Of a stretch of 64,000 nt of DNA, positions 1 to 64,000 are shown one piece after another. The translations under genes and the position numbers were made by a program. The notes beneath the pieces were generated by a model that saw only the letters and a list, made by a program, of their open reading frames with translations, had not been told where the DNA came from and searched no databases. Origin of the DNA: Longimicrobiales bacterium (GTDB taxonomy: Bacteria > Gemmatimonadota > Gemmatimonadetes > Longimicrobiales > Gaopeijiaceae). Position 1 is the first letter of the stretch; each line of letters begins with the position of its first letter. The stretch spans positions 192,001 to 256,000 of the forward strand of contig CBDDCX010000006.1 of the NCBI GenBank assembly GCA_965226375.1, written 5' to 3'.

Positions 1-151
1 GCAGCACGACGATCACGCATGCAGCCGGGGACCCGGGCGCGGGTCTGGACCGGCGCACCAGGCGTCGAGGTGGAGGGCTGATGATGGAGGTAGAGTCGAT
101 AGACACGTGGATCTCACCGGGTGGGTCGGCTGGAGCCGACGGTCGAGCCAT
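1..151 (-). CDS. 5' end of a gene running off the window edge (unknown product)
   Basis: ATG at 151 preceded by GAGGT; frame open to window edge (MARPSAPADPPGEIHVS...AACVIVVL). Confidence 0.35.
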   Translation of the reverse strand, partial: MARPSAPADPPGEIHVSIDSTSIISPPPRRLVRRSRPAPGSPAACVIVVL

Positions 152-232
152 AGTGCACCTCGACCGGTCGGAGAGGCAATCGGCGCTCCCGCACTCTCCT
201 GACGACCGCTCGGATGGGATCCCAGTGGGTTC

Positions 233-1603
233 CTATTGGAAGGCGACGATTCTCACGCCCTCCGGCCCGTTGTCCCAGTCCTGGACGCTGGAGATGTTGG
301 GCATACCCCAGTCGCTTCCGTTCCAGCCGTTGAAGCCGTCCATTCTGAACGCCCAGAACCCACTGTGCATGTCGCTCACCACGATGAGGCCGTCGGCGTT
401 CCTCACGTCGACGCCGAAGACCCCGTTCGCAACACCACCCCCCACGTACGGGACCACTTCGTCGTAGGTATCGTAGAAGCCCACCGTACGTGGGTTGGTG
501 GGGTCCCGCATGTTGATGATCTGGAGGCCATCCTCGTACGCAGAGACGAACACGTATGGCCAGCGGATCTCCATGTTGTGCGAGGACTTCTTCCAGTCGG
601 CGGTCCACTCGCCGATGGGCTGACGGATGACCGCGACATCACCGTCCAGGGCCGGTTTCAGGTCGTAGAAGCGGAGCGGGGCGTGGGCCAGTGACGTCAT
701 TTCGCTGATGGCGTAGCGGTGATCGGGCGTGGCCACCCAGGTGTGCCCCCCCGATTGCTGGCCGTGGACGGCAAGCTGTGTGACGAGCAGCTGCGGGTTC
801 GTGATGTCGGTAACGTCCCACACGTAGTTGCCGCCCAGGTACGTGGTCTCCGGCCCACCGCCGTAGAACTTGTCCTGACCGGTGGCCGGGTCGTACGCCA
901 CATAAGCGTCGTGGTATCCCCGGGCTGCTCCTCTAGGCTCGGGGAGCGGCATCCGCGACACGAGCCCGTAGTCCGGATCACCTTGGAGGAACAGCTCCAT
1001 GTCGTACACGTTGGCTCCATGCGGGACCGACAGAGGCGACTCAGTCGTTGCGAAGAGCAGCACCCTGCCTGTGGAGTGTTTGTACGTAAAGATATTGTGG
1101 AACCCGCCCGGCGTGTCGGGAGCACGGATGCGTCCGACCTCCCGGACGGTCGACGGATCCGGAAGTCCCGTCACGTCGAACACCACCGCTCCCAGGTCGT
1201 TGTCGGGTCCGCCTTGCCGGAAGCTCATTGACTGCACGTAATAGTAGCGCTCGTCCAGCTTGAAGTACTTGCCGTCCAAGGCGTCCCCGCGGTGCAACTC
1301 GGCATTCTCGATAAACCATGAGTAGATGAGCTTCGCGTCTTCGGGCACCGACAGATCGATAACCTGGAACCCGGGTGGGCTGAGTCGGCGCGACACGTAG
1401 GCGTAGGGCCTATCGAGGTCTTGCTCGATCTCGATGTCGGCCACGGCCAGCGCACCAGCCAGTGGAACGTGCGCGACGATCTCCATGTTGGCGCTGCCCT
1501 GCTCGCCGGGGGTGTACTGGCCGGACATCTCGGCCGGTGCAAGGACGAGAAGCGAGAGCACGCTAACGAGTGGCATCATGGCAACTGACAGCCTGGTACG
1601 CAT
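233..1603 (-). CDS. Secreted LVIVD-repeat / choice-of-anchor-B-like beta-propeller protein
   Basis: Start reassigned to ATG 1603 (GGAGGT RBS); signal peptide MRTRLSVAMM...; motifs GGFHNIF, YHDAY, GGHTW, SHN, AYEDGLQII, FGVD; paralogous to 8709-13048 genes. Confidence 0.8.
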   Translation of the reverse strand: MRTRLSVAMMPLVSVLSLLVLAPAEMSGQYTPGEQGSANMEIVAHVPLAGALAVADIEIEQDLDRPYAYVSRRLSPPGFQVIDLSVPEDAKLIYSWFIENAELHRGDALDGKYFKLDERYYYVQSMSFRQGGPDNDLGAVVFDVTGLPDPSTVREVGRIRAPDTPGGFHNIFTYKHSTGRVLLFATTESPLSVPHGANVYDMELFLQGDPDYGLVSRMPLPEPRGAARGYHDAYVAYDPATGQDKFYGGGPETTYLGGNYVWDVTDITNPQLLVTQLAVHGQQSGGHTWVATPDHRYAISEMTSLAHAPLRFYDLKPALDGDVAVIRQPIGEWTADWKKSSHNMEIRWPYVFVSAYEDGLQIINMRDPTNPRTVGFYDTYDEVVPYVGGGVANGVFGVDVRNADGLIVVSDMHSGFWAFRMDGFNGWNGSDWGMPNISSVQDWDNGPEGVRIVAFQ

Positions 1604-2098
1604 AGCAACCTCCGGACGATTGGTAGTTCTTTTGTCGTATGGCGGGCTCCGGCCAAGCCTATGGGGGCCGCAGGCCGGGCGCCAGCGTGCACTGGACCGA
1701 AGAGACGAGACGATCTGTCTCGCGCTCCGTCGAAGAGCTTCCCTGACTTCGCCATGGACTGCTTCATCGACGTCACCGCGCGCGACGTACAACATTGGTC
1801 GTATATGGACCCCTTGACTCGCTTAGCACGCCCTGCTACATAAACGTTGCCGTGGCGATGTACGATCTTTGTCGTATGTTACGTCGTGTTTAATGGTCAG
1901 ACGTGGGTCGTTCTTGTCGGTTTCCCGCCAGGCGCACGTTCGACCTGAGGTTGCTAAGCGAATTTCGTCTATGAGATCCGGCATCCTGAATGCCGGAAGG
2001 GTGATACCCGAGTGAGTTCTGCCTTACCCGGCCCACCGATATAGAAACCTGGCTTGCCATGGAGTCGGTCAAGCAGCCCATAGTGAGGATCACCATGA

Positions 2099-3067
2099 AG
2101 CTTCGCCAAGACCATCCAGGCTTACGAGTTCCTGCAGGTGGCGGTGACGCGGCGGCGCTTGGGCGCGCTGATCGCCGTCGGTACCGATCCCAATGACGAT
2201 CCGGCTGCCATCGTGTCGGAGTCGGAGTTGTACGCCCACGTTGTGAGTCTTCTGGATGAAGCCGTTTCGGACCTGACGGGCGGCGGGGCTACCTTCCCGT
2301 TCAGCTTGACCAGCGGGCTCAGCAACTTCAACACCCCTTCGACGTTCATCCCACTGAACCGAGCCCTCAAGGCTCGCACCGAGGTGTACCGCGATCAGTG
2401 GGCGTCGGCGCTCCAGGCACTGTCCGAGTCCTTCCTCGACACGGGCATGTCCCTGGACTTCGGGGCGTATCACGACTGGTCGACGAACTCCGGTGACCTG
2501 GTGAACCCGGCCAACCGTCCCGACCTGCTTTGGGCCAACACGCCCTTTCGCACTGAGGCCCAGCTCAGGATGGACGGATCGACGGACCTGAGGTTCCAGA
2601 CCAAGTTCAAGGACGTGCCGCCGTACCAGCTACTCGAGGTACAGTCGGACCTTCAGTACACGTTGTACGAGGATCCCGGTGCCCCCTTCGTGTGGGTGAA
2701 GAACGAGGAGCTGATCCTGCTCCGAGCCGAGGCGAACCTGGCGCTCGGCGATCTGGACCAGGCCCTCGTGGACATCAACTTCATCCGGGAGAATTCGGGA
2801 GGGCTGGAGCCGTTGGCGAGCCCGGGTACGGCTGCGGACCTCCTCGACGAGTTGCTGTACAACAAGCGGTTCTCCCTGGTCTTCGAGTGGGGACACACCT
2901 GGATCGACATGAACCACTACGGCAAGCTTCTGGAGATGCCGGTATTGGGCCTGCCGAGCGCGGATGTGCGTCTGCACGACGCCATGCCGTACCCGCTCAG
3001 CGAGTGCCTGCCACGGGAGCCGGACGTCCCGGCGGGGTGCACCACACAGCAGGGATTCCTGCCGTAG
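2099..3067 (+). pseudogene. RagB/SusD-family outer-membrane lipoprotein, 5'-truncated
   Basis: SusD-like motifs (NEELILLRAEA, DINFIR, LVFEWGHTWID); homology starts abruptly at FAKTIQAYEFL just after an in-frame TGA (2096-2098); no signal peptide and no susC upstream. Confidence 0.7.
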
Positions 3068-3349
3068 GGGTTGTCGCGTTCCTGAGCCGGCCGCCGGGAC
3101 CGCTCGGTCGCAGCCGGCTCGGGCCGGCTACGCACTGCTCCCTCTGGCTGGAGTCGGTCGGGGGGCGCGGTGCCGATCGCTCCTAGTTACACCCGGTCTC
3201 TGCAATTCTGTCTGGTGGCCCCGAGAGCCGAGCTCCGGAGGGTGTGTCGAGAATCGGCACACGGTCCACGAGAACGCGGGTTCCGCGGGTTCCGCGGGAT
3301 GCCGCGGTGGCTGGGGAACACCCTGGTTGGGGGGGGGCAAGTAAACATA

Positions 3350-3379
3350 TTGACACCGTTCTTCAGGGACCGTTAGCAT
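3350..3379 (+). promoter_or_regulatory. Putative sigma70-type promoter
   Basis: TTGACA-18 nt-TAGCAT upstream of 3453 gene. Confidence 0.4.
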
Positions 3380-3452
3380 AAGATGGCTTTTGTCTTCTGC
3401 GGCCTCGTAGTCGGCGAGTTTCCGCCACCCACAGCCGACCCCACGTCGTGCG

Positions 3453-3887
3453 ATGCGATCACCGATGCGGACCCTCCCAGGGACCCGGACTCCCCGAAAC
3501 GCGGCCTTCTTCGTAGCCGTTCTCCTCTTCGCGGTGGCGTTCACAGGATGCGCCTCCTCGGGACAGTCCACGGAGGAAGGGGAGGCGCCGGCCTGGGAAA
3601 CCGTGCAGAAGAGCTCTCTGCACGTCACGAACCGCAACTGGATGAACATGATGATCTACGCGGTTCGTGGCTCGGAGCGCTTCAGGCTCCTGTTCGTGAC
3701 GAGCATGCGGACGGATTCGGTTTCCATTCCCAGAAGCCTGCTCACGGGGGCCGGCTTCCGCCTCATGGCCGATCCCGTGGGCTCGGTCCGTCCCTACAGC
3801 AGCAGCAGGATCTTCCTCCGTCGAGGGCAAACCGTCTGGTGGACATTGGAGAACCAGCTCGTACAGTCCAGCCTTTGGATCTACTGA
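3453..3887 (+). CDS. Hypothetical lipoprotein
   Basis: Hydrophobic signal ending in lipobox-like AFTGC; beta-rich small domain. Confidence 0.65.
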   Translation: MRSPMRTLPGTRTPRNAAFFVAVLLFAVAFTGCASSGQSTEEGEAPAWETVQKSSLHVTNRNWMNMMIYAVRGSERFRLLFVTSMRTDSVSIPRSLLTGAGFRLMADPVGSVRPYSSSRIFLRRGQTVWWTLENQLVQSSLWIY

Positions 3888-4005
3888 GCGAGCCCATGCC
3901 GGATGAGATCGGGTTGGACTGGCCCGCTTAGCTGCGACCGCGGAGTATGAGGGTCGCTGCAGTGACCTGCAGGGGCTCTGGCGTTTCTCGTACAGGAGTA
4001 TTCAA

Positions 4006-6018
4006 ATGACGAGGACGGTAGGCGAGGTCCGACCGGGGGCGGCGAGGCGAGGGATGCTGCGGGCTTTCCTGATCACCTTGAAACCAAGCATGTTGGGAGG
4101 GCTCCTCGTCGTCGGGGGCTTGGCCTCGAGCATCACAGCCCCGGCTCATGGGCAGGAGACGCCGGACCTCCTGACCATCGACCAGCTCCTCTCTATCGGC
4201 TCGGTGATCAGTGGCTCTCCGGCGTGGTCCCCCGATGGGGAGCGCATCCTGCTCACCTCGAGCGTTACGGGGGGCCTGGCCACGCTCCCTTCCGAGGGCG
4301 GCTTCCCCACGCTGGTCCCTCTCAATACGGGTGGAGGCGGCCACTTCCTTGCATCGCAGATGCCGGGGTGGTCACCCTCCGGTCGCTGGATCTCTTATGT
4401 GTCCGACAAGAGCGGGGCACCTGAGATATGGCTCTGGTCAACGGAAGACGGGAACGAGGTACAGCTCACCGACCTCGGAGCCCGCATCAATTCCATGAGC
4501 TGGTCGCCCGACGAGCGCTGGGTCGTCTTCGCCGGCGACAGGCACGGCAACTACGACGTCTGGAAGGTGTCCGTACCCGACGGCACGGTGCACCGTCTCA
4601 CCGACGACAAGCGCTACGAGGTCTTCCCCACTTGGACCCCGGACTCCCAACGGATCCTCTATGTCCGCCTCGATGAGACCTGGGCGAACCACGATGTCAT
4701 CGAGATCGACGCCAACGGGAATGACCCCCGGGTTGTGGTCAGCGACCGGGACTTCTTCGACTATGGGGCCGGCACGAAGTTCGGCTATCCCAGTGTCTCA
4801 CCTAGCGGCGAGACCCTGCTGTTCCCGTCGCACCGGAGCGGATGGATCAACTACTGGGCCGTTCCGCGCCAAGGAGGAGCACCCCACCCGGTCGCTCCCG
4901 CGGAGGCGGACCAGAGTGAAGCCCGCTGGTCACCGGATGGCCGCTCGATCCTCTACACAGAGAACCACAACGGGCATCACGACCTGCGCGTCGTGGCTGC
5001 CGATGGAGGCGAGCCTTGGGTCGTGGTGTCGCCCGACCTGGGGCGCGTATCGAATCCGGCCTGGTCGCCGGACGGCCGGGAGATCGCCTTCACCCTGACC
5101 ACGATCACCCGTCCGCCGGACCTCTACGTAGCCCTAGCGGAGACCGGAGAAACCAGGCAGCTGACCAACTCCATGCCTGCGGGCAACTTCGAGGAGCGCC
5201 TCGTCGTTCCCGAAAAGGTCCGCTACGGCAGCACCGACGGATACGACATCTCGGCGTACCTATACGCTCCACCGGGCCTCGAGGCGGGCGAGCGTGTGCC
5301 CGCAATCCTCTGGATTCACGGAGGTCCCACCGGCCAATACCACGACACGTTCCAACAGCACGTTCAGTTCTTCGTACAGCGGGGATATGCGGTCCTTTTG
5401 CCCAACATCCGGGGCAGTGCCGGATACGGAAAGGAATTCGAGAACGGCAACAACGGCTGTTGGGGCCATTGCGACCTGGAGGACGTGGTGGCGGGGGTGG
5501 AGTACCTGAAGGGTCTGAGCTACGTAGATCCGAGCAAGATGGGGATCACCGGGACCAGCTACGGAGGCATCATGAGCATGTACGCCGTGGCGTTCGCCCC
5601 CGATGTCTTCCAGGCGGCGATCCCGGGCTCGGGATACTCGGATTGGGTCCACTTCTATAACGGTGAGAACGAGCTGCGCCACATCAAGCTCCTGGAATAC
5701 GAGCTCGGGCCGTTCGCTACCAGTGAGGACGTTTGGGCGCACAGTTCGGCCATCGACGGCGTGGCGGATGTCTCCACCCCCATCCTTCTGGTGCACGGCG
5801 TGGGGCGCTACCCCGGCTCGGACCAGTCCGAGATCTTTGCCAACGCGCTGGAGAACCACTACAAGCCCTTCCGATACGAGACGTACGAGGGGGAGACCTA
5901 CTACGTCCGAGGCAAGACAAACCGCCGCCAGATGCTGCTGGACATGCTCGACTTCTTCGATCAGTTCTTGAAGGACGGCGTGGTCACGAATGTCCGGCGG
6001 GTCACGAGCAGCAGGTAA
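4006..6018 (+). CDS. S9-family (prolyl oligopeptidase / acylaminoacyl peptidase-like) protein with TolB-like propeller; atypical triad
   Basis: Repeated WSPDG motifs, IHGGP oxyanion motif, NIRGS, GTSYGG nucleophile elbow. Confidence 0.85.
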   Translation: MTRTVGEVRPGAARRGMLRAFLITLKPSMLGGLLVVGGLASSITAPAHGQETPDLLTIDQLLSIGSVISGSPAWSPDGERILLTSSVTGGLATLPSEGGFPTLVPLNTGGGGHFLASQMPGWSPSGRWISYVSDKSGAPEIWLWSTEDGNEVQLTDLGARINSMSWSPDERWVVFAGDRHGNYDVWKVSVPDGTVHRLTDDKRYEVFPTWTPDSQRILYVRLDETWANHDVIEIDANGNDPRVVVSDRDFFDYGAGTKFGYPSVSPSGETLLFPSHRSGWINYWAVPRQGGAPHPVAPAEADQSEARWSPDGRSILYTENHNGHHDLRVVAADGGEPWVVVSPDLGRVSNPAWSPDGREIAFTLTTITRPPDLYVALAETGETRQLTNSMPAGNFEERLVVPEKVRYGSTDGYDISAYLYAPPGLEAGERVPAILWIHGGPTGQYHDTFQQHVQFFVQRGYAVLLPNIRGSAGYGKEFENGNNGCWGHCDLEDVVAGVEYLKGLSYVDPSKMGITGTSYGGIMSMYAVAFAPDVFQAAIPGSGYSDWVHFYNGENELRHIKLLEYELGPFATSEDVWAHSSAIDGVADVSTPILLVHGVGRYPGSDQSEIFANALENHYKPFRYETYEGETYYVRGKTNRRQMLLDMLDFFDQFLKDGVVTNVRRVTSSR

Positions 6019-6047
6019 TCGAAGAGGTAACCGAGGAGAACGGACCC

Positions 6048-8018
6048 ATGTCATCCAACCACAACACACTCCTGGTCTCACTCCTGTTCCTCGCTGTGGG
6101 CGCCGGAGACACATGGGCGCAGGGGCTTGAGCCCATCTCTGCGGAGGACCTCCTGGCCATGCAGTCCGCCGTGGGTGGATCACGCTCGCCCAAGTGGTCC
6201 CCCGACGGCTCCAAGATCAGCTTCATCTCGGGTGGTCGGTTGGTAGCTGTGAGCCCGGCGGGTGGCGCGCCCGTCCTGCTCACTGACAACCTTGGACTGA
6301 GCGGCGTGGGATCGTTGGGGGCCCCGCAACCCACCTGGTCACCGGACGGCAACTGGGTCGCGTACACCTCGGACAAGGGCGGGGCCCCGGACATCTGGCT
6401 CTGGTCTGTCAAGGACGCTCGGGACATCCGCTTGACAAACCTCTCGGCCCGGGCGAATGGCCTTGCGTGGTCGCCGGACGGCCGCTGGATCGCTTTTGCC
6501 GGCGATCGCTTCGGCAACATGGACATCTGGATGGTTTCAGTTCCCGGTGGGGACGTGTACCGGCTCACCCATGACACGCTGTACGAGGGGTACCCCACTT
6601 GGACCCCGGACGGGGACAGGCTCCTCTATGTCCGCATGGACGAGGAGTGGATCGGCCACGACGTCATCGAGGTCGATCCGGACGGTGGAAGGCCCAGGGT
6701 CGTCGTGTCGGATACGAACTTCTTCGACTACCGGGCGGGCCTGGCCTTCGGCGCGGCCCTCGTCTCGCCGGACGGCGACCGGGTGCTCTTCCGCTCGAAG
6801 CGAAGCGGCTGGCTGAACTTCTGGGTGACGCCTCTGAAGGGTGGAGAGCCGCGCCAGATCGCGGCGGCCGACTACGATCAGACGGGCGCCCGCTGGTCTC
6901 CCGACGGTCGCTCAATAGTCTATACCGAGAGCCGGGACGGCACCCACTCGCTCCGCGTCGTCTCGGCTGACGGCGGAGAGCCACGCGTGATCGTCGATCC
7001 CGACGTGGGTGCGGTGGGACGCCCTGAGTGGTCCCCGGACGGGGAATCCATCAGCTATACGTTCGAGACGCCCACGCGCCCGGCCGACCTCTACGTGATG
7101 TCGGTGGCATCGGGCGAGACGCGGCGGCTCACGTCTTCGTTGCCCGTGGGGCTCGAGGATCGACTCTACACTCCGGAGAAGGTGACGTATCCGAGCTCGG
7201 ATGGACTCACCATCCAGGCCTACCTGTACAGGCCTGTCAACGCGGGCCCGGGGGAGCGCGTTCCGGGCGTGATGTGGATCCACGGCGGGCCTACATCCCA
7301 GTTCGACGACCAGTTCCGCCGGCACCAGCAGGTCCACTACTTTGCCCAACGAGGATATGCGGTGCTCCTGCCCAACATCCGAGGGAGCTCAGGATACGGA
7401 CTCGAGTTCGAGGATCTGAACAACGAGTGCTGGGGCCACTGCGACCTGGAGGATGTGGTCGCCGGGGCCGAATACCTGAAGACGCTCCCGTTCGTGGATG
7501 CCGACAAGATCGGTGTGACGGGCACCAGCTACGGTGGCATCATGACCATGTCGGCCGTGGCGTTCGCTCCCGGCGTGTTCCAGGCGGCGATCTCGCTATC
7601 GGGCTACGGGGATATGACGGACTTCCACAAGACAGTTCAAGAGCTCCAGCACATCAAGCTGCTCGAGTACGAGCTGGGTCCCTATCCGGAGAATGAAGCG
7701 GTGTACCTCAAGAGCTCACCGATCTTCAAGGTGCACCAGGTGACCACACCCACCTTCGTGATCCAGGGCGAGGGGGTTGCGGCCGGCTGGCGGCTTCGCG
7801 AAGGAGAGCCACACGCGGCGTTGAACTTCGCCCGTATGCTGGACCAGCAATACAAGATCGTCCGCTACAAGGCGTATGAGGGGGAGGGCTACTACGTGTA
7901 CGGCCGGCAGAACACCATCGACAAGCTGCACGACATGGAGGACTTCTTCGAGGAGTTCCTACGCACGGACATTCGTTACCCAGGAGCGCGGATAACCGAT
8001 GTGAGCATGCGGCGTTGA
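6048..8018 (+). CDS. S9-family peptidase-like protein, tandem paralog; atypical triad
   Basis: ATG 6048 after GAGGAG; signal peptide; WSPDG repeats, IHGGP, GTSYGG. Confidence 0.85.
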   Translation: MSSNHNTLLVSLLFLAVGAGDTWAQGLEPISAEDLLAMQSAVGGSRSPKWSPDGSKISFISGGRLVAVSPAGGAPVLLTDNLGLSGVGSLGAPQPTWSPDGNWVAYTSDKGGAPDIWLWSVKDARDIRLTNLSARANGLAWSPDGRWIAFAGDRFGNMDIWMVSVPGGDVYRLTHDTLYEGYPTWTPDGDRLLYVRMDEEWIGHDVIEVDPDGGRPRVVVSDTNFFDYRAGLAFGAALVSPDGDRVLFRSKRSGWLNFWVTPLKGGEPRQIAAADYDQTGARWSPDGRSIVYTESRDGTHSLRVVSADGGEPRVIVDPDVGAVGRPEWSPDGESISYTFETPTRPADLYVMSVASGETRRLTSSLPVGLEDRLYTPEKVTYPSSDGLTIQAYLYRPVNAGPGERVPGVMWIHGGPTSQFDDQFRRHQQVHYFAQRGYAVLLPNIRGSSGYGLEFEDLNNECWGHCDLEDVVAGAEYLKTLPFVDADKIGVTGTSYGGIMTMSAVAFAPGVFQAAISLSGYGDMTDFHKTVQELQHIKLLEYELGPYPENEAVYLKSSPIFKVHQVTTPTFVIQGEGVAAGWRLREGEPHAALNFARMLDQQYKIVRYKAYEGEGYYVYGRQNTIDKLHDMEDFFEEFLRTDIRYPGARITDVSMRR

Positions 8019-8083
8019 GCCGTTGCCGACCTCACTTGTCCGCCCCCCAATTCACACCCGCCAATTCAAAAGGAGTGACAGTC

Positions 8084-8572
8084 ATGCGAAAGCTGGGCTT
8101 AGTCTTGAGCGTGTCCGTACTGTTGGCCGGGTGCGCCGGGAGCGGTGATGGGGAGCTGACGGACGCCGAGCGTGCGGCGCTTGCCGACTCCGTACGGCAG
8201 TTCGCCAACGAGATGGTCGAGACCATCGACGGTCACGATGTTGACGGCTGCATTGGGTATCACCTTCGCAGTCCCGACTGCGCCTGGGCGAGCCGCGGGG
8301 AAATCACTCCGCTCGATTCACATGATGCCTCCATGAAAGAGTACTTCCCCGGTGTCGGAAAGAACGTGCACTTCAAGCTGGGAGACAGCCGTGTGCGCGT
8401 GTTGGGCCGGAACGCCGCGGTGGCCACGTCCTTCATTCACTCGACCGATATCGGCGAGGATGGCGAGGCCACCAGTGGTCATGAGGTCTGGAGCATCGTG
8501 GTGCAGCGCATCGACGGCGAGTGGAAGGTGGTGCAGGTGCACGAGTCCTACCCGCCGCCCCCGGCCTCCTAG
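8084..8572 (+). CDS. NTF2/SnoaL-like (DUF4440-type) lipoprotein
   Basis: ATG 8084 after AAGGAG; lipobox LLAGC; C-terminal DGEWKVVQVHES typical of NTF2-like fold. Confidence 0.75.
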   Translation: MRKLGLVLSVSVLLAGCAGSGDGELTDAERAALADSVRQFANEMVETIDGHDVDGCIGYHLRSPDCAWASRGEITPLDSHDASMKEYFPGVGKNVHFKLGDSRVRVLGRNAAVATSFIHSTDIGEDGEATSGHEVWSIVVQRIDGEWKVVQVHESYPPPPAS

Positions 8573-8708
8573 CCAGCTCGGACCCTCGGAGGAGTTCTGC
8601 CTCAGCGCTTCGAGTCGTGCCCGCGCGGAAGCGCGGTCAGGTCGGCCTTTGTACCCCAATGGGCGGTTGAATATCTGTTCAAGGCTTCACGCATCCCAGG
8701 AGTGATCC

Positions 8709-10133
8709 ATGCGAAAACGCATCACACCGACTCCCATTGCGCTCACGCTATCGGCCATCGCTGTCGGCCTCATGGCTGCCAGTGCCCACGCCCAGGTGAC
8801 GTGCTTCGGCGACCCTACGTGTATTCAACCGGAGACCGGCTACCCAGTGGGCCAGCGCGGTACGCCCAACATCGAAGTCGTCTCACACATTCCGCTACCT
8901 GGGCAGCGCTTCAGCCATGCCGACATTGAGATCGAGCAGGAGCTGGATCGGCCGTTCGCCTACATCGCGCAGCGCCTCGGCGGGTCGGGCTTCTACGCGA
9001 TCGGACTCGAGGACGAGGAGCATCCCGAGGTCCTGTACCGCTACATCATCGACGACCCCGACCTGCACCTCGGCACGGGATGCGTGGACATCAAGTACGC
9101 CAAGGCGGAGGGCCGCCACTACGTGATCGTGTCCTGCCAGTTCGGGCAGGGTGGTCCGGACTTCGACCTGGGAGCGATGGTCTTCGACGTGACCGGGTTA
9201 CCGGACGGTTCCAGCGTGCGGAAGGTCGCCGACCTGCGACCGCCGGGCTTACCCGGCGGCTTTCACAACATCTTCACCTACCGACACACCAACGGCCGGT
9301 CTCTGTTGGTCGCGACCACACAGTCGAAGGACGCCTTCGTATACGACATGGCGCAGGTCGGGGCGGGCAACACGGATCCGGTGTCGATGATCGCCGTTCC
9401 CTCACCGTCGGCCACTCGCACCCGACAGTGGCACGACATGTACCTGGGCTACCTTCCCGACGCCGAGCAGGATCGCTTCTACGGCGCCGGAACGGGGGGA
9501 TTCCACGTCTTCGACATTACGGACGTGGAGAACCCCCGGCTCCTCACCTCCGTCACCGGCGTACCGGGGGTCGAGAACGGCCACACCTTCACACCCACCC
9601 CCGACGGGCGCTACGCGCTCGGCATGCCCGAGCCCACCTACCAGCACTCGCCGATCCGTTTCTTCGACCTGCAGCCGCCCGGCTCCGAGGGACAGACGCC
9701 CAACATCGTCAGGGGATCGGGGGTTGGAGCCTGGATCCCGAAGTTTGGGGGCGCGACCCACAACCACGAGATGCGATGGCCTTACGTCTTCATCTCGGCC
9801 CAAGACGACGGGCTGCAGATCGTCAACATGACCGATCCCACGCACCCCTTCACCGAAGCCTACTACCACACCCGGCAAGGCCCGAGCCTGTTCGGAGGAG
9901 AGGGTGCACTGGTGACGGGCAACGCGACTTCGGGCAACATCTACGACGGCGCCTGGGGCGTCGACATCCGGAACGCGGACGGGCTCATCGTGGTGAGCGA
10001 CCTCAACACGGGCTTCTGGGCGTTCAGGCTCGACGGCTTCAACGGCTGGAACGGGAACGACTGGGCGATGCCCAACGTCTCGAGTGCTCAATTCTGGGAT
10101 GACGGGCCCGACGTTGCGCAACGGATAAACTAG
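8709..10133 (+). CDS. Secreted LVIVD/choice-of-anchor-B-like propeller, tandem copy 1
   Basis: Signal peptide ending AHA-Q; GGFHN, WHD, NGHT, THN motifs. Confidence 0.8.
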   Translation: MRKRITPTPIALTLSAIAVGLMAASAHAQVTCFGDPTCIQPETGYPVGQRGTPNIEVVSHIPLPGQRFSHADIEIEQELDRPFAYIAQRLGGSGFYAIGLEDEEHPEVLYRYIIDDPDLHLGTGCVDIKYAKAEGRHYVIVSCQFGQGGPDFDLGAMVFDVTGLPDGSSVRKVADLRPPGLPGGFHNIFTYRHTNGRSLLVATTQSKDAFVYDMAQVGAGNTDPVSMIAVPSPSATRTRQWHDMYLGYLPDAEQDRFYGAGTGGFHVFDITDVENPRLLTSVTGVPGVENGHTFTPTPDGRYALGMPEPTYQHSPIRFFDLQPPGSEGQTPNIVRGSGVGAWIPKFGGATHNHEMRWPYVFISAQDDGLQIVNMTDPTHPFTEAYYHTRQGPSLFGGEGALVTGNATSGNIYDGAWGVDIRNADGLIVVSDLNTGFWAFRLDGFNGWNGNDWAMPNVSSAQFWDDGPDVAQRIN

Positions 10134-10164
10134 ACACCTGGTTGACAATGCTCAGGAGTGATCC

Positions 10165-11589
10165 ATGCACCAGCGAACATCGCAAGTTTTGAATGCGCTC
10201 GGCCTCGCGGCGATCGCCATGAGCCTCACGGTCTCCCGCGCACCGGCGCAGGTGACGTGCTTCGGGGACCCGACCTGCGTCCAGCCCGAGACGGGCTACC
10301 CCGTGGGGCACCGCGGTACGCCGAACATCGAGGTCGTCTCGCACATTCCACTGCCGGGCGAGCGCTTTAGCCACGCCGACATCGAGATCGAGCAGGAGCT
10401 GGATCGGCCCTTCGTTTACATCGCACAGCGTTTCGGCGCGGCCGGCTTCTACGCGATCAGCCTCGAAGACGAGCAAACTCCGAAGGTCCTCTACCGTTAC
10501 ATCGTAGACGACCCTGATCTCCACCTCGGCTCCGGATGTCTCGATCCGAAGTACGCCAAGGCGGAGGGGCGGTACTACCTGATCGTGTCCTGCCAGTTCG
10601 CGCAGGGCGGGCCCGACGCCGACCTGGGGGCGATGGTCTTCGACGTGACCGGGTTACCCGACGCGTCGACGGTGCGCAAGGTGGCGGACCTGCGAGTCCC
10701 GGGCCTGCCTGGGGGCTTCCACAACATCTTCACGTACAAGCACTCGAACGGACGCTCGCTCCTGGTAGCAACCACCCAGTCGAAGGACGCATTCATCTAC
10801 GACATCGCGCAGGTCGCGGCGGGCAGCACGGATCCGGTGTCGGCGGTCGCCGTGCCCCAACCCTCGGCCGACCGCACCCGACAATGGCACGATGTCTACC
10901 TCGGGTTCCTCCCCGACGCCGCCCAGGACCGCTTCTACGGGGCCGGCACGGGGGGATATCACGTCTTCGACGTCACGGACGTGGAGAACCCTCGGCTCCT
11001 CACGTCGCTCACGGGCATCCCGGGGACTGTGAACGGCCACACGTTCACGCCCACGCCCGACGGGCGATATGGCCTCGGGATGTCCGAGCCGACCTATCAG
11101 CATGCGCCGATTCGCTTTTTCGATCTGCAGCCGCCCGGGTCGGAGGGACAGACGCCCAATATCGTCCGGGGATCGGGGATCGGTGCCTGGATGGCAAAGT
11201 TCGGCGGCGCGACACACAACCACGAGATGCGGTGGCCGTACGTCTTCATCTCGGCCCAAGACGACGGACTACAAATCGTCAACATGACCGATCCGTCGCA
11301 CCCTTTCACCGAAGGTTACTATCACACGCGGCAGGGCCCCAGCCTTCACGGTGACGCCATGTTCGGGGGAGCGTACGGCACGACGGGAAACATCTACGAC
11401 GGCGCCTGGGGCGTCGACATCCGCAACGCGGACGGACTCATTGTGGTGAGCGATTTCAACACCGGCTTTTGGGCATTCAGACTCGAGGGCTTCCAGGGCT
11501 GGAACGGGAACGACTGGGCGATGCCCAACATCTCGAGTGCTCAGTTCTGGGACGAAGAGCCCGACGTTGCGCAGCAACAGAGGAACTAG
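10165..11589 (+). CDS. Secreted LVIVD/choice-of-anchor-B-like propeller, tandem copy 2
   Basis: Highly similar to neighbours; shares upstream CAGGAGTGATCCATGC with copy 1. Confidence 0.8.
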   Translation: MHQRTSQVLNALGLAAIAMSLTVSRAPAQVTCFGDPTCVQPETGYPVGHRGTPNIEVVSHIPLPGERFSHADIEIEQELDRPFVYIAQRFGAAGFYAISLEDEQTPKVLYRYIVDDPDLHLGSGCLDPKYAKAEGRYYLIVSCQFAQGGPDADLGAMVFDVTGLPDASTVRKVADLRVPGLPGGFHNIFTYKHSNGRSLLVATTQSKDAFIYDIAQVAAGSTDPVSAVAVPQPSADRTRQWHDVYLGFLPDAAQDRFYGAGTGGYHVFDVTDVENPRLLTSLTGIPGTVNGHTFTPTPDGRYGLGMSEPTYQHAPIRFFDLQPPGSEGQTPNIVRGSGIGAWMAKFGGATHNHEMRWPYVFISAQDDGLQIVNMTDPSHPFTEGYYHTRQGPSLHGDAMFGGAYGTTGNIYDGAWGVDIRNADGLIVVSDFNTGFWAFRLEGFQGWNGNDWAMPNISSAQFWDEEPDVAQQQRN

Positions 11590-11626
11590 TGCCCCCTTGG
11601 AGGCCGTGATAATCCGGGAGAGATCC

Positions 11627-13048
11627 ATGCACCAGCGAATAGCGATGCCGGTTCCGTATGCGCTCATCATGGCAGCCCTCGCCGTCGGCCTTTCGGCTTC
11701 GAGTGCGCTAGCCCAGGTGACGTGCTTCGGCGACCCCACCTGCGTGCAGCCCGAGACGGGCTACACGGTGGGTCTGCGCGGCACCCCCAATATCGAGGTC
11801 GTCTCGCACCTTCCGCTGCCCGGGGAGCGCTTTAGCCACGCCGACATCGAGATCGAACAGGAGCTCGATCGGCCTTTCGTCTACATCGCGCAGCGTTTGG
11901 GTGCGGCCGGCTTCTATGCGATCAGCATCGAGGACGAGAAACGTCCGAGGGTCCTCTACCGTTACGTCGTGGACGACCCCGATCTCCACCTCGGCTCCGG
12001 ATGTCTCGATCCGAGGTACGCCAAGGCCGAAGGCCGGTATTACCTGATCGTTTCGTGCGAGTTCGGGCAGGGCGGGCCCGACGCCGACCTGGGGGCGATG
12101 GTCTTCGACGTGACCGGTCTACCTGACGCTTCGACGGTGCGGAAGGTGGCGGACCTCCGGGTCCCGGGGTTGCCGGGAGGGTTTCACAACATCTTCACCT
12201 ACAAGCACTCCAACGGCCGCTCTCTCCTGGTCGCGACGACCACGTCGGAGGATGCGTTCATCTACGACATCGCGCAGGTCGCGGCGGGCAACACGGATCC
12301 GGTCTCCACGGTCAGCGTGCCCCAGCCCTCGGCCACCCGCGCCCGTGAGTGGCACGACATGTACCTGGGCTTCCTGCCCGACGCCGGGCAGGATCGCTTT
12401 TACGGCGCCGGGACTGGGGGCTACCACGTCTTCGACGTCACGGACGTGGAGAACCCGCGGCTCCTCACCTCGGTAACCGGCATCCCGGGAGTCGAGAACG
12501 GGCACACCTTTACGCCCACGCCGGACGGTCGGTACGGGCTCGGCATGTCCGGGCCCACCTATCAGCACTCCCCGATCCGTTTCTTCGACCTGCGGCCGCC
12601 CGGGTCTGAGGGACAGACGCCCAATATCGTCAGGGGATCCGGGATCGGGGCCTGGATCGCCAAGTTCGGAGGCGCCACCCACAACCAGGAGGTCCGGTGG
12701 CCGTACGTCTTCATCTCCGCCCAGGACGACGGGCTTCAGATCGTCAACATGACCGATCCAACGCGGCCCTTCACCGAGGGTTACTACCACACGCGACAGG
12801 GCCCGAGCCTCCACGGTGACGCTTTGTTTTCCGCCTTCGCGACCACGGGCAACATCTACGACGGCGCTTGGGGCGTGGACATCCGGAACGCGGATGGGCT
12901 CATTGTCGTGAGTGACCTCAACACCGGGTTCTGGGCCTTCAGGATGGAGGGCTTCCAGGGGTGGAACGGAAACGATTGGAACATGCCAAACATCTCGAGC
13001 GCGCAGAGCTGGGACCAGAGCCCGGATCAGCCGCAGGTGATCCGGTAG
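11627..13048 (+). CDS. Secreted LVIVD/choice-of-anchor-B-like propeller, tandem copy 3
   Basis: ATG 11627 after GGGAG; MHQR start like copy 2; same His motifs. Confidence 0.8.
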   Translation: MHQRIAMPVPYALIMAALAVGLSASSALAQVTCFGDPTCVQPETGYTVGLRGTPNIEVVSHLPLPGERFSHADIEIEQELDRPFVYIAQRLGAAGFYAISIEDEKRPRVLYRYVVDDPDLHLGSGCLDPRYAKAEGRYYLIVSCEFGQGGPDADLGAMVFDVTGLPDASTVRKVADLRVPGLPGGFHNIFTYKHSNGRSLLVATTTSEDAFIYDIAQVAAGNTDPVSTVSVPQPSATRAREWHDMYLGFLPDAGQDRFYGAGTGGYHVFDVTDVENPRLLTSVTGIPGVENGHTFTPTPDGRYGLGMSGPTYQHSPIRFFDLRPPGSEGQTPNIVRGSGIGAWIAKFGGATHNQEVRWPYVFISAQDDGLQIVNMTDPTRPFTEGYYHTRQGPSLHGDALFSAFATTGNIYDGAWGVDIRNADGLIVVSDLNTGFWAFRMEGFQGWNGNDWNMPNISSAQSWDQSPDQPQVIR

Positions 13049-13059
13049 GCCCCGCAGCT

Positions 13060-13695
13060 TCAGGCGGAAGTTGGGGGTCCGTTCGTCCGGTGATGTTGGA
13101 TGCCGGCGTTCCGAGCCATGTGTATGAGGTCCGCCAACGACCCCGCCTCCATCTTTTTCATGACACGCGCACGGTGGATCTTGACGGTCTTATCACTGAT
13201 ATCGAGTTCCTGGGCGATTTCTCCGTTCGGCATGCCGTCAACCATGCACGTCATGACCTCGAACTGTCGCGGCGTCAGGACCTCGAACGAGAGCCGGGCC
13301 TCGGCCCGATCACTTCTCTGTTCCCTGTCCTCAGCATCCTGCTTCACGGCGCGTTCCACCGCATCCAGCAACTCTCGGTGGTTGAGGGGCTTTTCGAAAA
13401 AGTCCGCTGCGCCCCATTTCATGGCGCGAACGCTGGCCGGAACGCTGCCATAGCCGGTGATGAAGATGATGGGCGTCGAGAAGCCGAGGGCGGACAGGCG
13501 TTCCTGGAGGTCGAGCCCCGTCATGCCCGGCATCTTGATGTCCAGCACGAGACATCCCGAATCTTCCGGGGACGCGCGTTCGAGATACGCTTGGGGGGAG
13601 TCGAACTGTTGGACCTCGTACCCCACGGATTGGAAGACCCTGCCGAGCGCGGTCCGGACACCGGCGTTGTCGTCCACCAGGAAGACGGTTCCCAT
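13060..13695 (-). CDS. FixJ-like response regulator (REC + LuxR HTH)
   Basis: VFLVDD, LVLDIKMPGMTG, FITGYG, FFEKP, LTPRQ...KTVKIHRARVMKKM. Confidence 0.9.
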   Translation of the reverse strand: MGTVFLVDDNAGVRTALGRVFQSVGYEVQQFDSPQAYLERASPEDSGCLVLDIKMPGMTGLDLQERLSALGFSTPIIFITGYGSVPASVRAMKWGAADFFEKPLNHRELLDAVERAVKQDAEDREQRSDRAEARLSFEVLTPRQFEVMTCMVDGMPNGEIAQELDISDKTVKIHRARVMKKMEAGSLADLIHMARNAGIQHHRTNGPPTSA

Positions 13696-13919
13696 ACGCT
13701 GAAATCCGTCGGTTCTCCGACTCTGCGCCATATTTGCACTCACATCTGACATCATCCATGACTGCGGATAACCACCCCAGACTAACTCCCTTGCCGCGCC
13801 AGGCCCAAATGTACGGGGGGGGGGGGGTCGTCTACCTGACGTGCCGGTGGTCGATGTAAAGCAGGAACGATCTTGCGGCGAGGAAATGTCGCGACCCGAA
13901 CGGCACGGGGGTACGTTCT

Positions 13920-16583
13920 TTGCCCCCGGAGACGCGTGAAAGACAGACGCTGCCCGTCGGTACCCGAGCAAGGCTTCTTGATGACATGCGAGACGAAGAC
14001 AACTTGACCGAGCAGCGGCTTCCCGACTCGCACGACCGGCGACAACACCCGGAACAGTGGTCCGATGACTTGCCACTCACCGAGTCCGATGAGTACCCGA
14101 GACTGCTTCAAGCCATTCTGGCACATACGTCTGAGGGAGCCGTGCTCGTTCAACCGAGCACCGCGAATCCTCTACACGACGGTCAGCCTGGACCGCAAGT
14201 TCGGGTACGAGCCGAATGCCGGCGAATCCTCTACACGACGGTCAGCCTGGACCGCAAGTTCGGGTACGAGCCGAATGAACTGATCGGACAGCACGTTACC
14301 GTGTTGAACGCCCCCGACACCTCAAAGGAAACGTTCGATCGCATCGTCGAGGCGATGGACGAGAAGGGGGCCTGGCAGGGAGAGATCAATAACAAGAAGA
14401 AGGATGGGTCGTGCTTTTGGACTTGGATTGACATCTTCACGTTCGAGCACTCTTCGTACGGCCCCGTGTGGGTGTCGGTGCGGAGAGACGTCACCGACGA
14501 AAGACGGACCCAAGAACTGCGGAAGTTCGTCCGGAAGCTGAAGGGCGACTTCAACGACTTGGTGGAGACTCTGCCACACGGCATACAACTCACGGATGCT
14601 TCGTGGACGATCACCTTCGCGAATTCAGCGCTTCACGAGATGTACGAGTACGACGCCGGAGAGCTCATCGGAGCCTCGGTTCTCGACTTCGTGCCAAGTG
14701 ATCGACGCCAGGAGAAGGTTGAGCGGCTGAAGACTTTAGTGACCCAAAAGCCGAAGCCCGTTCCCATCTTCGAGCAGAAGGTCACGCGAAGCGGTAGAGT
14801 CGTAGACGTGCGCATGGACTGGGGGTACCGGCTGGATGCCAAGGGTCGCGTCTTGGGATTCGCCTCTCTCATCACCGACGTCACCGCCTCGATGCGGGTC
14901 GAGGCCGCATTGCGCAAGACCCAAGAGGCGTTTGATCTCGCTGTTCGTGGCTCCAGCGACGGCCTATGGGACTGGCCGGATCTCACACAGGACAAGAGAT
15001 GGTGGTCACCTCGGATCTTCGAATTGCTGGGCTACGAAGATGGAGAAATCGAGTTGACGTATGCGGATTTCTTGGGATTGATGCTCAGCGAAGACAGGGA
15101 GCGGGTGGCTCGAGCGATGGAGGCTCATCTCGAGGAGGGTGTGCCATATGATGTTGAGCACCGATTGCGCACCAAATCGGGCGAGTACCGGTGGTTCCGG
15201 GGTCGGGGCCATGCTCTTCGGACTGACGACGGTCGGCCCACGCGCATGTCGGGATCTGTTTCGGACATTCATGAAAGACAAGTCGCGAGGAAAGAACTCG
15301 AGGAACGCCTCGCTTTTCAGCGAATGGTCTCGGACGTGTCGACGACCTTCGCAAAAGCACCCCACGCTCAGTTGCGCGGGGTCATCGTTCGCGCACTGGA
15401 GTGCTTGGGGAAGTTCCTCGACGCGGACCGCTGTGTCCTTATGCATATGTCAGAGGACGACGCTGTGAATGCCGGAGACTATGAATGGACCCGGGGCGAA
15501 CAGGCACCCGGGCTTCGGGCCGTTCGGGGAGAGGGTCTGGGGGCGTTCTCGGACGTAGTGACTCTTTTGGAAGATGGCGGCGTGCACTTCTTCGAACACG
15601 TCGAGGAGATTCCCAGCCAATGGGAGACCTTCAGAGAATTCGTCGAAGAGAACCACGTGAAGGCGGGCCTTATCATGCCCCTGCTTCAAGGTGAAAGACT
15701 ACTCGGGTTGATGGCTGCGTTCACTCTTCGAGACGCGCCCAATTGGCCGAGCGTCTTGATGGAGCGAGACAACATCGTGGGCCAGTTGTTTGCCAACGTA
15801 TTGGGGAACCTCGAGCGGGAGGCCGGCGCCGGAAGGCTTGCTGAAGAGCTCACCCACGTCTCACGGGTGGCCACCATGGGAGAACTCACGGCATCGTTGG
15901 CCCATGAGTTGAATCAACCGCTCGAGGCGATCGCAGCCAATGCGGTAGCCGTGGGGTACTTCCTGGACGGCGAGTCGGCGAACAGTGACGAGGCCCGCGC
16001 GGCGTTGGCCGACATCTCTGATGAGGCTCGGCGAGCGGGACAGGTGATTCGGCGAATGCGGGCCTTGCTCGAAAAGGGCGAGCAGGAGCGCTCCCCGCTG
16101 CATATGAATGGCCTTGTGGAGGAAGTGGTGGCCCTCCTGCAGAATGAAGCCATCCTGCGCAACACCTTGTTCGAGCTGGACCTCGACCCCGAACTCTCCC
16201 TCGTGGAAGGTGATCGAATTCAGCTTCAGCAGGTGCTGATGAACCTGCTCTTGAACAGTATCGATGCGACTCAAGGCGACAGTGTCTCATCGCGCAGGGT
16301 GACCATCCGGACGTGCAACAGGGGTGACGAAGAGACCGAGGTGGTAGTGCTCGACGAGGGGGTCGGACTCGAGCCTTCTATCGCCGAGACCATGTTCGAT
16401 CCCTTTTTTACGACAAAACCCAACGGCTTGGGGATGGGTCTCTCCATTAGTCGCTCGATAATCGAGGCCCACTCAGGCCGGCTGTGGGCGGAGCAGAACC
16501 CCGACGGGGGGGCAGCATTCCACTTTTCGATTCCAAACACCGGGGAAGGCTGGGCGCAGCGCCCGGTCGAGGAATCGTCTTGA
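13920..16583 (+). CDS. PAS/PAC-GAF sensor histidine kinase (FixL-like transmitter); start may be ATG 13986
   Basis: Three PAS/PAC-like domains, GAF-like region, H-box LAHELNQPL, QQVLMNLLLN, DEGVG, FFTTK, GLGMGL. Confidence 0.9.
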   Translation: MPPETRERQTLPVGTRARLLDDMRDEDNLTEQRLPDSHDRRQHPEQWSDDLPLTESDEYPRLLQAILAHTSEGAVLVQPSTANPLHDGQPGPQVRVRAECRRILYTTVSLDRKFGYEPNELIGQHVTVLNAPDTSKETFDRIVEAMDEKGAWQGEINNKKKDGSCFWTWIDIFTFEHSSYGPVWVSVRRDVTDERRTQELRKFVRKLKGDFNDLVETLPHGIQLTDASWTITFANSALHEMYEYDAGELIGASVLDFVPSDRRQEKVERLKTLVTQKPKPVPIFEQKVTRSGRVVDVRMDWGYRLDAKGRVLGFASLITDVTASMRVEAALRKTQEAFDLAVRGSSDGLWDWPDLTQDKRWWSPRIFELLGYEDGEIELTYADFLGLMLSEDRERVARAMEAHLEEGVPYDVEHRLRTKSGEYRWFRGRGHALRTDDGRPTRMSGSVSDIHERQVARKELEERLAFQRMVSDVSTTFAKAPHAQLRGVIVRALECLGKFLDADRCVLMHMSEDDAVNAGDYEWTRGEQAPGLRAVRGEGLGAFSDVVTLLEDGGVHFFEHVEEIPSQWETFREFVEENHVKAGLIMPLLQGERLLGLMAAFTLRDAPNWPSVLMERDNIVGQLFANVLGNLEREAGAGRLAEELTHVSRVATMGELTASLAHELNQPLEAIAANAVAVGYFLDGESANSDEARAALADISDEARRAGQVIRRMRALLEKGEQERSPLHMNGLVEEVVALLQNEAILRNTLFELDLDPELSLVEGDRIQLQQVLMNLLLNSIDATQGDSVSSRRVTIRTCNRGDEETEVVVLDEGVGLEPSIAETMFDPFFTTKPNGLGMGLSISRSIIEAHSGRLWAEQNPDGGAAFHFSIPNTGEGWAQRPVEESS
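14163..14277. repeat. 56-bp exact direct repeat (14163-14218, 14222-14277) inside the kinase gene
   Basis: GCGAATCCTCTACACGACGG...GAGCCGAATG occurs twice, period 59 bp. Confidence 0.95.
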
Positions 16584-18226
16584 TCGCGACGCGGCCCGCC
16601 TGGGCCTGGGCGACGCTTGCGGTGTCTCTGGCGGGGGCCAACGCCTGCCAGGAGCCCGATCCGGGACTCACCGAGGCCTTGGAGGCGGTCACCCCCGCCC
16701 TCTTGAAGAGCCACGTCCGGTTCCTATCGGATGACCTCCTGCGCGGCCGCGATACGAACGACCGAGGGTTCGAGATCGCGAAGGAGTACGTGGCGTCGCA
16801 GTTCGGCCGCATGGGCCTGGTCCCTTTGGACGGCTCTTCGTACCTGCAGCCGTTCGACCTACTGGAGGCCGTGGCCGACCTGGGCAGCGAGCTCACGGTA
16901 GCCGACCTTCGGCTACGGGAGCCCGAAGCGAGGTTCGAGCCGGCTTGGCTCGAGGGTTCGGCGAGCTGGACGGGGGAGGGCGTCTACGTCGGCTACGGGC
17001 TCGCGACCCACGGACGTGACGACTACGCAGGTGCAGATGTTTCGGGCAAGGCGGTCTTCCTGCTTCGGGGTGAACCCGACGATTGGGCTTCGGACCGGAA
17101 CAGGGCGAGAGCCTCGAACGCATCAGTCGAGATCGCCGTCCGGCGGGGCGCATCCGTCGTCATCCAGCTCTCCGCGCCCCGTGACCCCGGCGTGGTCCGA
17201 TCGCCGTCGCCTCCGGGGAATCCACGGCGGGTCCTGGCCCTCGCGGACGGAACGTCGCCGCGGGTGCGTGCTCACGCGACGGTTGCCGCTGAAGGGAGCT
17301 GGAGGCTCCTGGAGGCTTGGGGCGTCGATCCCGGCGAGGCGACCGCGATCGCCGACGTGGGCGAGAGTCCCGCGCTTCCCGTGGGGCAGGTGAGCCTCAC
17401 CCGAACGCATCGGCTCGAGCCGGTGCGGAGCTGGAACGTGGTAGGCATCGTCCCCGGGACCGATCCGGCGCATCGGGACGAGTCCATCGTCTTTACCGCG
17501 CACCTCGATCATGTAGGCATCGGGCCCCCGAACTCCGAGGGCGACTCGATCAACAACGGCGCGCACGACAACGCCATCGGAACCGCCAAGCTGATGGCGT
17601 CGGCCGAGGCGATGGTGCGCCTCCAGCCGCGACGTTCGATCGTGTTCGCAGCCGTGGGCGCGGAGGAGCGGGGGCTTCTGGGATCGTGGTACTATGTCCG
17701 GAACCCGGCCTTTCCCATCGAAGGGGTCGTCGCAAACATCAATCAGGACGGCGGGAGAGAGGGCGTGACCACCGAGGACGTCATCGACAATGCCGCGGAC
17801 CTCTCGGACATGAACCGCATCGTTCGGGCCGTGTTGGCGGACGTCGGCGTGGGTGTCATGGATCGGGATCGCGCCCTCACCAGCCTCGTGGGCTTCTCGT
17901 CCGATCATTATCCGTTCCTCCTCGCCGGCGTCCCGGCCATCGATCTCAAGCCGGGGCACACGGTCGATGGCGACTTGCAGATCGGACTCGCCGACCGCCT
18001 GAAGTACTACGACGAGTGGCGCCATCGTCCGGCGGACAACTTCAACGAGCAGACGTTCACCATGGCGTCGACGGCAGAGATGGCCAAGCGAGCGGTCCTG
18101 CTGGCCTGGCACCTCTCGGAGATGGATGGCATGCCCGCGATGGACCCCGAGCATCCGATCTACCGGGAGCGCGCAACGCCCAGCGAGCCGTACTATTTCG
18201 GCCCGGGTTACCGATTCGGCAGGTAG
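16580..18226 (+). CDS. M28-family metallopeptidase with PA domain
   Basis: TTG start overlapping kinase stop; AHLDH, GAHDN, AEERGLLGS, SDHYPF, HRPAD. Confidence 0.85.
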   Translation: MIATRPAWAWATLAVSLAGANACQEPDPGLTEALEAVTPALLKSHVRFLSDDLLRGRDTNDRGFEIAKEYVASQFGRMGLVPLDGSSYLQPFDLLEAVADLGSELTVADLRLREPEARFEPAWLEGSASWTGEGVYVGYGLATHGRDDYAGADVSGKAVFLLRGEPDDWASDRNRARASNASVEIAVRRGASVVIQLSAPRDPGVVRSPSPPGNPRRVLALADGTSPRVRAHATVAAEGSWRLLEAWGVDPGEATAIADVGESPALPVGQVSLTRTHRLEPVRSWNVVGIVPGTDPAHRDESIVFTAHLDHVGIGPPNSEGDSINNGAHDNAIGTAKLMASAEAMVRLQPRRSIVFAAVGAEERGLLGSWYYVRNPAFPIEGVVANINQDGGREGVTTEDVIDNAADLSDMNRIVRAVLADVGVGVMDRDRALTSLVGFSSDHYPFLLAGVPAIDLKPGHTVDGDLQIGLADRLKYYDEWRHRPADNFNEQTFTMASTAEMAKRAVLLAWHLSEMDGMPAMDPEHPIYRERATPSEPYYFGPGYRFGR

Positions 18227-18299
18227 TTGCCGATTCGGCAAACAGTTTCCGATTCGATCAAGACATGAGTCCCAGACAGACCAACTGAAGGGGTTTCCG

Positions 18300-20420
18300 A
18301 TGCGCTATGTGTCACTTTCGCCGACTCTCCTCTTGGCTTTTGCCTTCGGGCTGGGGCATACAGGCTCAGGTCCGGGCGGCTTAGGTCCAACGGCCGCGGC
18401 AGGACAGGCCAGCGCCGACTACCGTCTGCTGGATACCAGCACGTACCTGGAGATGGAGACGATCGGCGGGCTACAGATATCCCCCGACGGGCGGCACGTC
18501 CTCTTCACGCGCGGCTGGATCGACAAGATGGAGGACCGCACCCGCAGCAATCTCTGGATCGCGGAGACGGACGGCTCGCGGGTTCGGCAGCTCACCAACG
18601 GGACGTGGAGCGATTTCTCACCCGCCTGGTCGCCGGATGGTGAGCGGATCGCTTTCTTGTCCGATCGGGACGGCTCGACCCAGATCCATGTCATGTGGTT
18701 GGACACTCGGGAGAGCGCACAGCTCACCCATCTGGAACAGACCCCAGGTGCGCTCAAGTGGTCGCCCGACGGGGAGACGCTGGCCTTCGGCATGAGGGTG
18801 CCTGAGACCACCCCGATCCTTCCCGTCAGCCTCCCCGAGTATCCGCGAGGAGCGAACCTGGCTCCGCCCGCCAAGGTGATCGATCGCATCATTTTCGGAT
18901 ACGACGGCAGGGGAGATCTCCCCAGAGGGGACATCCACGTCTTCACGCTGGATGCGCAGAGCGGTGGGACTCCCCGGCAGGTCACCCCGGAAGGACACAG
19001 CTACAACGACCCACGGGGGTTTGCGGCCGAGGTCCACTGGTCCCGCGACGGTGAGAAGCTCTACTTCGTCGCCTGGCTGGAGCCGTGGTCCGAGGTCGAG
19101 CTGGAGATCAACGAGTCGGAGATCTACTCCATGGATCTGAGCTCCGGGGACATCGAGCAGCTGACGGACCGTCAGGGGCCGGACCGGGGGATGCAGCTCT
19201 CTCCCGACGGCGAGTGGATCACCTACACGGGGTTCGACGATCAAGACTACGCAGACGGCAACATCTCGAGTCTGTACCTCATGGACAGCAGCGGTGGGAG
19301 CAAGCGGCTGTTGGCGGGCGACCTACCGAACTCGGTGCGGAGCGTCCTTTGGGCACCGGACAACTCGGGGGTCTACTACCTGATGTCCGAGCGCGGCGTG
19401 GCGAACGTGTATTTCGTGTCGCGAGATGGTGAACGCCGCCCTGTCACAACCGGTAACCACGTGCTATCGCAACTCACATTGGCCGCAAACGGGCAGGCTG
19501 CAGCGGTGCGGTCCACCACCGATCGGCCTGGCTATCTCGTGACGTTTCCGATGATGCCGGGTGCCTCGGCCGCCTCGCCTGACGAGATGAGCACTCTGGT
19601 CGACGTGAACGCCGACGTTCTCGACGGTGTGAGGCTGGGCCAGGTCGACGAGCTGCTCTTCGAGTCGCCGGACGGACTGGATCTCCAAGGCTGGCTGATG
19701 AAGCCCGCCGAGTTCAACGCCTCGCGGAAGTACCCGCTCCTGCTCTGGATCCACGGCGGACCGTACTCGATGTACTCGGTTCAGTGGAATTGGGCTTGGC
19801 AGAACTTCGCCGCAGAGGGATACGCGGTCTTCTTCATGAATCCGCGAGGCAGCACTGGATACGGCAAAGCTTTTGTCGACGGCATCAAACACTCCTATCC
19901 CGGCAAGGACTACGACGACCTGATGGCCGGGGTGGACGCCGCCATGGCCGAGGGGTTCATCGATCCCGATAACCTGTTCGTTCTGGGAGGCAGCGGAGGT
20001 GGAATTCTGACCGCCTACATCGTCGGGCAGACCCACCGGTTCCAGGCCGCCGCGGCCATGCGCCCGATCGTGAACTACATCTCGGCGGCCGGCACGGCCG
20101 ACGACCCCACGGACAAATACAGCTGGTTCATGAAGCCCCACTGGGAGGACCCGCTGGACTGGTACGAGCGCTCACCCATCGCCTCGGTAGGCAACGTGGA
20201 GACCCCGGTCCTACTCATGACGGGGGAGCGTGATCTACGGACGCCGATGGGTCAGAGCGAGGAGTTCTTCCGGGCGCTGAAGATGCAGGGCAAGGAGACG
20301 TTGCTGATCCGTATGCCTGAAGAGTTTCATGGCTGGAGGCGGCCTTCGCACCGGATTTCGGGTCAGCTGTACCTGCAGGCGTGGTTCGAGAAGTACCGGA
20401 AGAGGGTGCCTGCGTCGTAG
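18300..20420 (+). CDS. S9-family peptidase with canonical triad
   Basis: IHGGP, GGSGGG (Ser), GERDLRTP (Asp), EEFHG (His); signal peptide. Confidence 0.88.
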   Translation: MRYVSLSPTLLLAFAFGLGHTGSGPGGLGPTAAAGQASADYRLLDTSTYLEMETIGGLQISPDGRHVLFTRGWIDKMEDRTRSNLWIAETDGSRVRQLTNGTWSDFSPAWSPDGERIAFLSDRDGSTQIHVMWLDTRESAQLTHLEQTPGALKWSPDGETLAFGMRVPETTPILPVSLPEYPRGANLAPPAKVIDRIIFGYDGRGDLPRGDIHVFTLDAQSGGTPRQVTPEGHSYNDPRGFAAEVHWSRDGEKLYFVAWLEPWSEVELEINESEIYSMDLSSGDIEQLTDRQGPDRGMQLSPDGEWITYTGFDDQDYADGNISSLYLMDSSGGSKRLLAGDLPNSVRSVLWAPDNSGVYYLMSERGVANVYFVSRDGERRPVTTGNHVLSQLTLAANGQAAAVRSTTDRPGYLVTFPMMPGASAASPDEMSTLVDVNADVLDGVRLGQVDELLFESPDGLDLQGWLMKPAEFNASRKYPLLLWIHGGPYSMYSVQWNWAWQNFAAEGYAVFFMNPRGSTGYGKAFVDGIKHSYPGKDYDDLMAGVDAAMAEGFIDPDNLFVLGGSGGGILTAYIVGQTHRFQAAAAMRPIVNYISAAGTADDPTDKYSWFMKPHWEDPLDWYERSPIASVGNVETPVLLMTGERDLRTPMGQSEEFFRALKMQGKETLLIRMPEEFHGWRRPSHRISGQLYLQAWFEKYRKRVPAS

Positions 20421-20523
20421 CACGCGGGTCTGCACCGGGGTCGTGGGACATGAGCCATCTCAGGCCCGAATTCGGTTCTCCAGTCAAAGTTCGCATGTCA
20501 CGACATTCAAGGAGGACTCCGAT

Positions 20524-22188
20524 ATGTGCCGTAGCCGACTCGCAGCCGCGACCCTCGCCGTCGCGCTGCTCACTCTCGTGCCGCTTCCGGGTGGGTTCCT
20601 GCCCGGGCCGACCGACGCTCGAGCCCAGTCCAGCGCCGTTCCGCTCTACGACGACCTGGGAGATCACCACTATTCGATCACCGCGAGTGACGCGGCGGTC
20701 CAAGCGTATTTCGACCAAGGGCTCCGGCTCTATTACGCGTTCAACCATGCCGAGGCGATTCGTGCCTTTCGCGAGGCGCAGCGTCTAGATCCCGACTGTG
20801 CCACGTGCTGGTGGGGAGAGGCGCTCGCCTGGGGTCCCAACATCAACCTGCCGATGGATGAGCCGTCGGCTCTGGCCGCATATGAGGCTATCAAGGGGGC
20901 CAAAGCCGCCGCGCCTCGGGGCGCCTCCGAGCGCGAGCGCGCCATGATCGCGGCGCTGGCGACTCGCTACGTCGCCGACCCGCCCGAGGGTCGGGCCTAC
21001 CTGGACCAGGCCTACGCCGATGCCATGCGGGACCTCGCCAAGCGGTATCCGGATGACCATGAGGTGTCCGTGTTGTACGGGGAGTCGCTCCTGGATCTTC
21101 GCCCATGGGACTACTGGACGGAGAGTGGAGAGCCCGAGCCTGGCATCGAAGACGTCGAGGCCGTGCTCGCCGAGAACGAGAACCATCCGGGGGCCTGCCA
21201 CTTCTTCATCCACACGGTCGAGAAGCTCTATCCGGAACGGGCTATCGCGTGTGCCGAGCGACTCGCGGGCCTCATGCCCGGAGCGGGCCATATCGTCCAC
21301 ATGCCGGGGCATATCTATATCCGAGTAGGTCGATATATCGAGGCCGTGGCCGCCAACGAACACGCGGTTCACGCCGACGAGACCTACATCCAGGACCAGC
21401 AGCCCGGCATGGGCATGTACACGGCCGGGTACTATCCGCACAACTACGACTTCCTGGCGTTCGCGGCCTCCATGATCGGGCGGAGCAAAGTCGCGATCCA
21501 TGCCGCCGACCAAGTGGCCGACCTCATCCCTGCCGACATGTTCGGAGAACCCGGGATGGCGTTCCTGGAGCACTGGTCCACCCGGCCGTTGCAGGTGCGG
21601 GTGCTCTTCGGGCGGTGGAGCGAGATTCTGGCGACACCTGCTCCGCCGGCCACTCGGGCTCACGCGCTCGGCCTCTGGCACTACGCTCGAGGGCGGGCTC
21701 TAGCGGCGACCGGAGACGTATCGGGTGCGCGCGAGCAGCTCGGCGCACTCGAGACCATCGCGGCGAGTCCTGAGCGGCAGGGAATCCGTATGGAATTCAA
21801 CCCCTCTGCCGACTTGCTCAACATCGCGGCAAGCGTGCTCTCAGGCTGGGTCGAGGCGGCGGACGGACAGTACGAACAGGCGATCGCCAAGCTCTCCGAA
21901 GCGGTCGACCGTGAAGGTGCGTTGCGGTACGGCGAGCCTCCCGAGTGGACGGTCCCCGTGCGGCACGATCTGGGCGCGGTGCTGTTGCTGGCCGGGCGTC
22001 CCGCTGAGGCCGAGAAGGTCTTTGGAGAGGCCTTGGACCAGTTCCCCGAGAACGGGTGGGCGCTCGACGGGCTCGCGCGAGCCCTGAAGGACCAGTCGCG
22101 CACGGCCGAGGCCAAAGAGGTGGCCGCTCGTTTCGAGCGTGTGTGGGCGACCGCGGACGTCGACCTGAACGAGGCGGGTCGGCCGTAG
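20524..22188 (+). CDS. Secreted TPR-repeat protein
   Basis: ATG after AAGGAGG; YFDQGL-YAFNH-EA, HPGACHFFIH, HMPGHIY motifs; helical repeats. Confidence 0.8.
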   Translation: MCRSRLAAATLAVALLTLVPLPGGFLPGPTDARAQSSAVPLYDDLGDHHYSITASDAAVQAYFDQGLRLYYAFNHAEAIRAFREAQRLDPDCATCWWGEALAWGPNINLPMDEPSALAAYEAIKGAKAAAPRGASERERAMIAALATRYVADPPEGRAYLDQAYADAMRDLAKRYPDDHEVSVLYGESLLDLRPWDYWTESGEPEPGIEDVEAVLAENENHPGACHFFIHTVEKLYPERAIACAERLAGLMPGAGHIVHMPGHIYIRVGRYIEAVAANEHAVHADETYIQDQQPGMGMYTAGYYPHNYDFLAFAASMIGRSKVAIHAADQVADLIPADMFGEPGMAFLEHWSTRPLQVRVLFGRWSEILATPAPPATRAHALGLWHYARGRALAATGDVSGAREQLGALETIAASPERQGIRMEFNPSADLLNIAASVLSGWVEAADGQYEQAIAKLSEAVDREGALRYGEPPEWTVPVRHDLGAVLLLAGRPAEAEKVFGEALDQFPENGWALDGLARALKDQSRTAEAKEVAARFERVWATADVDLNEAGRP

Positions 22189-22191
22189 GGC

Positions 22192-22635
22192 CTACATTCC
22201 GGCCAGAATTTCTGCCGGCTCGTGGTCGAACGGGCTGATGATCGTCAGCCCGTCGATCACCTGGCCGGCCTGCAAGTCCTCGGTGAGAAGATACCGGGCT
22301 CCCGAGTGGAGGGCCGACGTCACGATCAGCGCGTCCCACCACGAGTAGCCGTAGCGGTCCTGGATGTCCCAGGCCGTCTCGAGCGTGCGGTGGTCGATCG
22401 CCTCCGGCTTCCAAGCGCGCAGTGCCATGACGTCGTCGCGGGCGTCTTCCGTCTTTCGGGGCGGGTCGAGCTTGGCTGTGAGGGTTACGTAGTACTCCTG
22501 GAGCACCTGAAAGCTGAGCCTGCCCAGACCCGTCTCCCAGAGACTGCCGATCCATTCGGCCGCCCGTCGCTGCTTTTCGGCCTCACTCAGGTCGCGAGCG
22601 TAGACGAGTACGTTCGTGTCAACGAAGATCGACAC
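22192..22635 (-). CDS. vapC: PIN-domain (VapC-like) toxin
   Basis: FVDTNVLVYA, QVLQE, SWWDALI, LLTEDLQ; GTG start overlapping antitoxin end. Confidence 0.85.
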   Translation of the reverse strand: MSIFVDTNVLVYARDLSEAEKQRRAAEWIGSLWETGLGRLSFQVLQEYYVTLTAKLDPPRKTEDARDDVMALRAWKPEAIDHRTLETAWDIQDRYGYSWWDALIVTSALHSGARYLLTEDLQAGQVIDGLTIISPFDHEPAEILAGM

Positions 22636-22873
22636 GGTCGTGCAGCTCCTCCCTGGTGGGGAGGGACTGACCCTCACAACGGTGAATTCCGGGCTCCTGA
22701 GCCAGGTACATCTGCTTGGCTGAGTCGTACTGGGCCTCGTGAAGCATCTCGGATCGGAGCAGCTCTCCCAGGAGCTTCGACACCGACGTATCCTGGCGAG
22801 CCGCTTCCACTCTGGCCCACCGGGCGGTCTCCTCGTCCAGGGTAACCGTGACGTTCCGGAGCTTTCTAGACAT
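22619..22873 (-). CDS. Ribbon-helix-helix (CopG-like) antitoxin
   Basis: RNVTVTLDEETARWARVEAA...SVSKLLGELL; ends TREELHDR; directly upstream of PIN gene. Confidence 0.8.
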   Translation of the reverse strand: MSRKLRNVTVTLDEETARWARVEAARQDTSVSKLLGELLRSEMLHEAQYDSAKQMYLAQEPGIHRCEGQSLPTREELHDRVDLR

Positions 22874-22908
22874 GACACGAATATCGTGTAACACGAACTT
22901 TGTGTCAA
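22874..22908 (-). promoter_or_regulatory. TA promoter with overlapping operator repeats
   Basis: Minus strand TTGACA-17-GATATT-6-ATG; two ACAC...GTGT inverted repeats. Confidence 0.6.
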
Positions 22909-23043
22909 CCGTCGCTCGACATAGGCTGCCTGGTCCGTAACAGGTAGGCTTACTTGCCCCTATCGAGTTGCGATGGCCCCGAGCACACCCTGTCGGTATG
23001 ATGCGACCAAGCCACTGCCGATGTGACCCGAGGAGAATCGCCC

Positions 23044-23967
23044 ATGTGCAACTTCAGCAACGACGAAGACCAGTTCGGCTTCATCGTCGACACCCCCGAG
23101 ATCCGTGAGCTGGTCGAGGAGACGCGTCGGCTGACGCGTGAAATCACGAGTGACGCCGAGCGGGTGGAAGCCCTCCAGCCCGCGTTCGCCAAGCTGCTCT
23201 CCGCTGACGGGTGGCTGCCCGAGGAGTACGGGTCGCCCGACCACGAGAGCGGCATGGGCGGCGGCATCGGGCAGTACGCGCTGTACCGGGCCGAAGACGG
23301 GTCGCTTTGCCTCTTCTCGCTGGTCATCCCTGCCGGCTCGTCTACGCCCGTGCACGATCACCTGGCGTGGGGGCTGATCGGGGTATACCGCGGCGAACAG
23401 TTCGAGACGATCTACGAGCGTCTCGACGACGGGAGTGACGAAGACCGGGCGGACCTCCAGCCCGCCAAGGAGCTGCACGTGAAGCAGGGTGAGTTCTACA
23501 CGCTGCTGCCGCCGGTCGACGACATCCACTACGTCACCACCGTCTCGGACACGGCGTCGGTGTCGATCCATCTTCTGGCCAACGACACGGCCTGTGTCTG
23601 GCGCCACAAGTTCGAGCCCGACGAGGGCACGGTCCAGTCGTTCCGGTCGGGGTACAGCAACGCGCCTTGTCCGCCCGAGGAGGCGGAGTCGGCCGGACCG
23701 CGGGCGGAGGCGTTCGTCACCTCGCTGGCGTCGGTTACGCTTCGGAGCGAGGCGTTCACGTTGAGCCCCGAAGGGTCGGACACGATCGAGCCCGTAAGCA
23801 ACAGTCCGGCTCCGAGGGTGCGGGCAGTGCTCTCCGCGGCGCCGCTCGGATCGGCACCGGCACGATCCTGCCAAATGGCGTTGGAGGCTGCCGGGTCCAC
23901 CGCTCGTGGGCCTACGTCCCCCGTGAGTCTCGCGGCCAGGAGATCCACGATGCCGTCGCCAAGGTAG
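23044..23967 (+). CDS. Cysteine dioxygenase-like cupin (thiol dioxygenase); native stop apparently lost near 23690
   Basis: PVHDH...DIH His triad, SIH motif; last ~90 aa are antisense to the kinase gene. Confidence 0.75.
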   Translation: MCNFSNDEDQFGFIVDTPEIRELVEETRRLTREITSDAERVEALQPAFAKLLSADGWLPEEYGSPDHESGMGGGIGQYALYRAEDGSLCLFSLVIPAGSSTPVHDHLAWGLIGVYRGEQFETIYERLDDGSDEDRADLQPAKELHVKQGEFYTLLPPVDDIHYVTTVSDTASVSIHLLANDTACVWRHKFEPDEGTVQSFRSGYSNAPCPPEEAESAGPRAEAFVTSLASVTLRSEAFTLSPEGSDTIEPVSNSPAPRVRAVLSAAPLGSAPARSCQMALEAAGSTARGPTSPVSLAARRSTMPSPR

Positions 23968-25054
23968 GAGAGGTTCTCCGGACCGCTGAATCGGAACGGC
24001 ATGATCGCCACGACGTCGGGATCGAGCTCTTGGCCGTCCGCCGTGGCCGCGGATCGCGGACCGGCGCCGGAGCGCATCTGCGTAACGCCAAACGCTGCCG
24101 CAACGATCACAGCGGCCGCTACGCCCAACTTGGCCGGAGTGAACATGCTCCGGGTCCCCGTGGTCGCAGACACAGACACCGGCACCGTGTCCGTGGGTGT
24201 CATCCCTCCGCTCGGCGTGGCCAGCGCCTCCAGGTGCCCGAGCATCTCCTCCGCGCTCTGCCAGCGATCGGCCGGTTTCTTCTCGAGACACCGCATTACC
24301 AGATGGGCCAAGGCGGGGGGAACCGTCTCGCGGTGCGTCGTGACGGGCTCGGGAGCCTGGGTGACGTGCGCCATGAGCATCACCTGGGGGCTTCTTCCTG
24401 CAAAGGGAGAGGCTCCTGCGAGCAATTCGTAGGCCATGGCCCCGAGGGCGTAGATGTCCGCCCGGTGATCGATGTTCTCCGAAGCTTCCGCTTGCTCGGG
24501 CGCCATGTAGGCGGGTGTCCCCAGGGCCACACCGATGGTCGTGAGCTGATGCCTTCCGGTGGCTTCGCTCACGGCCTTGGCCACGCCGAAGTCGGTCACC
24601 AGAGCGTGGCGACCGCTGAGCATGACATTGTCGGGCTTGATGTCGCGGTGGACCACCCCTTGGTCGTGTGCGTGCGCCAGCGCGTCGACCACGTCTCGGA
24701 GAATCCGAACGGCCTCGCCGATGGGAGCTCCCCCTCGCGAACGATCCGGTCCCTGAGTGACTCTCCGTCGATATACGGCAGAACGTAGAACAGGAATCCG
24801 TCGGCCTCCCCCGAGTCGTGTAGCGGCAGGATGTGGGGGTGGGTCAGGCCGGCCGCGATCTCGATTTCCTTGAGAAACCGCTCAGGCCCCAGCGTGGCGG
24901 CGAGGTCAGGCCGGAGGACCTTGAGGGCCACCTTGCGGTGATGCCGACTGTCCTCGGCCAGGTACACCGTGGCCATCCCGCCCGCACCGAGCTCGCGCTC
25001 GACGGAGTAACGGCCCTCCAGGGCCGCGTTCAGGCGGGTGATGGGATCGGACAT
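23686..25054 (-). pseudogene. Ser/Thr protein kinase (Hanks type) with TM and TolB-N-like region; frameshifted near 24723 and 3'-truncated
   Basis: LGAGGMATV, VALK in one frame; HRDIKPDN, DFG, GTPAYMAPE in another; one C missing in CTCCC(C)ATC. Confidence 0.85.
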
Positions 25055-25231
25055 GGCTCGTCAGCGACTCACTGAGGCAGTTCGCAGTCTCATTGATGCG
25101 GGTCGACCACCATGGCCAAGATGCGGGTGACTCGGGCCGGACCACAAGCCACGGATGCCTTCGTTACGCGGAACCTGCTTGCCCACGCCGGGGTTTGAAG
25201 TCAGGAGGGCAGGGCGGGACTTTTTTTTTCG

Positions 25232-26101
25232 ATGTACGTTGGAGAAGCGCCTGTGAGAAGTACGGGGTACGTGGCCGGCGGCGGCTTGAATCTCAGCTAT
25301 CAGCTCACTCCGTGGGTGAAAAAGCTGCTGATTGCCAACACCGTAGCGTTCCTCATTACCTGGATCGTCGGGCGCGACTTCATTTTCAGCTGGTTCTCCT
25401 TCCAGCCCTCCGAGATGCTGTTCCGCCCGTGGGGCGCCGTGACTTATATGTTCCTGCACGGCGATTTCATGCACCTCTTCATGAACATGCTGGTGCTGTT
25501 CTTCTTCGGCCCTCCCCTCGAGTCCAAGTGGGGATCCCAGGAGTTCATCAAGTACTACATGATCTGCGGGCTCGGAGGCGTCGCTCTCAGCTTCTTCTTC
25601 GTCTCCTACTCCATCATCGGCGCGTCGGCGGCGGTCTACGGTGTCATGATGGCCTTCGCCATGGCGTGGCCCGAGGCACCCATCTACGTCTGGGGCATCT
25701 TTCCGGTCAAGGCCAAATGGCTGGTGGCGTTCTTCTTCCTGATCACGTTTACGAGTGCCTTCGGGGGGGCGGACGGCGGTGTGGCGCACTTCGCCCACCT
25801 GGGCGGCTTCATCACCGGGTTCCTCTACCTGAAGACCGACTGGAAGGCGGCCGAGAAGATTCAGAAGATGGGCAGGGCCGCCCGCGCCAGACGCTTCGCC
25901 ATTGTCCCCCGGGACGACCATGAGAAGGAGGCCGGTGGCGGCCGTCGAGGCCGTGACCTGGAGGCTGAGGCAAGAGAGAACACGATGTTGGATGCGGTCG
26001 ACAGGGTCCTGGACAAGATCTCTGCCGAAGGGATGAGTGCGCTCACCGAAGACGAGAGAAAGCTCCTCGATGAGGTCTCCAAGAAACACCGCACGAACTG
26101 A
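25232..26101 (+). CDS. Rhomboid intramembrane serine protease
   Basis: TYMFLH, HLFMNM, GASAA, AHFAHLGG; C-terminal VDRVLDKIS tail. Confidence 0.9.
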   Translation: MYVGEAPVRSTGYVAGGGLNLSYQLTPWVKKLLIANTVAFLITWIVGRDFIFSWFSFQPSEMLFRPWGAVTYMFLHGDFMHLFMNMLVLFFFGPPLESKWGSQEFIKYYMICGLGGVALSFFFVSYSIIGASAAVYGVMMAFAMAWPEAPIYVWGIFPVKAKWLVAFFFLITFTSAFGGADGGVAHFAHLGGFITGFLYLKTDWKAAEKIQKMGRAARARRFAIVPRDDHEKEAGGGRRGRDLEAEARENTMLDAVDRVLDKISAEGMSALTEDERKLLDEVSKKHRTN

Positions 26102-26298
26102 ACGGGCTCCACCCGATCAGCCAGGTCTCGCCCTCCGAGACCGATAACACCACTCGATTCCGCTTCTAAAGGCCGAGTCCAGTCTAGACGAGTCAGGCCC
26201 TCCGGTCTACAATCATCGTCCCCCAAAAAAGACGGCACCAAGAGAACCAGACGAGACACATACAGACCAGTCGACAGACATACAGATAGGAGGTGTTT

Positions 26299-28398
26299 AT
26301 GGCGTCCGCCAAGGAGTATACAACGGACAACATCAGGAACGTCGTGGTTCTGGGCCACGGCGGAGCCGGCAAGACGAGCCTGATCGATTCGCTGTGCTGG
26401 ACGGCGGGTACGTCCAAGCGGAAGGGCAACGTGAGCGAGGGTCATGCCCTGACCATGTTCACCCCGGAAGAGGCGACCCACGAGATGTCCCTGCAGTGCA
26501 CGCCGGCGTACTGCGAGCATATGGGCGTCAAGATCAACCTCCTCGACACACCCGGATTCATGGATTTCGTGGGCGAGACCCTGTCTGCTGTCCGCGTCGC
26601 CGACTCCGCGGTCATTGTAGTCGGCGCCACCTCCGGCGTTGAGGTGGGCACCGAGACCGTCTGGGAGTACGTGGAGGACCGGGGCATTCCCCGGTTCTTT
26701 TTTGTGTCGATGATGGATAAGGACATGGCTTCCTTCGACAAGGTCTACGCCGAGATCAAGTCGCGGCTGACCGAGAAGGTCATTCCCGTCGAGATTCCGA
26801 TCGGCGAGGGCGCTGACTTCCGCGGCATCATCAACCTCTTCAGCGAGCGGGCCCACATCTACAAGAAGGGTACCGAGACGGGTGAGTACGAAGAGGCGGA
26901 CATTCCCGAGGAGCTTCAGGCAAAGTTCGAGGAGTGGGAGACCGAGCTACAGGAGACGTTGGCCACCACCAACGAAGATCTCCTCGAGCGTTACCTGGAG
27001 GGAGAGAAGATCTCCCGAGAAGAGGCCATCGAGGCGATGGCTCTGGGTATGGCGCGTGGTGACGTGGTGCCGCTCTTCTGCGGCTCCTCCGAGCACTCGT
27101 ACGGCATGCGGGCACTGCTCAAGAAGATCGTGGAGTTGTGCCCCAGCCCGGCCGAAACAGGCGGCGAGAACGCCAAGCGGGCCGGCATGGACGAAGAGAT
27201 CCATCTGGCCCCCTCCGACGACGAAACCTTCTCGGCGCTCATCTTCAAGACGGCGGCCGAGCCCCACGTGGGCGAGCTCTCCTTTTTCCGGGTGGTGAGC
27301 GGGACCGTGGCCAATGGGTCCGAGGTCCTGAACGGAGAGCGTGGAACCACAGAGAAGCTGAACCATCTCTCCATCGCCATGGGTAAGGACCGCTTCGAGG
27401 TCGCGAAGCTGCATGCCGGCGACATAGGGGTGGTGGCCAAGCTCAAGCACTCTCACACCAACGACACGCTGACCTCTCCGTCGCGTCCCGTGGTGCTCGA
27501 GAAGATCGACCTTCCCAAGCCCGAAATCGCGGTTGCGATCAAGGGCACGGCCAGGCACGACGAAGACAAGCTGGGCGAGGTCCTGCCGAAGCTCCACGAA
27601 GAGGACCCGACCTTCGTGGCCGAGTTCGACTCGGAGCTTCATCAGACCATCGCCCGAGGGCTCGGTGAACTCCATCTCGACGTCCAGATCGAGCGCATGA
27701 AGCGCAAATACGGGGTGTCCGTGGAGATTGAGCAGCCCAAGATCGCCTACCGTGAGACCATCACGAAGGGCGCCCAGGGCCGGGGCCGGCACAAGAAGCA
27801 GTCGGGCGGCCGTGGTCAGTTCGGCGACTGCCACATCCGCCTGAAACCTCGTGCGTCGGGTGAAGGCTACGAGTTCAAGAACTCCATCAAGGGCGGCGTC
27901 ATTCCCGGCAAGTTCATACCGAGTGTCGACAGAGGCATCCGGGAGGCCGCGGCGAAGGGTGTCCTTGCCGGTTTCAAGCTGGTCGACTTCGAGGCGGAGT
28001 GCTACGACGGCTCCTACCACTCGGTCGATTCCAGCGACATCGCCTTCAAGCTGGCCGGATCCGCAGCCTTCAAGAACGTGGCGGCGGACTGCGGCCCGGT
28101 CATCCTCGAGCCTATCGTCGAGGTGGCGGTGACGACCCCCGACGACTACGTGGGCGACATCATGAGCGACATGAACCAGCGTCGCGGCAAGGTCCTGGGG
28201 ATGGATCCCGTGGATGGCCGCACTACCGTGAAGGCGCTCGTACCCGAGTCGGAGTTGTACAAGTACGCGACGTCACTCCGGGCCATCACGCAGGGCAGGG
28301 CGCATCATACGCGGACGTTTTCCGGGTATGAGCCGGTGCCGCCGCATGAGGTGTCCAAGGTGATCAAGGCCACGAAGGAGGAAGCGGAAGCGCACTGA
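26299..28398 (+). CDS. fusA: Elongation factor G paralog (EF-G2 type)
   Basis: GHGGAGKT, DTPG, KKQSGGRGQFG, DGSYHSVDS; lacks RGITI switch I (has HEMSL); not in str operon. Confidence 0.9.
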   Translation: MASAKEYTTDNIRNVVVLGHGGAGKTSLIDSLCWTAGTSKRKGNVSEGHALTMFTPEEATHEMSLQCTPAYCEHMGVKINLLDTPGFMDFVGETLSAVRVADSAVIVVGATSGVEVGTETVWEYVEDRGIPRFFFVSMMDKDMASFDKVYAEIKSRLTEKVIPVEIPIGEGADFRGIINLFSERAHIYKKGTETGEYEEADIPEELQAKFEEWETELQETLATTNEDLLERYLEGEKISREEAIEAMALGMARGDVVPLFCGSSEHSYGMRALLKKIVELCPSPAETGGENAKRAGMDEEIHLAPSDDETFSALIFKTAAEPHVGELSFFRVVSGTVANGSEVLNGERGTTEKLNHLSIAMGKDRFEVAKLHAGDIGVVAKLKHSHTNDTLTSPSRPVVLEKIDLPKPEIAVAIKGTARHDEDKLGEVLPKLHEEDPTFVAEFDSELHQTIARGLGELHLDVQIERMKRKYGVSVEIEQPKIAYRETITKGAQGRGRHKKQSGGRGQFGDCHIRLKPRASGEGYEFKNSIKGGVIPGKFIPSVDRGIREAAAKGVLAGFKLVDFEAECYDGSYHSVDSSDIAFKLAGSAAFKNVAADCGPVILEPIVEVAVTTPDDYVGDIMSDMNQRRGKVLGMDPVDGRTTVKALVPESELYKYATSLRAITQGRAHHTRTFSGYEPVPPHEVSKVIKATKEEAEAH

Positions 28399-28401
28399 GC
28401 C

Positions 28402-28480
28402 GGAGGAGGAGGCCACTCGCTCCGCGCTCCTGCAATCTGGGGATTGAATAGTCGCTGCGGAGCGAGTGGCCTCCTCCTCC
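28402..28480. repeat. 24-bp perfect inverted repeat with 31-nt loop (terminator or REP-like)
   Basis: GGAGGAGGAGGCCACTCGCTCCGC (28402-28425) / GCGGAGCGAGTGGCCTCCTCCTCC (28457-28480). Confidence 0.85.
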
Positions 28481-28626
28481 CTCGGGGGCGGGGCGATTGT
28501 TGCCGAGGGGCTTGGCCTCTTCATTGCGTTTTAGGGCGAGCTTGGGCGGGCTGAGATGCCGTCCGGCTTGAGTTTCCTTACTTTTACGACGACCCCACAT
28601 GATGGTACGTAGGCTGGAGGAGTGTA

Positions 28627-29376
28627 GTGTCCGGACATAGCAAGTGGTCTACGATCAAGCGCAAGAAGGCGGCGACGGACGCCAAGCGCGGGAAGATGTT
28701 CACCAAGCTGATCCGTGAGATCACGGTGGCGGCGCGCGACGGTGGGGGAGACCCCAACTTCAACCCGCGCCTGCGGCTGGCGGTGGACAACGCCAAGGCG
28801 GGCAACATGCCGTCGGACAACGTCACCCGGGCCATCAAGAAGGGTACGGGCGAGATCGAGGGTGTGGTCTACGAAGAGGTGACCTACGAGGGCTACGGCC
28901 CCGGCGGTGTGGCGCTCTACATCGACTGCCTCACCGACAACCAGAACCGGACCGTAGCCGACGTGCGCCACATCCTGACCAATCTGGGCGGGAGTCTGGG
29001 GACTACGGGCTCCGTGGCGTGGCAGTTCGCCCGGAAGGGTATGATCTACGTCGACGCGAGTCGCTTTACGGAAGACACCGTCTTCGAGGCGGCGATCGAG
29101 GTCGGCGCCGACGACGTGAGCAACGACGGGGAAGAATTCGTGGTGACCACCGAGGCCACCGCGTTCCATGAGGTGCAGGAGGGCTTGAAGGCCGCGGGAG
29201 TCGATTTCGAGCGGGCCGAGTTGCAGTGGGTGCCCCAGAACGAGGTGAAGGTCGAGGGCAAGGATGCGGAGAAGCTCATCCGGGTCGTGGACGCCCTCGA
29301 GGACTGCGACGACGTCCAGCAGGTCTCGTCCAACGGCGACATCGACGAAGAGATTCTCGCTCAGGCGATGGGGTAG
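28627..29376 (+). CDS. yebC: YebC/PmpR-family protein
   Basis: MSGHSKWSTIKRKK, YEGYGPGG, DNQNRT. Confidence 0.95.
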   Translation: MSGHSKWSTIKRKKAATDAKRGKMFTKLIREITVAARDGGGDPNFNPRLRLAVDNAKAGNMPSDNVTRAIKKGTGEIEGVVYEEVTYEGYGPGGVALYIDCLTDNQNRTVADVRHILTNLGGSLGTTGSVAWQFARKGMIYVDASRFTEDTVFEAAIEVGADDVSNDGEEFVVTTEATAFHEVQEGLKAAGVDFERAELQWVPQNEVKVEGKDAEKLIRVVDALEDCDDVQQVSSNGDIDEEILAQAMG

Positions 29377-29408
29377 GACACCACTACATGCCTATTGAAG
29401 GAGGATAG

Positions 29409-29900
29409 GTGGGCGCCGCACTCATACTGGGAATCGATCCGGGTACAGCCATCACGGGCTACGGCGTTGTCGCCAAGACGGGCGGCAACGCCGTTTCGTT
29501 GGTGGAATGCGGGGTGGTGAGGACCTCGGCCGGGGAGCCGCTCGCGGTTCGTATCATGGAGATCTTCAACGAGGTCTGTGAGCTTATTGACCGCCATAAT
29601 CCGTTGGTCATGGTGGTGGAGGACGTCTTCCAGGGGAAGAACGTGAAGAGCGCCCTCACCCTGGGACATGCCCGGGGAGCTATTCTCCTGGCCGGTGCGC
29701 TCCGAGAGATTCAGATCGCGGAGTACACACCCAGGGAGATCAAGAAGGCCGTGGTGGGAAACGGAAACGCAAGCAAGGACCAGGTGGCATTCATGGTGCA
29801 GCAACAGCTCAGACTGAAGACGCCTCCTTCGCCGGCCGACGCGGCCGACGGCGTGGCCGCCGCGCTGTGCTACTGCGTGATGGGAGCGCTGAGGGTATGA
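29409..29900 (+). CDS. ruvC: Holliday junction resolvase RuvC
   Basis: ILGIDPG, VVED, LGHARG, KKAVVGNGNASKDQV, DAADGVA. Confidence 0.95.
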   Translation: MGAALILGIDPGTAITGYGVVAKTGGNAVSLVECGVVRTSAGEPLAVRIMEIFNEVCELIDRHNPLVMVVEDVFQGKNVKSALTLGHARGAILLAGALREIQIAEYTPREIKKAVVGNGNASKDQVAFMVQQQLRLKTPPSPADAADGVAAALCYCVMGALRV

Positions 29901-29976
29901 GCGCGCTGCGGGCGGGTTCGTACGTAGTGACGCGGGCGGGCCGTCGCATGTGCCAACGAGACAATGGGGTGCGTCC

Positions 29977-30567
29977 ATGATCAGCCGTCTCAAGGGGACG
30001 CTCGTCACCCGGGAGCTAGACCACATCGAGGTCGAGACCGCCGGGGGCGTGGTCTACCTGGTGCAGATCCCGCTCTCGATCCTGGAGCGGCTGCCCAAGC
30101 CGCCCGCCGCCGACTTCGAGATCCGCACGCTCCAGGTGGTTCGCGAGGACTCGCTCACGCTCTACGGCTTCATGGAGGCCTACGAGCGGGAGTTGTTCAG
30201 GCGGCTCCTGGGAGCCAAAGGGGTGGGACCGAGTATGGCTCTGGCCATGCTCTCCACATATTCGGCCCGCCGTCTCGCCAAGGCCCTGGCCGAGAAGGAC
30301 GTACCCGCGCTCACGCAGGTGAGCGGGGTAGGCAAGAAGACCGCCGAGCGCATCATCCTGGAACTCTCCGACAAGGTGGAGGACCTGGCAATCGGTCCCG
30401 AGGGTGAGCCGGGAGGACCCGCGCCCGGGGTGCAGGAGGCCGTGGCCGCCCTGGTGGCGTTGGGATACACCTTCGTGGACGCCGATGCGGCGGTTCGGGC
30501 GGCACTGGCCGAGGGCGAAGTCGAGAACACCGACGAGCTGATCCGCCGGGCTCTGGCGAAGCGCTGA
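29977..30567 (+). CDS. ruvA: Holliday junction DNA-binding subunit RuvA
   Basis: MISRLKG, VREDSLTLYGF, GVGP, GVGKKTAERI, ALVALGY. Confidence 0.95.
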   Translation: MISRLKGTLVTRELDHIEVETAGGVVYLVQIPLSILERLPKPPAADFEIRTLQVVREDSLTLYGFMEAYERELFRRLLGAKGVGPSMALAMLSTYSARRLAKALAEKDVPALTQVSGVGKKTAERIILELSDKVEDLAIGPEGEPGGPAPGVQEAVAALVALGYTFVDADAAVRAALAEGEVENTDELIRRALAKR

Positions 30568-30668
30568 TCATGGTCTTACCGAGTCCGTGAAGGAAGCGAC
30601 GATCCAGGCCCGGGGTATCATCCAGGCAGAGCTGCGGGCCAGAGACGGCGGACCATGACCGAGGCACC

Positions 30669-31709
30669 ATGACCGAACGACGCGAGATCACGACGCCCGA
30701 GGCGCTTCAGGAAGACGCCACCGTCGAGCCGTCCCTCAGGCCCCACCGCCTGGACGAGTTCATCGGCCAGGACAAGGTGCGCGAGACTCTGTCGATCGCC
30801 ATCGAGGCCGCGAAGCAGCGCAGGGAGCCGCTGGACCACCTGCTCTTCCATGGCCCGCCCGGGCTCGGGAAAACTACGCTCGCCTCGCTCATCGCCCGCG
30901 AGATGGGGGTCAGCTTCAAAAGCACGTCCGGCCCCGTCTTGGAAAAGCCTGCTGACCTCGTAGGCATGCTCACGAACCAGCAGGAGGGTGACGTCATCTT
31001 CATCGACGAGATCCACCGGCTCCGCCCCATCATCGAGGAGTTCCTCTACCCGGCCATGGAGGACTACCGGGTCGAGATCCGCCTGGCCGACGGCCCCCGG
31101 GCCCAGACCATGACCATGGACATCGAGAAGTTCACACTCGTGGGGGCCACGACGCGGTTCGGGCTTCTCACCGCGCCCATGCGGGCACGGTTCGGGATCA
31201 TCCAGAGGCTGAACTTCTACCCGCCCGAGGAGTTGGCGGTGATCGTGTCGCGGAGCGCGTACATCCTCGACGTGGAGTGCTCGACCGAGGGGACTGAGAT
31301 TCTGGCCCGGCGGGCGCGGGGGACTCCGCGAGTGGCGAACCGGCTGCTCAGGCGGGTCCGGGACTTTGCGCAGGTGAAGGCCGAGGGGATCATCACCACC
31401 CAGGTCGCCGAGGATGCGCTGGAGATGTTGGAGGTGGATCAGTACGGCCTGGACGAGATGGACGGGCGGGTGCTGAAGACGCTGATCGAGAAGTTCGAGG
31501 GCGGGCCGGTGGGGCTGGAGACGTTAGCCGTGGCGCTCGGTGAGGATGTGTCGACGCTGGAGGAGGTGTACGAGCCGTTCCTGATACAGGAAGGGTTTAT
31601 ACAGAGGACGCCGCGGGGGCGGGTGGCGACGGTGCGGGCGTATAAGCGGTTTGGGTATCAGGCGCCGAAGGAGGGTGAGGTGGGGGGGCAGTCGTCGCTG
31701 TTCGAGTAG
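30669..31709 (+). CDS. ruvB: Holliday junction helicase RuvB
   Basis: [37 protein letters not shown]. Confidence 0.97.
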
Positions 31710-31733
31710 GGGGATGGGGTTTGTGTAGTTGGG

Positions 31734-31831
31734 CGTTTCCGCGGAAACGTGGGGGCGGGTTGATACGGATTTGGGACGTTCGATGTAGTCGGGGCGGTGT
31801 TGCATTGCCGGAAGACGTTTCCGCGGAAACG
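31734..31831. repeat. Two copies of 16-bp perfect palindrome CGTTTCCGCGGAAACG
   Basis: At 31734-31749 and 31816-31831 in the ruvB-queA spacer. Confidence 0.9.
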
Positions 31832-31900
31832 CGGGGGCGCTTTGATGTGTCGATCGGCGGCCGGGCGATTCCATGTGTCCTTGGGACCTGACGTAGGCGC

Positions 31901-33001
31901 GTGATGCGGGGGCTGGATCGGCGCGTGAAGGACGGGACGCGGGTTTCGGATTACGAGTACGAGCTTCCTCCCGGGCAGATCGCCCGATATCACGCTGAGC
32001 GCAGGGACCAGAGCCGGTTGCTGGTGGTGCCGAGGGATGGTGGGCCGCTTCAGCATCGGGTGTTTTCGGATCTGGTCGATCTTATCGATCCCGGTGACGT
32101 GCTTGTCGTGAACGAGACTCGGGTGGCTCCGGCCCGATTGCTGGGGCGGAAGCCTACTGGGGCGCCTTCGGAGGTGTTGCTGCTTCGGCCGTGGGGCGGG
32201 GGAGGGGCTGCCTCCGCGCTCGATCCGGAGTCGGATGAGACGACCATTTGGGAGGCGCTGGTCCGGCCCGGCGGGAAGCTCAAGCCGGGGCGGGTGGTGA
32301 ATGTCGCGCCGGGGTTCGATGTGGAGATCGTGGATGGGGCGCCGGGCGGTGGGCGGATCGTGCGGTTGGTCGTGGAAGGATCTGTGCGGGAGGCTCTTGA
32401 GAATCACGGGCATGTGCCGTTACCGCCGTATCTGGGGCGGGAGGACGAGCCGCTGGATCGAGAGCGGTATCAGACTGTGTACGCCCGGGTGCCGGGGTCG
32501 GTGGCTGCGCCCACCGCTGGGCTGCACTTCACGCCGGAGCTGCTACAGAAGATCGAGGCGAAGGGCGTGGAGCGGGTGGCCGTTACCCTGGACGTGGGGG
32601 TGGGGACGTTCCGGCCGGTCGAGGTCGATGACCCGGCCGAGCATGATATGCACAGCGAGTCGTTTTTCGTTCCGGATGAGACGGCCGAGGTGATTAATGT
32701 TGCGCGTAGGGAGGGGCGGAAGATTTGGGCGGTCGGCACCACTGTGGTGCGCACGCTCGAGAGTGCGGCGCGTGAGGGGGTGGTGGTTGGGGGGGGTGGG
32801 GTGACGGAGCTGTTCGTTCGACCGGGCCACGCGTTTGGGGTGGTGGACGGGCTCGTTACGAACTTTCATTTGCCAAGGTCGACGCTTTTGATGTTAGTCG
32901 CAGCGTTCGGCGGGTACGAGAGGGTGATGGAGGCTTATGGGGCGGCGGTTCTTGAGGGCTACAGGTTCTACTCGTACGGGGATGCGATGGTGGTGGGGTA
33001 G
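31901..33001 (+). CDS. queA: SAM:tRNA ribosyltransferase-isomerase QueA
   Basis: PLPPY, RYQTVYA, AAPTAGLHFT, AVGTT, TNFHLPRSTL, YRFYSYGDAM. Confidence 0.96.
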   Translation: MMRGLDRRVKDGTRVSDYEYELPPGQIARYHAERRDQSRLLVVPRDGGPLQHRVFSDLVDLIDPGDVLVVNETRVAPARLLGRKPTGAPSEVLLLRPWGGGGAASALDPESDETTIWEALVRPGGKLKPGRVVNVAPGFDVEIVDGAPGGGRIVRLVVEGSVREALENHGHVPLPPYLGREDEPLDRERYQTVYARVPGSVAAPTAGLHFTPELLQKIEAKGVERVAVTLDVGVGTFRPVEVDDPAEHDMHSESFFVPDETAEVINVARREGRKIWAVGTTVVRTLESAAREGVVVGGGGVTELFVRPGHAFGVVDGLVTNFHLPRSTLLMLVAAFGGYERVMEAYGAAVLEGYRFYSYGDAMVVG

Positions 33002-33068
33002 GGGGGGATGCCCTGGTCGCCTGACGCATGCAGGACGAGACCGGCGGTGCCGGGGTGATGTTCGCCCG

Positions 33069-34463
33069 GGTCAAGTCCCGAGTTGTGTGTAAAAGTGAGA
33101 GGAAGCTCCTCGATGCTTCTGTTAGGCTGCCTTGGCGACCTCCTTCGGTTCGAGAAGCGTGAGATCCAGGTAGCGACGTTCGCTCCAGGCCGCAGTAGTC
33201 CTTAGAGCAACCGCAGTGATGAGGCGGAGCGCGCTGGCTCGGTCGGGGAAGGCGCCGGCGCTCCGGATCCGACGCTTGATCTCGGTGTGCAGGCGCTCGA
33301 GGCTGTTCGTGGTGCGCAGTCGGGCCCAGTGGGGCTCGGGGAACGCGTAGAACTGGGTGGCGGCCGTGAAGCCCCGCTCAAGCACGTTGACTGCCTCGGG
33401 GAGCTCCTTGTGCCAGCGCGCCGTGATCTCGGCCAGGCGCTTCTTCGACTCAGCGAGCCCGGGGGCCCGGAAGACGGCGGCAACCTCGCGCGCCACACGC
33501 TTGCGCAGGCGATGCGGGACCTTGGCCAGCACGTTGCGTTGCAGGTGGACAGTACAGCGCTGGCAGCGCACCTCGGGCAGGAAGCGGCGCACCGCGGCTG
33601 CCAGGCCCGCGTGCTCATCCGCGATCACGAGCTGGACGCCGCTGAGACCACGCTCCAGGAGTTGCTCGAGGAGCTCCGACCAGCTGTTCTCCGATTCCTC
33701 AGGGCCCAGCGTGATGCCCAGGAGCCGGCGGTGGCCGTCCGGGCCCACGGCGTAGGCCACGAGCGCGCTCACGTTCTCGACCTTTCGGGCCCAGCGGGCA
33801 TCGAGGAACGTCGCGTCCAGGTACAGGTAGGGGTGGGCCCCCTCGATGGGTGCACTCCGCAGCGTTTGCACGCCCTCGTCGAGCCGCTTCGCGACCCGGC
33901 TCACCGTCGAGCGTCCCACGCGCTCACCCATGAGTGCCTCGGTCACGTCGCCCATCTTGCGCTGCGACACGCCGCTCACGTAGGCCTCCACCATCATCGC
34001 ATCGACTTCTTCACTCCTGCGCTGGTAGCGACCCATCACGTCGGCGGGCGAGCCGCCTTCCCGGCTGCGCGGGACCGTCACGTCGATCTGACCCAGGCTC
34101 GTAAGCAGGCGCCTCAGATACGTCCCGTTCCTGTGGCCCTTCCGGCTGCCGACCCGCTCGAATCGTCGCGCTCCGACCATCGCCTTCAACTCCTCCTCCA
34201 ACACCATCTCGAGCGTTAGCCGGATCGCGCCCTGAAACAGCGACTTCAAATCCTGACGCAGCTCGTCTTGCGTGGCCCGCTCAACTTCGACCATCTTTTC
34301 CATGAGGAAGCTCCTTGTTCCGGTTCCGACCTGCTCACGCAGGCCGGACTCCCGGGTTCATGTGATGATGAACAATTCACAAGGAGCTTCCTCTTTCTTT
34401 TCCGGGCTGTCCACCCTCCTCGGACGCCCTCACCCCCTTTTACACAATCTTAGTGACACTACC
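33069..34463 (-). mobile_element. IS256-family insertion sequence, copy 1 (1395 bp)
   Basis: Imperfect TIRs GGT...TGTGTAAAAG; 8-bp TSD TTCGCCCG (33061-33068, 34464-34471). Confidence 0.95.
33122..34303 (-). CDS. IS256-family (Mutator) transposase
   Basis: RNG, YLYLDA, VIADEHAGL, QRCTVH, RTTNSLERLH. Confidence 0.95.
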   Translation of the reverse strand: MEKMVEVERATQDELRQDLKSLFQGAIRLTLEMVLEEELKAMVGARRFERVGSRKGHRNGTYLRRLLTSLGQIDVTVPRSREGGSPADVMGRYQRRSEEVDAMMVEAYVSGVSQRKMGDVTEALMGERVGRSTVSRVAKRLDEGVQTLRSAPIEGAHPYLYLDATFLDARWARKVENVSALVAYAVGPDGHRRLLGITLGPEESENSWSELLEQLLERGLSGVQLVIADEHAGLAAAVRRFLPEVRCQRCTVHLQRNVLAKVPHRLRKRVAREVAAVFRAPGLAESKKRLAEITARWHKELPEAVNVLERGFTAATQFYAFPEPHWARLRTTNSLERLHTEIKRRIRSAGAFPDRASALRLITAVALRTTAAWSERRYLDLTLLEPKEVAKAA

Positions 34464-34527
34464 TTCGCCCGGGCGTCACACGGAAGCCCCGTGGAGTCGA
34501 GGGCGTGGAGCGACGGCGTCGCCCATT

Positions 34528-34830
34528 TCAAGGTCCCTCGCGGGGATCCGTCTGCGAGCGACCCGGGAGCGGCTCGTCCAGGGGACTCCGGATGCCTTGC
34601 AGCTGACGCTTCGAGACGTGGGTGTAGATCTCGGTCGTCTTCACGCTGGCGTGCCCGAGGAGCTCTTGGATGAGGCGCACGTCGGCGCCCGCCTCGTGGA
34701 GATGTGTGGCGAAGGTGTGTCGGAGGACATGAGGCGTGACGGGCTTGTTGATGCCCGCCCGCACGCGGGCGGCGGCCGTGATCTTCTGGACGCTCCGTGT
34801 GGTCAGATGGCGGCCCACGAGGGCCCCGCG
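34528..34830 (-). pseudogene. Tyrosine recombinase C-terminal fragment (integron-like integrase)
   Basis: TPHVLRHTFATHL, IQELLGH, TTEIYTHV, C-terminal IRSPLD; N-terminal portion absent. Confidence 0.9.
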
Positions 34831-35049
34831 GGATTGCTAGTCGATTTGGAGCGGAACCAAGGATGCTCGGCCGCAACGACGAGGCAATCGAGTTCTTGAC
34901 CCAAGCCGATCCTGAAAGCGGCGGCCGTGATCTTCTGGACGCTCCGTGTTGCGCCCCGCGGGTGCTAGTCGATTTGGAGCGGAACCAAGGATGCTCGGCC
35001 GCAACGACGAGGCAATCGAGTTCTTGACCCAAGCCGATCCTGAAAGCGG
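34769..35049. repeat. Imperfect tandem duplication (period 149 bp) spanning the integrase/TPR junction
   Basis: GCGGCGGCCGTGATCTTCTGGACGCTCCGTGT at 34769 and 34918; TGCTAGTCGATTTGGAGC...CCTGAAAGCGG twice. Confidence 0.9.
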
Positions 35050-35806
35050 ATGGTTGCGAGGGTTTGATGAGTATTGGGTTCTTCTGACGCTGGCTTACCA
35101 CCAGCTCGGCGACTACGAGCGGGAACTCGAGGCTGTGGACCGCATGCTTCAGTTAAACCCGGAACGGTCTCGGATCGCCCTCGGGATCGAGATGGGTGTC
35201 TTGGCTGCCGAGGGACGCATCGAAGAACTTGGCACCCGTATTCCGGGACTTCTCCAATCTTACCACGGGGGTTCTACCGACGGGTTGTTCGATTGGTTTA
35301 CGGAGCTTCACTCCCACGGATATCCGGGCGCAGCCTCAAACTTGTTGGGCCGTGCCCTCGAATGGTTTGAGGACAGGCCTTCCGATTGGAGACGGGATCC
35401 CGGCCAATCCTTCGTATATGGGAACTTGCTCAGTCGCGCCGGACGTTGGGGCGAGGCGCAGGCAGTCCTAGAAGGCGTAGTGGCCGACACTCGTTTCACT
35501 GGCAAAGCGAACAGAATGGCCCTATTGGAGCTGGCGTATGTGTTGGCAAGCCAAGGTTACCGGAACCAAGCCTATAGGGCGGTCAGCCTAAGCCAATGGA
35601 ATGATATCGGAGTTCACACCTGGGTCGAGGCTGCTCTCGGTGAGCGGGAGCGAGCGATGGAGCTATTGCGTGAAATCCGAGCACAGAGGGATGGAGCAAA
35701 GGTGGATATGCTGGATATGCACGGCGGATATCTAAGCCTGCACCGGCTTGAATCGATGAGGGACTATCCGCCGTTTGTTGAGGAATTCCTCAGGCCAAAC
35801 GGGTAG
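34991..35806 (+). pseudogene. TPR-like helical protein fragment (resembles C-terminal halves of kinase-TPR proteins), 5'-truncated
   Basis: Helical repeats, ends LESMRDYPPF...LRPNG; lower GC than flanks; 5' end lies in the duplicated junction. Confidence 0.55.
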
Positions 35807-36047
35807 CCGGCCCCGCACTGCCGCGTTCTCCTCCCGTGCTGTTCCGCTCGCAGAGGCCGAGCCCCACCCTCACGGTCGAACATCCGATTCCTTTTGAGGA
35901 TGATGTCGTCGGAATGCAGTCTGACGGAAGTCCGACGGAAGTCCTTTTCCCCCCTAGCATGGCACGCCCTTGCTCATGCAGCATGAGGTCTTTGATGGTC
36001 GAAGGATACGACTAGACTACGTGGCTGAGGTTGAGCAGCGTCACATC

Positions 36048-36203
36048 ATATAACACTGGGCCTCCGGCTCGGGCGGCCCCCGGCGACCCTCGACGCAACC
36101 GGCCCACGAGCGGTGTGCCGTGAATAAGGCGCTGGCGACAACATCCGTTGCGGGTTACCTGAACGTGGTCGACGGGCCGGTTCGGAGGCCCTGAACGTTA
36201 GAT
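36048..36203 (+). repeat. attC-like site A
   Basis: ATATAAC-ACTGGGCCTCCG...AACCGGCC...GGGCCGGTTCGGAGGCCCTGAAC-GTTAGAT. Confidence 0.85.
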
Positions 36204-36282
36204 GACATCTCCGCTTAGGGGATGGCAGGGTGGAGAGGCCTTCTATGTCAACGTATGACTTGCGTAAATACCAATCATGTGT

Positions 36283-36296
36283 CAAGTTATAACTTG
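36283..36296. promoter_or_regulatory. 14-bp palindrome CAAGTTATAACTTG, probable operator
   Basis: Perfect palindrome in AT-rich region upstream of HTH gene. Confidence 0.5.
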
Positions 36297-36334
36297 CTAT
36301 CAGTCCTATGCATTGCAACCTATGGCTTTACACT

Positions 36335-36811
36335 ATGTCCGAACGTCCCGTTGATGTGATTGCGCGCCGGCAGCTCGACGAACGGCTGGCCAACATCCGC
36401 GCGGCAAGTGGCCTGTTTGAGCGCCCCCGTCGCGGGTGGATCGCGACGCTTCGACGGGCGCTGGGTATGCCTCAGGCTCACCTTGCCCACCGGATGCGCC
36501 TTTCGCGGCAGGCCATCAGCCAACTTGAGAAGCGAGAGGTCGACGGTTCTATCACACTCAGTGCCTTGGAACAGGCAGCGGAAGCACTCGGTGCGCGTGT
36601 CGTCTACGCTGTTGTCCCTGAGCGACCGCTTCTGGCCACGCTATCGGACCGCGCCTTGAAACTCGCGACTCGGATAACGGGCTCCGTCCGTCACACCATG
36701 CGGTTGGAGGACCAAGACCCTGGCTCGGACCTAGAACGTAGGACTCTCGATCTAGCTGCAAGCCTTATCGAGTCTCCGTCGCGGCTCTGGTCAGTGATTG
36801 ATGAGCGATGA
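36335..36811 (+). CDS. Mobile mystery protein A (XRE-type HTH)
   Basis: RRQLDERL, PRRGWIATLRRALGM, EVDGSITLSAL, TMRLEDQ, PSRLW. Confidence 0.85.
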   Translation: MSERPVDVIARRQLDERLANIRAASGLFERPRRGWIATLRRALGMPQAHLAHRMRLSRQAISQLEKREVDGSITLSALEQAAEALGARVVYAVVPERPLLATLSDRALKLATRITGSVRHTMRLEDQDPGSDLERRTLDLAASLIESPSRLWSVIDER

Positions 36812-37379
36812 TCTTCCCACTGGGGCGACTCCGATCGACCCCGATGAGGCCGAAGGGCTAATACCCGAGCATGTGGCAACGCGTGGCGAACTCGACGAAC
36901 TTGAGGAGGCGAACATCCAAGAGGGCCTGGAATGGGCACTCAGGAGTTCGAGGGAGGTCTTGTCGGAGGAGTTCCTCTACGAATTGCATCGCCGCATGTT
37001 CGACGCGATTTGGACGTGGGCCAGAAAGGTACGATTGACCGACAAGAACATCGGGGTCGACAAGAACATCGTCCGAACCGAGGTGCGGAAGCTGATTGAA
37101 GACGCTCACTACTGGCGAGAGAACACGGTGTACGAACCCGACGAGTTGGCCGTTCGCTTTCATCACAGACTTGTCTCCATTCACCCCTTTCCAAACGGCA
37201 ACGGTCGTCACGCGAGGCTCATGGCTGACCTGCTCGCACGGGAACTGGGTGAGAGCGCCTTCTCATGGGGTGGAGTCAGCCTGACGAACACCTCGGATCT
37301 ACGTACCGAATACATCGGCGCCCTGCGCGCCGCGGACGGAGGGAACGTCGACCCACTTCTGAAGTTCGCTCGATCGTAG
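36801..37379 (+). CDS. Mobile mystery protein B (Fic domain)
   Basis: GATPIDPDEAEGLIP, EEANI, Fic motif HPFPNGNGRHAR. Confidence 0.9.
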   Translation: MSDDLPTGATPIDPDEAEGLIPEHVATRGELDELEEANIQEGLEWALRSSREVLSEEFLYELHRRMFDAIWTWARKVRLTDKNIGVDKNIVRTEVRKLIEDAHYWRENTVYEPDELAVRFHHRLVSIHPFPNGNGRHARLMADLLARELGESAFSWGGVSLTNTSDLRTEYIGALRAADGGNVDPLLKFARS

Positions 37380-37431
37380 TGAGACCCTAGGAGGGGGCGT
37401 GCCCACGACTATGGCCGGAGTAGACGACGGC

Positions 37432-37584
37432 ACATAACACTGGGCCTCCGGCTCGGGTCGCCTCCGGCGCCCCTCGACCCAACCGGCCGCCACCGGGAGG
37501 GAGTTGGGACACGGAAGTGGTAGGTCGAAGAAGGCAGAAGTAACGAACGAAGGCGGGCCGGTTCGGAGGCCCTGAACGTTATCG
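37432..37584 (+). repeat. attC-like site B
   Basis: ACATAAC...same arms...GTTATCG. Confidence 0.85.
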
Positions 37585-37790
37585 GACAGCGCGAACGCGT
37601 ACGAGTGCGTCATGGGCACGGAGCTCCTGGAGTACGTCTGATTGAACCAGGACTTCGGTAGTGCTGGTCAAGAGCGTCGTCTTTGGAGTTGGTTGGGACC
37701 TAGCCTACGGTCTACTCCAATAACTACGATCTGAAACCAAGACTCGTTCTGTCTCCTTGCCGCTTGCTTGTAGCTGAAGGGATAAGGCCC

Positions 37791-38816
37791 ATGAGTCCAA
37801 GATTGGCACGTCACCTGCGGGACGCTGTCCCGGTCATCGTCTTCTTTGTGATTGTGGCGTTCACGTGGGACAATGTCAGGTGGTACCTAGCACCCGAGGA
37901 CGGGCCGCGGGAGCCCCTGACCGTCATGTTCATCGGGGTGCTCCTGGCCCTACCCCTGATCGCACTCGAGTCTTCGGCCCTGGCGGAGCGTTTTCGTCGT
38001 CGCCCGTTCTGGGCTGCGGTCCTTCTCAAGACCATGACCTACGTCGCCGCACTGGCCGCAATCATCCTGGGCGTGGGAATGATCTTAGGGAGACTCGAAG
38101 GCCGCACGTTCGACGAATTCGTCGAGGCCTTGCCGCGGAATCTCGCGGCGATGGCTACGGCGTTCCTTCTCTACATGGTGATCATCTTTCTACGGCAGCT
38201 GGACCGCCTTCTCGGGCCCGGCGTGTTGCTGCGCTACGTCACCGGTCGGTACCACCGTCCGCGGCGAGAGCAGCGGGTCTTCATGTTCGTCGACATCACG
38301 AGTTCTACCGAACTCTCCGAGCGTCTCTCGCTCGAGGCCTATTACGGGCTGGTCAACGATTTCTTCCACGACGTGTCAAGGCCGGTGTTGGATACGCGCG
38401 GCGAGATCTACCAATACGTGGGCGACGAAGTCGTAATCACGTGGAAGCTCGACCAGGGAGTCAAAGACGCCAACTGCGTCCGGGCGTTCTTCCAGATCGA
38501 TGCAGCGGTCCGCGCGAACGCCGACCGGTACCTGACGCGGTACGGGGCCGTGCCCGATTTCAAGGCCGGTCTGCACTCGGGTGAGGTGATCGCGGCAGAA
38601 ATGGGAGATCTCAAAAAGGAGATCGTGTTCAACGGTGAGACGTTGAACGTGACGGCGCGGATTCAGGGGGAATGCAATCGTCTTGGTCGACGACTTCTGG
38701 CGTCCCGCTCCCTCCTCGACCGCCTCGACCTCCCCGCTGAACTGACCGCGGAGCCCATGGGTGCGGTCGCGCTGCGAGGGGTTGGAGAGCCGACAGAGAT
38801 CGTTGCTTTCTCATAG
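37791..38816 (+). CDS. Membrane-anchored class III adenylate/guanylate cyclase
   Basis: Four N-terminal TM segments; FMFVDITSST, YVGDE, KAGLHSG, GETLNVTARIQ. Confidence 0.9.
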   Translation: MSPRLARHLRDAVPVIVFFVIVAFTWDNVRWYLAPEDGPREPLTVMFIGVLLALPLIALESSALAERFRRRPFWAAVLLKTMTYVAALAAIILGVGMILGRLEGRTFDEFVEALPRNLAAMATAFLLYMVIIFLRQLDRLLGPGVLLRYVTGRYHRPRREQRVFMFVDITSSTELSERLSLEAYYGLVNDFFHDVSRPVLDTRGEIYQYVGDEVVITWKLDQGVKDANCVRAFFQIDAAVRANADRYLTRYGAVPDFKAGLHSGEVIAAEMGDLKKEIVFNGETLNVTARIQGECNRLGRRLLASRSLLDRLDLPAELTAEPMGAVALRGVGEPTEIVAFS

Positions 38817-38889
38817 CGAGCCGCCGATTGTGACAGGCCCCTTGGATGGGGAATCCGGTGGCTGGCGAGCTGTCTGGGGCAGCGCCGTC

Positions 38890-39043
38890 AGCTAACATTG
38901 GGCCTCCGGCTCGGGCCATTCGGCCCTCGACGCAACCGGCCGCGGTTACCGTGTGGGCTTCGGTCGAAGGATGTGGCGCTAGACCTGAAGGAGCAGTATT
39001 GAACGACACAGATGGGCCGGTTCGGAGGCCCTGAACGTTAGCC
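38890..39043 (+). repeat. attC-like site C
   Basis: AGCTAAC...same arms...GTTAGCC. Confidence 0.85.
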
Positions 39044-39559
39044 GACAACCTTAGTCAGACGAATGCGGTGAGGAGGTAGATCGAGAATGCCTATGACCGA
39101 GGGACAGCTCGCGCTCATGATCATCGACGTGCAGGAGGGGATGTTCAACATCCCAGAAGCTGTCGTTCATGAACCCGAAGCGTTCTTGTCGCGCGTCTCC
39201 GGGCTGGTCGCGGACGGCCGCTCATCTGGCGTTCCAGTGATTTACATCCAACACCTTGGCGCGCCAGGACATCCGCTCGAACCCGGGACCGAGGGGAGCC
39301 GGATCCACCATGCGATCGCGCCGATAGCGGGCGAGCGGGTGATCCAGAAACGGGAGTCGGACGCCTTCCTAGGCACGAGCCTTCAGGCCGAGCTCGAGGA
39401 GTTGGGAGTAACAGGCCTCGTAGTGTGCGGGATGCAGACGGAGTACTGCGTGGACACGACGTGTCGCCGCGCCCACGGGCTCGGTTACAAGGTGTTTAGC
39501 GCCCCCGATTTCTCTGGACAGTAGATTGGCAAAGACAGCGGGTCCAGAGAGAAAGGGAC

Positions 39560-39922
39560 GTGATGGCCCAGAAGCCGAGGGAGAACAAGGCGACCGCAGG
39601 TCGTGAGAAGGTACCCGAGCGGTGGAGTGCCCAGCAGAAAACGGAGGTGGTGCTGCGCCTGCTACGGGGTGAGGACCTGGTGGAGGTCAGCCGCGAGGTA
39701 CAGGTCTCACCGCCGGAGCTGGAGGAATGGCGGCGGGTGTTCCTGGAGACCGGTCAGCAGGGACTGAGACGCCGGGGCCGAGACCCTGGAGAACGGGAGC
39801 TGACCCGGACCCGGGCGAAGCTGGGAGAGTTGACGATGCGACTGGAGCTTGCGAGAGAACTCCTGGAAAAAAGGGGGTACGGGGACGAGCTGGAGAAGCT
39901 CTTGAAGCGCGGACGCGGGTGA
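39560..39922 (+). CDS. IS3-family OrfA (HTH)
   Basis: RWSAQQKTEVVLRLLRGE, LEEWRRVF, KLGELTM. Confidence 0.85.
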   Translation: MMAQKPRENKATAGREKVPERWSAQQKTEVVLRLLRGEDLVEVSREVQVSPPELEEWRRVFLETGQQGLRRRGRDPGERELTRTRAKLGELTMRLELARELLEKRGYGDELEKLLKRGRG

Positions 39923-40805
39923 GTCCGGGGACAGGGCGGCTCTACCCTCTGACGATGATCTGCGAGGTCTGGCGGGTGGGGCGCTCGACGGTCTACGCGG
40001 CCCGAGATCGAGAAGAGAGCGACGGGCCGGCAGGGCTGAAGAAGCGCGGACCGAAGACGAAGCTGAGCGACGAGGAGTTGGTGGAGGAGATCCGACAGGT
40101 GCTGAAGGAGAGCGACTTCCTGGGCGAAGGCCACCGGAAGGTCCGGGCCCGTCTGAGAGCCAAGGGGATCGGTGTGGGCAAGAACCGCGTGCTGCGGCTG
40201 ATGCGGGAGAATGGGCTGCTGGCCCCCGTACGGCGCGGAAAGCACCCGCGTGGGGACCGGAGCCACAGCGGCCGGATCACGCGACGGATGTGCCGAACGA
40301 GCTGTGGGGTACGGACGCGACGCGGTTCTACACGAAGGAGGATGGGTGGTGCTGGTTCTTCGTGGCGGTGGATCACTGCATCACAGACGTGGTGGGCTGG
40401 CACGTGGCGAAGAAGGGCGATCGGTGGGCAGCGCTCGAGCCGATCCGCCAGGGTGTACGAACCCACATGGACGGCTACGCGCCCAAGATCGCTCTGGGGC
40501 TCGGCCTACGGCACGACTGGGGCCCTCAGTACACCGCCCATCAGTTCCAAGGAGAGCTGGCCTGGCTCGGGATCCGCTCGACGGCCTCGTACGTAGGAGA
40601 GCCGGAGTGCAACGGCGTCGCGGAACGCTTCATGCGGACGCTGAAGGAAGAGTGCCTGTACCTCCACGACTTCGAGAGCCTCGAGGAGGCCAGGCAGGAG
40701 ATCGATGCGTTCATCGAACGCTACAACCGCGGGTGGCTCCTGGAGCGGCACGGGTATCGGACCCCGGCCCAGGTCCGTCAGGAGCTCACCCTGAAGGCGG
40801 CATGA
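39919..40805 (+). pseudogene. IS3-family OrfB (DDE integrase core), frameshifted near 40282
   Basis: GEGHRKV, RVLRLMRE in one frame; WGTD, RHDWGPQY, NGVAERF in another; apparent extra CG in ATCACG(CG)ACGGAT. Confidence 0.85.
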
Positions 40806-41019
40806 TTAGGCCGCCGACTTGTCCAGGAAACCGGAACCGGTACAGGTGTTCCTAGCTCAGGACGCCCATACAACGGTGGACGCCGAATCATTGACAGCCG
40901 CGCAGATCATCGCGCACCACAACGAAACCCTAGGTAGCGCGTATGTGACGCTATGCCACGCGGAGGAAGCGTTCGCGTAGGTTGGGAGGTGTCGGATCGG
41001 CTGAGCGGCCACGGTCATC

Positions 41020-41167
41020 GTTTAACACTGGGCCCCCGGCTCGGGGCGCTGTAGGCGGCCCTCGACCCAACCGGCCCAAACGAGCGGGCTTCCCTCAGCG
41101 CATGTGGCTGCGGTTGCGGAGCACTACGTTCGTCAGGGCCGCTCCGCTCGATCCGAGGGTGTTACCG
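41020..41167 (+). repeat. attC-like site D (left arm intact, right arm degenerate)
   Basis: TAACACTGGGCCCCCGGCTCGGG...CCCTCGACCCAACCGGCCC (to 41077); only GGGCCG remnant and GTTA at 41161. Confidence 0.7.
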
Positions 41168-41279
41168 GGAGTTGCCCGGTCTCCACCTGCCCCAGTATTG
41201 TCCTGCCGTGGATCCGCCCACAGGCCGCGCGCCTGTCGGATCCCTGAAAGCGGATCGCCACTCGAGAAGGAAGACGGTC

Positions 41280-43382
41280 ATGGGGAACGACGCTCGCCTC
41301 CAGCCTTGCCGCCGGTCTTGTCACCGGCCTTGTAGGCTCTCTTTCGTCCTCCTGACGCTGACGGCGTTGGGGTTCTTGTTCTCACCGACATCCGCGCAGG
41401 CTCAAGGCTCCGGCGTCGAGGACGGACAATGGACCTACCTCGGCGGGGACGCGGGGCATACACGCTACCAGCCCTCGGACCAGATCAACGCTTCGAACTT
41501 CGAGGACCTGGAAGTGGCGTGGCAGTGGGACGCCTCGAGCTTCGGCCCCAGCACGTCCCGCGCGACTCCGACCTACGTGGACGGCAAGCTCATCACCGTC
41601 ACAGGAGACCGGCGGCACGTGGTCGCGCTCGATCCGGCGACCGGTGAGTTGCTGTGGAGCTACTCCGAGCCGAAGACGGCGCGCTTCGAGTATTCCATGC
41701 GAAAGGGCTACGGGAAGGGCATCACGTTCGCCGAGGTCGACGGGCGAGGCGTCGTCTTCATTACGAGTCCCGCCTTCTTCCTGCACGCAATCGACGCCGA
41801 GACAGGATTGCCGCTCGAGAACTGGGGCTCGCCGGTCCCGATCGACGGGTTCCCCGCGACGGGCGTGGTGGACCTGATTCCGCCGCTGGTCGAGGACTGG
41901 GGCCCGTGGTTCCAGAACAACCAGCCCTACGATCCCGACCAGGGGATTCCTCTGGAGCTGGGCTACATCACGTCGTCGTCGCCGCCCATCGTCGTGGATG
42001 ACGTGATCGTGGTGGGTAACTCTGCGGAGCAGGGCTACAACCAGACCCGTGTCGAGATGGTTCCGGGCGACATCCTCGCTTTCGACGCCCGGACCGGGAA
42101 CATGAAGTGGAAGTTCCACATCATCCCGAAGCCGGGTGAGTTCGGTCATGAGACCTGGGAGAACGACGCCTGGACGTATACCGGAGACGTCTCTTCGTGG
42201 GCCCCCATCTCGGCCGATCCCGAGCTCGGACTCGTCTACATCCCGACCAACGGTGCGACGATCGACTACTACGGCGGTTTCCACCCGGGTGACAACCTGT
42301 TCAGCACGAGCCTCATCGCCCTGAACGCTCAGACCGGCGAGCGCGTGTGGCACCAGCAGCTCGTGCGCCACGACATCTGGAACTACGACACGCCCACGGC
42401 GCCCGTCCTCATGGACGTGACGGTGGATGGCGAGACGATCCCGGGAATCTTCCAGATTACCAAGCAGTCGTTCGTGTACTCCTTCAACCGCGAGACGGGC
42501 GAGCCCATCTGGCCCATGGAGGACACGCCGGTGCCGCAGTCGAACGTGCCGGGTGAGCAGCTCGCGGCCACGCAGCCGTTCCCGACCAAACCCGCGCCCT
42601 TCGACCTCCAGGGGCGTACCGAGAAGCACCTGATCGACTACTCACCCGAGGTCAAGCAGAGTGTCCTCGAGTACGCACGCGAGAACGACTTCTTCACGCC
42701 GTTCTTCGCTCCCCCGACCCATCGGGGGAACCCGCAGGGTGTCGGCCCCGCGCTCGTGTGTCCAGGCGGGGGTGGCGGCGCGAACATCTACAGCCCGGCC
42801 GTGGCGGATCCCCGGGAGGGTATCCTCTTCGTCGCGTCGAGTAGCGGGTGCTCCGAAGCGGGGTTGGTGCCCGGTCTCGGAAACTCGATGGACGGCCCCC
42901 ATCAGACCGGAAAGACGCATTCCGATTTTGCGCGCGCCATGGAGTGGCGAGGCGGGCCTCGCGCCGACCTGGCCAAGCTCGACGGCCTCTCGATCTGGAA
43001 GGGGCCTGTGGGGCGGATCTCGGCCATCGACATGAACACGGGTGAATACCTGTGGGTGATCCCCAACGGAGACGCGTCGGAGTCGGAGCAGGAGACGATC
43101 AGGAATCATCCGCTGCTTCAGGGCGTCGAGGGCGTGCCGACCAACCCGGGCCGCCGGGGGCACGCCGTCATGGTGGCCACGCCCACCTTGCTCATCGCGT
43201 CGGGAACGAGCAGCGACGGGACGCCCCAGCTCTATGCGATCGACAAGCATACGGGCGAACGGCTCGGAGCGGTCGAGATCCCGGGCCCGACCCGCTACGG
43301 CATGTCGAGCTGGGTGCACGAGGGCAAACAGTACGTGATGGTCCAGCTCTCGGATGGGCTGGCCGCGATGGCGTTGCCATAG
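41280..43382 (+). CDS. PQQ-binding beta-propeller dehydrogenase (glucose/quinate-like)
   Basis: W..LGGD...TRY, SPPIV, DPELGLVYIPT, WHQQLVRHDIWNYD, TQPFPTKP, GKQYV. Confidence 0.88.
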   Translation: MGNDARLQPCRRSCHRPCRLSFVLLTLTALGFLFSPTSAQAQGSGVEDGQWTYLGGDAGHTRYQPSDQINASNFEDLEVAWQWDASSFGPSTSRATPTYVDGKLITVTGDRRHVVALDPATGELLWSYSEPKTARFEYSMRKGYGKGITFAEVDGRGVVFITSPAFFLHAIDAETGLPLENWGSPVPIDGFPATGVVDLIPPLVEDWGPWFQNNQPYDPDQGIPLELGYITSSSPPIVVDDVIVVGNSAEQGYNQTRVEMVPGDILAFDARTGNMKWKFHIIPKPGEFGHETWENDAWTYTGDVSSWAPISADPELGLVYIPTNGATIDYYGGFHPGDNLFSTSLIALNAQTGERVWHQQLVRHDIWNYDTPTAPVLMDVTVDGETIPGIFQITKQSFVYSFNRETGEPIWPMEDTPVPQSNVPGEQLAATQPFPTKPAPFDLQGRTEKHLIDYSPEVKQSVLEYARENDFFTPFFAPPTHRGNPQGVGPALVCPGGGGGANIYSPAVADPREGILFVASSSGCSEAGLVPGLGNSMDGPHQTGKTHSDFARAMEWRGGPRADLAKLDGLSIWKGPVGRISAIDMNTGEYLWVIPNGDASESEQETIRNHPLLQGVEGVPTNPGRRGHAVMVATPTLLIASGTSSDGTPQLYAIDKHTGERLGAVEIPGPTRYGMSSWVHEGKQYVMVQLSDGLAAMALP

Positions 43383-43469
43383 GGGCCGTCGCAGGACCGC
43401 TCCCCTAAGGGAGCACTAGGTAGGGATTTCCAGGTAGCGCGGGCCTCCTTCGGGGGGCCCGCTTTGCGA

Positions 43470-43712
43470 TCAGGCGTTGGGCACGCAGGCGCAGCCGGAG
43501 CCACACCTCTGCATGGCTTGGCTCCCACCCGAACGCGCGAGCGGTACCGGCGCGCTCATGATCCTCTCGACGGGGGAGTCGGCGGGTGTGCTACCCGGAT
43601 CGTGTCCAGCGAGTTGAGAGACTTCACCCCACGTCTCCAAACGCTCGTTCATCCCATGGCGAACCTCGACTGTGTGCCCGTTCGAGGTGCAGTGGTATTC
43701 GTAGTGTGGCAT
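43470..43712 (-). CDS. FmdB-like zinc-ribbon protein
   Basis: MPHYEYHC...VEVRHGM...VERIMS, C-terminal CGSGCAC. Confidence 0.75.
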   Translation of the reverse strand: MPHYEYHCTSNGHTVEVRHGMNERLETWGEVSQLAGHDPGSTPADSPVERIMSAPVPLARSGGSQAMQRCGSGCACVPNA

Positions 43713-43851
43713 GCGGTACTCCCTTGCTGGCTTGCCATCAATTGTAAGCAAGCTCCAATGCCTCGAACATGCCTACGGCCTCCCCAACCTCGAGGATCCG
43801 ATCCCGTCGGAGCTCTCCCGCCCGGCTTGGAGGGATCGACGAGTTATGGGG

Positions 43852-46800
43852 TCAAGCCGCCTTCCCCGCCGCCGCCCCTCCATACCGCAGGAACAACACG
43901 GGCACCACCACCATGTTCAGGGCCAAGGACGTGAGGATGCCACCCAGCACCACGACCGCCATCGGACTCTGGATCTCGTTGCCCGGCTCTCCCCCGGACA
44001 AGGCCAGGGGTAGTAGGGCGAGTCCTGCGGTGAGCGCCGTCATCATGATCGGGCTCAGCCGCTCCATCGAGCCCTGGATCACCGCTCCGCGAAGTTGCGC
44101 GCCCTGCTCCAGTAGGTGGTTGTAGTGGCTCACCATGAGAATCCCGTTCCGGATGGCGATTCCGAAGAGTGTGATGAAGCCCACCAGCGTCGCGACGTTG
44201 AGCACGCCGTCCGTAATCCACACGGCGAGCACGCCGCCCACCAGGGCCAGCGGCAGATTCACCATGACGAGGAGAACCTGCCGTAGGGATCCGAACTCGA
44301 CGAAGAGAAGCAGGAAGATGGCCACCAGGGACAGCAGGCTCATGAGCCCGATGGTCTGGGTGGCCTCACCCGCGGCCTCGAACTGACCTCCGTACTCGAT
44401 GTAGTAACCCGACGGCAGGTCGACCTCGGCCCGCACTCGCTCCCGAATGTCCTCCACGACGCTGCCCACATCCCGGCCGGCCACATTGGACTGGACCACG
44501 ATCTTGCGTTGAACGTCCTCGCGGGAGATGGAGTTGGGACCCAGGTCGAAGCGGACGTCGGCCAGCGTCCTCAATGTGACGAACGATCCGACTGGGGTGC
44601 TGACCCGCGCATCGCGGACGGCCTCGAGGCTCCCCCTGTACTCCGGCGCGAAGCGGACCACGAGGTCGAACGCCCGTCTCTCCTCGAGGATCTGAGAGAC
44701 CGCCTCTCCGGCGAACGCGACGTCGATGGCTTCAGCCAGGTGTGCGGGTGTTACGCCGAAGCGCGCCATGGAAGGCCGGTTCATGTCCACGCGGATTTGG
44801 GGGACGTCCGCCTGTTGTTCCATGGCGACATCCACCGTGCCTTCGACTTCACCAGCGAGTGCCTCCACCTCCTTGGCCAGTCGTCTCAGCTCGTAGAGGT
44901 CGGGTCCGAAGATCTTCACTGCGATGCTCGCCCGCGTTCCCGACAGCATGTGGTCGATCCGGTGGCCGATGGGCTGACCGATCGTGATCTGGGTGCCCGG
45001 CACGGCGGCCAGATCTGCGCGGATCTCCTCCAGGATCACGTCGTAGTCGTAGTCGGCCAGGTCGAGGCGCGCGTCGATCTCGGCGGCGTTGACCCCCTGT
45101 GCGTGTTCGTCCAGCTCGGCTCGGCCGGTGCGGCGAGCCGTCTCCACGACGGCGGGGTGAGCGAGCAGAATCTGCTCGATCCTCTGACCCAGGGCGTCGG
45201 ACTCGTCGAGTGACGTTCCGGGAATGGTCAGCGCGCTGATCACCAGTGAGCCTTCCTGGAATTCCGGCAGAAAGGAGCGGCCCAGGAACGGGAGCACCGC
45301 CAACGATCCGATCGCAAGCGCTGCGGCTGAGGTCATGACCAGCCCTGGATGCTGGAGAACGCGCTCCAACGTCGCCGCGTAAGCCCGCTTGAGTCTTCTG
45401 ACGATCCAGGTCTCCTCGTCCTTCTCAACGGCCTTCGATCGAGACAGGAGATAGGCGGACAGAGCCGGTGTGACGGTGAGCGCCACGACCAGAGACGCGA
45501 GGATCGAGACGATGTAGGCCAATCCGAGGGGGCGAAGCATGCGGCCCTCGATGCCCGAGAGGAAGAGGATCGGTACGAACACCACGATGATGATGAGCGT
45601 GGCGATGACGATGCTGGTCAGGATCTCCTTGGACGCGTCGAAGACCACCGTGTTGACCGGTCGTCGTTCCTCCGGGGGCACCTGACCATTCTGTCTCAGG
45701 CGCCTGAACACGTTCTCGACCACAATCACGGCATCGTCTACGAGTGCCCCGATCGCGATGGCCATGCCGCCCAAGGTCATCGTGTTGATCGTGATGTCCA
45801 TCATCTTCAGCACGAACACCGCGGTGATCAGCGAGAGCGGGATGGCCACCACCGAGATGAAGGTCGTGCGGACGCTCCAGAGGAACAGGAACAGGATGAG
45901 GATGACGAGGAGGGCTCCGTCGCGCAGCGCCGACATGACGTTGTCCACGGCCGTGGATATGAAGTCGGCTTGGCGGAAGATGCCGCGGTTGATCTCCATC
46001 CCGGCCGGGAGACTCGCCTCGATGTCGGCCAGCTCCTGGTCGATCCGTTCTGTGAGTTCCAGGGTGTTCGTGTTCGGTTGTTTCTGCACCGTGAGGATGA
46101 CGGCACGGTTGGCGTTGGCCGATCCGTCACCGAGACGGGTGGCGGCCCCAATGGTGACTCGGGCTACGTCACCGATGGTGACGGGTGTGCCCTCTCGCAC
46201 GGCCAACACGGTCTGCGCGATGTCGTCGAGGTCCTGAACACGTCCGGTCGCACGGATCAGGTACTCCTGTCCCCGGTCCATGAACACTCCACCGGACGCG
46301 TTCACGTTGGACCCTTCGGCCGCCCGCAACACGTCTTCGAGTGTGACGTCGAAGGCCTCCAGCCGAAGAGGGTCTACCAGGATCTGGTACTGCTTGACCT
46401 CGCCCCCGAGGGGCACGACCTGGGCGACTCCGGGCACCGCCAAGAGCCGGCGGCGAATCGTCCAGTCCGCCACGGAACGCATGTCCATGGGGGACACGGA
46501 GGCGTCCCCCGTCACCGCGATGAGCATGATCTCGCCCATGATGGACGAGATCGGGGCCAATGTGGGGGTCCCCACCCCGCCGGGGAGGCCCGCCGATACC
46601 AGCTGAAGCTTCTCGTTCACGATCTGGCGGGCCCGGAAGATGTCGGTGCCCCAATCGAACTCCACCCAGACGATGCTGATCCCTTGTGAAGTGGCGGAGC
46701 GGACCCGGCGCACGCCGGTAGCGCCGTTCACCGCCGTCTCGACCGGGAAGGTGACGAGCGTCTCCACCTCTTCGGGTGCCATGCCGTGGGCTTCCGTGAG

Positions 46801-46953
46801 GATCGTCACGGTGGGGGCCGTCAGATCCGGAAAGACGTCCACGGGCATGCGGACAGCGGTAATCGTTCCGGCCACCAGAAGAAGGCCGGCGGCGACCATC
46901 ACCAAGAGGGGATTGTCGATGGACCAGCGAATCAGACGGTCTAACATCGTCAT
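43852..46953 (-). CDS. CusA/CzcA-family heavy-metal RND permease
   Basis: DVFPD, PEEVETLVTFPVE, TLGGMAIAIGALVDDAVI, ERLSPIMMTA. Confidence 0.95.
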   Translation of the reverse strand: MTMLDRLIRWSIDNPLLVMVAAGLLLVAGTITAVRMPVDVFPDLTAPTVTILTEAHGMAPEEVETLVTFPVETAVNGATGVRRVRSATSQGISIVWVEFDWGTDIFRARQIVNEKLQLVSAGLPGGVGTPTLAPISSIMGEIMLIAVTGDASVSPMDMRSVADWTIRRRLLAVPGVAQVVPLGGEVKQYQILVDPLRLEAFDVTLEDVLRAAEGSNVNASGGVFMDRGQEYLIRATGRVQDLDDIAQTVLAVREGTPVTIGDVARVTIGAATRLGDGSANANRAVILTVQKQPNTNTLELTERIDQELADIEASLPAGMEINRGIFRQADFISTAVDNVMSALRDGALLVILILFLFLWSVRTTFISVVAIPLSLITAVFVLKMMDITINTMTLGGMAIAIGALVDDAVIVVENVFRRLRQNGQVPPEERRPVNTVVFDASKEILTSIVIATLIIIVVFVPILFLSGIEGRMLRPLGLAYIVSILASLVVALTVTPALSAYLLSRSKAVEKDEETWIVRRLKRAYAATLERVLQHPGLVMTSAAALAIGSLAVLPFLGRSFLPEFQEGSLVISALTIPGTSLDESDALGQRIEQILLAHPAVVETARRTGRAELDEHAQGVNAAEIDARLDLADYDYDVILEEIRADLAAVPGTQITIGQPIGHRIDHMLSGTRASIAVKIFGPDLYELRRLAKEVEALAGEVEGTVDVAMEQQADVPQIRVDMNRPSMARFGVTPAHLAEAIDVAFAGEAVSQILEERRAFDLVVRFAPEYRGSLEAVRDARVSTPVGSFVTLRTLADVRFDLGPNSISREDVQRKIVVQSNVAGRDVGSVVEDIRERVRAEVDLPSGYYIEYGGQFEAAGEATQTIGLMSLLSLVAIFLLLFVEFGSLRQVLLVMVNLPLALVGGVLAVWITDGVLNVATLVGFITLFGIAIRNGILMVSHYNHLLEQGAQLRGAVIQGSMERLSPIMMTALTAGLALLPLALSGGEPGNEIQSPMAVVVLGGILTSLALNMVVVPVLFLRYGGAAAGKAA

Positions 46954-46957
46954 CCCC

Positions 46958-48493
46958 TCAGTGTGTGTGGCCGCCGGCGAAGTCGCCGCCGGACAGTGAG
47001 GCGAGTCGCACCTGATAGGCGCCTACGGTCACAGCCATCTCCCCCAGGCTGAGCCCTGCCAGCACCTGGGTTCGGGTGCCGTCGCGTGCCCCCAGCGTGA
47101 GGATTCGGCGTACGAAGGTCTCACCGCCGGTCTGCACGTAGGCCACCGGAGTCCCGTTGTCATCCAGGATGGACTCGTTGGGCATGGCGATGCCCCGCAC
47201 CACCCCGCCGATGGGCACAGTCGCTCGGGCCAACTGGCCGTACGTGAACCGTTCGCCGGCCTCTTTCACCTCGAACACGACGGGTACGGTCCGCGTCTGA
47301 GGGTTCATGACGTTCCCCGCCGACAGAAGTCGGGATGTGTGGAAGACATCGTCCGAGTCCTCCGTGGTGAACGTGGCCGGTGCGGCGTCGTCGGCCTGCG
47401 CTGCCGTCGCGGCAGACATCTGGACCCGGAGCCACGCCGTCCGGGGATCCACGATGGTGAAGAGCGGCTCGCCCGCGTCCACTCGTCCGCCGGGCAGGAA
47501 GCTGCGCCTGGCGATCACCCCCGAGATGGGAGCCCGCAGACTCAGCCGGTAGGCGCCGTCGGTCGCCCCGCCCATCGCATCCAGTTCGGCACGTGCGATC
47601 TCCAGGTCGTGACGGGCCTCTTCGAGGCGCTTGCCGGCGATGGCCCCGGCGGCAAAGAGCCGCTCGCTCCGCTCCACCTCTCGTTGGAGTCGCTCCACCT
47701 GCCCGCGAGACTGCGCGAACCCGCCGCCCTGAGCGGTGGGAGCGAGGATGACGAGGATCTGACCCTCCCGGATCCGCTCTCCTACCGATGGGGCGTCGCG
47801 GTTCTCATCTGCGGGTGCGATCCCGTCCACCAGCGCGCTCACTTCGACCAGCGCACCATCGGGCGGCACGACCTCGGCGGGACTCGTGACGGTCCGCTGC
47901 ACATCGTGCTCCGCCACCGCGTGGACTTCGAAGGGGATCACCCACTGCTGTTCCTTCAAGAAGCCGATCCCGCCTTCATCTTCAGCCGCCTCCACGCCCA
48001 GAGCCTCCTCGAGGCTCGCGTGAACCCGCACCTGGGTGAGAACATGCCGGCTGTTCACCTGGGGGCTCGTGAGGGCCAGCTCCACACGGTAGACGCCGGG
48101 CTGGCGCAGCACCGGATCCAAGAGGAAGATCCCGTCCCGAGCCGGAGCATCGACCTGGAACGTCTGGGCCCCGCCCTGGTCACTGATGAAGTCGACCGTC
48201 AGGGTTCCCGAGCGAATGGGCTTGAAGTCCTCCATGTCGGTCAGGTGGATGGCCCAGTTACCGGTCCGCTCCCCTGCGACCACGAGGGGATACTCCAGGA
48301 ACAGCTCAGTGGAGTCGTTCCACTGAGTGACCACGACCGCGCCGATCTCCGGTTCCAGCGCGGCCTCCGTGTTGGTGCAGGCGCTGGCCGCTAGAACCGC
48401 CGCGCTCGCCCCGGCGATCGTCATCATGGACCGGGCACCAACTCTCGCGGCGATCATCGCCGTGAACCGGGAAACAACTCTCCTGGCGATCAT
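46958..48493 (-). CDS. RND efflux periplasmic adaptor (CusB/CzcB-like)
   Basis: Lipobox ASAC, LRAPISG, TRTV, C-terminal GHTH; ATGA overlap with TolC gene. Confidence 0.9.
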   Translation of the reverse strand: MIARRVVSRFTAMIAARVGARSMMTIAGASAAVLAASACTNTEAALEPEIGAVVVTQWNDSTELFLEYPLVVAGERTGNWAIHLTDMEDFKPIRSGTLTVDFISDQGGAQTFQVDAPARDGIFLLDPVLRQPGVYRVELALTSPQVNSRHVLTQVRVHASLEEALGVEAAEDEGGIGFLKEQQWVIPFEVHAVAEHDVQRTVTSPAEVVPPDGALVEVSALVDGIAPADENRDAPSVGERIREGQILVILAPTAQGGGFAQSRGQVERLQREVERSERLFAAGAIAGKRLEEARHDLEIARAELDAMGGATDGAYRLSLRAPISGVIARRSFLPGGRVDAGEPLFTIVDPRTAWLRVQMSAATAAQADDAAPATFTTEDSDDVFHTSRLLSAGNVMNPQTRTVPVVFEVKEAGERFTYGQLARATVPIGGVVRGIAMPNESILDDNGTPVAYVQTGGETFVRRILTLGARDGTRTQVLAGLSLGEMAVTVGAYQVRLASLSGGDFAGGHTH

Positions 48494-49815
48494 CGTCCGT
48501 TCTCCGTCGAAGTCGTCTCTCGTGCGGGGGGCGTCTCGAAGCCACCCACCGCCCGTGCGAGGTCATAGTAGGCGGTCCACAGGTCCGCCTTGAGTCGTGC
48601 CTCGGCGGCTTTAGCGTCCCAGAGGGCCTCGGCGGCGTCCAGCAGTTGCACCAGATCCATCTCCCCGGCGTCGTATGCCACCTGGGCGATCTGTAGGAGG
48701 TCCGGGTACTCGTCCAACCCGCTCTCACCGAGGAGTTCGTTGAGGCCGCGGAGGCTTCGGTAGGACTCGATCGCTCCTCGCAGATCGTTCTCGATCTGGC
48801 GTGAGGTCAGTGCGAGACGCTCCTCGGCGGAGCGGACCTGCGCCTCTGTGGCCTCTACGGCCCCAGCGCTCCGATCGAACAGGGGAAGAGGGAGGGACAG
48901 ACCCAGATAAAGGCCGCGAAAGCCGTCGGACTGCCGCTTGGAGCCGCCTATGGCGGTGATGTCGGGAATCCGTTCCGCTCGAGCGAGACGGACCCCCGCC
49001 CGAGCCGCCTCCACCTCTGCGCGCGCCGCCGCGATCTCCTGTCGCCTGGCGACCGCACCGTCGAGCAGCAAGTCCAGGGCCGGCTCGGAGGGTGAATCAC
49101 CGAGTGGGTCCGCTGGGGCCGCCTCTGCGGACTCTGCCTCGGGGAGAATCAAGATGGCCAAGGCTCGTCGGGTGGCCGACACGGCCAATCGAGCCTCGGC
49201 CAGCAGGCTCACGTACCGTGTGCGCTCCACGACCAGGCGCCGGAGGTCGAAGAGGGAGATGTCTCCTTCCGCCTCTCGCACCACGGCCCGTTGGGCACCC
49301 TGCCGGAAGACCTCGGTGACTCGCTCGGTCACGGCGAGGCGCGTCTCCGCCGTGGCCGCTTCTACGAAGGCGTGTTTCACGGCGAAGCCGAGGCGTGCAC
49401 TGTCGGCTCGCAACCGTGCCTCAGTGGCTCCTAGGACCCGATTCGCCACCGCACTTCGGGCGTTGCGCTCACCTGGAAGCTCGAAGCGTTGGCTGAGGTT
49501 CACATAGGTCTCGGAGTAGTCTTGGCCATCCCTGGACAGCGGTTCGTGTGTGACGCTGGCCGTCGGGTTTGGAAAGGCAGTCGCCTGCCGGGCGAGGCCC
49601 GCCGCCTCCGCCCGCCTGCTGCGTGCGAGGCGCAGTTCCAGGTTGTTCGTGGCGAAGAGCTGGAGGGCCTCCTCCATGCTCACGCGCCTCGTGGCTTCCT
49701 GGGCGGCTACCGTGGTGGGCCGGCTACCGAGGGTTGTCACCAGCAGAAGGGCGGCCACCAGCAGTGGGGTCTTGGTTGTATCGTGCACGAGCATGACTCC
49801 GGTATGTGTGCCCAT
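48490..49815 (-). CDS. TolC/CzcC-family outer-membrane efflux protein
   Basis: FPNP, LSLPLPLFDR, AYDAGEMDLVQLLDA. Confidence 0.9.
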   Translation of the reverse strand: MGTHTGVMLVHDTTKTPLLVAALLLVTTLGSRPTTVAAQEATRRVSMEEALQLFATNNLELRLARSRRAEAAGLARQATAFPNPTASVTHEPLSRDGQDYSETYVNLSQRFELPGERNARSAVANRVLGATEARLRADSARLGFAVKHAFVEAATAETRLAVTERVTEVFRQGAQRAVVREAEGDISLFDLRRLVVERTRYVSLLAEARLAVSATRRALAILILPEAESAEAAPADPLGDSPSEPALDLLLDGAVARRQEIAAARAEVEAARAGVRLARAERIPDITAIGGSKRQSDGFRGLYLGLSLPLPLFDRSAGAVEATEAQVRSAEERLALTSRQIENDLRGAIESYRSLRGLNELLGESGLDEYPDLLQIAQVAYDAGEMDLVQLLDAAEALWDAKAAEARLKADLWTAYYDLARAVGGFETPPARETTSTENGR

Positions 49816-49904
49816 TCGGCGCCACCTCGGTGAAGGGGGTGCCGACGCATCGGTTGTCTTGGGGCAATACGGATCGCGTTCCGGGCGCCGGAAGACGCTC
49901 GGAA

Positions 49905-51148
49905 TCAGACGGAGAGGGGGGGGGCTCGTGGGGAGGTGGAAGGAGGAGCGCGCTCGCGAGGAAGGTCGCCCTGTGAGGACGGGTTCACAGGCGCGACGAG
50001 CACTGGATGATTGAAGCTGCTCGTTGTATCCGGGAATGATGTCATCGAACTCGTCGCACCCATGATCTGGAAGACCGTCGTGCTCCCGTCCTCATTCCAG
50101 CTGTTCACGGCCACCACGAGATCCAGCAGCGGGATCGCGAAGACGTGCTGTCCTCCGAAGCCCCAGCCGAACCAGACATCGTTCGGGGTCGGCTGGTGGC
50201 CCGCGAGACCCGTTAAGGGCCGGAGCCACCATTGGAAGCCGTAGTAGTCGGACCCGGAGACCTGGGCCCGCGTGGTGGTGGCCTGCTCTACCAGCCCGCG
50301 GACACGACTTGCTGTCCTCCCCAGCGCCCGCCGTCCAGGTAGAGTTGGCCCAGCTTGGCGAGATTCCGTGATTTGAGGCGCAGGCCTCCCCCGAAATGTG
50401 GCAGGCCGTCAGGGTGGTCGCCGTTGCGAAACCACCGATAGTCCTCGATCTGGAGTGGCCCAAAGAGATAGTCTTCGGCGAAGGCCGTGGGATGTTGCCC
50501 GGTGGCGTCCTGGAGGATGGCAGCCAGTAGGTTCGAGGCGCCCGAATTGTAGACGAAGTGCGTGCCGGGTGTCTCCACCACGGGCTGGGAGAGCACGTAG
50601 CTGACCCAGTCGTCCGAGTTGTTCATCAGGATGTTGCTGTTACAGTCGGACTCGAGGTAGCTGCACGTCCACTCATCCCACTCCAGACCGGCGCGCATGC
50701 TCAAGAGGTCGCGGAGGCGAATCAGGGACTTGTCAGGATCCAGCGCGATCTCTTCGGCGCGGCTGGGTAGCATCTCGGGGAGTGTTGCGTCCAGGTCGAG
50801 GACGCCCTGATCGATCGCGATCCCGATGAGCGTGGCACCGACGCTCTTGGTGACGGACTGGAGCGTGTGCACGGAGTCCTGGTGATGTTCTCGGTAGTAC
50901 TCCTCGAACACCAGCTCGCCGCCCCGGGCGATGAGGAGGGAGTGCACGTGCTTGTACTCACCCTGTTCGATGCGAGCCGACAGGCCGAGGATCTGCGCCG
51001 GATCGATGTCGTGCTCGACCATCGACGCCACGGCCCAGCCATCCCCCAAGACGTCGGGGATCGTCGCGGGGGGGAGCTCGACGTTGGTCGTACCGTCGTC
51101 GCAGGCGAGGGCGGCGAGCAGTAGGATTAGCGCGACGCTACGCATCAT
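49905..51148 (-). pseudogene. Class C beta-lactamase-like serine hydrolase lipoprotein, frameshifted near 50290, with foreign-looking RAPP-ending tail
   Basis: SVTK (SxxK), YNS, GGLRL, LAKLGQLYL; YGFQWW and GFGGQ continue in another frame (TGG[G]TA). Confidence 0.8.
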
Positions 51149-51298
51149 CGGGAGTGGATCTCCGGCAGGGGAATCATCTGTAGATCCTACGACGAAACAG
51201 TCTAGGGCTGTCTGGGGCGGTAGCGCCACGCACGGATTGCGTTTCCATGAAAAGATACTATAATATTGTATTAGAACATATAATACTGTCTAGGCACT

Positions 51299-52255
51299 GT
51301 GGATACTGTCATGAGGCCCATCGCCGGCGACCAAAGCCCGCTCCAGTTCCCGCTCAACGACCTGCTCAGCACCGGTGCCCAGGTTCGTCTGCTACGGGTT
51401 CTTGCCAACGAAGTGGTAGGCCCGATCACGGCCCCTGACGCCGCGGGGCGCACCGGACTGACGGAGGCAGGTGCGCGTCGTGCCTTGAGTCGTCTTGCGA
51501 GCACTGGTTTCGTGGTACGGGTTGGCGGTGGCAGGTCTCAGCAGTTCGCGCTCCGGGAGTCGGATTCATTAGTCAGGGCGCTCTCTCAACTCTTTCACAC
51601 CGAGCAAGAGCGATACGATGGGCTCCTATCTGCACTCCGCGAGGCATTAGGGGAAGACCGGGGAGTACGAACCGCTTGGGTTCAAGTGATGCCACGGAGC
51701 AGTGGCGAGCCCCTGGAGCTCGGGATCGTAGGTCATTCCAAGACCGTTTCACGGGTGAAAGATCAGGTCAGGTGCAAGCTCTTGCCGGTCGAGGAACGCT
51801 TCGACTTGACCATCGAGCTGCACGCCTATACTCGTGCCGACGTCCCGGAGGTAGAGTGGAATAGTGTGATCCTACTCGCGGGAATTGCGCCGTCAGAATC
51901 TCCGCCAAAATCTTCGAGGGAGCCGAAGCACGGGGCATCCACACACCGAGACCGGGAAGAGCGTGCGCTCAGTTTCAGCCGAGTGGTCGCCAACTACCTC
52001 GACAGAGATCCCTCATTGAGGCGCCGAGCCCAGCGGCACGTTGACAGGCTCCTTGCCGAGGACCAAGGAATGGCCACTCAGGATCTGCGGGAGTGGCAGG
52101 CCATCCTCGAGAGATATTCGCTTCGGCGTCTGAGGGAGTTTCTCGTGTCCTCGACCCCCCGTGCCCAACGACTCCGGGAGAGCTCACCGTTCTTCGCCGT
52201 GCTGAATGCGGAGGAACGGGATCACCTTTTGGCTGCGATGGAGGATCAGGGATGA
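51299..52255 (+). CDS. wHTH + degenerate nucleotidyltransferase-like + helical C-terminal domain protein
   Basis: N-terminal wHTH (ARRALSRLASTGFV); C-terminal LRESSPFFAVL; AT-rich upstream region with two TATAAT. Confidence 0.6.
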   Translation: MDTVMRPIAGDQSPLQFPLNDLLSTGAQVRLLRVLANEVVGPITAPDAAGRTGLTEAGARRALSRLASTGFVVRVGGGRSQQFALRESDSLVRALSQLFHTEQERYDGLLSALREALGEDRGVRTAWVQVMPRSSGEPLELGIVGHSKTVSRVKDQVRCKLLPVEERFDLTIELHAYTRADVPEVEWNSVILLAGIAPSESPPKSSREPKHGASTHRDREERALSFSRVVANYLDRDPSLRRRAQRHVDRLLAEDQGMATQDLREWQAILERYSLRRLREFLVSSTPRAQRLRESSPFFAVLNAEERDHLLAAMEDQG

Positions 52256-52391
52256 CAGGCGTCACACCTAGTCCTTGACCGGCCGGCCTCCGCGGCTACA
52301 GTCCGTCAGGCACGAAGATAGCGATACCATCCGACGGTTCCCCCGACTCCTGCGCAGGGGTGACGGGACCCTACCTTTTGCGGAGCGAGCT

Positions 52392-53954
52392 GTGGGCGAA
52401 ACGCGCGTCGACCTTCTTCATCTCCTCTAGGACCTGAGGGATGCATACCCCGGGGCCGTCGAGGAAACGATCCTGACCGAGATCGTAGCCAACTCCCTCG
52501 ACTCGGGTGCGGGTACGATCGCACTGACGACTGGCCCTGAGAACTCCACGCTCACCGTGGTGGACGACGGCAAGGGAATGCAGCGCCGAGAGCTCTCCGC
52601 CTACCACGATCTCGCCACCACGAGCAAGAAGCGTGGGCGCGGGATCGGGTTCGCCGGAGTGGGGATCAAGCTCGGGCTGTTGGTGTGCGACGAGGTTCTT
52701 ACCGAAACGCGCCGAGGCAAGCAGCATGTGGCCACCACCTGGCACCTCACGTCCCGGCGGCGAGCCCCGTGGAAGTGGCTGAGACCTCCACCCGGATTGG
52801 TTGGAGAACGAGGCACGGCAGTCCGGCTCTCGGTCCAGGACGCGTTCTCCGCGCTGGTAGATGCGAGCTACATCGAGACCGTCCTCTATCAGCACTTCCA
52901 CCCGCTGTTCGATCCCGATTTCGACGAGCTTCTTTCGCGGCATTACAAGGATGGCGTTCGTTTCGTCGTGAACGGACAGACCCTTGCCCCACGCAAGTGG
53001 CTAGGGCAGGAGAGAGCACACGTGGCGGTCCGCTTGCCCAGGAAGCGTAAGCCCTCTGCGGTCGGTTACCTGATACGTGCGGACGGCCCTCTGCCGGACG
53101 AACAACGGGGGATCGCGATCAGTGCGCTCGGAAAGGTCATCAAACGTGGCTGGGACTGGATTGGGGTGGCTCCGAGTTCTCCGGATTCCATCGGTGGTGT
53201 AATTGAGGCTCCGGACCTCGCCGCCTGCCTGACCCTCAACAAAGCAGACTTCATCCGCACCGGCCCTCGCGGCGCCACATACCTGGCCTATCGCAAAGCG
53301 ATCCAGGAAGCGGTCTCGATCCGTCTCTCCGAGTGGGGGAATCTGGGAGACCAGCGGGTGGACAAGCGACGCCATGCGGCTCGCCCGATGGAACGTGACC
53401 TGGAGACGGTGCTGATGGATCTGGCCGAGAGCTTCCCGCTTGTGTCGACGCTCGTCGAGCGCCGCGCCGGCGGTCAGCGTAGCCTACCGATCGGGCGTCC
53501 GTCCCCGATCGGAGCCGAGCTCCAGGCGATGGCGCCCGAGGCGAGAGGCAAGGAACCGGCATCGGCCGACGAGCCGCCTCAGCCTGCCTCCGGCCAGGCT
53601 CCCCCGCAGCGCCCGCCCGAACTTCCTCCCGCCGCCTCTGAGCCTCCCTTGGGTAGGGGTCCACGTCGGCCGACGCGCTATATGCTGAGCATTGAGTTCG
53701 AGGCGCGCCCAGACGACCCCGAACTGGCTCGGCTGGTCGAATCCACAGTGCGGGTTAACGAGGCCCATCCGGCGTACCAGAGGCTGGTGGGCTCCCGGGC
53801 CATCGAGTATCACGTTGCTTTGTCGACCGCCATGGCGCTCGCCCCTCTAGCGGTGGAGCCACAGGAACAGCACGAGTTCATCACGGCGTTCCTGGCCCGA
53901 TGGGGTACTGCACGAGACGGGCGCACGAAGAAACGCGGCAAGTCGAGGATCTGA
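52392..53954 (+). pseudogene. GHKL (HSP90/MORC-like) ATPase with in-frame TAG at codon 13
   Basis: GTG 52392 MGETRVDLLHLL*DLRDAYPG; EIVANSLD, DDGKGM, GFAGVGIK Bergerat motifs. Confidence 0.8.
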
Positions 53955-54025
53955 TGGCACTGTAGACGAGAACTTCTTGTATTAGACCAAAGAGGTTCTC
54001 TTGCCAGCGATTCGGGAATAGCGGT

Positions 54026-54081
54026 GGTGGAGACCCGGCGGTGGAGACCCGCTGGTGGAGACCCGCTGGTGGAGATCCGGC
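54026..54081. repeat. 4 x 14-bp tandem repeat (GGTGGAGACCCGCT consensus)
   Basis: Directly visible between convergent genes. Confidence 0.9.
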
Positions 54082-54084
54082 GGG

Positions 54085-54717
54085 CTAGCCGTTCTCGTCC
54101 GCTAACTGACGCCGCATGAGCGCGGCGGTCCCACGCTCGGTGCTCTCTTCCGAGTCGGCGAGCGCGTCGGCCACCGCCGCCCTGTCCTCTCTGGACCGGT
54201 TCTGACTGAACTTCAGCTTTCCGATCATTCTGTCGATCGGTATCTCGAAGCCGACGATCGCCTGAAGCTCAGTAGGGATGACGGGCTCGGCCTTCGCGAG
54301 CGACCAGTCTCCCTCCACGGCGGCTTCATGTCGCTCGGTGAGACGAGTCGTCATCGCGAGCAGGGCGTCCACATCGTGGATCAGTCTCGGGCGTCCGTAT
54401 ACGTGCACGGCGGCGTAGTTCCAGGTGGGCACCGTGACCTGGTCATGGTACCAGTTGGGCGAGATGTACGCGTGCGGTCCCCTGAAGATCACCATCACTT
54501 CGGTGTCCTCATCCCAACCCTTCCACTGCGGGTTCGCCCGAGCCATGTGGCCGATCAATGTGCCGTTCGGAGCCGGATCTGGGTCGACCATGAAGGGTAG
54601 GTGCGTGCCGGTGAGGCCGTCGGGGCCACGGTCTATGATGACTCCGAACGAATACCGTCGGATGAGGTCGTGAAGTGCGGCGACGTCTTGTTCTTTGAAC
54701 GATCGGGGAGACCACAC
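54085..54717 (-). CDS. FMN-binding negative transcriptional regulator (PaiB family)
   Basis: THLPF, GHMARANPQW, GPHAYISPNWY, VPTWNYAAVH, KFSQNR. Confidence 0.9.
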   Translation of the reverse strand: MWSPRSFKEQDVAALHDLIRRYSFGVIIDRGPDGLTGTHLPFMVDPDPAPNGTLIGHMARANPQWKGWDEDTEVMVIFRGPHAYISPNWYHDQVTVPTWNYAAVHVYGRPRLIHDVDALLAMTTRLTERHEAAVEGDWSLAKAEPVIPTELQAIVGFEIPIDRMIGKLKFSQNRSREDRAAVADALADSEESTERGTAALMRRQLADENG

Positions 54718-55377
54718 ATCGGTGACTCGGAGGGGTCGTGGGATGGGTGGGCGAGAGCGATAGGCCCGGGAACTGTAACGCTTCAACCCCCAAGGTTCGA
54801 AAAGGGTTTGGAGCGGGTAGCGAGGGTCCGGGTCAGAATCGGGGTGCGACGCCCCGCTACGGCGAGCGCGCCACTCTGAACCCGTTGCCAAAGTGCTGAT
54901 TGTTCGTGGACGTGCCCCACCGGTAGGGGATGCCCGACCCCCGCGGCGTGTTGCCGATGCCTCCGCCACGGAGGTATCCGGTTCTCGCCGTCGCTGTGCA
55001 CCGGATCCGTCACGCTCGGCGCCAAGGTCGAGTAGAGCTCGTCGTCCAGGCCGTCGAAGACCCACTCCCAGGCGTTGCCGAACATGTCGTAGAAGCCCCA
55101 TGCGTTTCGGCGGAACGTGCCGACCGGTGCTGTCGCCTCCCAGCCGTCGTCCCAGGGAAAGGCCTCCCAGTCCATCTCTGGATACGTGCGCTTGACGGGC
55201 GCGTCGAATCCGTTGCCCCATCCCCCGCCTTCGGTAATGTCGTTTCCCCAGGGATAACGTGTCGTAACCCCGGCCCGCGCCGCGTACTCCCACTCGGCCT
55301 CGGTCGGAAGTCGCAGGCTGAAGTGCTCGGAGAAGGCCGTCGCCACATCCCAGCTCACCAGGACCGCGGGGTAATCG

Positions 55378-56772
55378 GGTAGTGTCACTAAGATTGTGTA
55401 AAAGGGGGTGAGGGCGTCCGAGGAGGGTGGACAGCCCGGAAAAGAAAGAGGAAGCTCCTTGTGAATTGTTCATCATCACATGAACCCGGGAGTCCGGCCT
55501 GCGTGAGCAGGTCGGAACCGGAACAAGGAGCTTCCTCATGGAAAAGATGGTCGAAGTTGAGCGGGCCACGCAAGACGAGCTGCGTCAGGATTTGAAGTCG
55601 CTGTTTCAGGGCGCGATCCGGCTAACGCTCGAGATGGTGTTGGAGGAGGAGTTGAAGGCGATGGTCGGAGCGCGACGATTCGAGCGGGTCGGCAGCCGGA
55701 AGGGCCACAGGAACGGGACGTATCTGAGGCGCCTGCTTACGAGCCTGGGTCAGATCGACGTGACGGTCCCGCGCAGCCGGGAAGGCGGCTCGCCCGCCGA
55801 CGTGATGGGTCGCTACCAGCGCAGGAGTGAAGAAGTCGATGCGATGATGGTGGAGGCCTACGTGAGCGGCGTGTCGCAGCGCAAGATGGGCGACGTGACC
55901 GAGGCACTCATGGGTGAGCGCGTGGGACGCTCGACGGTGAGCCGGGTCGCGAAGCGGCTCGACGAGGGCGTGCAAACGCTGCGGAGTGCACCCATCGAGG
56001 GGGCCCACCCCTACCTGTACCTGGACGCGACGTTCCTCGATGCCCGCTGGGCCCGAAAGGTCGAGAACGTGAGCGCGCTCGTGGCCTACGCCGTGGGCCC
56101 GGACGGCCACCGCCGGCTCCTGGGCATCACGCTGGGCCCTGAGGAATCGGAGAACAGCTGGTCGGAGCTCCTCGAGCAACTCCTGGAGCGTGGTCTCAGC
56201 GGCGTCCAGCTCGTGATCGCGGATGAGCACGCGGGCCTGGCAGCCGCGGTGCGCCGCTTCCTGCCCGAGGTGCGCTGCCAGCGCTGTACTGTCCACCTGC
56301 AACGCAACGTGCTGGCCAAGGTCCCGCATCGCCTGCGCAAGCGTGTGGCGCGCGAGGTTGCCGCCGTCTTCCGGGCCCCCGGGCTCGCTGAGTCGAAGAA
56401 GCGCCTGGCCGAGATCACGGCGCGCTGGCACAAGGAGCTCCCCGAGGCAGTCAACGTGCTTGAGCGGGGCTTCACGGCCGCCACCCAGTTCTACGCGTTC
56501 CCCGAGCCCCACTGGGCCCGACTGCGCACCACGAACAGCCTCGAGCGCCTGCACACCGAGATCAAGCGTCGGATCCGGAGCGCCGGCGCCTTCCCCGACC
56601 GAGCCAGCGCGCTCCGCCTCATCACTGCGGTTGCTCTAAGGACTACTGCGGCCTGGAGCGAACGTCGCTACCTGGATCTCACGCTTCTCGAACCGAAGGA
56701 GGTCGCCAAGGCAGCCTAACAGAAGCATCGAGGAGCTTCCTCTCACTTTTACACACAACTCGGGACTTGACC
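55378..56772 (+). mobile_element. IS256-family insertion sequence, copy 2 (1395 bp)
   Basis: Same ends and identical transposase as copy 1; TSD GGTAATCG (55370-55377, 56773-56780). Confidence 0.95.
55538..56719 (+). CDS. IS256-family transposase
   Basis: 393 aa identical to 33122-34303. Confidence 0.95.
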   Translation: MEKMVEVERATQDELRQDLKSLFQGAIRLTLEMVLEEELKAMVGARRFERVGSRKGHRNGTYLRRLLTSLGQIDVTVPRSREGGSPADVMGRYQRRSEEVDAMMVEAYVSGVSQRKMGDVTEALMGERVGRSTVSRVAKRLDEGVQTLRSAPIEGAHPYLYLDATFLDARWARKVENVSALVAYAVGPDGHRRLLGITLGPEESENSWSELLEQLLERGLSGVQLVIADEHAGLAAAVRRFLPEVRCQRCTVHLQRNVLAKVPHRLRKRVAREVAAVFRAPGLAESKKRLAEITARWHKELPEAVNVLERGFTAATQFYAFPEPHWARLRTTNSLERLHTEIKRRIRSAGAFPDRASALRLITAVALRTTAAWSERRYLDLTLLEPKEVAKAA

Positions 56773-57356
56773 GGTAATCGTCCCCGTTCATCGAGACGGT
56801 GGAGTCTCGAGGGAAGGGGCCGCTGTCGTGCTCGGGAAGGAACCGCCGCAACTGGGCGTTGGTCACCTCGTATAGGCCGAGGTAGAAGGGCCGCGTGAGC
56901 ACGACCTCATGCTGCGGACGCTCGTTGGTGCGGTCATAGGGATCCTCGGGAGCGGCGCCCCGTAGGTACGAGCCGGGGAGTACGAGGAGGAACTCAATGC
57001 CGCTCTCGTTGTCGAGCACGCGCCAGGGAAGCCCCGACGCTGTGATACCCGCCTGGAGCTCGGCGTCCTCGATCACATCCGGATCCGCTTCCCAGTCGAG
57101 GACCGTCGCCCACTCGGGGCCTTCCCGCGTGCTCTTACAGGACGCGGAGGCCAAGACCAGGGAGCCGAGCACTCCCAGCACCACGACTCGGACCGACCAC
57201 CAGACGTACGGACCCCCCCCCCCCCCCCCCCCGCCGACCATCCCCGACCTCCTGAGCAGGCATCATTGAAAAGAATATTTCAACTTACGGTGCCCGGTTC
57301 ACCGCACAAGTGCGCGGTGGGCCCGGGGACCTATTCGTCCTGAGAGGACCGCCGGC

Positions 57357-60029
57357 TCAGTCCTCCCTGAGCGCCTCGACAGGATCGACCCTGGACGCCC
57401 GGATCGCGGGGATCAGGCTAGCGAGCACTGAGACGGCCATGGCGACTACGGCCGTCCCCCCGTATGCCCAAGGGTCCAACGGCGACACACGGAAGAGCTG
57501 AGTCTCGAGGGCTCGACCGAGAGCCAACGCGCCAACGAGCCCGATCGTGATGCCGATCGCAGCCAGCTTGGCGCCGCTCGCGACGATCCTAGTCGTGAGG
57601 GATACGGCCAGTGCACCGAGGGCGAGCCTCAGGCCCAACTCCTTCGACTGTTGCCGAACCGCGTAGGAGAGCACCCCGTACAGTCCCACCGCCGACAGCA
57701 TGAGGGCGACCCCGGCGAACACCTCCATGAGGATCAGCATGAAGCGTGACGCCGCCAACCGCTCCGAGATGTACGAGCTCATAGGACGTAGCTCGGCAGG
57801 AAAGCCGGCGTCGACGCTTTGGATGGCGCCGAGTAGCGCGCGGCCGGTGACCGCTGGGTCACCCGTCACCTTCGCGACCACAGCCACCTCGTGGCTCTGA
57901 TACTGGACACGCGGCAGGTACATGGTGGGCCGATCGTCTCGGTGGTCCCCCTGTGGAGACCACTCGACCACGCCCACGATCTCCGGGTTGATCGTGTCTC
58001 CCTGCATGGCGCGTACGAAGAGTCGCCGGCCGATCGGATCCACGTCCGGGAACTCTGCGCGGGCCAGCCGGGCGTCGAGGATCACGACGGGCGCCTCGAT
58101 CACCTCGTCCGACGACGTGAACTGGCGTCCGCGCAGCAGCTCGAGCCCCATGGTTTCCATGTAGCCCGGTGAGATGGTCCGATAGTACGCCGATGTCCAC
58201 GCGGTGGGATCGGTCTCGAACCCCGGAAGCACGTACTCTGCGTCGCGCTCGTAGACACCGTTCATGGGTAGCGGAAAGACGATACCCACCGATTCGACCC
58301 CCGGGACCTGCCGCGCCGCCTCGATGAGCTCGGCCTCGTACGCTTGCCTTTCCTCTTGGGGTCGACCCGTCTGTGTGGCGGTCACCGTGAGCAGCCGGTC
58401 CGGCTCGAAGCCGAGCGGCATGCGCTCGAGCTCCGAGAACGTGCGAATCAGCAGCCCGGCGCCCACCAAGAGCATCACGGAGAGCGCCACCTCGCTGACC
58501 ACCAGCCCCATTCGGGCTCGGCTCGAGAGCGCCTTGCCACCTCGTATGGTCAGGTGGCCGGACACGCTGCGGCCCGCCGACTGCAGGGCAGGAAGCAGGC
58601 CCGCCAAGAGCGTGGCAGCCACGGTCACCAGCGCGGTGAAGGTCAGCACCGGCAGGTCCAGGGTCACATCCGCGAAGCGGTGGAGCTCCGGGGGACGGAG
58701 TAGTTGAAGGGCTTTAACACCGTACGCGGCGAGTCCGATTCCCGCGACGGCGCCCAGCACGGCGAGCACGGCGCTCTCGGTGACCAGCTGGCGCACTATA
58801 CGAGCCCGCCCGGCACCGAGCGACGCCCGCACCGCCAGCTCATTCGCGCGTGCGGCGCCCCGGGCGAGCAGCAGGTTAGCCACGTTCGCGCACGCGATCA
58901 GCAGGACCAGGCTCACGGCGCCCATCAGGACGAAGAGGGGCCCTTTGATCGGACGCGCAACCGCCTTCTCCACGCTCGTAATGACCAGGCGGGTCTTCTC
59001 CAGCGCGTGGTGTGGATGCCGTTCCCTGAGCCTTCCCGCGAATGCGTCCAACTCGGAACGGGCAGAGCTTACGGTGGCGCCCGGAGCAAGGCGCGCCACG
59101 GTCCGGTACCCTCGACGCTCTCGCGACCCTTGAGCGAGGTCGGTACGCGTGACCCGGTAGATGTCGACGTCCGCCCCGATGTTGAGCTCGGGAGGCAGGA
59201 TGATGTCGAAGTCCTCGGGGAGTACGCCGACGATTTCCGCGTCGCCGCCCCAGACCTTCACAATCCTGCCAAGAACGTCGGGATCACCTCCGAATTTCGT
59301 TTGCCAGAAGTCGTAACTGATGACGCTCGCCGCGGGCGGGAACGTGGTCGTCTCCGGGGGAAAGCCGTCGCCTTCCGATTCGACGAAGGTCCGGCCGAGC
59401 GTGGCCTGCACGCCAAGCATGTCGAACCCATTCCAGGTGACGAATGAGACGAGTACGTGCTCAGGCCGATCGACCTCGGTCAGCGGGCCGATGGTCGGCT
59501 CACCGAAGCCGACCGCCTGTTCGATGGATTCGACTTCGGCAATCAGATCGACCAGGTCCGGTCCGGACAGATAAAGCGTATCCGCCGAACCGCCCATCGT
59601 CGAGGTGATCATGACCAGCTCGCTGGGCTCGTCGTAGGGCAGGGGAGTCATGAGTACGCCGTGCACGGCCGAGAAGATCGCCGTGGTGGCTCCGATGCCC
59701 AGGGCCAGCGTGAGGATGACGACTGCGCCGATTCCCGCGTGACGGCGCAACTGCGTAAGCGCGAACGCGATGTCTTGACTTACCGACTGCACCAACCCCT
59801 CCCGATCCCGTGATTTTCCCGATCCCCGTCGTTGCCAGCGCAGCCGCAGTGAAGGTCCGGCGCTGTTCACCACTTGGGTCCAAAGCCAGCGTCCGGCCGC
59901 CCGGCGTCCGAGGTCCCGGACCCTTCCGTCCCATATCTCGTGGATGTCTTCGATGACGCCGTCCCTCGTGTCGTTGGGCAGCAGCACTCGAAGCAGGAGT
60001 CGTGGGGCGCGGGGAAGCTGGGTCCGCAT
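57357..60029 (-). CDS. ADOP-type duplicated MacB/FtsX ABC permease
   Basis: LTLALGIGATTAIFS, LLIACANVANLLLAR, GLYGVLSYAV, RASRVDPVEALR. Confidence 0.92.
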   Translation of the reverse strand: MRTQLPRAPRLLLRVLLPNDTRDGVIEDIHEIWDGRVRDLGRRAAGRWLWTQVVNSAGPSLRLRWQRRGSGKSRDREGLVQSVSQDIAFALTQLRRHAGIGAVVILTLALGIGATTAIFSAVHGVLMTPLPYDEPSELVMITSTMGGSADTLYLSGPDLVDLIAEVESIEQAVGFGEPTIGPLTEVDRPEHVLVSFVTWNGFDMLGVQATLGRTFVESEGDGFPPETTTFPPAASVISYDFWQTKFGGDPDVLGRIVKVWGGDAEIVGVLPEDFDIILPPELNIGADVDIYRVTRTDLAQGSRERRGYRTVARLAPGATVSSARSELDAFAGRLRERHPHHALEKTRLVITSVEKAVARPIKGPLFVLMGAVSLVLLIACANVANLLLARGAARANELAVRASLGAGRARIVRQLVTESAVLAVLGAVAGIGLAAYGVKALQLLRPPELHRFADVTLDLPVLTFTALVTVAATLLAGLLPALQSAGRSVSGHLTIRGGKALSSRARMGLVVSEVALSVMLLVGAGLLIRTFSELERMPLGFEPDRLLTVTATQTGRPQEERQAYEAELIEAARQVPGVESVGIVFPLPMNGVYERDAEYVLPGFETDPTAWTSAYYRTISPGYMETMGLELLRGRQFTSSDEVIEAPVVILDARLARAEFPDVDPIGRRLFVRAMQGDTINPEIVGVVEWSPQGDHRDDRPTMYLPRVQYQSHEVAVVAKVTGDPAVTGRALLGAIQSVDAGFPAELRPMSSYISERLAASRFMLILMEVFAGVALMLSAVGLYGVLSYAVRQQSKELGLRLALGALAVSLTTRIVASGAKLAAIGITIGLVGALALGRALETQLFRVSPLDPWAYGGTAVVAMAVSVLASLIPAIRASRVDPVEALRED

Positions 60030-60032
60030 GGG

Positions 60033-60371
60033 CTACTGCTCCTTCAGGAGCGGGTGGTCCTCAGCCGCGTCCCAGAGCTGATCGTGTTGATGTCGTAGCC
60101 GGGTCAGGAGGCGTCCGCCTTCTGGAGAGAGCCGGTAGTGCCGTCTCGGTTTGCCGCCCCGGCCGGCCTCGGGTGCGGAGGTCCGGCACCGTGCCCAGCC
60201 TTTTTCTTCGAGGCGGTTCAGGGTGATGTGCGCGGCGGCGACGGACACGTCGCGCCCGCTCGCGGCCACTAGGGCCTCGTAGACTTGCCGGCCGGTGACT
60301 TCTTCCGCGAATCCGGCGAGGGTCAACAGAACGAGCTGCTCGAACTCTCCCGGCACCGATCCTCTACCCAC
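60033..60371 (-). CDS. PadR-family regulator
   Basis: GTG after GGAGG; GEFEQLVLL, TLNRLEEKGW, RGGKPRRHY. Confidence 0.85.
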   Translation of the reverse strand: MGRGSVPGEFEQLVLLTLAGFAEEVTGRQVYEALVAASGRDVSVAAAHITLNRLEEKGWARCRTSAPEAGRGGKPRRHYRLSPEGGRLLTRLRHQHDQLWDAAEDHPLLKEQ

Positions 60372-60549
60372 ATCCCCTCCCAGTTTCGCGGCAAAGACCA
60401 GAGTGGCGGTCACTCTGGCGGCGAGGAGGCAATTTAGTGGAATTAAACGGAGTCTGCAACTTTTGTTTCAGTTACTGGTCTGCGAGGGGAGTCGGCTATC
60501 CCGACGACGTCCGGCTTGCTGCTCCCTCCGCCACAACGCATGGTTCAAC

Positions 60550-62520
60550 ATGCCTGACCTGATGGATCTGGAGTTCGTCGCGCTTCAAGAAGCGCTGGTC
60601 GGCCGCTACTCCCTGGAGAGTGAGATCGGCCGTGGTGGGATGGGCATCGTCTACCTGGCGCACGAGGTTGCGCTCGACCGGCCGGTCGCGCTCAAGCTCC
60701 TGCCACCTGATATGGCCGTGCAGCCGGCCCTGCGGGAGCGCTTCCTACGGGAGGCCCGCACCGCGGCCAAGCTCTCCCACCCCAACGTCGTACCGATCTA
60801 TTCGGTGGACGAGGTCGACGACTTCGTCTTCTTTGTCATGGCGTATATCGACGGGGGGACGTTGGGTGAGAGGATTCGGGGTCGTGGCCCCATGCCGAGC
60901 CATCAGGCGGTCACCGTGCTGCGAGAGGTGGCGTGGGCGCTGGCATATGCGCACGCGGAAGGTGTGGTGTATCGGGACGTGAAGCCGGACAACATCCTAC
61001 TCGGGAAGGGCAGTGGCCGGGCGCTCGTCACAGACTTCGGCATCGCACAAGTCGGCCAGGAGCCGGGCACGACACACGATGGGGGAATACTCGGTACGGC
61101 GGAGTTCATCAGCCCGGAGCAGGCGAGCGGCGAAGACGTGGATGCCCGGAGTGATCTGTACTCACTAGGGATCGTGGGCTTCTACGCCCTCACCGGCCGT
61201 TTTCCGTTCGAGGACTCCGACGCCACGGCTTTGCTCACGAAGCACATGACGGAGCCCGCACCTCCGGTCGCCTCGGTAGCGCAGGAGGTGCCGACCGAGG
61301 TGGCGCGGGCCATCGACCGGTGTCTGCGGAAGCGCCCCGAAGATCGCTTCGCCGACGGTGCGATGCTCGCAGAGGCGATCGGCGAGGGCACCGAGGCGGA
61401 GCGCCAGCTACCCATCCCGGTACGGGTCTTCATGAAGCAGATCCGTGAGCTGGTTACCGGAGTGCCTTTGATTCTCATCATGTGGATGTCGGCACCCCTA
61501 GCCTGGATGTCACTCGTCCTAGGCGTCGTAGGCGGCCTGTTCTCTGCGGCCTGGGGGATCGGGGCGGGCGTGGCGTTCGCCCTGGTTTTGCTCGGCATCA
61601 CGTTCGGCCCCATAGGCGCGTTCGTGGCCCACACTCGCAGGCTTCTCCGGGCCGGTTTCGCGATCGAGGATGTGCGCCGGGCGTTCGAGCGGGACGTCGC
61701 CCGGCGTAACGAGGAGATCCGCTTCGAGTATGGCAAGGAGATCACCTGGATCGACCGAGGCCTCACGCCCCTCGCCTGGACCGGGGTCGGGTTGACCGTG
61801 GCTTCCGTCGCCGCTCTTGCCCTGGGTGCGCCGCAGTCTCTCGACCTGATCCCGGTCGTCTCCATCGAGGTCGCCCTTTGGTCGAGCATCCTCAAGGCGG
61901 GACGAAACAAACGAAGGCGAGACGCCATAGGTGAGTGGTGGCTGGGTCTTCTCAAGGGTAAGGTCGGAAAGTGGCTGTTCAAGCTGGGCGGACTGGGCCT
62001 CGAGAAGCGGTTGCTCAACCGAGGCGGTGCTCACCGTCCGACCGAGATGGCCATCGGGATCGCGGCCGATCGCCTGTTCGAGGAGTTGCCCAAGGCTACG
62101 AGGCGGGAGCTCCAGCGTCTGCCCGAGATGATCCAGAAGCTCGAGGTGGATGCCCAGGAGATGCGCCGTCAGGTCGACGAGCTGAACGGCGTCCTTGCCG
62201 AGATCGGTGATGACCCGGTGCGGGTGGGTACCGAGGAGCGTGCCAGCCTGCGTGCCGACCTGGAGGCGACGCGCGACCTGGCCCAGAGTCGCATGACCGA
62301 GGCCGTTTCCGCCCTCGAGAAGATCCGCCTCGGTCTGCTGCGATTACACGGCGGGGCCGGTAGCGTCGAGAGCCTTACGATGGACCTCAGTTCCGCGCAG
62401 GAGCTGTCCGATGACATCGACCACCTGCTGGCGGGTAAACGTGAGGTGGATGAACTGCTGGGGATCGCGCGGTCCACCCGTCGGTCTCCCCGGGAGCTGC
62501 TGACGCCGCAGCCGGCTTGA
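60550..62520 (+). CDS. Membrane Ser/Thr protein kinase with C-terminal TM and coiled-coil region
   Basis: IGRGGMG, VALK, YRDVKPDN, DFG, GTAEFISPEQ. Confidence 0.9.
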   Translation: MPDLMDLEFVALQEALVGRYSLESEIGRGGMGIVYLAHEVALDRPVALKLLPPDMAVQPALRERFLREARTAAKLSHPNVVPIYSVDEVDDFVFFVMAYIDGGTLGERIRGRGPMPSHQAVTVLREVAWALAYAHAEGVVYRDVKPDNILLGKGSGRALVTDFGIAQVGQEPGTTHDGGILGTAEFISPEQASGEDVDARSDLYSLGIVGFYALTGRFPFEDSDATALLTKHMTEPAPPVASVAQEVPTEVARAIDRCLRKRPEDRFADGAMLAEAIGEGTEAERQLPIPVRVFMKQIRELVTGVPLILIMWMSAPLAWMSLVLGVVGGLFSAAWGIGAGVAFALVLLGITFGPIGAFVAHTRRLLRAGFAIEDVRRAFERDVARRNEEIRFEYGKEITWIDRGLTPLAWTGVGLTVASVAALALGAPQSLDLIPVVSIEVALWSSILKAGRNKRRRDAIGEWWLGLLKGKVGKWLFKLGGLGLEKRLLNRGGAHRPTEMAIGIAADRLFEELPKATRRELQRLPEMIQKLEVDAQEMRRQVDELNGVLAEIGDDPVRVGTEERASLRADLEATRDLAQSRMTEAVSALEKIRLGLLRLHGGAGSVESLTMDLSSAQELSDDIDHLLAGKREVDELLGIARSTRRSPRELLTPQPA

Positions 62521-62615
62521 TTGGCGCGTCGCCAGGCCATCGTGTTGCATTATATCATCCCATATCATACTGTACGGTATAATACTTCACAGTACAATCT
62601 TCGGAGACGCATCCG

Positions 62616-62996
62616 GTGGAAGACAAGCATCGACACGACGAGGGCCGGCTCGAAGACGACCTCCCGCTGAAGCCTCAGTGGTTCCATATCCTCCTCGCCC
62701 TGTCCGAGCAGGAACAGCACGGCTCGGGCATTGTGCGTGCCGTGTTAGAGCAGACCGACGACAAGCTGCGTCTATGGCCCGCCACGCTGTACGGGTCGTT
62801 AGAGGATCTGGAAGCCAAGGATTGGATCGCCGAGCTGACCGAACCCGCTGATCGCCCTGAGGGCGAGAGCGAGCGAAAGCGGATCTACCGCATCACGCCG
62901 TCGGGAGCCCGCGTTCTGGCCGCCGAAGCGAACCGACTCCAGTCTCTCGCCAGTGCGGCGTTGGCGAGGGTGGCAGCGGGCAAGGCGGCCGGATGA
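62616..62996 (+). CDS. PadR-family regulator
   Basis: FHILLAL, HGSGI, LWPATLYGSL, RKRIYRIT; AT-rich TACTGT/ACAGTA repeats upstream. Confidence 0.88.
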   Translation: MEDKHRHDEGRLEDDLPLKPQWFHILLALSEQEQHGSGIVRAVLEQTDDKLRLWPATLYGSLEDLEAKDWIAELTEPADRPEGESERKRIYRITPSGARVLAAEANRLQSLASAALARVAAGKAAG

Positions 62997-64000
62997 TGGA
63001 TCGGTTGGGCCGCCCGGCCTACCGGCTCTTGCTGCGACTCCTGCCGCCCGACTTCCGGGCCAAGCACGGGGCCGAGATGGAGGAGCTGTTCGCGGCAGCT
63101 CTTGGGCTCCATCGGCTGCGCGGGATGCCGTTGTGGATTCTCGGTTGGGTTCGTGGTGTCGCGGATATAGTGGAGTTGGCGATTCGGCTTCGGTCGAGAT
63201 GCCTGGAAGGGGAGAGAACGCTCTCAAGGGGGAATCGGATGGACGCGATGGTCCAGGATCTGCGCTTCGCGCTGCGCTCGTTATCGAAGGCCCGCGGGTT
63301 TGCGGTGGTGGGCGTGCTCACGTTGGCGCTCGGCATCGGCGCGAACACGGCAATCTTCAGCCTGATCAATGGGGTCCTGCTGCGCGCGCCGGAGCACATC
63401 GTGAACCCGGACGAGCTCGTCACAATCTGGACGTCGGACTTCTCCGGCCCGCCCTTCGGCGCCTCGTCCTACATGGACTATGTGGACTATCGGGACCGTT
63501 CCCCCGGAATCGAAGACGCAACAGCGGTCAGCCCGGGCGTCGTGAACATGGCGGGCGAGGACGGCGTCACTCAGATCCGATTGGCCGAGTTCGTCACCGG
63601 TAACTACTTCGACGTGCTCGGCGTGAGGCCTCGCCTCGGCCGATGGTTCACCGAAGACGAGGGGGACCCCACATCAGCGGCATCCGTTGCGGTGATCAGC
63701 GAGGGGCTCTGGGAGCGCGAGTTCGGTCTGGACCCCCGTGTGTTGGGTCGGACCGCCCGACTGTCTGGACAAACCGTCACGATCGTCGGTGTCGCTCCGG
63801 CCGGTTTCATGGGATCTCTTCCGCTCGTGACCCCAGACTTCTGGATTCCCTCGTCCACGCAGGCGCTGATTCAGGGCGACCAGCAGTTCCAGCGTAGGGG
63901 GTTCCGCGGGGTTCTGATTCGCGCCCGCCTGCGTGAGGGCGTCAGCATCGAAGCGGCTCAGGCCCAACTCGACGTCGTGGCGTCGCAGCTCTTCGAAGAG
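62993..64000 (+). CDS. ADOP-type ABC permease, runs off window edge
   Basis: ATGA overlap with padR; YRLLLRLLPPDFR, QDLRFALRSL, LTLALGIGANTAIFS. Confidence 0.88.
   Translation, partial: MMDRLGRPAYRLLLRLLPPDFRAKHGAEMEELFAAALGLHRLRGMPLWILGWVRGVADIVELAIRLRSRCLEGERTLSRGNRMDAMVQDLRFALRSLSKARGFAVVGVLTLALGIGANTAIFSLINGVLLRAPEHIVNPDELVTIWTSDFSGPPFGASSYMDYVDYRDRSPGIEDATAVSPGVVNMAGEDGVTQIRLAEFVTGNYFDVLGVRPRLGRWFTEDEGDPTSAASVAVISEGLWEREFGLDPRVLGRTARLSGQTVTIVGVAPAGFMGSLPLVTPDFWIPSSTQALIQGDQQFQRRGFRGVLIRARLREGVSIEAAQAQLDVVASQLFEE

Follow-up and report, generated by a model that had tools for sequence, protein, structure and literature searches.

The window, a 64,000-nucleotide stretch of a Longimicrobiales genome, holds what we judge, with a probability of about 0.8, to be an integron-like gene-capture platform run by an insertion-less integrase and now dead in this genome. 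What is left is a genuine, if decaying, row of exchangeable cassettes with an integron-type build, positioned with queA on one side and a PQQ-dehydrogenase gene on the other (Table 1). Four unrelated cassettes, all co-oriented on the plus strand, are parted by three complete sites and a truncated fourth. A sequence-only reading had proposed a non-canonical integron-like gene-capture system here, and the analysis supports it: the repeats are tied to one recombinase clade whose members are not ordinary IntI. The minus-strand recombinase fragment that it recognized by the motifs HVLRH, LLGH, YTHV and IRSPLD is confirmed at 34528–~34832, divergent from the plus-strand cassettes, and the unrelated genes that it listed (TPR piece, HTH/Fic pair, class III nucleotide cyclase and isochorismatase-family hydrolase) are all present. 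The repeat bounded by TAAC and GTTA that was said to follow each unit is found as r1, r2 and r3, but the fourth copy is a half-site, and the proposed length of ~155 bp gives way to a measured core-to-core length of 145–148 nt.

Table 1. Features of the array and its flanks (positions in the window)
Feature	Position	Strand	Basis or remark
IS256-family insertion sequence, transposase 33122–34303	33061..34463	-	Pfam Transposase_mut; many genome copies
3' remnant of insertion-less IntI-related tyrosine recombinase, ~100 aa	34528..34832	-	relatives' codons, tree
128-bp duplication at deletion junction	34835..34962	.	degenerate second copy
Cassette 1, gene remnant, C-terminal ~280 aa of ~840-aa BTAD–TPR protein	34963..35806	+	Pfam TPR
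attC-like site r1 (AAC…GTT)	36052..36199	+	bounded by TAAC, GTTA
Cassette 2, HTH + Fic pair (mobile mystery proteins A and B)	36308..37379	+	TIGR02612, TIGR02613
attC-like site r2	37436..37580	+	bounded by TAAC, GTTA
Cassette 3, membrane-anchored class III nucleotide cyclase	37764..38816	+	Pfam Guanylate_cyc
attC-like site r3	38894..39039	+	bounded by TAAC, GTTA
Cassette 4, isochorismatase-family cysteine hydrolase	39087..40980	+	Pfam Isochorismatase; IS-interrupted at 39489/40844
IS3/IS481-like insertion sequence within cassette 4	39490..40843	+	Pfam HTH/rve; 10 further full-length copies in the genome
Truncated site r4, left arm with side hairpin only	41024..41137	+	family match ~95 nt

The best longer homologs of the cassette 1 gene are 50–59% identical to it and mostly 810–890 aa long with PF03704. 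Cassette 2 scores 131.9 bits against TIGR02612 and 243.7 bits against TIGR02613, each over its cut-off, and is a probable toxin-antitoxin module; PADLOC returned only generic Fic and cyclase similarity for the cargo, and no defence system is claimed. Throughout the 4.2-Mb genome the conserved left motif of the sites occurs four times and the right motif three times, every copy inside the array and in one orientation. The repeats are thus not scattered genome-wide, and among related genomes they are tied to the recombinase clade with variable neighbours. At r4, positions 5–103 of the family model match over ~95 nt from 41024, and host DNA is back from ~41138. This site is assigned as a half-site because its supposed right end with GTTA (41138–41167) shares homology with ordinary DNA upstream of the PQQ-dehydrogenase gene in the congener G002, where there is no array upstream of that gene.

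The recombinase remnant keeps only its C-terminal catalytic motifs, having lost its HARP-like, core-binding and first catalytic parts; codon comparison with seven relatives sets the breakpoint. It is joined to the truncated BTAD-TPR gene in a fusion that was made by deletion and is seen in four of four public runs. This deletion, of ~3 kb, took away the greater part of both the recombinase and the cassette 1 gene together with the attI-like site, so that the array is frozen and decays by IS insertion and site deletion. An uninterrupted hydrolase allele (joint 39489→40844) is present in three of the four runs, and the right arm of r2 (37542–37604) is missing in part of the population (joint 37541→37605, again three of four). 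The IS256-family element is a late insertion outside the cassette system, with a joint 33060→34464 in all four runs at which 10 letters fit both sides; both insertion sequences were absent from the sequence-only account. The 128-bp duplication is probably an assembly artefact, because contigs of all four runs skip that stretch (34834→34963). These runs represent at most three samples from two studies and were read as contigs, in which no clean one-cassette excision joint was found, the recombinase gene being dead here. The joints 37488→39014, 37583→41054, 34635→41029 and 41079→39014 were rejected as excisions, having sides of <35 letters that lie in repeats or conserved motifs.

The fragment breaks off near the place where IntI proteins carry their insertion, and its absence had been noted as unproven. 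Relatives settle this caveat: G-A-L-V-G-R-H is recombinase DNA that comes after the WLFP motif in them, and the full-length ones are insertion-less. The remnant groups at 99% with full-length relatives that are 75–87% identical to it and lack the IntI insertion, in a tree that placed the window fragment on 89 columns only. Intact relatives are tyrosine recombinases of ~400 aa, composed of a HARP-like domain, a linker, and core-binding and catalytic domains; they match PF00589, and the catalytic motifs GLR, HxLRH, LGH and YTH are complete in 13 of 15 relatives checked. The KDR-to-RH spacer is 32 aa in all 11 readable relatives among those 15, KDR and Q[KR] stand 43 residues apart in the full-length homolog L002 versus 84–87 in six canonical IntI, and ~42 residues are absent relative to the IntI structure 2a3v (28 versus 70 between aligned blocks). 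L002 reaches 205.7 bits in two pieces against TIGR02249 (cut-off 265), 178.7 and 180.9 bits against TIGR02224 and TIGR02225 for XerC and XerD (cut-offs 335 and 330), and 199.7 bits against NF040815 (cut-off 220). In quick tree searches with SH-aLRT support and no bootstrap, the first of which left out the window fragment and L038, the clade falls outside the IntI clade (99–100% SH-aLRT) and separate from XerC/D, with IntI as the nearest named clade; the source genome's own XerC and XerD form a separate clade. The position before box II that was earlier described as more Xer-like does indeed lack the insertion, but in kinship the enzyme is close to IntI rather than a XerC/D.

The assignment of the N-terminal domain as HARP-like is weak. 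A confident structure model (pLDDT 91) has the SMARCAL1 HARP domain 4o66 as its top Foldseek match (E 0.032, probability 0.82), the HARP profile PF07443 yields 13–15 bits (cut-off 25; Pfam E 0.02–0.06), and the top VIA-align rows are the XPB N-terminal domain (Z 5.3), MotA (5.2), UvsW (4.4) and SMARCAL1 (3.5). The alignment behind the structure model kept a mis-framed row, L083, which was left out of the wider-family profile.

Recombinases of this clade head arrays in three places besides the window: the same site family trails a divergent recombinase in G002 (L208), in G452 (L038) and at L259, where the gene is intact. Within the wider family, co-oriented arrays occur at Bacillota, Bacteroidota and Ignavibacteriota loci. 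The clade members L262 and L348, which have long flanks, show no array. The generic site finder applied to the loci is crude, so that a locus without a match does not show absence. In the intact form seen in relatives, an attI-like site with the consensus CGGAGAT[G/A]CA-N-[A/T]C|GTT lies ~300–400 bp upstream of the recombinase start on the opposite strand, preceded by repeats of its motif, and the cassettes are mostly single-gene and end in a ~146-nt palindromic site. Among 28 clade loci, 16 had enough flank, and with anchors picked by eye or by motif the attI-like GTT was located in 14 of these (13 divergent, one co-oriented) and not found in two. A scan of L259 1950–2500 for a Pc promoter gave no sigma-70 consensus match; this region is deleted in the window.

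Pairs of related loci capture the exchange of cassettes. L259 and L260 share 99.8% identity over 4753 bp, then diverge just past the attI-like GTT into different cargo, with genes intact, while at L202 and L203 different first cassettes begin at the same GTT. Alignment of such loci shows cassettes entering at the attI-like GTT, with the exchange falling within C-GTT. Cassettes also move as whole units: the cyclase cassette, the only one to recur among all loci fetched, is a 1317-nt unit from GTT to AAC that is 89% identical in L044 beside other neighbours, and its first bases in the window differ from the L044 copy.

The sites themselves share one design. AAC and GTT are invariant in 45 of 45 aligned sites, which were selected on these cores, and 96.4% of cells are paired across them. 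The alignments show a predicted fold that comprises an outer arm, a loop with unequal sides, a stem of 8–10 bp without mismatches and a three-way junction; r1, for example, has a 3-vs-5-nt loop, a 9-bp stem, a ~30-nt side hairpin on the left arm and a second stem. In most of 64 sites the central loop is 3–4 nt versus 5 nt and the middle is variable, and in 56 of them a perfect 9-bp stem is followed by an insertion of at least 15 nt (the ~30-nt side hairpin). None of the 64 has a 1-nt bulge as its first break, a feature that the same rule identifies in nine of the 10 sites next to canonical IntI. Side-hairpin sites do not retain the GTTRRRY consensus and read GTTAnnnG instead. Stems of other sequence but the same design occur in L226, L245, L357 and L362, and within the close site family compensatory changes were seen in 3 of 30 pairs, a count reached by 60 of 500 shuffles; the sites are related to each other. 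A 17-nt right-arm pattern was searched in 19 genomes, where its reversed control had 0 matches; a 12-base motif search of 401 genomes of the phylum was discarded, the motif being too short and its matches at about control level.

The two ends of a cassette are complementary to each other, scoring 9.07 of 16 versus 6.35±0.31 when permuted (29 intervals, 0 of 10000 shuffles) and a modest 7 and 10 of 16 in the window. The complete site therefore exists only in the excised circle. Extended end complementarity was dropped as a distinguishing trait, as the canonical array at L252 has it too. Predicted folding makes the top strand stabler than the bottom in 55 of the 64 sites, by a mean of 1.9 kcal/mol. 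This reverses the bottom-strand bias of mobile-integron attC sites, although the 10 canonical control sites also lack that bias (3 of 10).

A canonical IntI encoded elsewhere could move these cassettes in trans, the short recombinase being a bystander or helper and the array an ordinary CALIN. TIGR02249 is matched above cut-off elsewhere in 10 of 17 genomes tested, including the source genome at C4:70278–71219, and the short gene is often broken, being damaged or lost in the window, G002, G452 and G001. Also in keeping with such a role, available text of PMC5027507 says that IntI1 still accepts some attC sites from which extrahelical bases have been deleted, and that of Cury et al. (PMC4889954) judges recombinases without intI_Cterm near attC not to be IntI. 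The two systems nevertheless keep apart: canonical intI genes at L246 and L252 adjoin their own single-bulge sites, the side-hairpin family occurs in 0 of 11 canonical-IntI flanks, and the attI-like site keeps a constant position next to the short gene. G002 carries both systems 1.8 Mb apart with unlike site types, and five genomes (G001, G446, G448, G449 and G050, all incomplete) have side-hairpin sites with no TIGR02249 match. We therefore regard action in trans as improbable. The source genome also encodes a paralog at C7:277614–278675; no array of this or another site type was found within ~9–10 kb of it or of the canonical IntI at C4.

It is quite improbable, too, that the short recombinase works through two strand exchanges on double-stranded sites, as Xer and phage integrases do, the hairpins serving regulation or RNA structure. 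The best solved-structure sequence match of the relatives is archaeal XerA, the I2 element that is held to block the second exchange (in the accessible part of PMC7790495) is missing, the CGGAG motif is similarly spaced from GTT in attI-like and attC-like sites, and bottom-strand folding bias is lacking, all of which would suit such an enzyme. Yet attI-like and attC-like sites have no common 6–8-bp overlap beyond C-GTT, which argues against double-strand exchange, and upstream of GTT the attI-like sites vary among themselves and do not match the cassette sites. Stems covary across divergent sites, and the two ends of a cassette can pair with each other, which would be needed if the site of the circle has to fold. 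That the repeats are REP/MITE-like elements or terminators lying by chance between horizontally acquired genes is barely conceivable: they are palindromic, GC-rich and intergenic, r1 and r2 have unremarkable folding z-scores (−0.8 and −1.3; r3 alone is significant) and IS elements cluster in the region, but the few genomic copies in a single orientation, the within-cassette end complementarity, the lack of any Rfam match in 33000–42000 and the exact cassette ends shared between genomes all speak against it, and the L259/L260 and L044 comparisons contradict it.

Among known systems, the platform is most readily set beside sedentary chromosomal integrons (VchIntIA, 2a3v), with which it shares a divergent integrase, an attI-like head site, uniform cassette orientation, a uniform family of sites, AAC/GTT cores where exchange falls at G|TT or right beside it, an asymmetric central loop and toxin-antitoxin cargo. 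Unlike them, its recombinase family has a HARP-like N-terminal domain and lacks the ~42-residue insertion, and unlike attC, side-hairpin sites have a ~30-nt side hairpin and no single extrahelical base; their purine skew falls on the top strand. The short insertion-less catalytic domain resembles NF040815 (archaeal XerA-like, entitled 'site-specific tyrosine recombinase/integron integrase') and XerC/XerD, from which the enzyme departs in its IntI-like C-terminal SPLD tail, its linkage to cassette arrays and its below-cut-off score. The text available of Cury et al. (PMC4889954) describes an array without recognizable intI as a CALIN, and the window would be classed as one were its sites detected; unlike a CALIN so described, its array is headed by a remnant of a defined non-IntI clade whose intact relatives head arrays of the same sites. 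The accessible portion of Smyshlyaev et al. (PMC8138268; bioRxiv 10.1101/542381) defines an 'Integron-like' subgroup of IntI and close insertion-less homologs, ties the insertion-less members to IS91 and IS3 and holds the insertion essential for integron function. Our recombinase fits these insertion-less members by description, and that portion describes no cassette arrays for them. The available part of PMC7790495 likewise describes the insertion as necessary for cassette capture. The 'Des' recombinase subgroup was considered as a possible identity of this family and rejected on the literature, and the literature searched held no description of a cassette system with an insertion-less integrase.

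An integron-like platform run by its own insertion-less integrase remains our preferred reading. One folded site strand would be recombined by single strand exchange, with replication resolving the product as in integrons. The side hairpin, which sits on the arm that bears the extrahelical bases in attC, would be the landmark that fixes orientation. By analogy with integrons we give this combination of single-strand recombination, replicative resolution and hairpin landmark an even chance. It is rather doubtful that the HARP-like domain reads the three-way junction in place of the I2 helix. An insertion-less family with a side hairpin in place of flipped-out bases points to a second kind of integron. 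More tentatively, and at somewhat under even odds, this would be a widespread second class whose integrase never had I2 and whose single-stranded three-way-junction sites are read by the fused HARP-like domain. Such a class would coexist with canonical integrons in Gemmatimonadota genomes with its own cassette pool, reach Bacillota, Bacteroidota and other phyla, and be the ancestral way of capturing cassettes or a parallel one.

The IntI insertion both defines integrons and guides the search for them, and in the available text of PMC4889954 it serves to exclude other recombinases close to attC. If an insertion-less clade does head arrays with cassette exchange at a fixed attI-like site, this definition would be too narrow, and arrays would be being missed or filed as CALINs. 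Escudero et al., in the text available, note that an ancestor of integron chemistry is lacking; the origin of that chemistry would then become testable with a natural enzyme, and a standard assay can draw on intact genes, matching attI-like and cassette sites, and canonical controls of the same phylum.

The minus-strand recombinase remnant beside the cassette array matches best, among NCBIfam models, the end of TIGR02249 (positions 234–314). Full-length homologs, for which the sequence-only reading had called, were found at 76–84% identity to the fragment (up to 77/89 residues, in locus L263), and they lack the IntI insertion. The corresponding region comprises 28 residues in these relatives versus 70 in VchIntIA, or, by motif distance, 43 versus 84–87 in six canonical IntI. 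In the relatives G-A-L-V-G-R-H directly follows the WLFP motif, and codon comparison places the gene break in the window just upstream. For the full-length relative L002, the TIGR02249 score is 205.7 bits (cut-off 265), the NF040815 score 199.7 (220), and the XerC and XerD scores are close to 180, versus cut-offs of about 330. The fragment and six insertion-less relatives form one clade with 99% support, apart from IntI and XerC/D, in quick trees with SH-aLRT support only, the first of which was built without the fragment and L038 (the G452 relative). The recombinase of G452 is split by a RIT-like element bearing three more recombinase genes. By eye, a conserved CATATT box lies ~100 bp ahead of the recombinase start in L038, L069, L200, L202, L208, L256, L262, L340 and L347, and a CCATGGCGG-like motif closer to the start recurs in the same promoter regions; the two are a candidate promoter or regulator site.

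The relatives carry an extra N-terminal domain of 60 aa with a confident predicted fold (pLDDT 91). Foldseek ranks the SMARCAL1 HARP 'substrate recognition domain' first (E 0.032), near-top VIA-align rows include the XPB N-terminal domain, MotA and UvsW (Z 4.4–5.3), and the Pfam HARP model scores under its cut-off. HARP-type domains bind DNA junctions, and we treat the HARP label as a lead.

In the window itself, the recombinase motifs, cargo genes and three complete repeats of the sequence-only reading were confirmed; the fourth repeat is family-like in its left ~95 nt alone, and its 'GTTA' is host DNA. The repeats are not scattered genome-wide, the left motif occurring four times and the right motif three times, all in the array and in one orientation, and exact matches to the right arm lie mostly in Gemmatimonadota records. 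The array region is flanked by queA on one side and a PQQ-dehydrogenase gene on the other. Because these two genes are adjacent in the congener G002, where the intergenic DNA aligns with the window from 41138 onward, the intervening stretch is taken to be an inserted region. In congener G001 (C4, locus L244), queA is followed after ~95 bp by an attI-like sequence with GTTA at its end, and then by cassettes whose sites are of a different type; no recombinase was seen there, and G002 is empty at that spot. The DNA just 3' of queA resembles a recurrent landing place for cassette platforms.

Features of the window (G000:C6:192001–256000, from a genome of 4.2 Mb in 8 contigs) and of related loci; positions are those of the window unless a contig or locus is named
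Feature	Position	Remarks
S9-family prolyl oligopeptidases	4006–8018; 18126–20420	three, with PD40 propellers; two in tandem
Tandem paralogous genes	8709–13048	three, ~474–503 aa, 1.46-kb period; about 78–89% DNA likeness in listed repeats; no Pfam match at E 1e-5
ruvB end and queA	31000–33000	G and T strongly skewed versus remaining window
queA	31901–33001	
Inserted region	~33002–41137	
Recombinase remnant	34528–34832	minus strand
End of cassette 1	36030–36051	~20 nt before site
Sites r1, r2, r3	36052–36199; 37436–37580; 38894–39039	
Start of cyclase cassette	37578–37590; L044 874–890	differ at several positions
Tandem repeat	54022–54091	14-bp unit, about five units
Second IS256-family copy	55378–56772	100% identical to array-side element, opposite orientation
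Solitary canonical intI (L236)	G000:C4:70278–71219	TIGR02249 308.6 bits; degenerate RHH motif; no attC-like site found within about 9 kb
Second insertion-less, IntI-related recombinase	G000:C7:277614–278675	other subclade; no array found nearby
Split recombinase of G452	L038 1–2760	
Reversed site	L218 (G445:C93) 6495–6642	

The platform in the window is dead. Its TPR piece is the final third of an ~840-aa BTAD–TPR protein, so that, judging by how long its relatives are, the deletion took an estimated ~3 kb. Four public runs (from at most 3 samples and 2 studies; one run may be the window's source), whose contigs are evidence of presence and not of absence, contain the recombinase–TPR fusion in 4/4, the allele without IS256 in 4/4, the allele without the IS3/IS481-like element in 3/4, a 63-bp deletion of the r2 right arm in 3/4 and the 128-bp duplication in 0/4; no clean cassette-excision joint was seen in them. 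Cassette 1 (the BTAD–TPR remnant) and the first cassette of L208 in G002 (a Ser/Thr kinase) are unrelated genes sharing a near-identical ~20-nt end, as if cargo had been swapped inside one cassette frame.

Cassette ends demonstrate the boundaries of the cassette as a unit. Over 29 intervals, with long ones kept, the 16 nt that follow GTT and the last 16 nt ahead of the following AAC are complementary at 9.07 matches, versus 6.35±0.31 for permuted ends (observed value reached in 0/10000); in the window the two complete intervals score 7 and 10. L044 holds a copy of the cyclase cassette, 89% identical over precisely its 1317 nt and set among different genes. The first bases of the cassette differ between the two loci and in the window agree with another common start of cassettes; a secondary exchange, or loss of a cassette that once lay between, may be the reason.

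Site-specific entry at the attI-like GTT is shown by paired loci. L259 and L260, with recombinase intact, match at 99.8% along 4753 bp and part just past this GTT, and L202 and L203 diverge likewise. Among 28 close-clade loci, 12 have too little flank and 14 of the other 16 carry an attI-like site, anchored by eye or motif (13 divergent; one, L338, co-oriented), with none in L262 and L348. When L212 (gene lost) and L070 are added, 16 aligned sites result, of which eight are followed by a complementary cassette end and then a site, six meet the contig end first, and two (L203, L261) have no matching cassette end. Position −1 is C in 16/16; positions −6 to −2 are variable and unlike those of cassette sites, which leaves no 6–8-bp homology for double exchange. 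The CG[C/G]A[G/A]AT motif beside the crossover is repeated 2–3 times farther upstream, in the manner of the attI1 DR1/DR2 accessory sites. Arrays of the same site family adjoin a gene of this clade in the window, L208, L038 and L259. Across 80 loci of the wider family, arrays are downstream and co-oriented, clearly so in L079, L089 (12 sites), L098 and L099, by a crude finder with most loci near a contig edge or without match. L089 belongs to the cultured Desulfitobacterium sp. Sab5 (complete genome), where a co-oriented array, at least 12 sites long, stands behind a HARP-bearing relative.

The 64 unique family sites from the loci collected (61/64 of 142–152 nt) share one architecture: AAC/GTT and a loop of 3–4 versus 5 nt, then a perfect 9-bp stem, a left-arm side hairpin of 25–31 nt, and a second stem. 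Pairing holds in 96.4% of cells in 45 aligned sites, which are kin and show compensatory change in just 3/30 pairs. In the divergent arrays L226, L245, L357 and L362 the first stem differs in sequence and is still paired, with the side hairpin kept; these arrays are the stronger evidence for the fold. L226 (G454, titled Bacillota) and L044 (G455, titled Chloroflexota) have side-hairpin arrays on contigs, reflecting either cross-phylum cassette sharing or mis-binning. One L218 site, opposite in orientation to its neighbors, is a possible inverted cassette.

We favor folded single-strand recombination with replicative resolution, at roughly even odds (about 0.5). Folding prediction makes the top strand more stable in 55/64 family sites, which counts against a simple bottom-strand model; mobile-integron attC have the opposite, bottom-strand bias (Nivina et al., PMC5027507), and 10 canonical control sites show no bottom-strand bias either. 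A conserved A:C mismatch at outer-arm position 8 (16/20 intervals) would be a T·G pair on the bottom strand. More tentatively, the side hairpin could mark orientation, with the HARP-like domain as its reader. The main rival is that a canonical IntI encoded elsewhere acts in trans on these cassettes: one scores above cut-off in 10/17 genomes, the window's among them, and at some sites IntI1 can do without the extrahelical bases (PMC5027507). Against it speak the linkage of recombinase and array and the contrast in site types. By one rule for all sets, the first stem break is an insertion of at least 15 nt in 56/64 family sites and a single bulged G or C in 9/10 canonical-intI sites; the side-hairpin family was found in none of the 11 canonical-intI flanks examined, and G002 holds both kinds 1.8 Mb apart. 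L252 (G018) and L246 (G002) are canonical Gemmatimonadota integrons with single-bulge attC arrays, end complementarity in the former reaching 9 positions.

In mode of working, this kind of platform resembles the sedentary chromosomal integron. The window-type platform is not filed as IntI/attC because the IntI insertion and the extrahelical bases, both defining, are missing. Gemmatimonadota are integron hosts, IntI being defined by its extra domain (Ghaly et al., PMC8618304; bioRxiv 10.1101/2022.02.06.479319), and I2 has been called necessary for cassette capture (Escudero et al., PMC7790495). Insertion-less IntI relatives are known, tied to IS91 and IS3 (Smyshlyaev et al., PMC8138268; bioRxiv 10.1101/542381), and 21 recombinases that lay near attC sites and had no intI_Cterm, four falling between IntI and Xer, were reported and dismissed (Cury et al., PMC4889954); members of this recombinase family may be among those in Cury Supplementary Figure S1 and the Smyshlyaev Appendix. 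Within the open-access literature, no description was found of arrays run by an insertion-less integrase. The window copy is broken, and its relatives provide what a decisive assay needs, both intact parts and controls.
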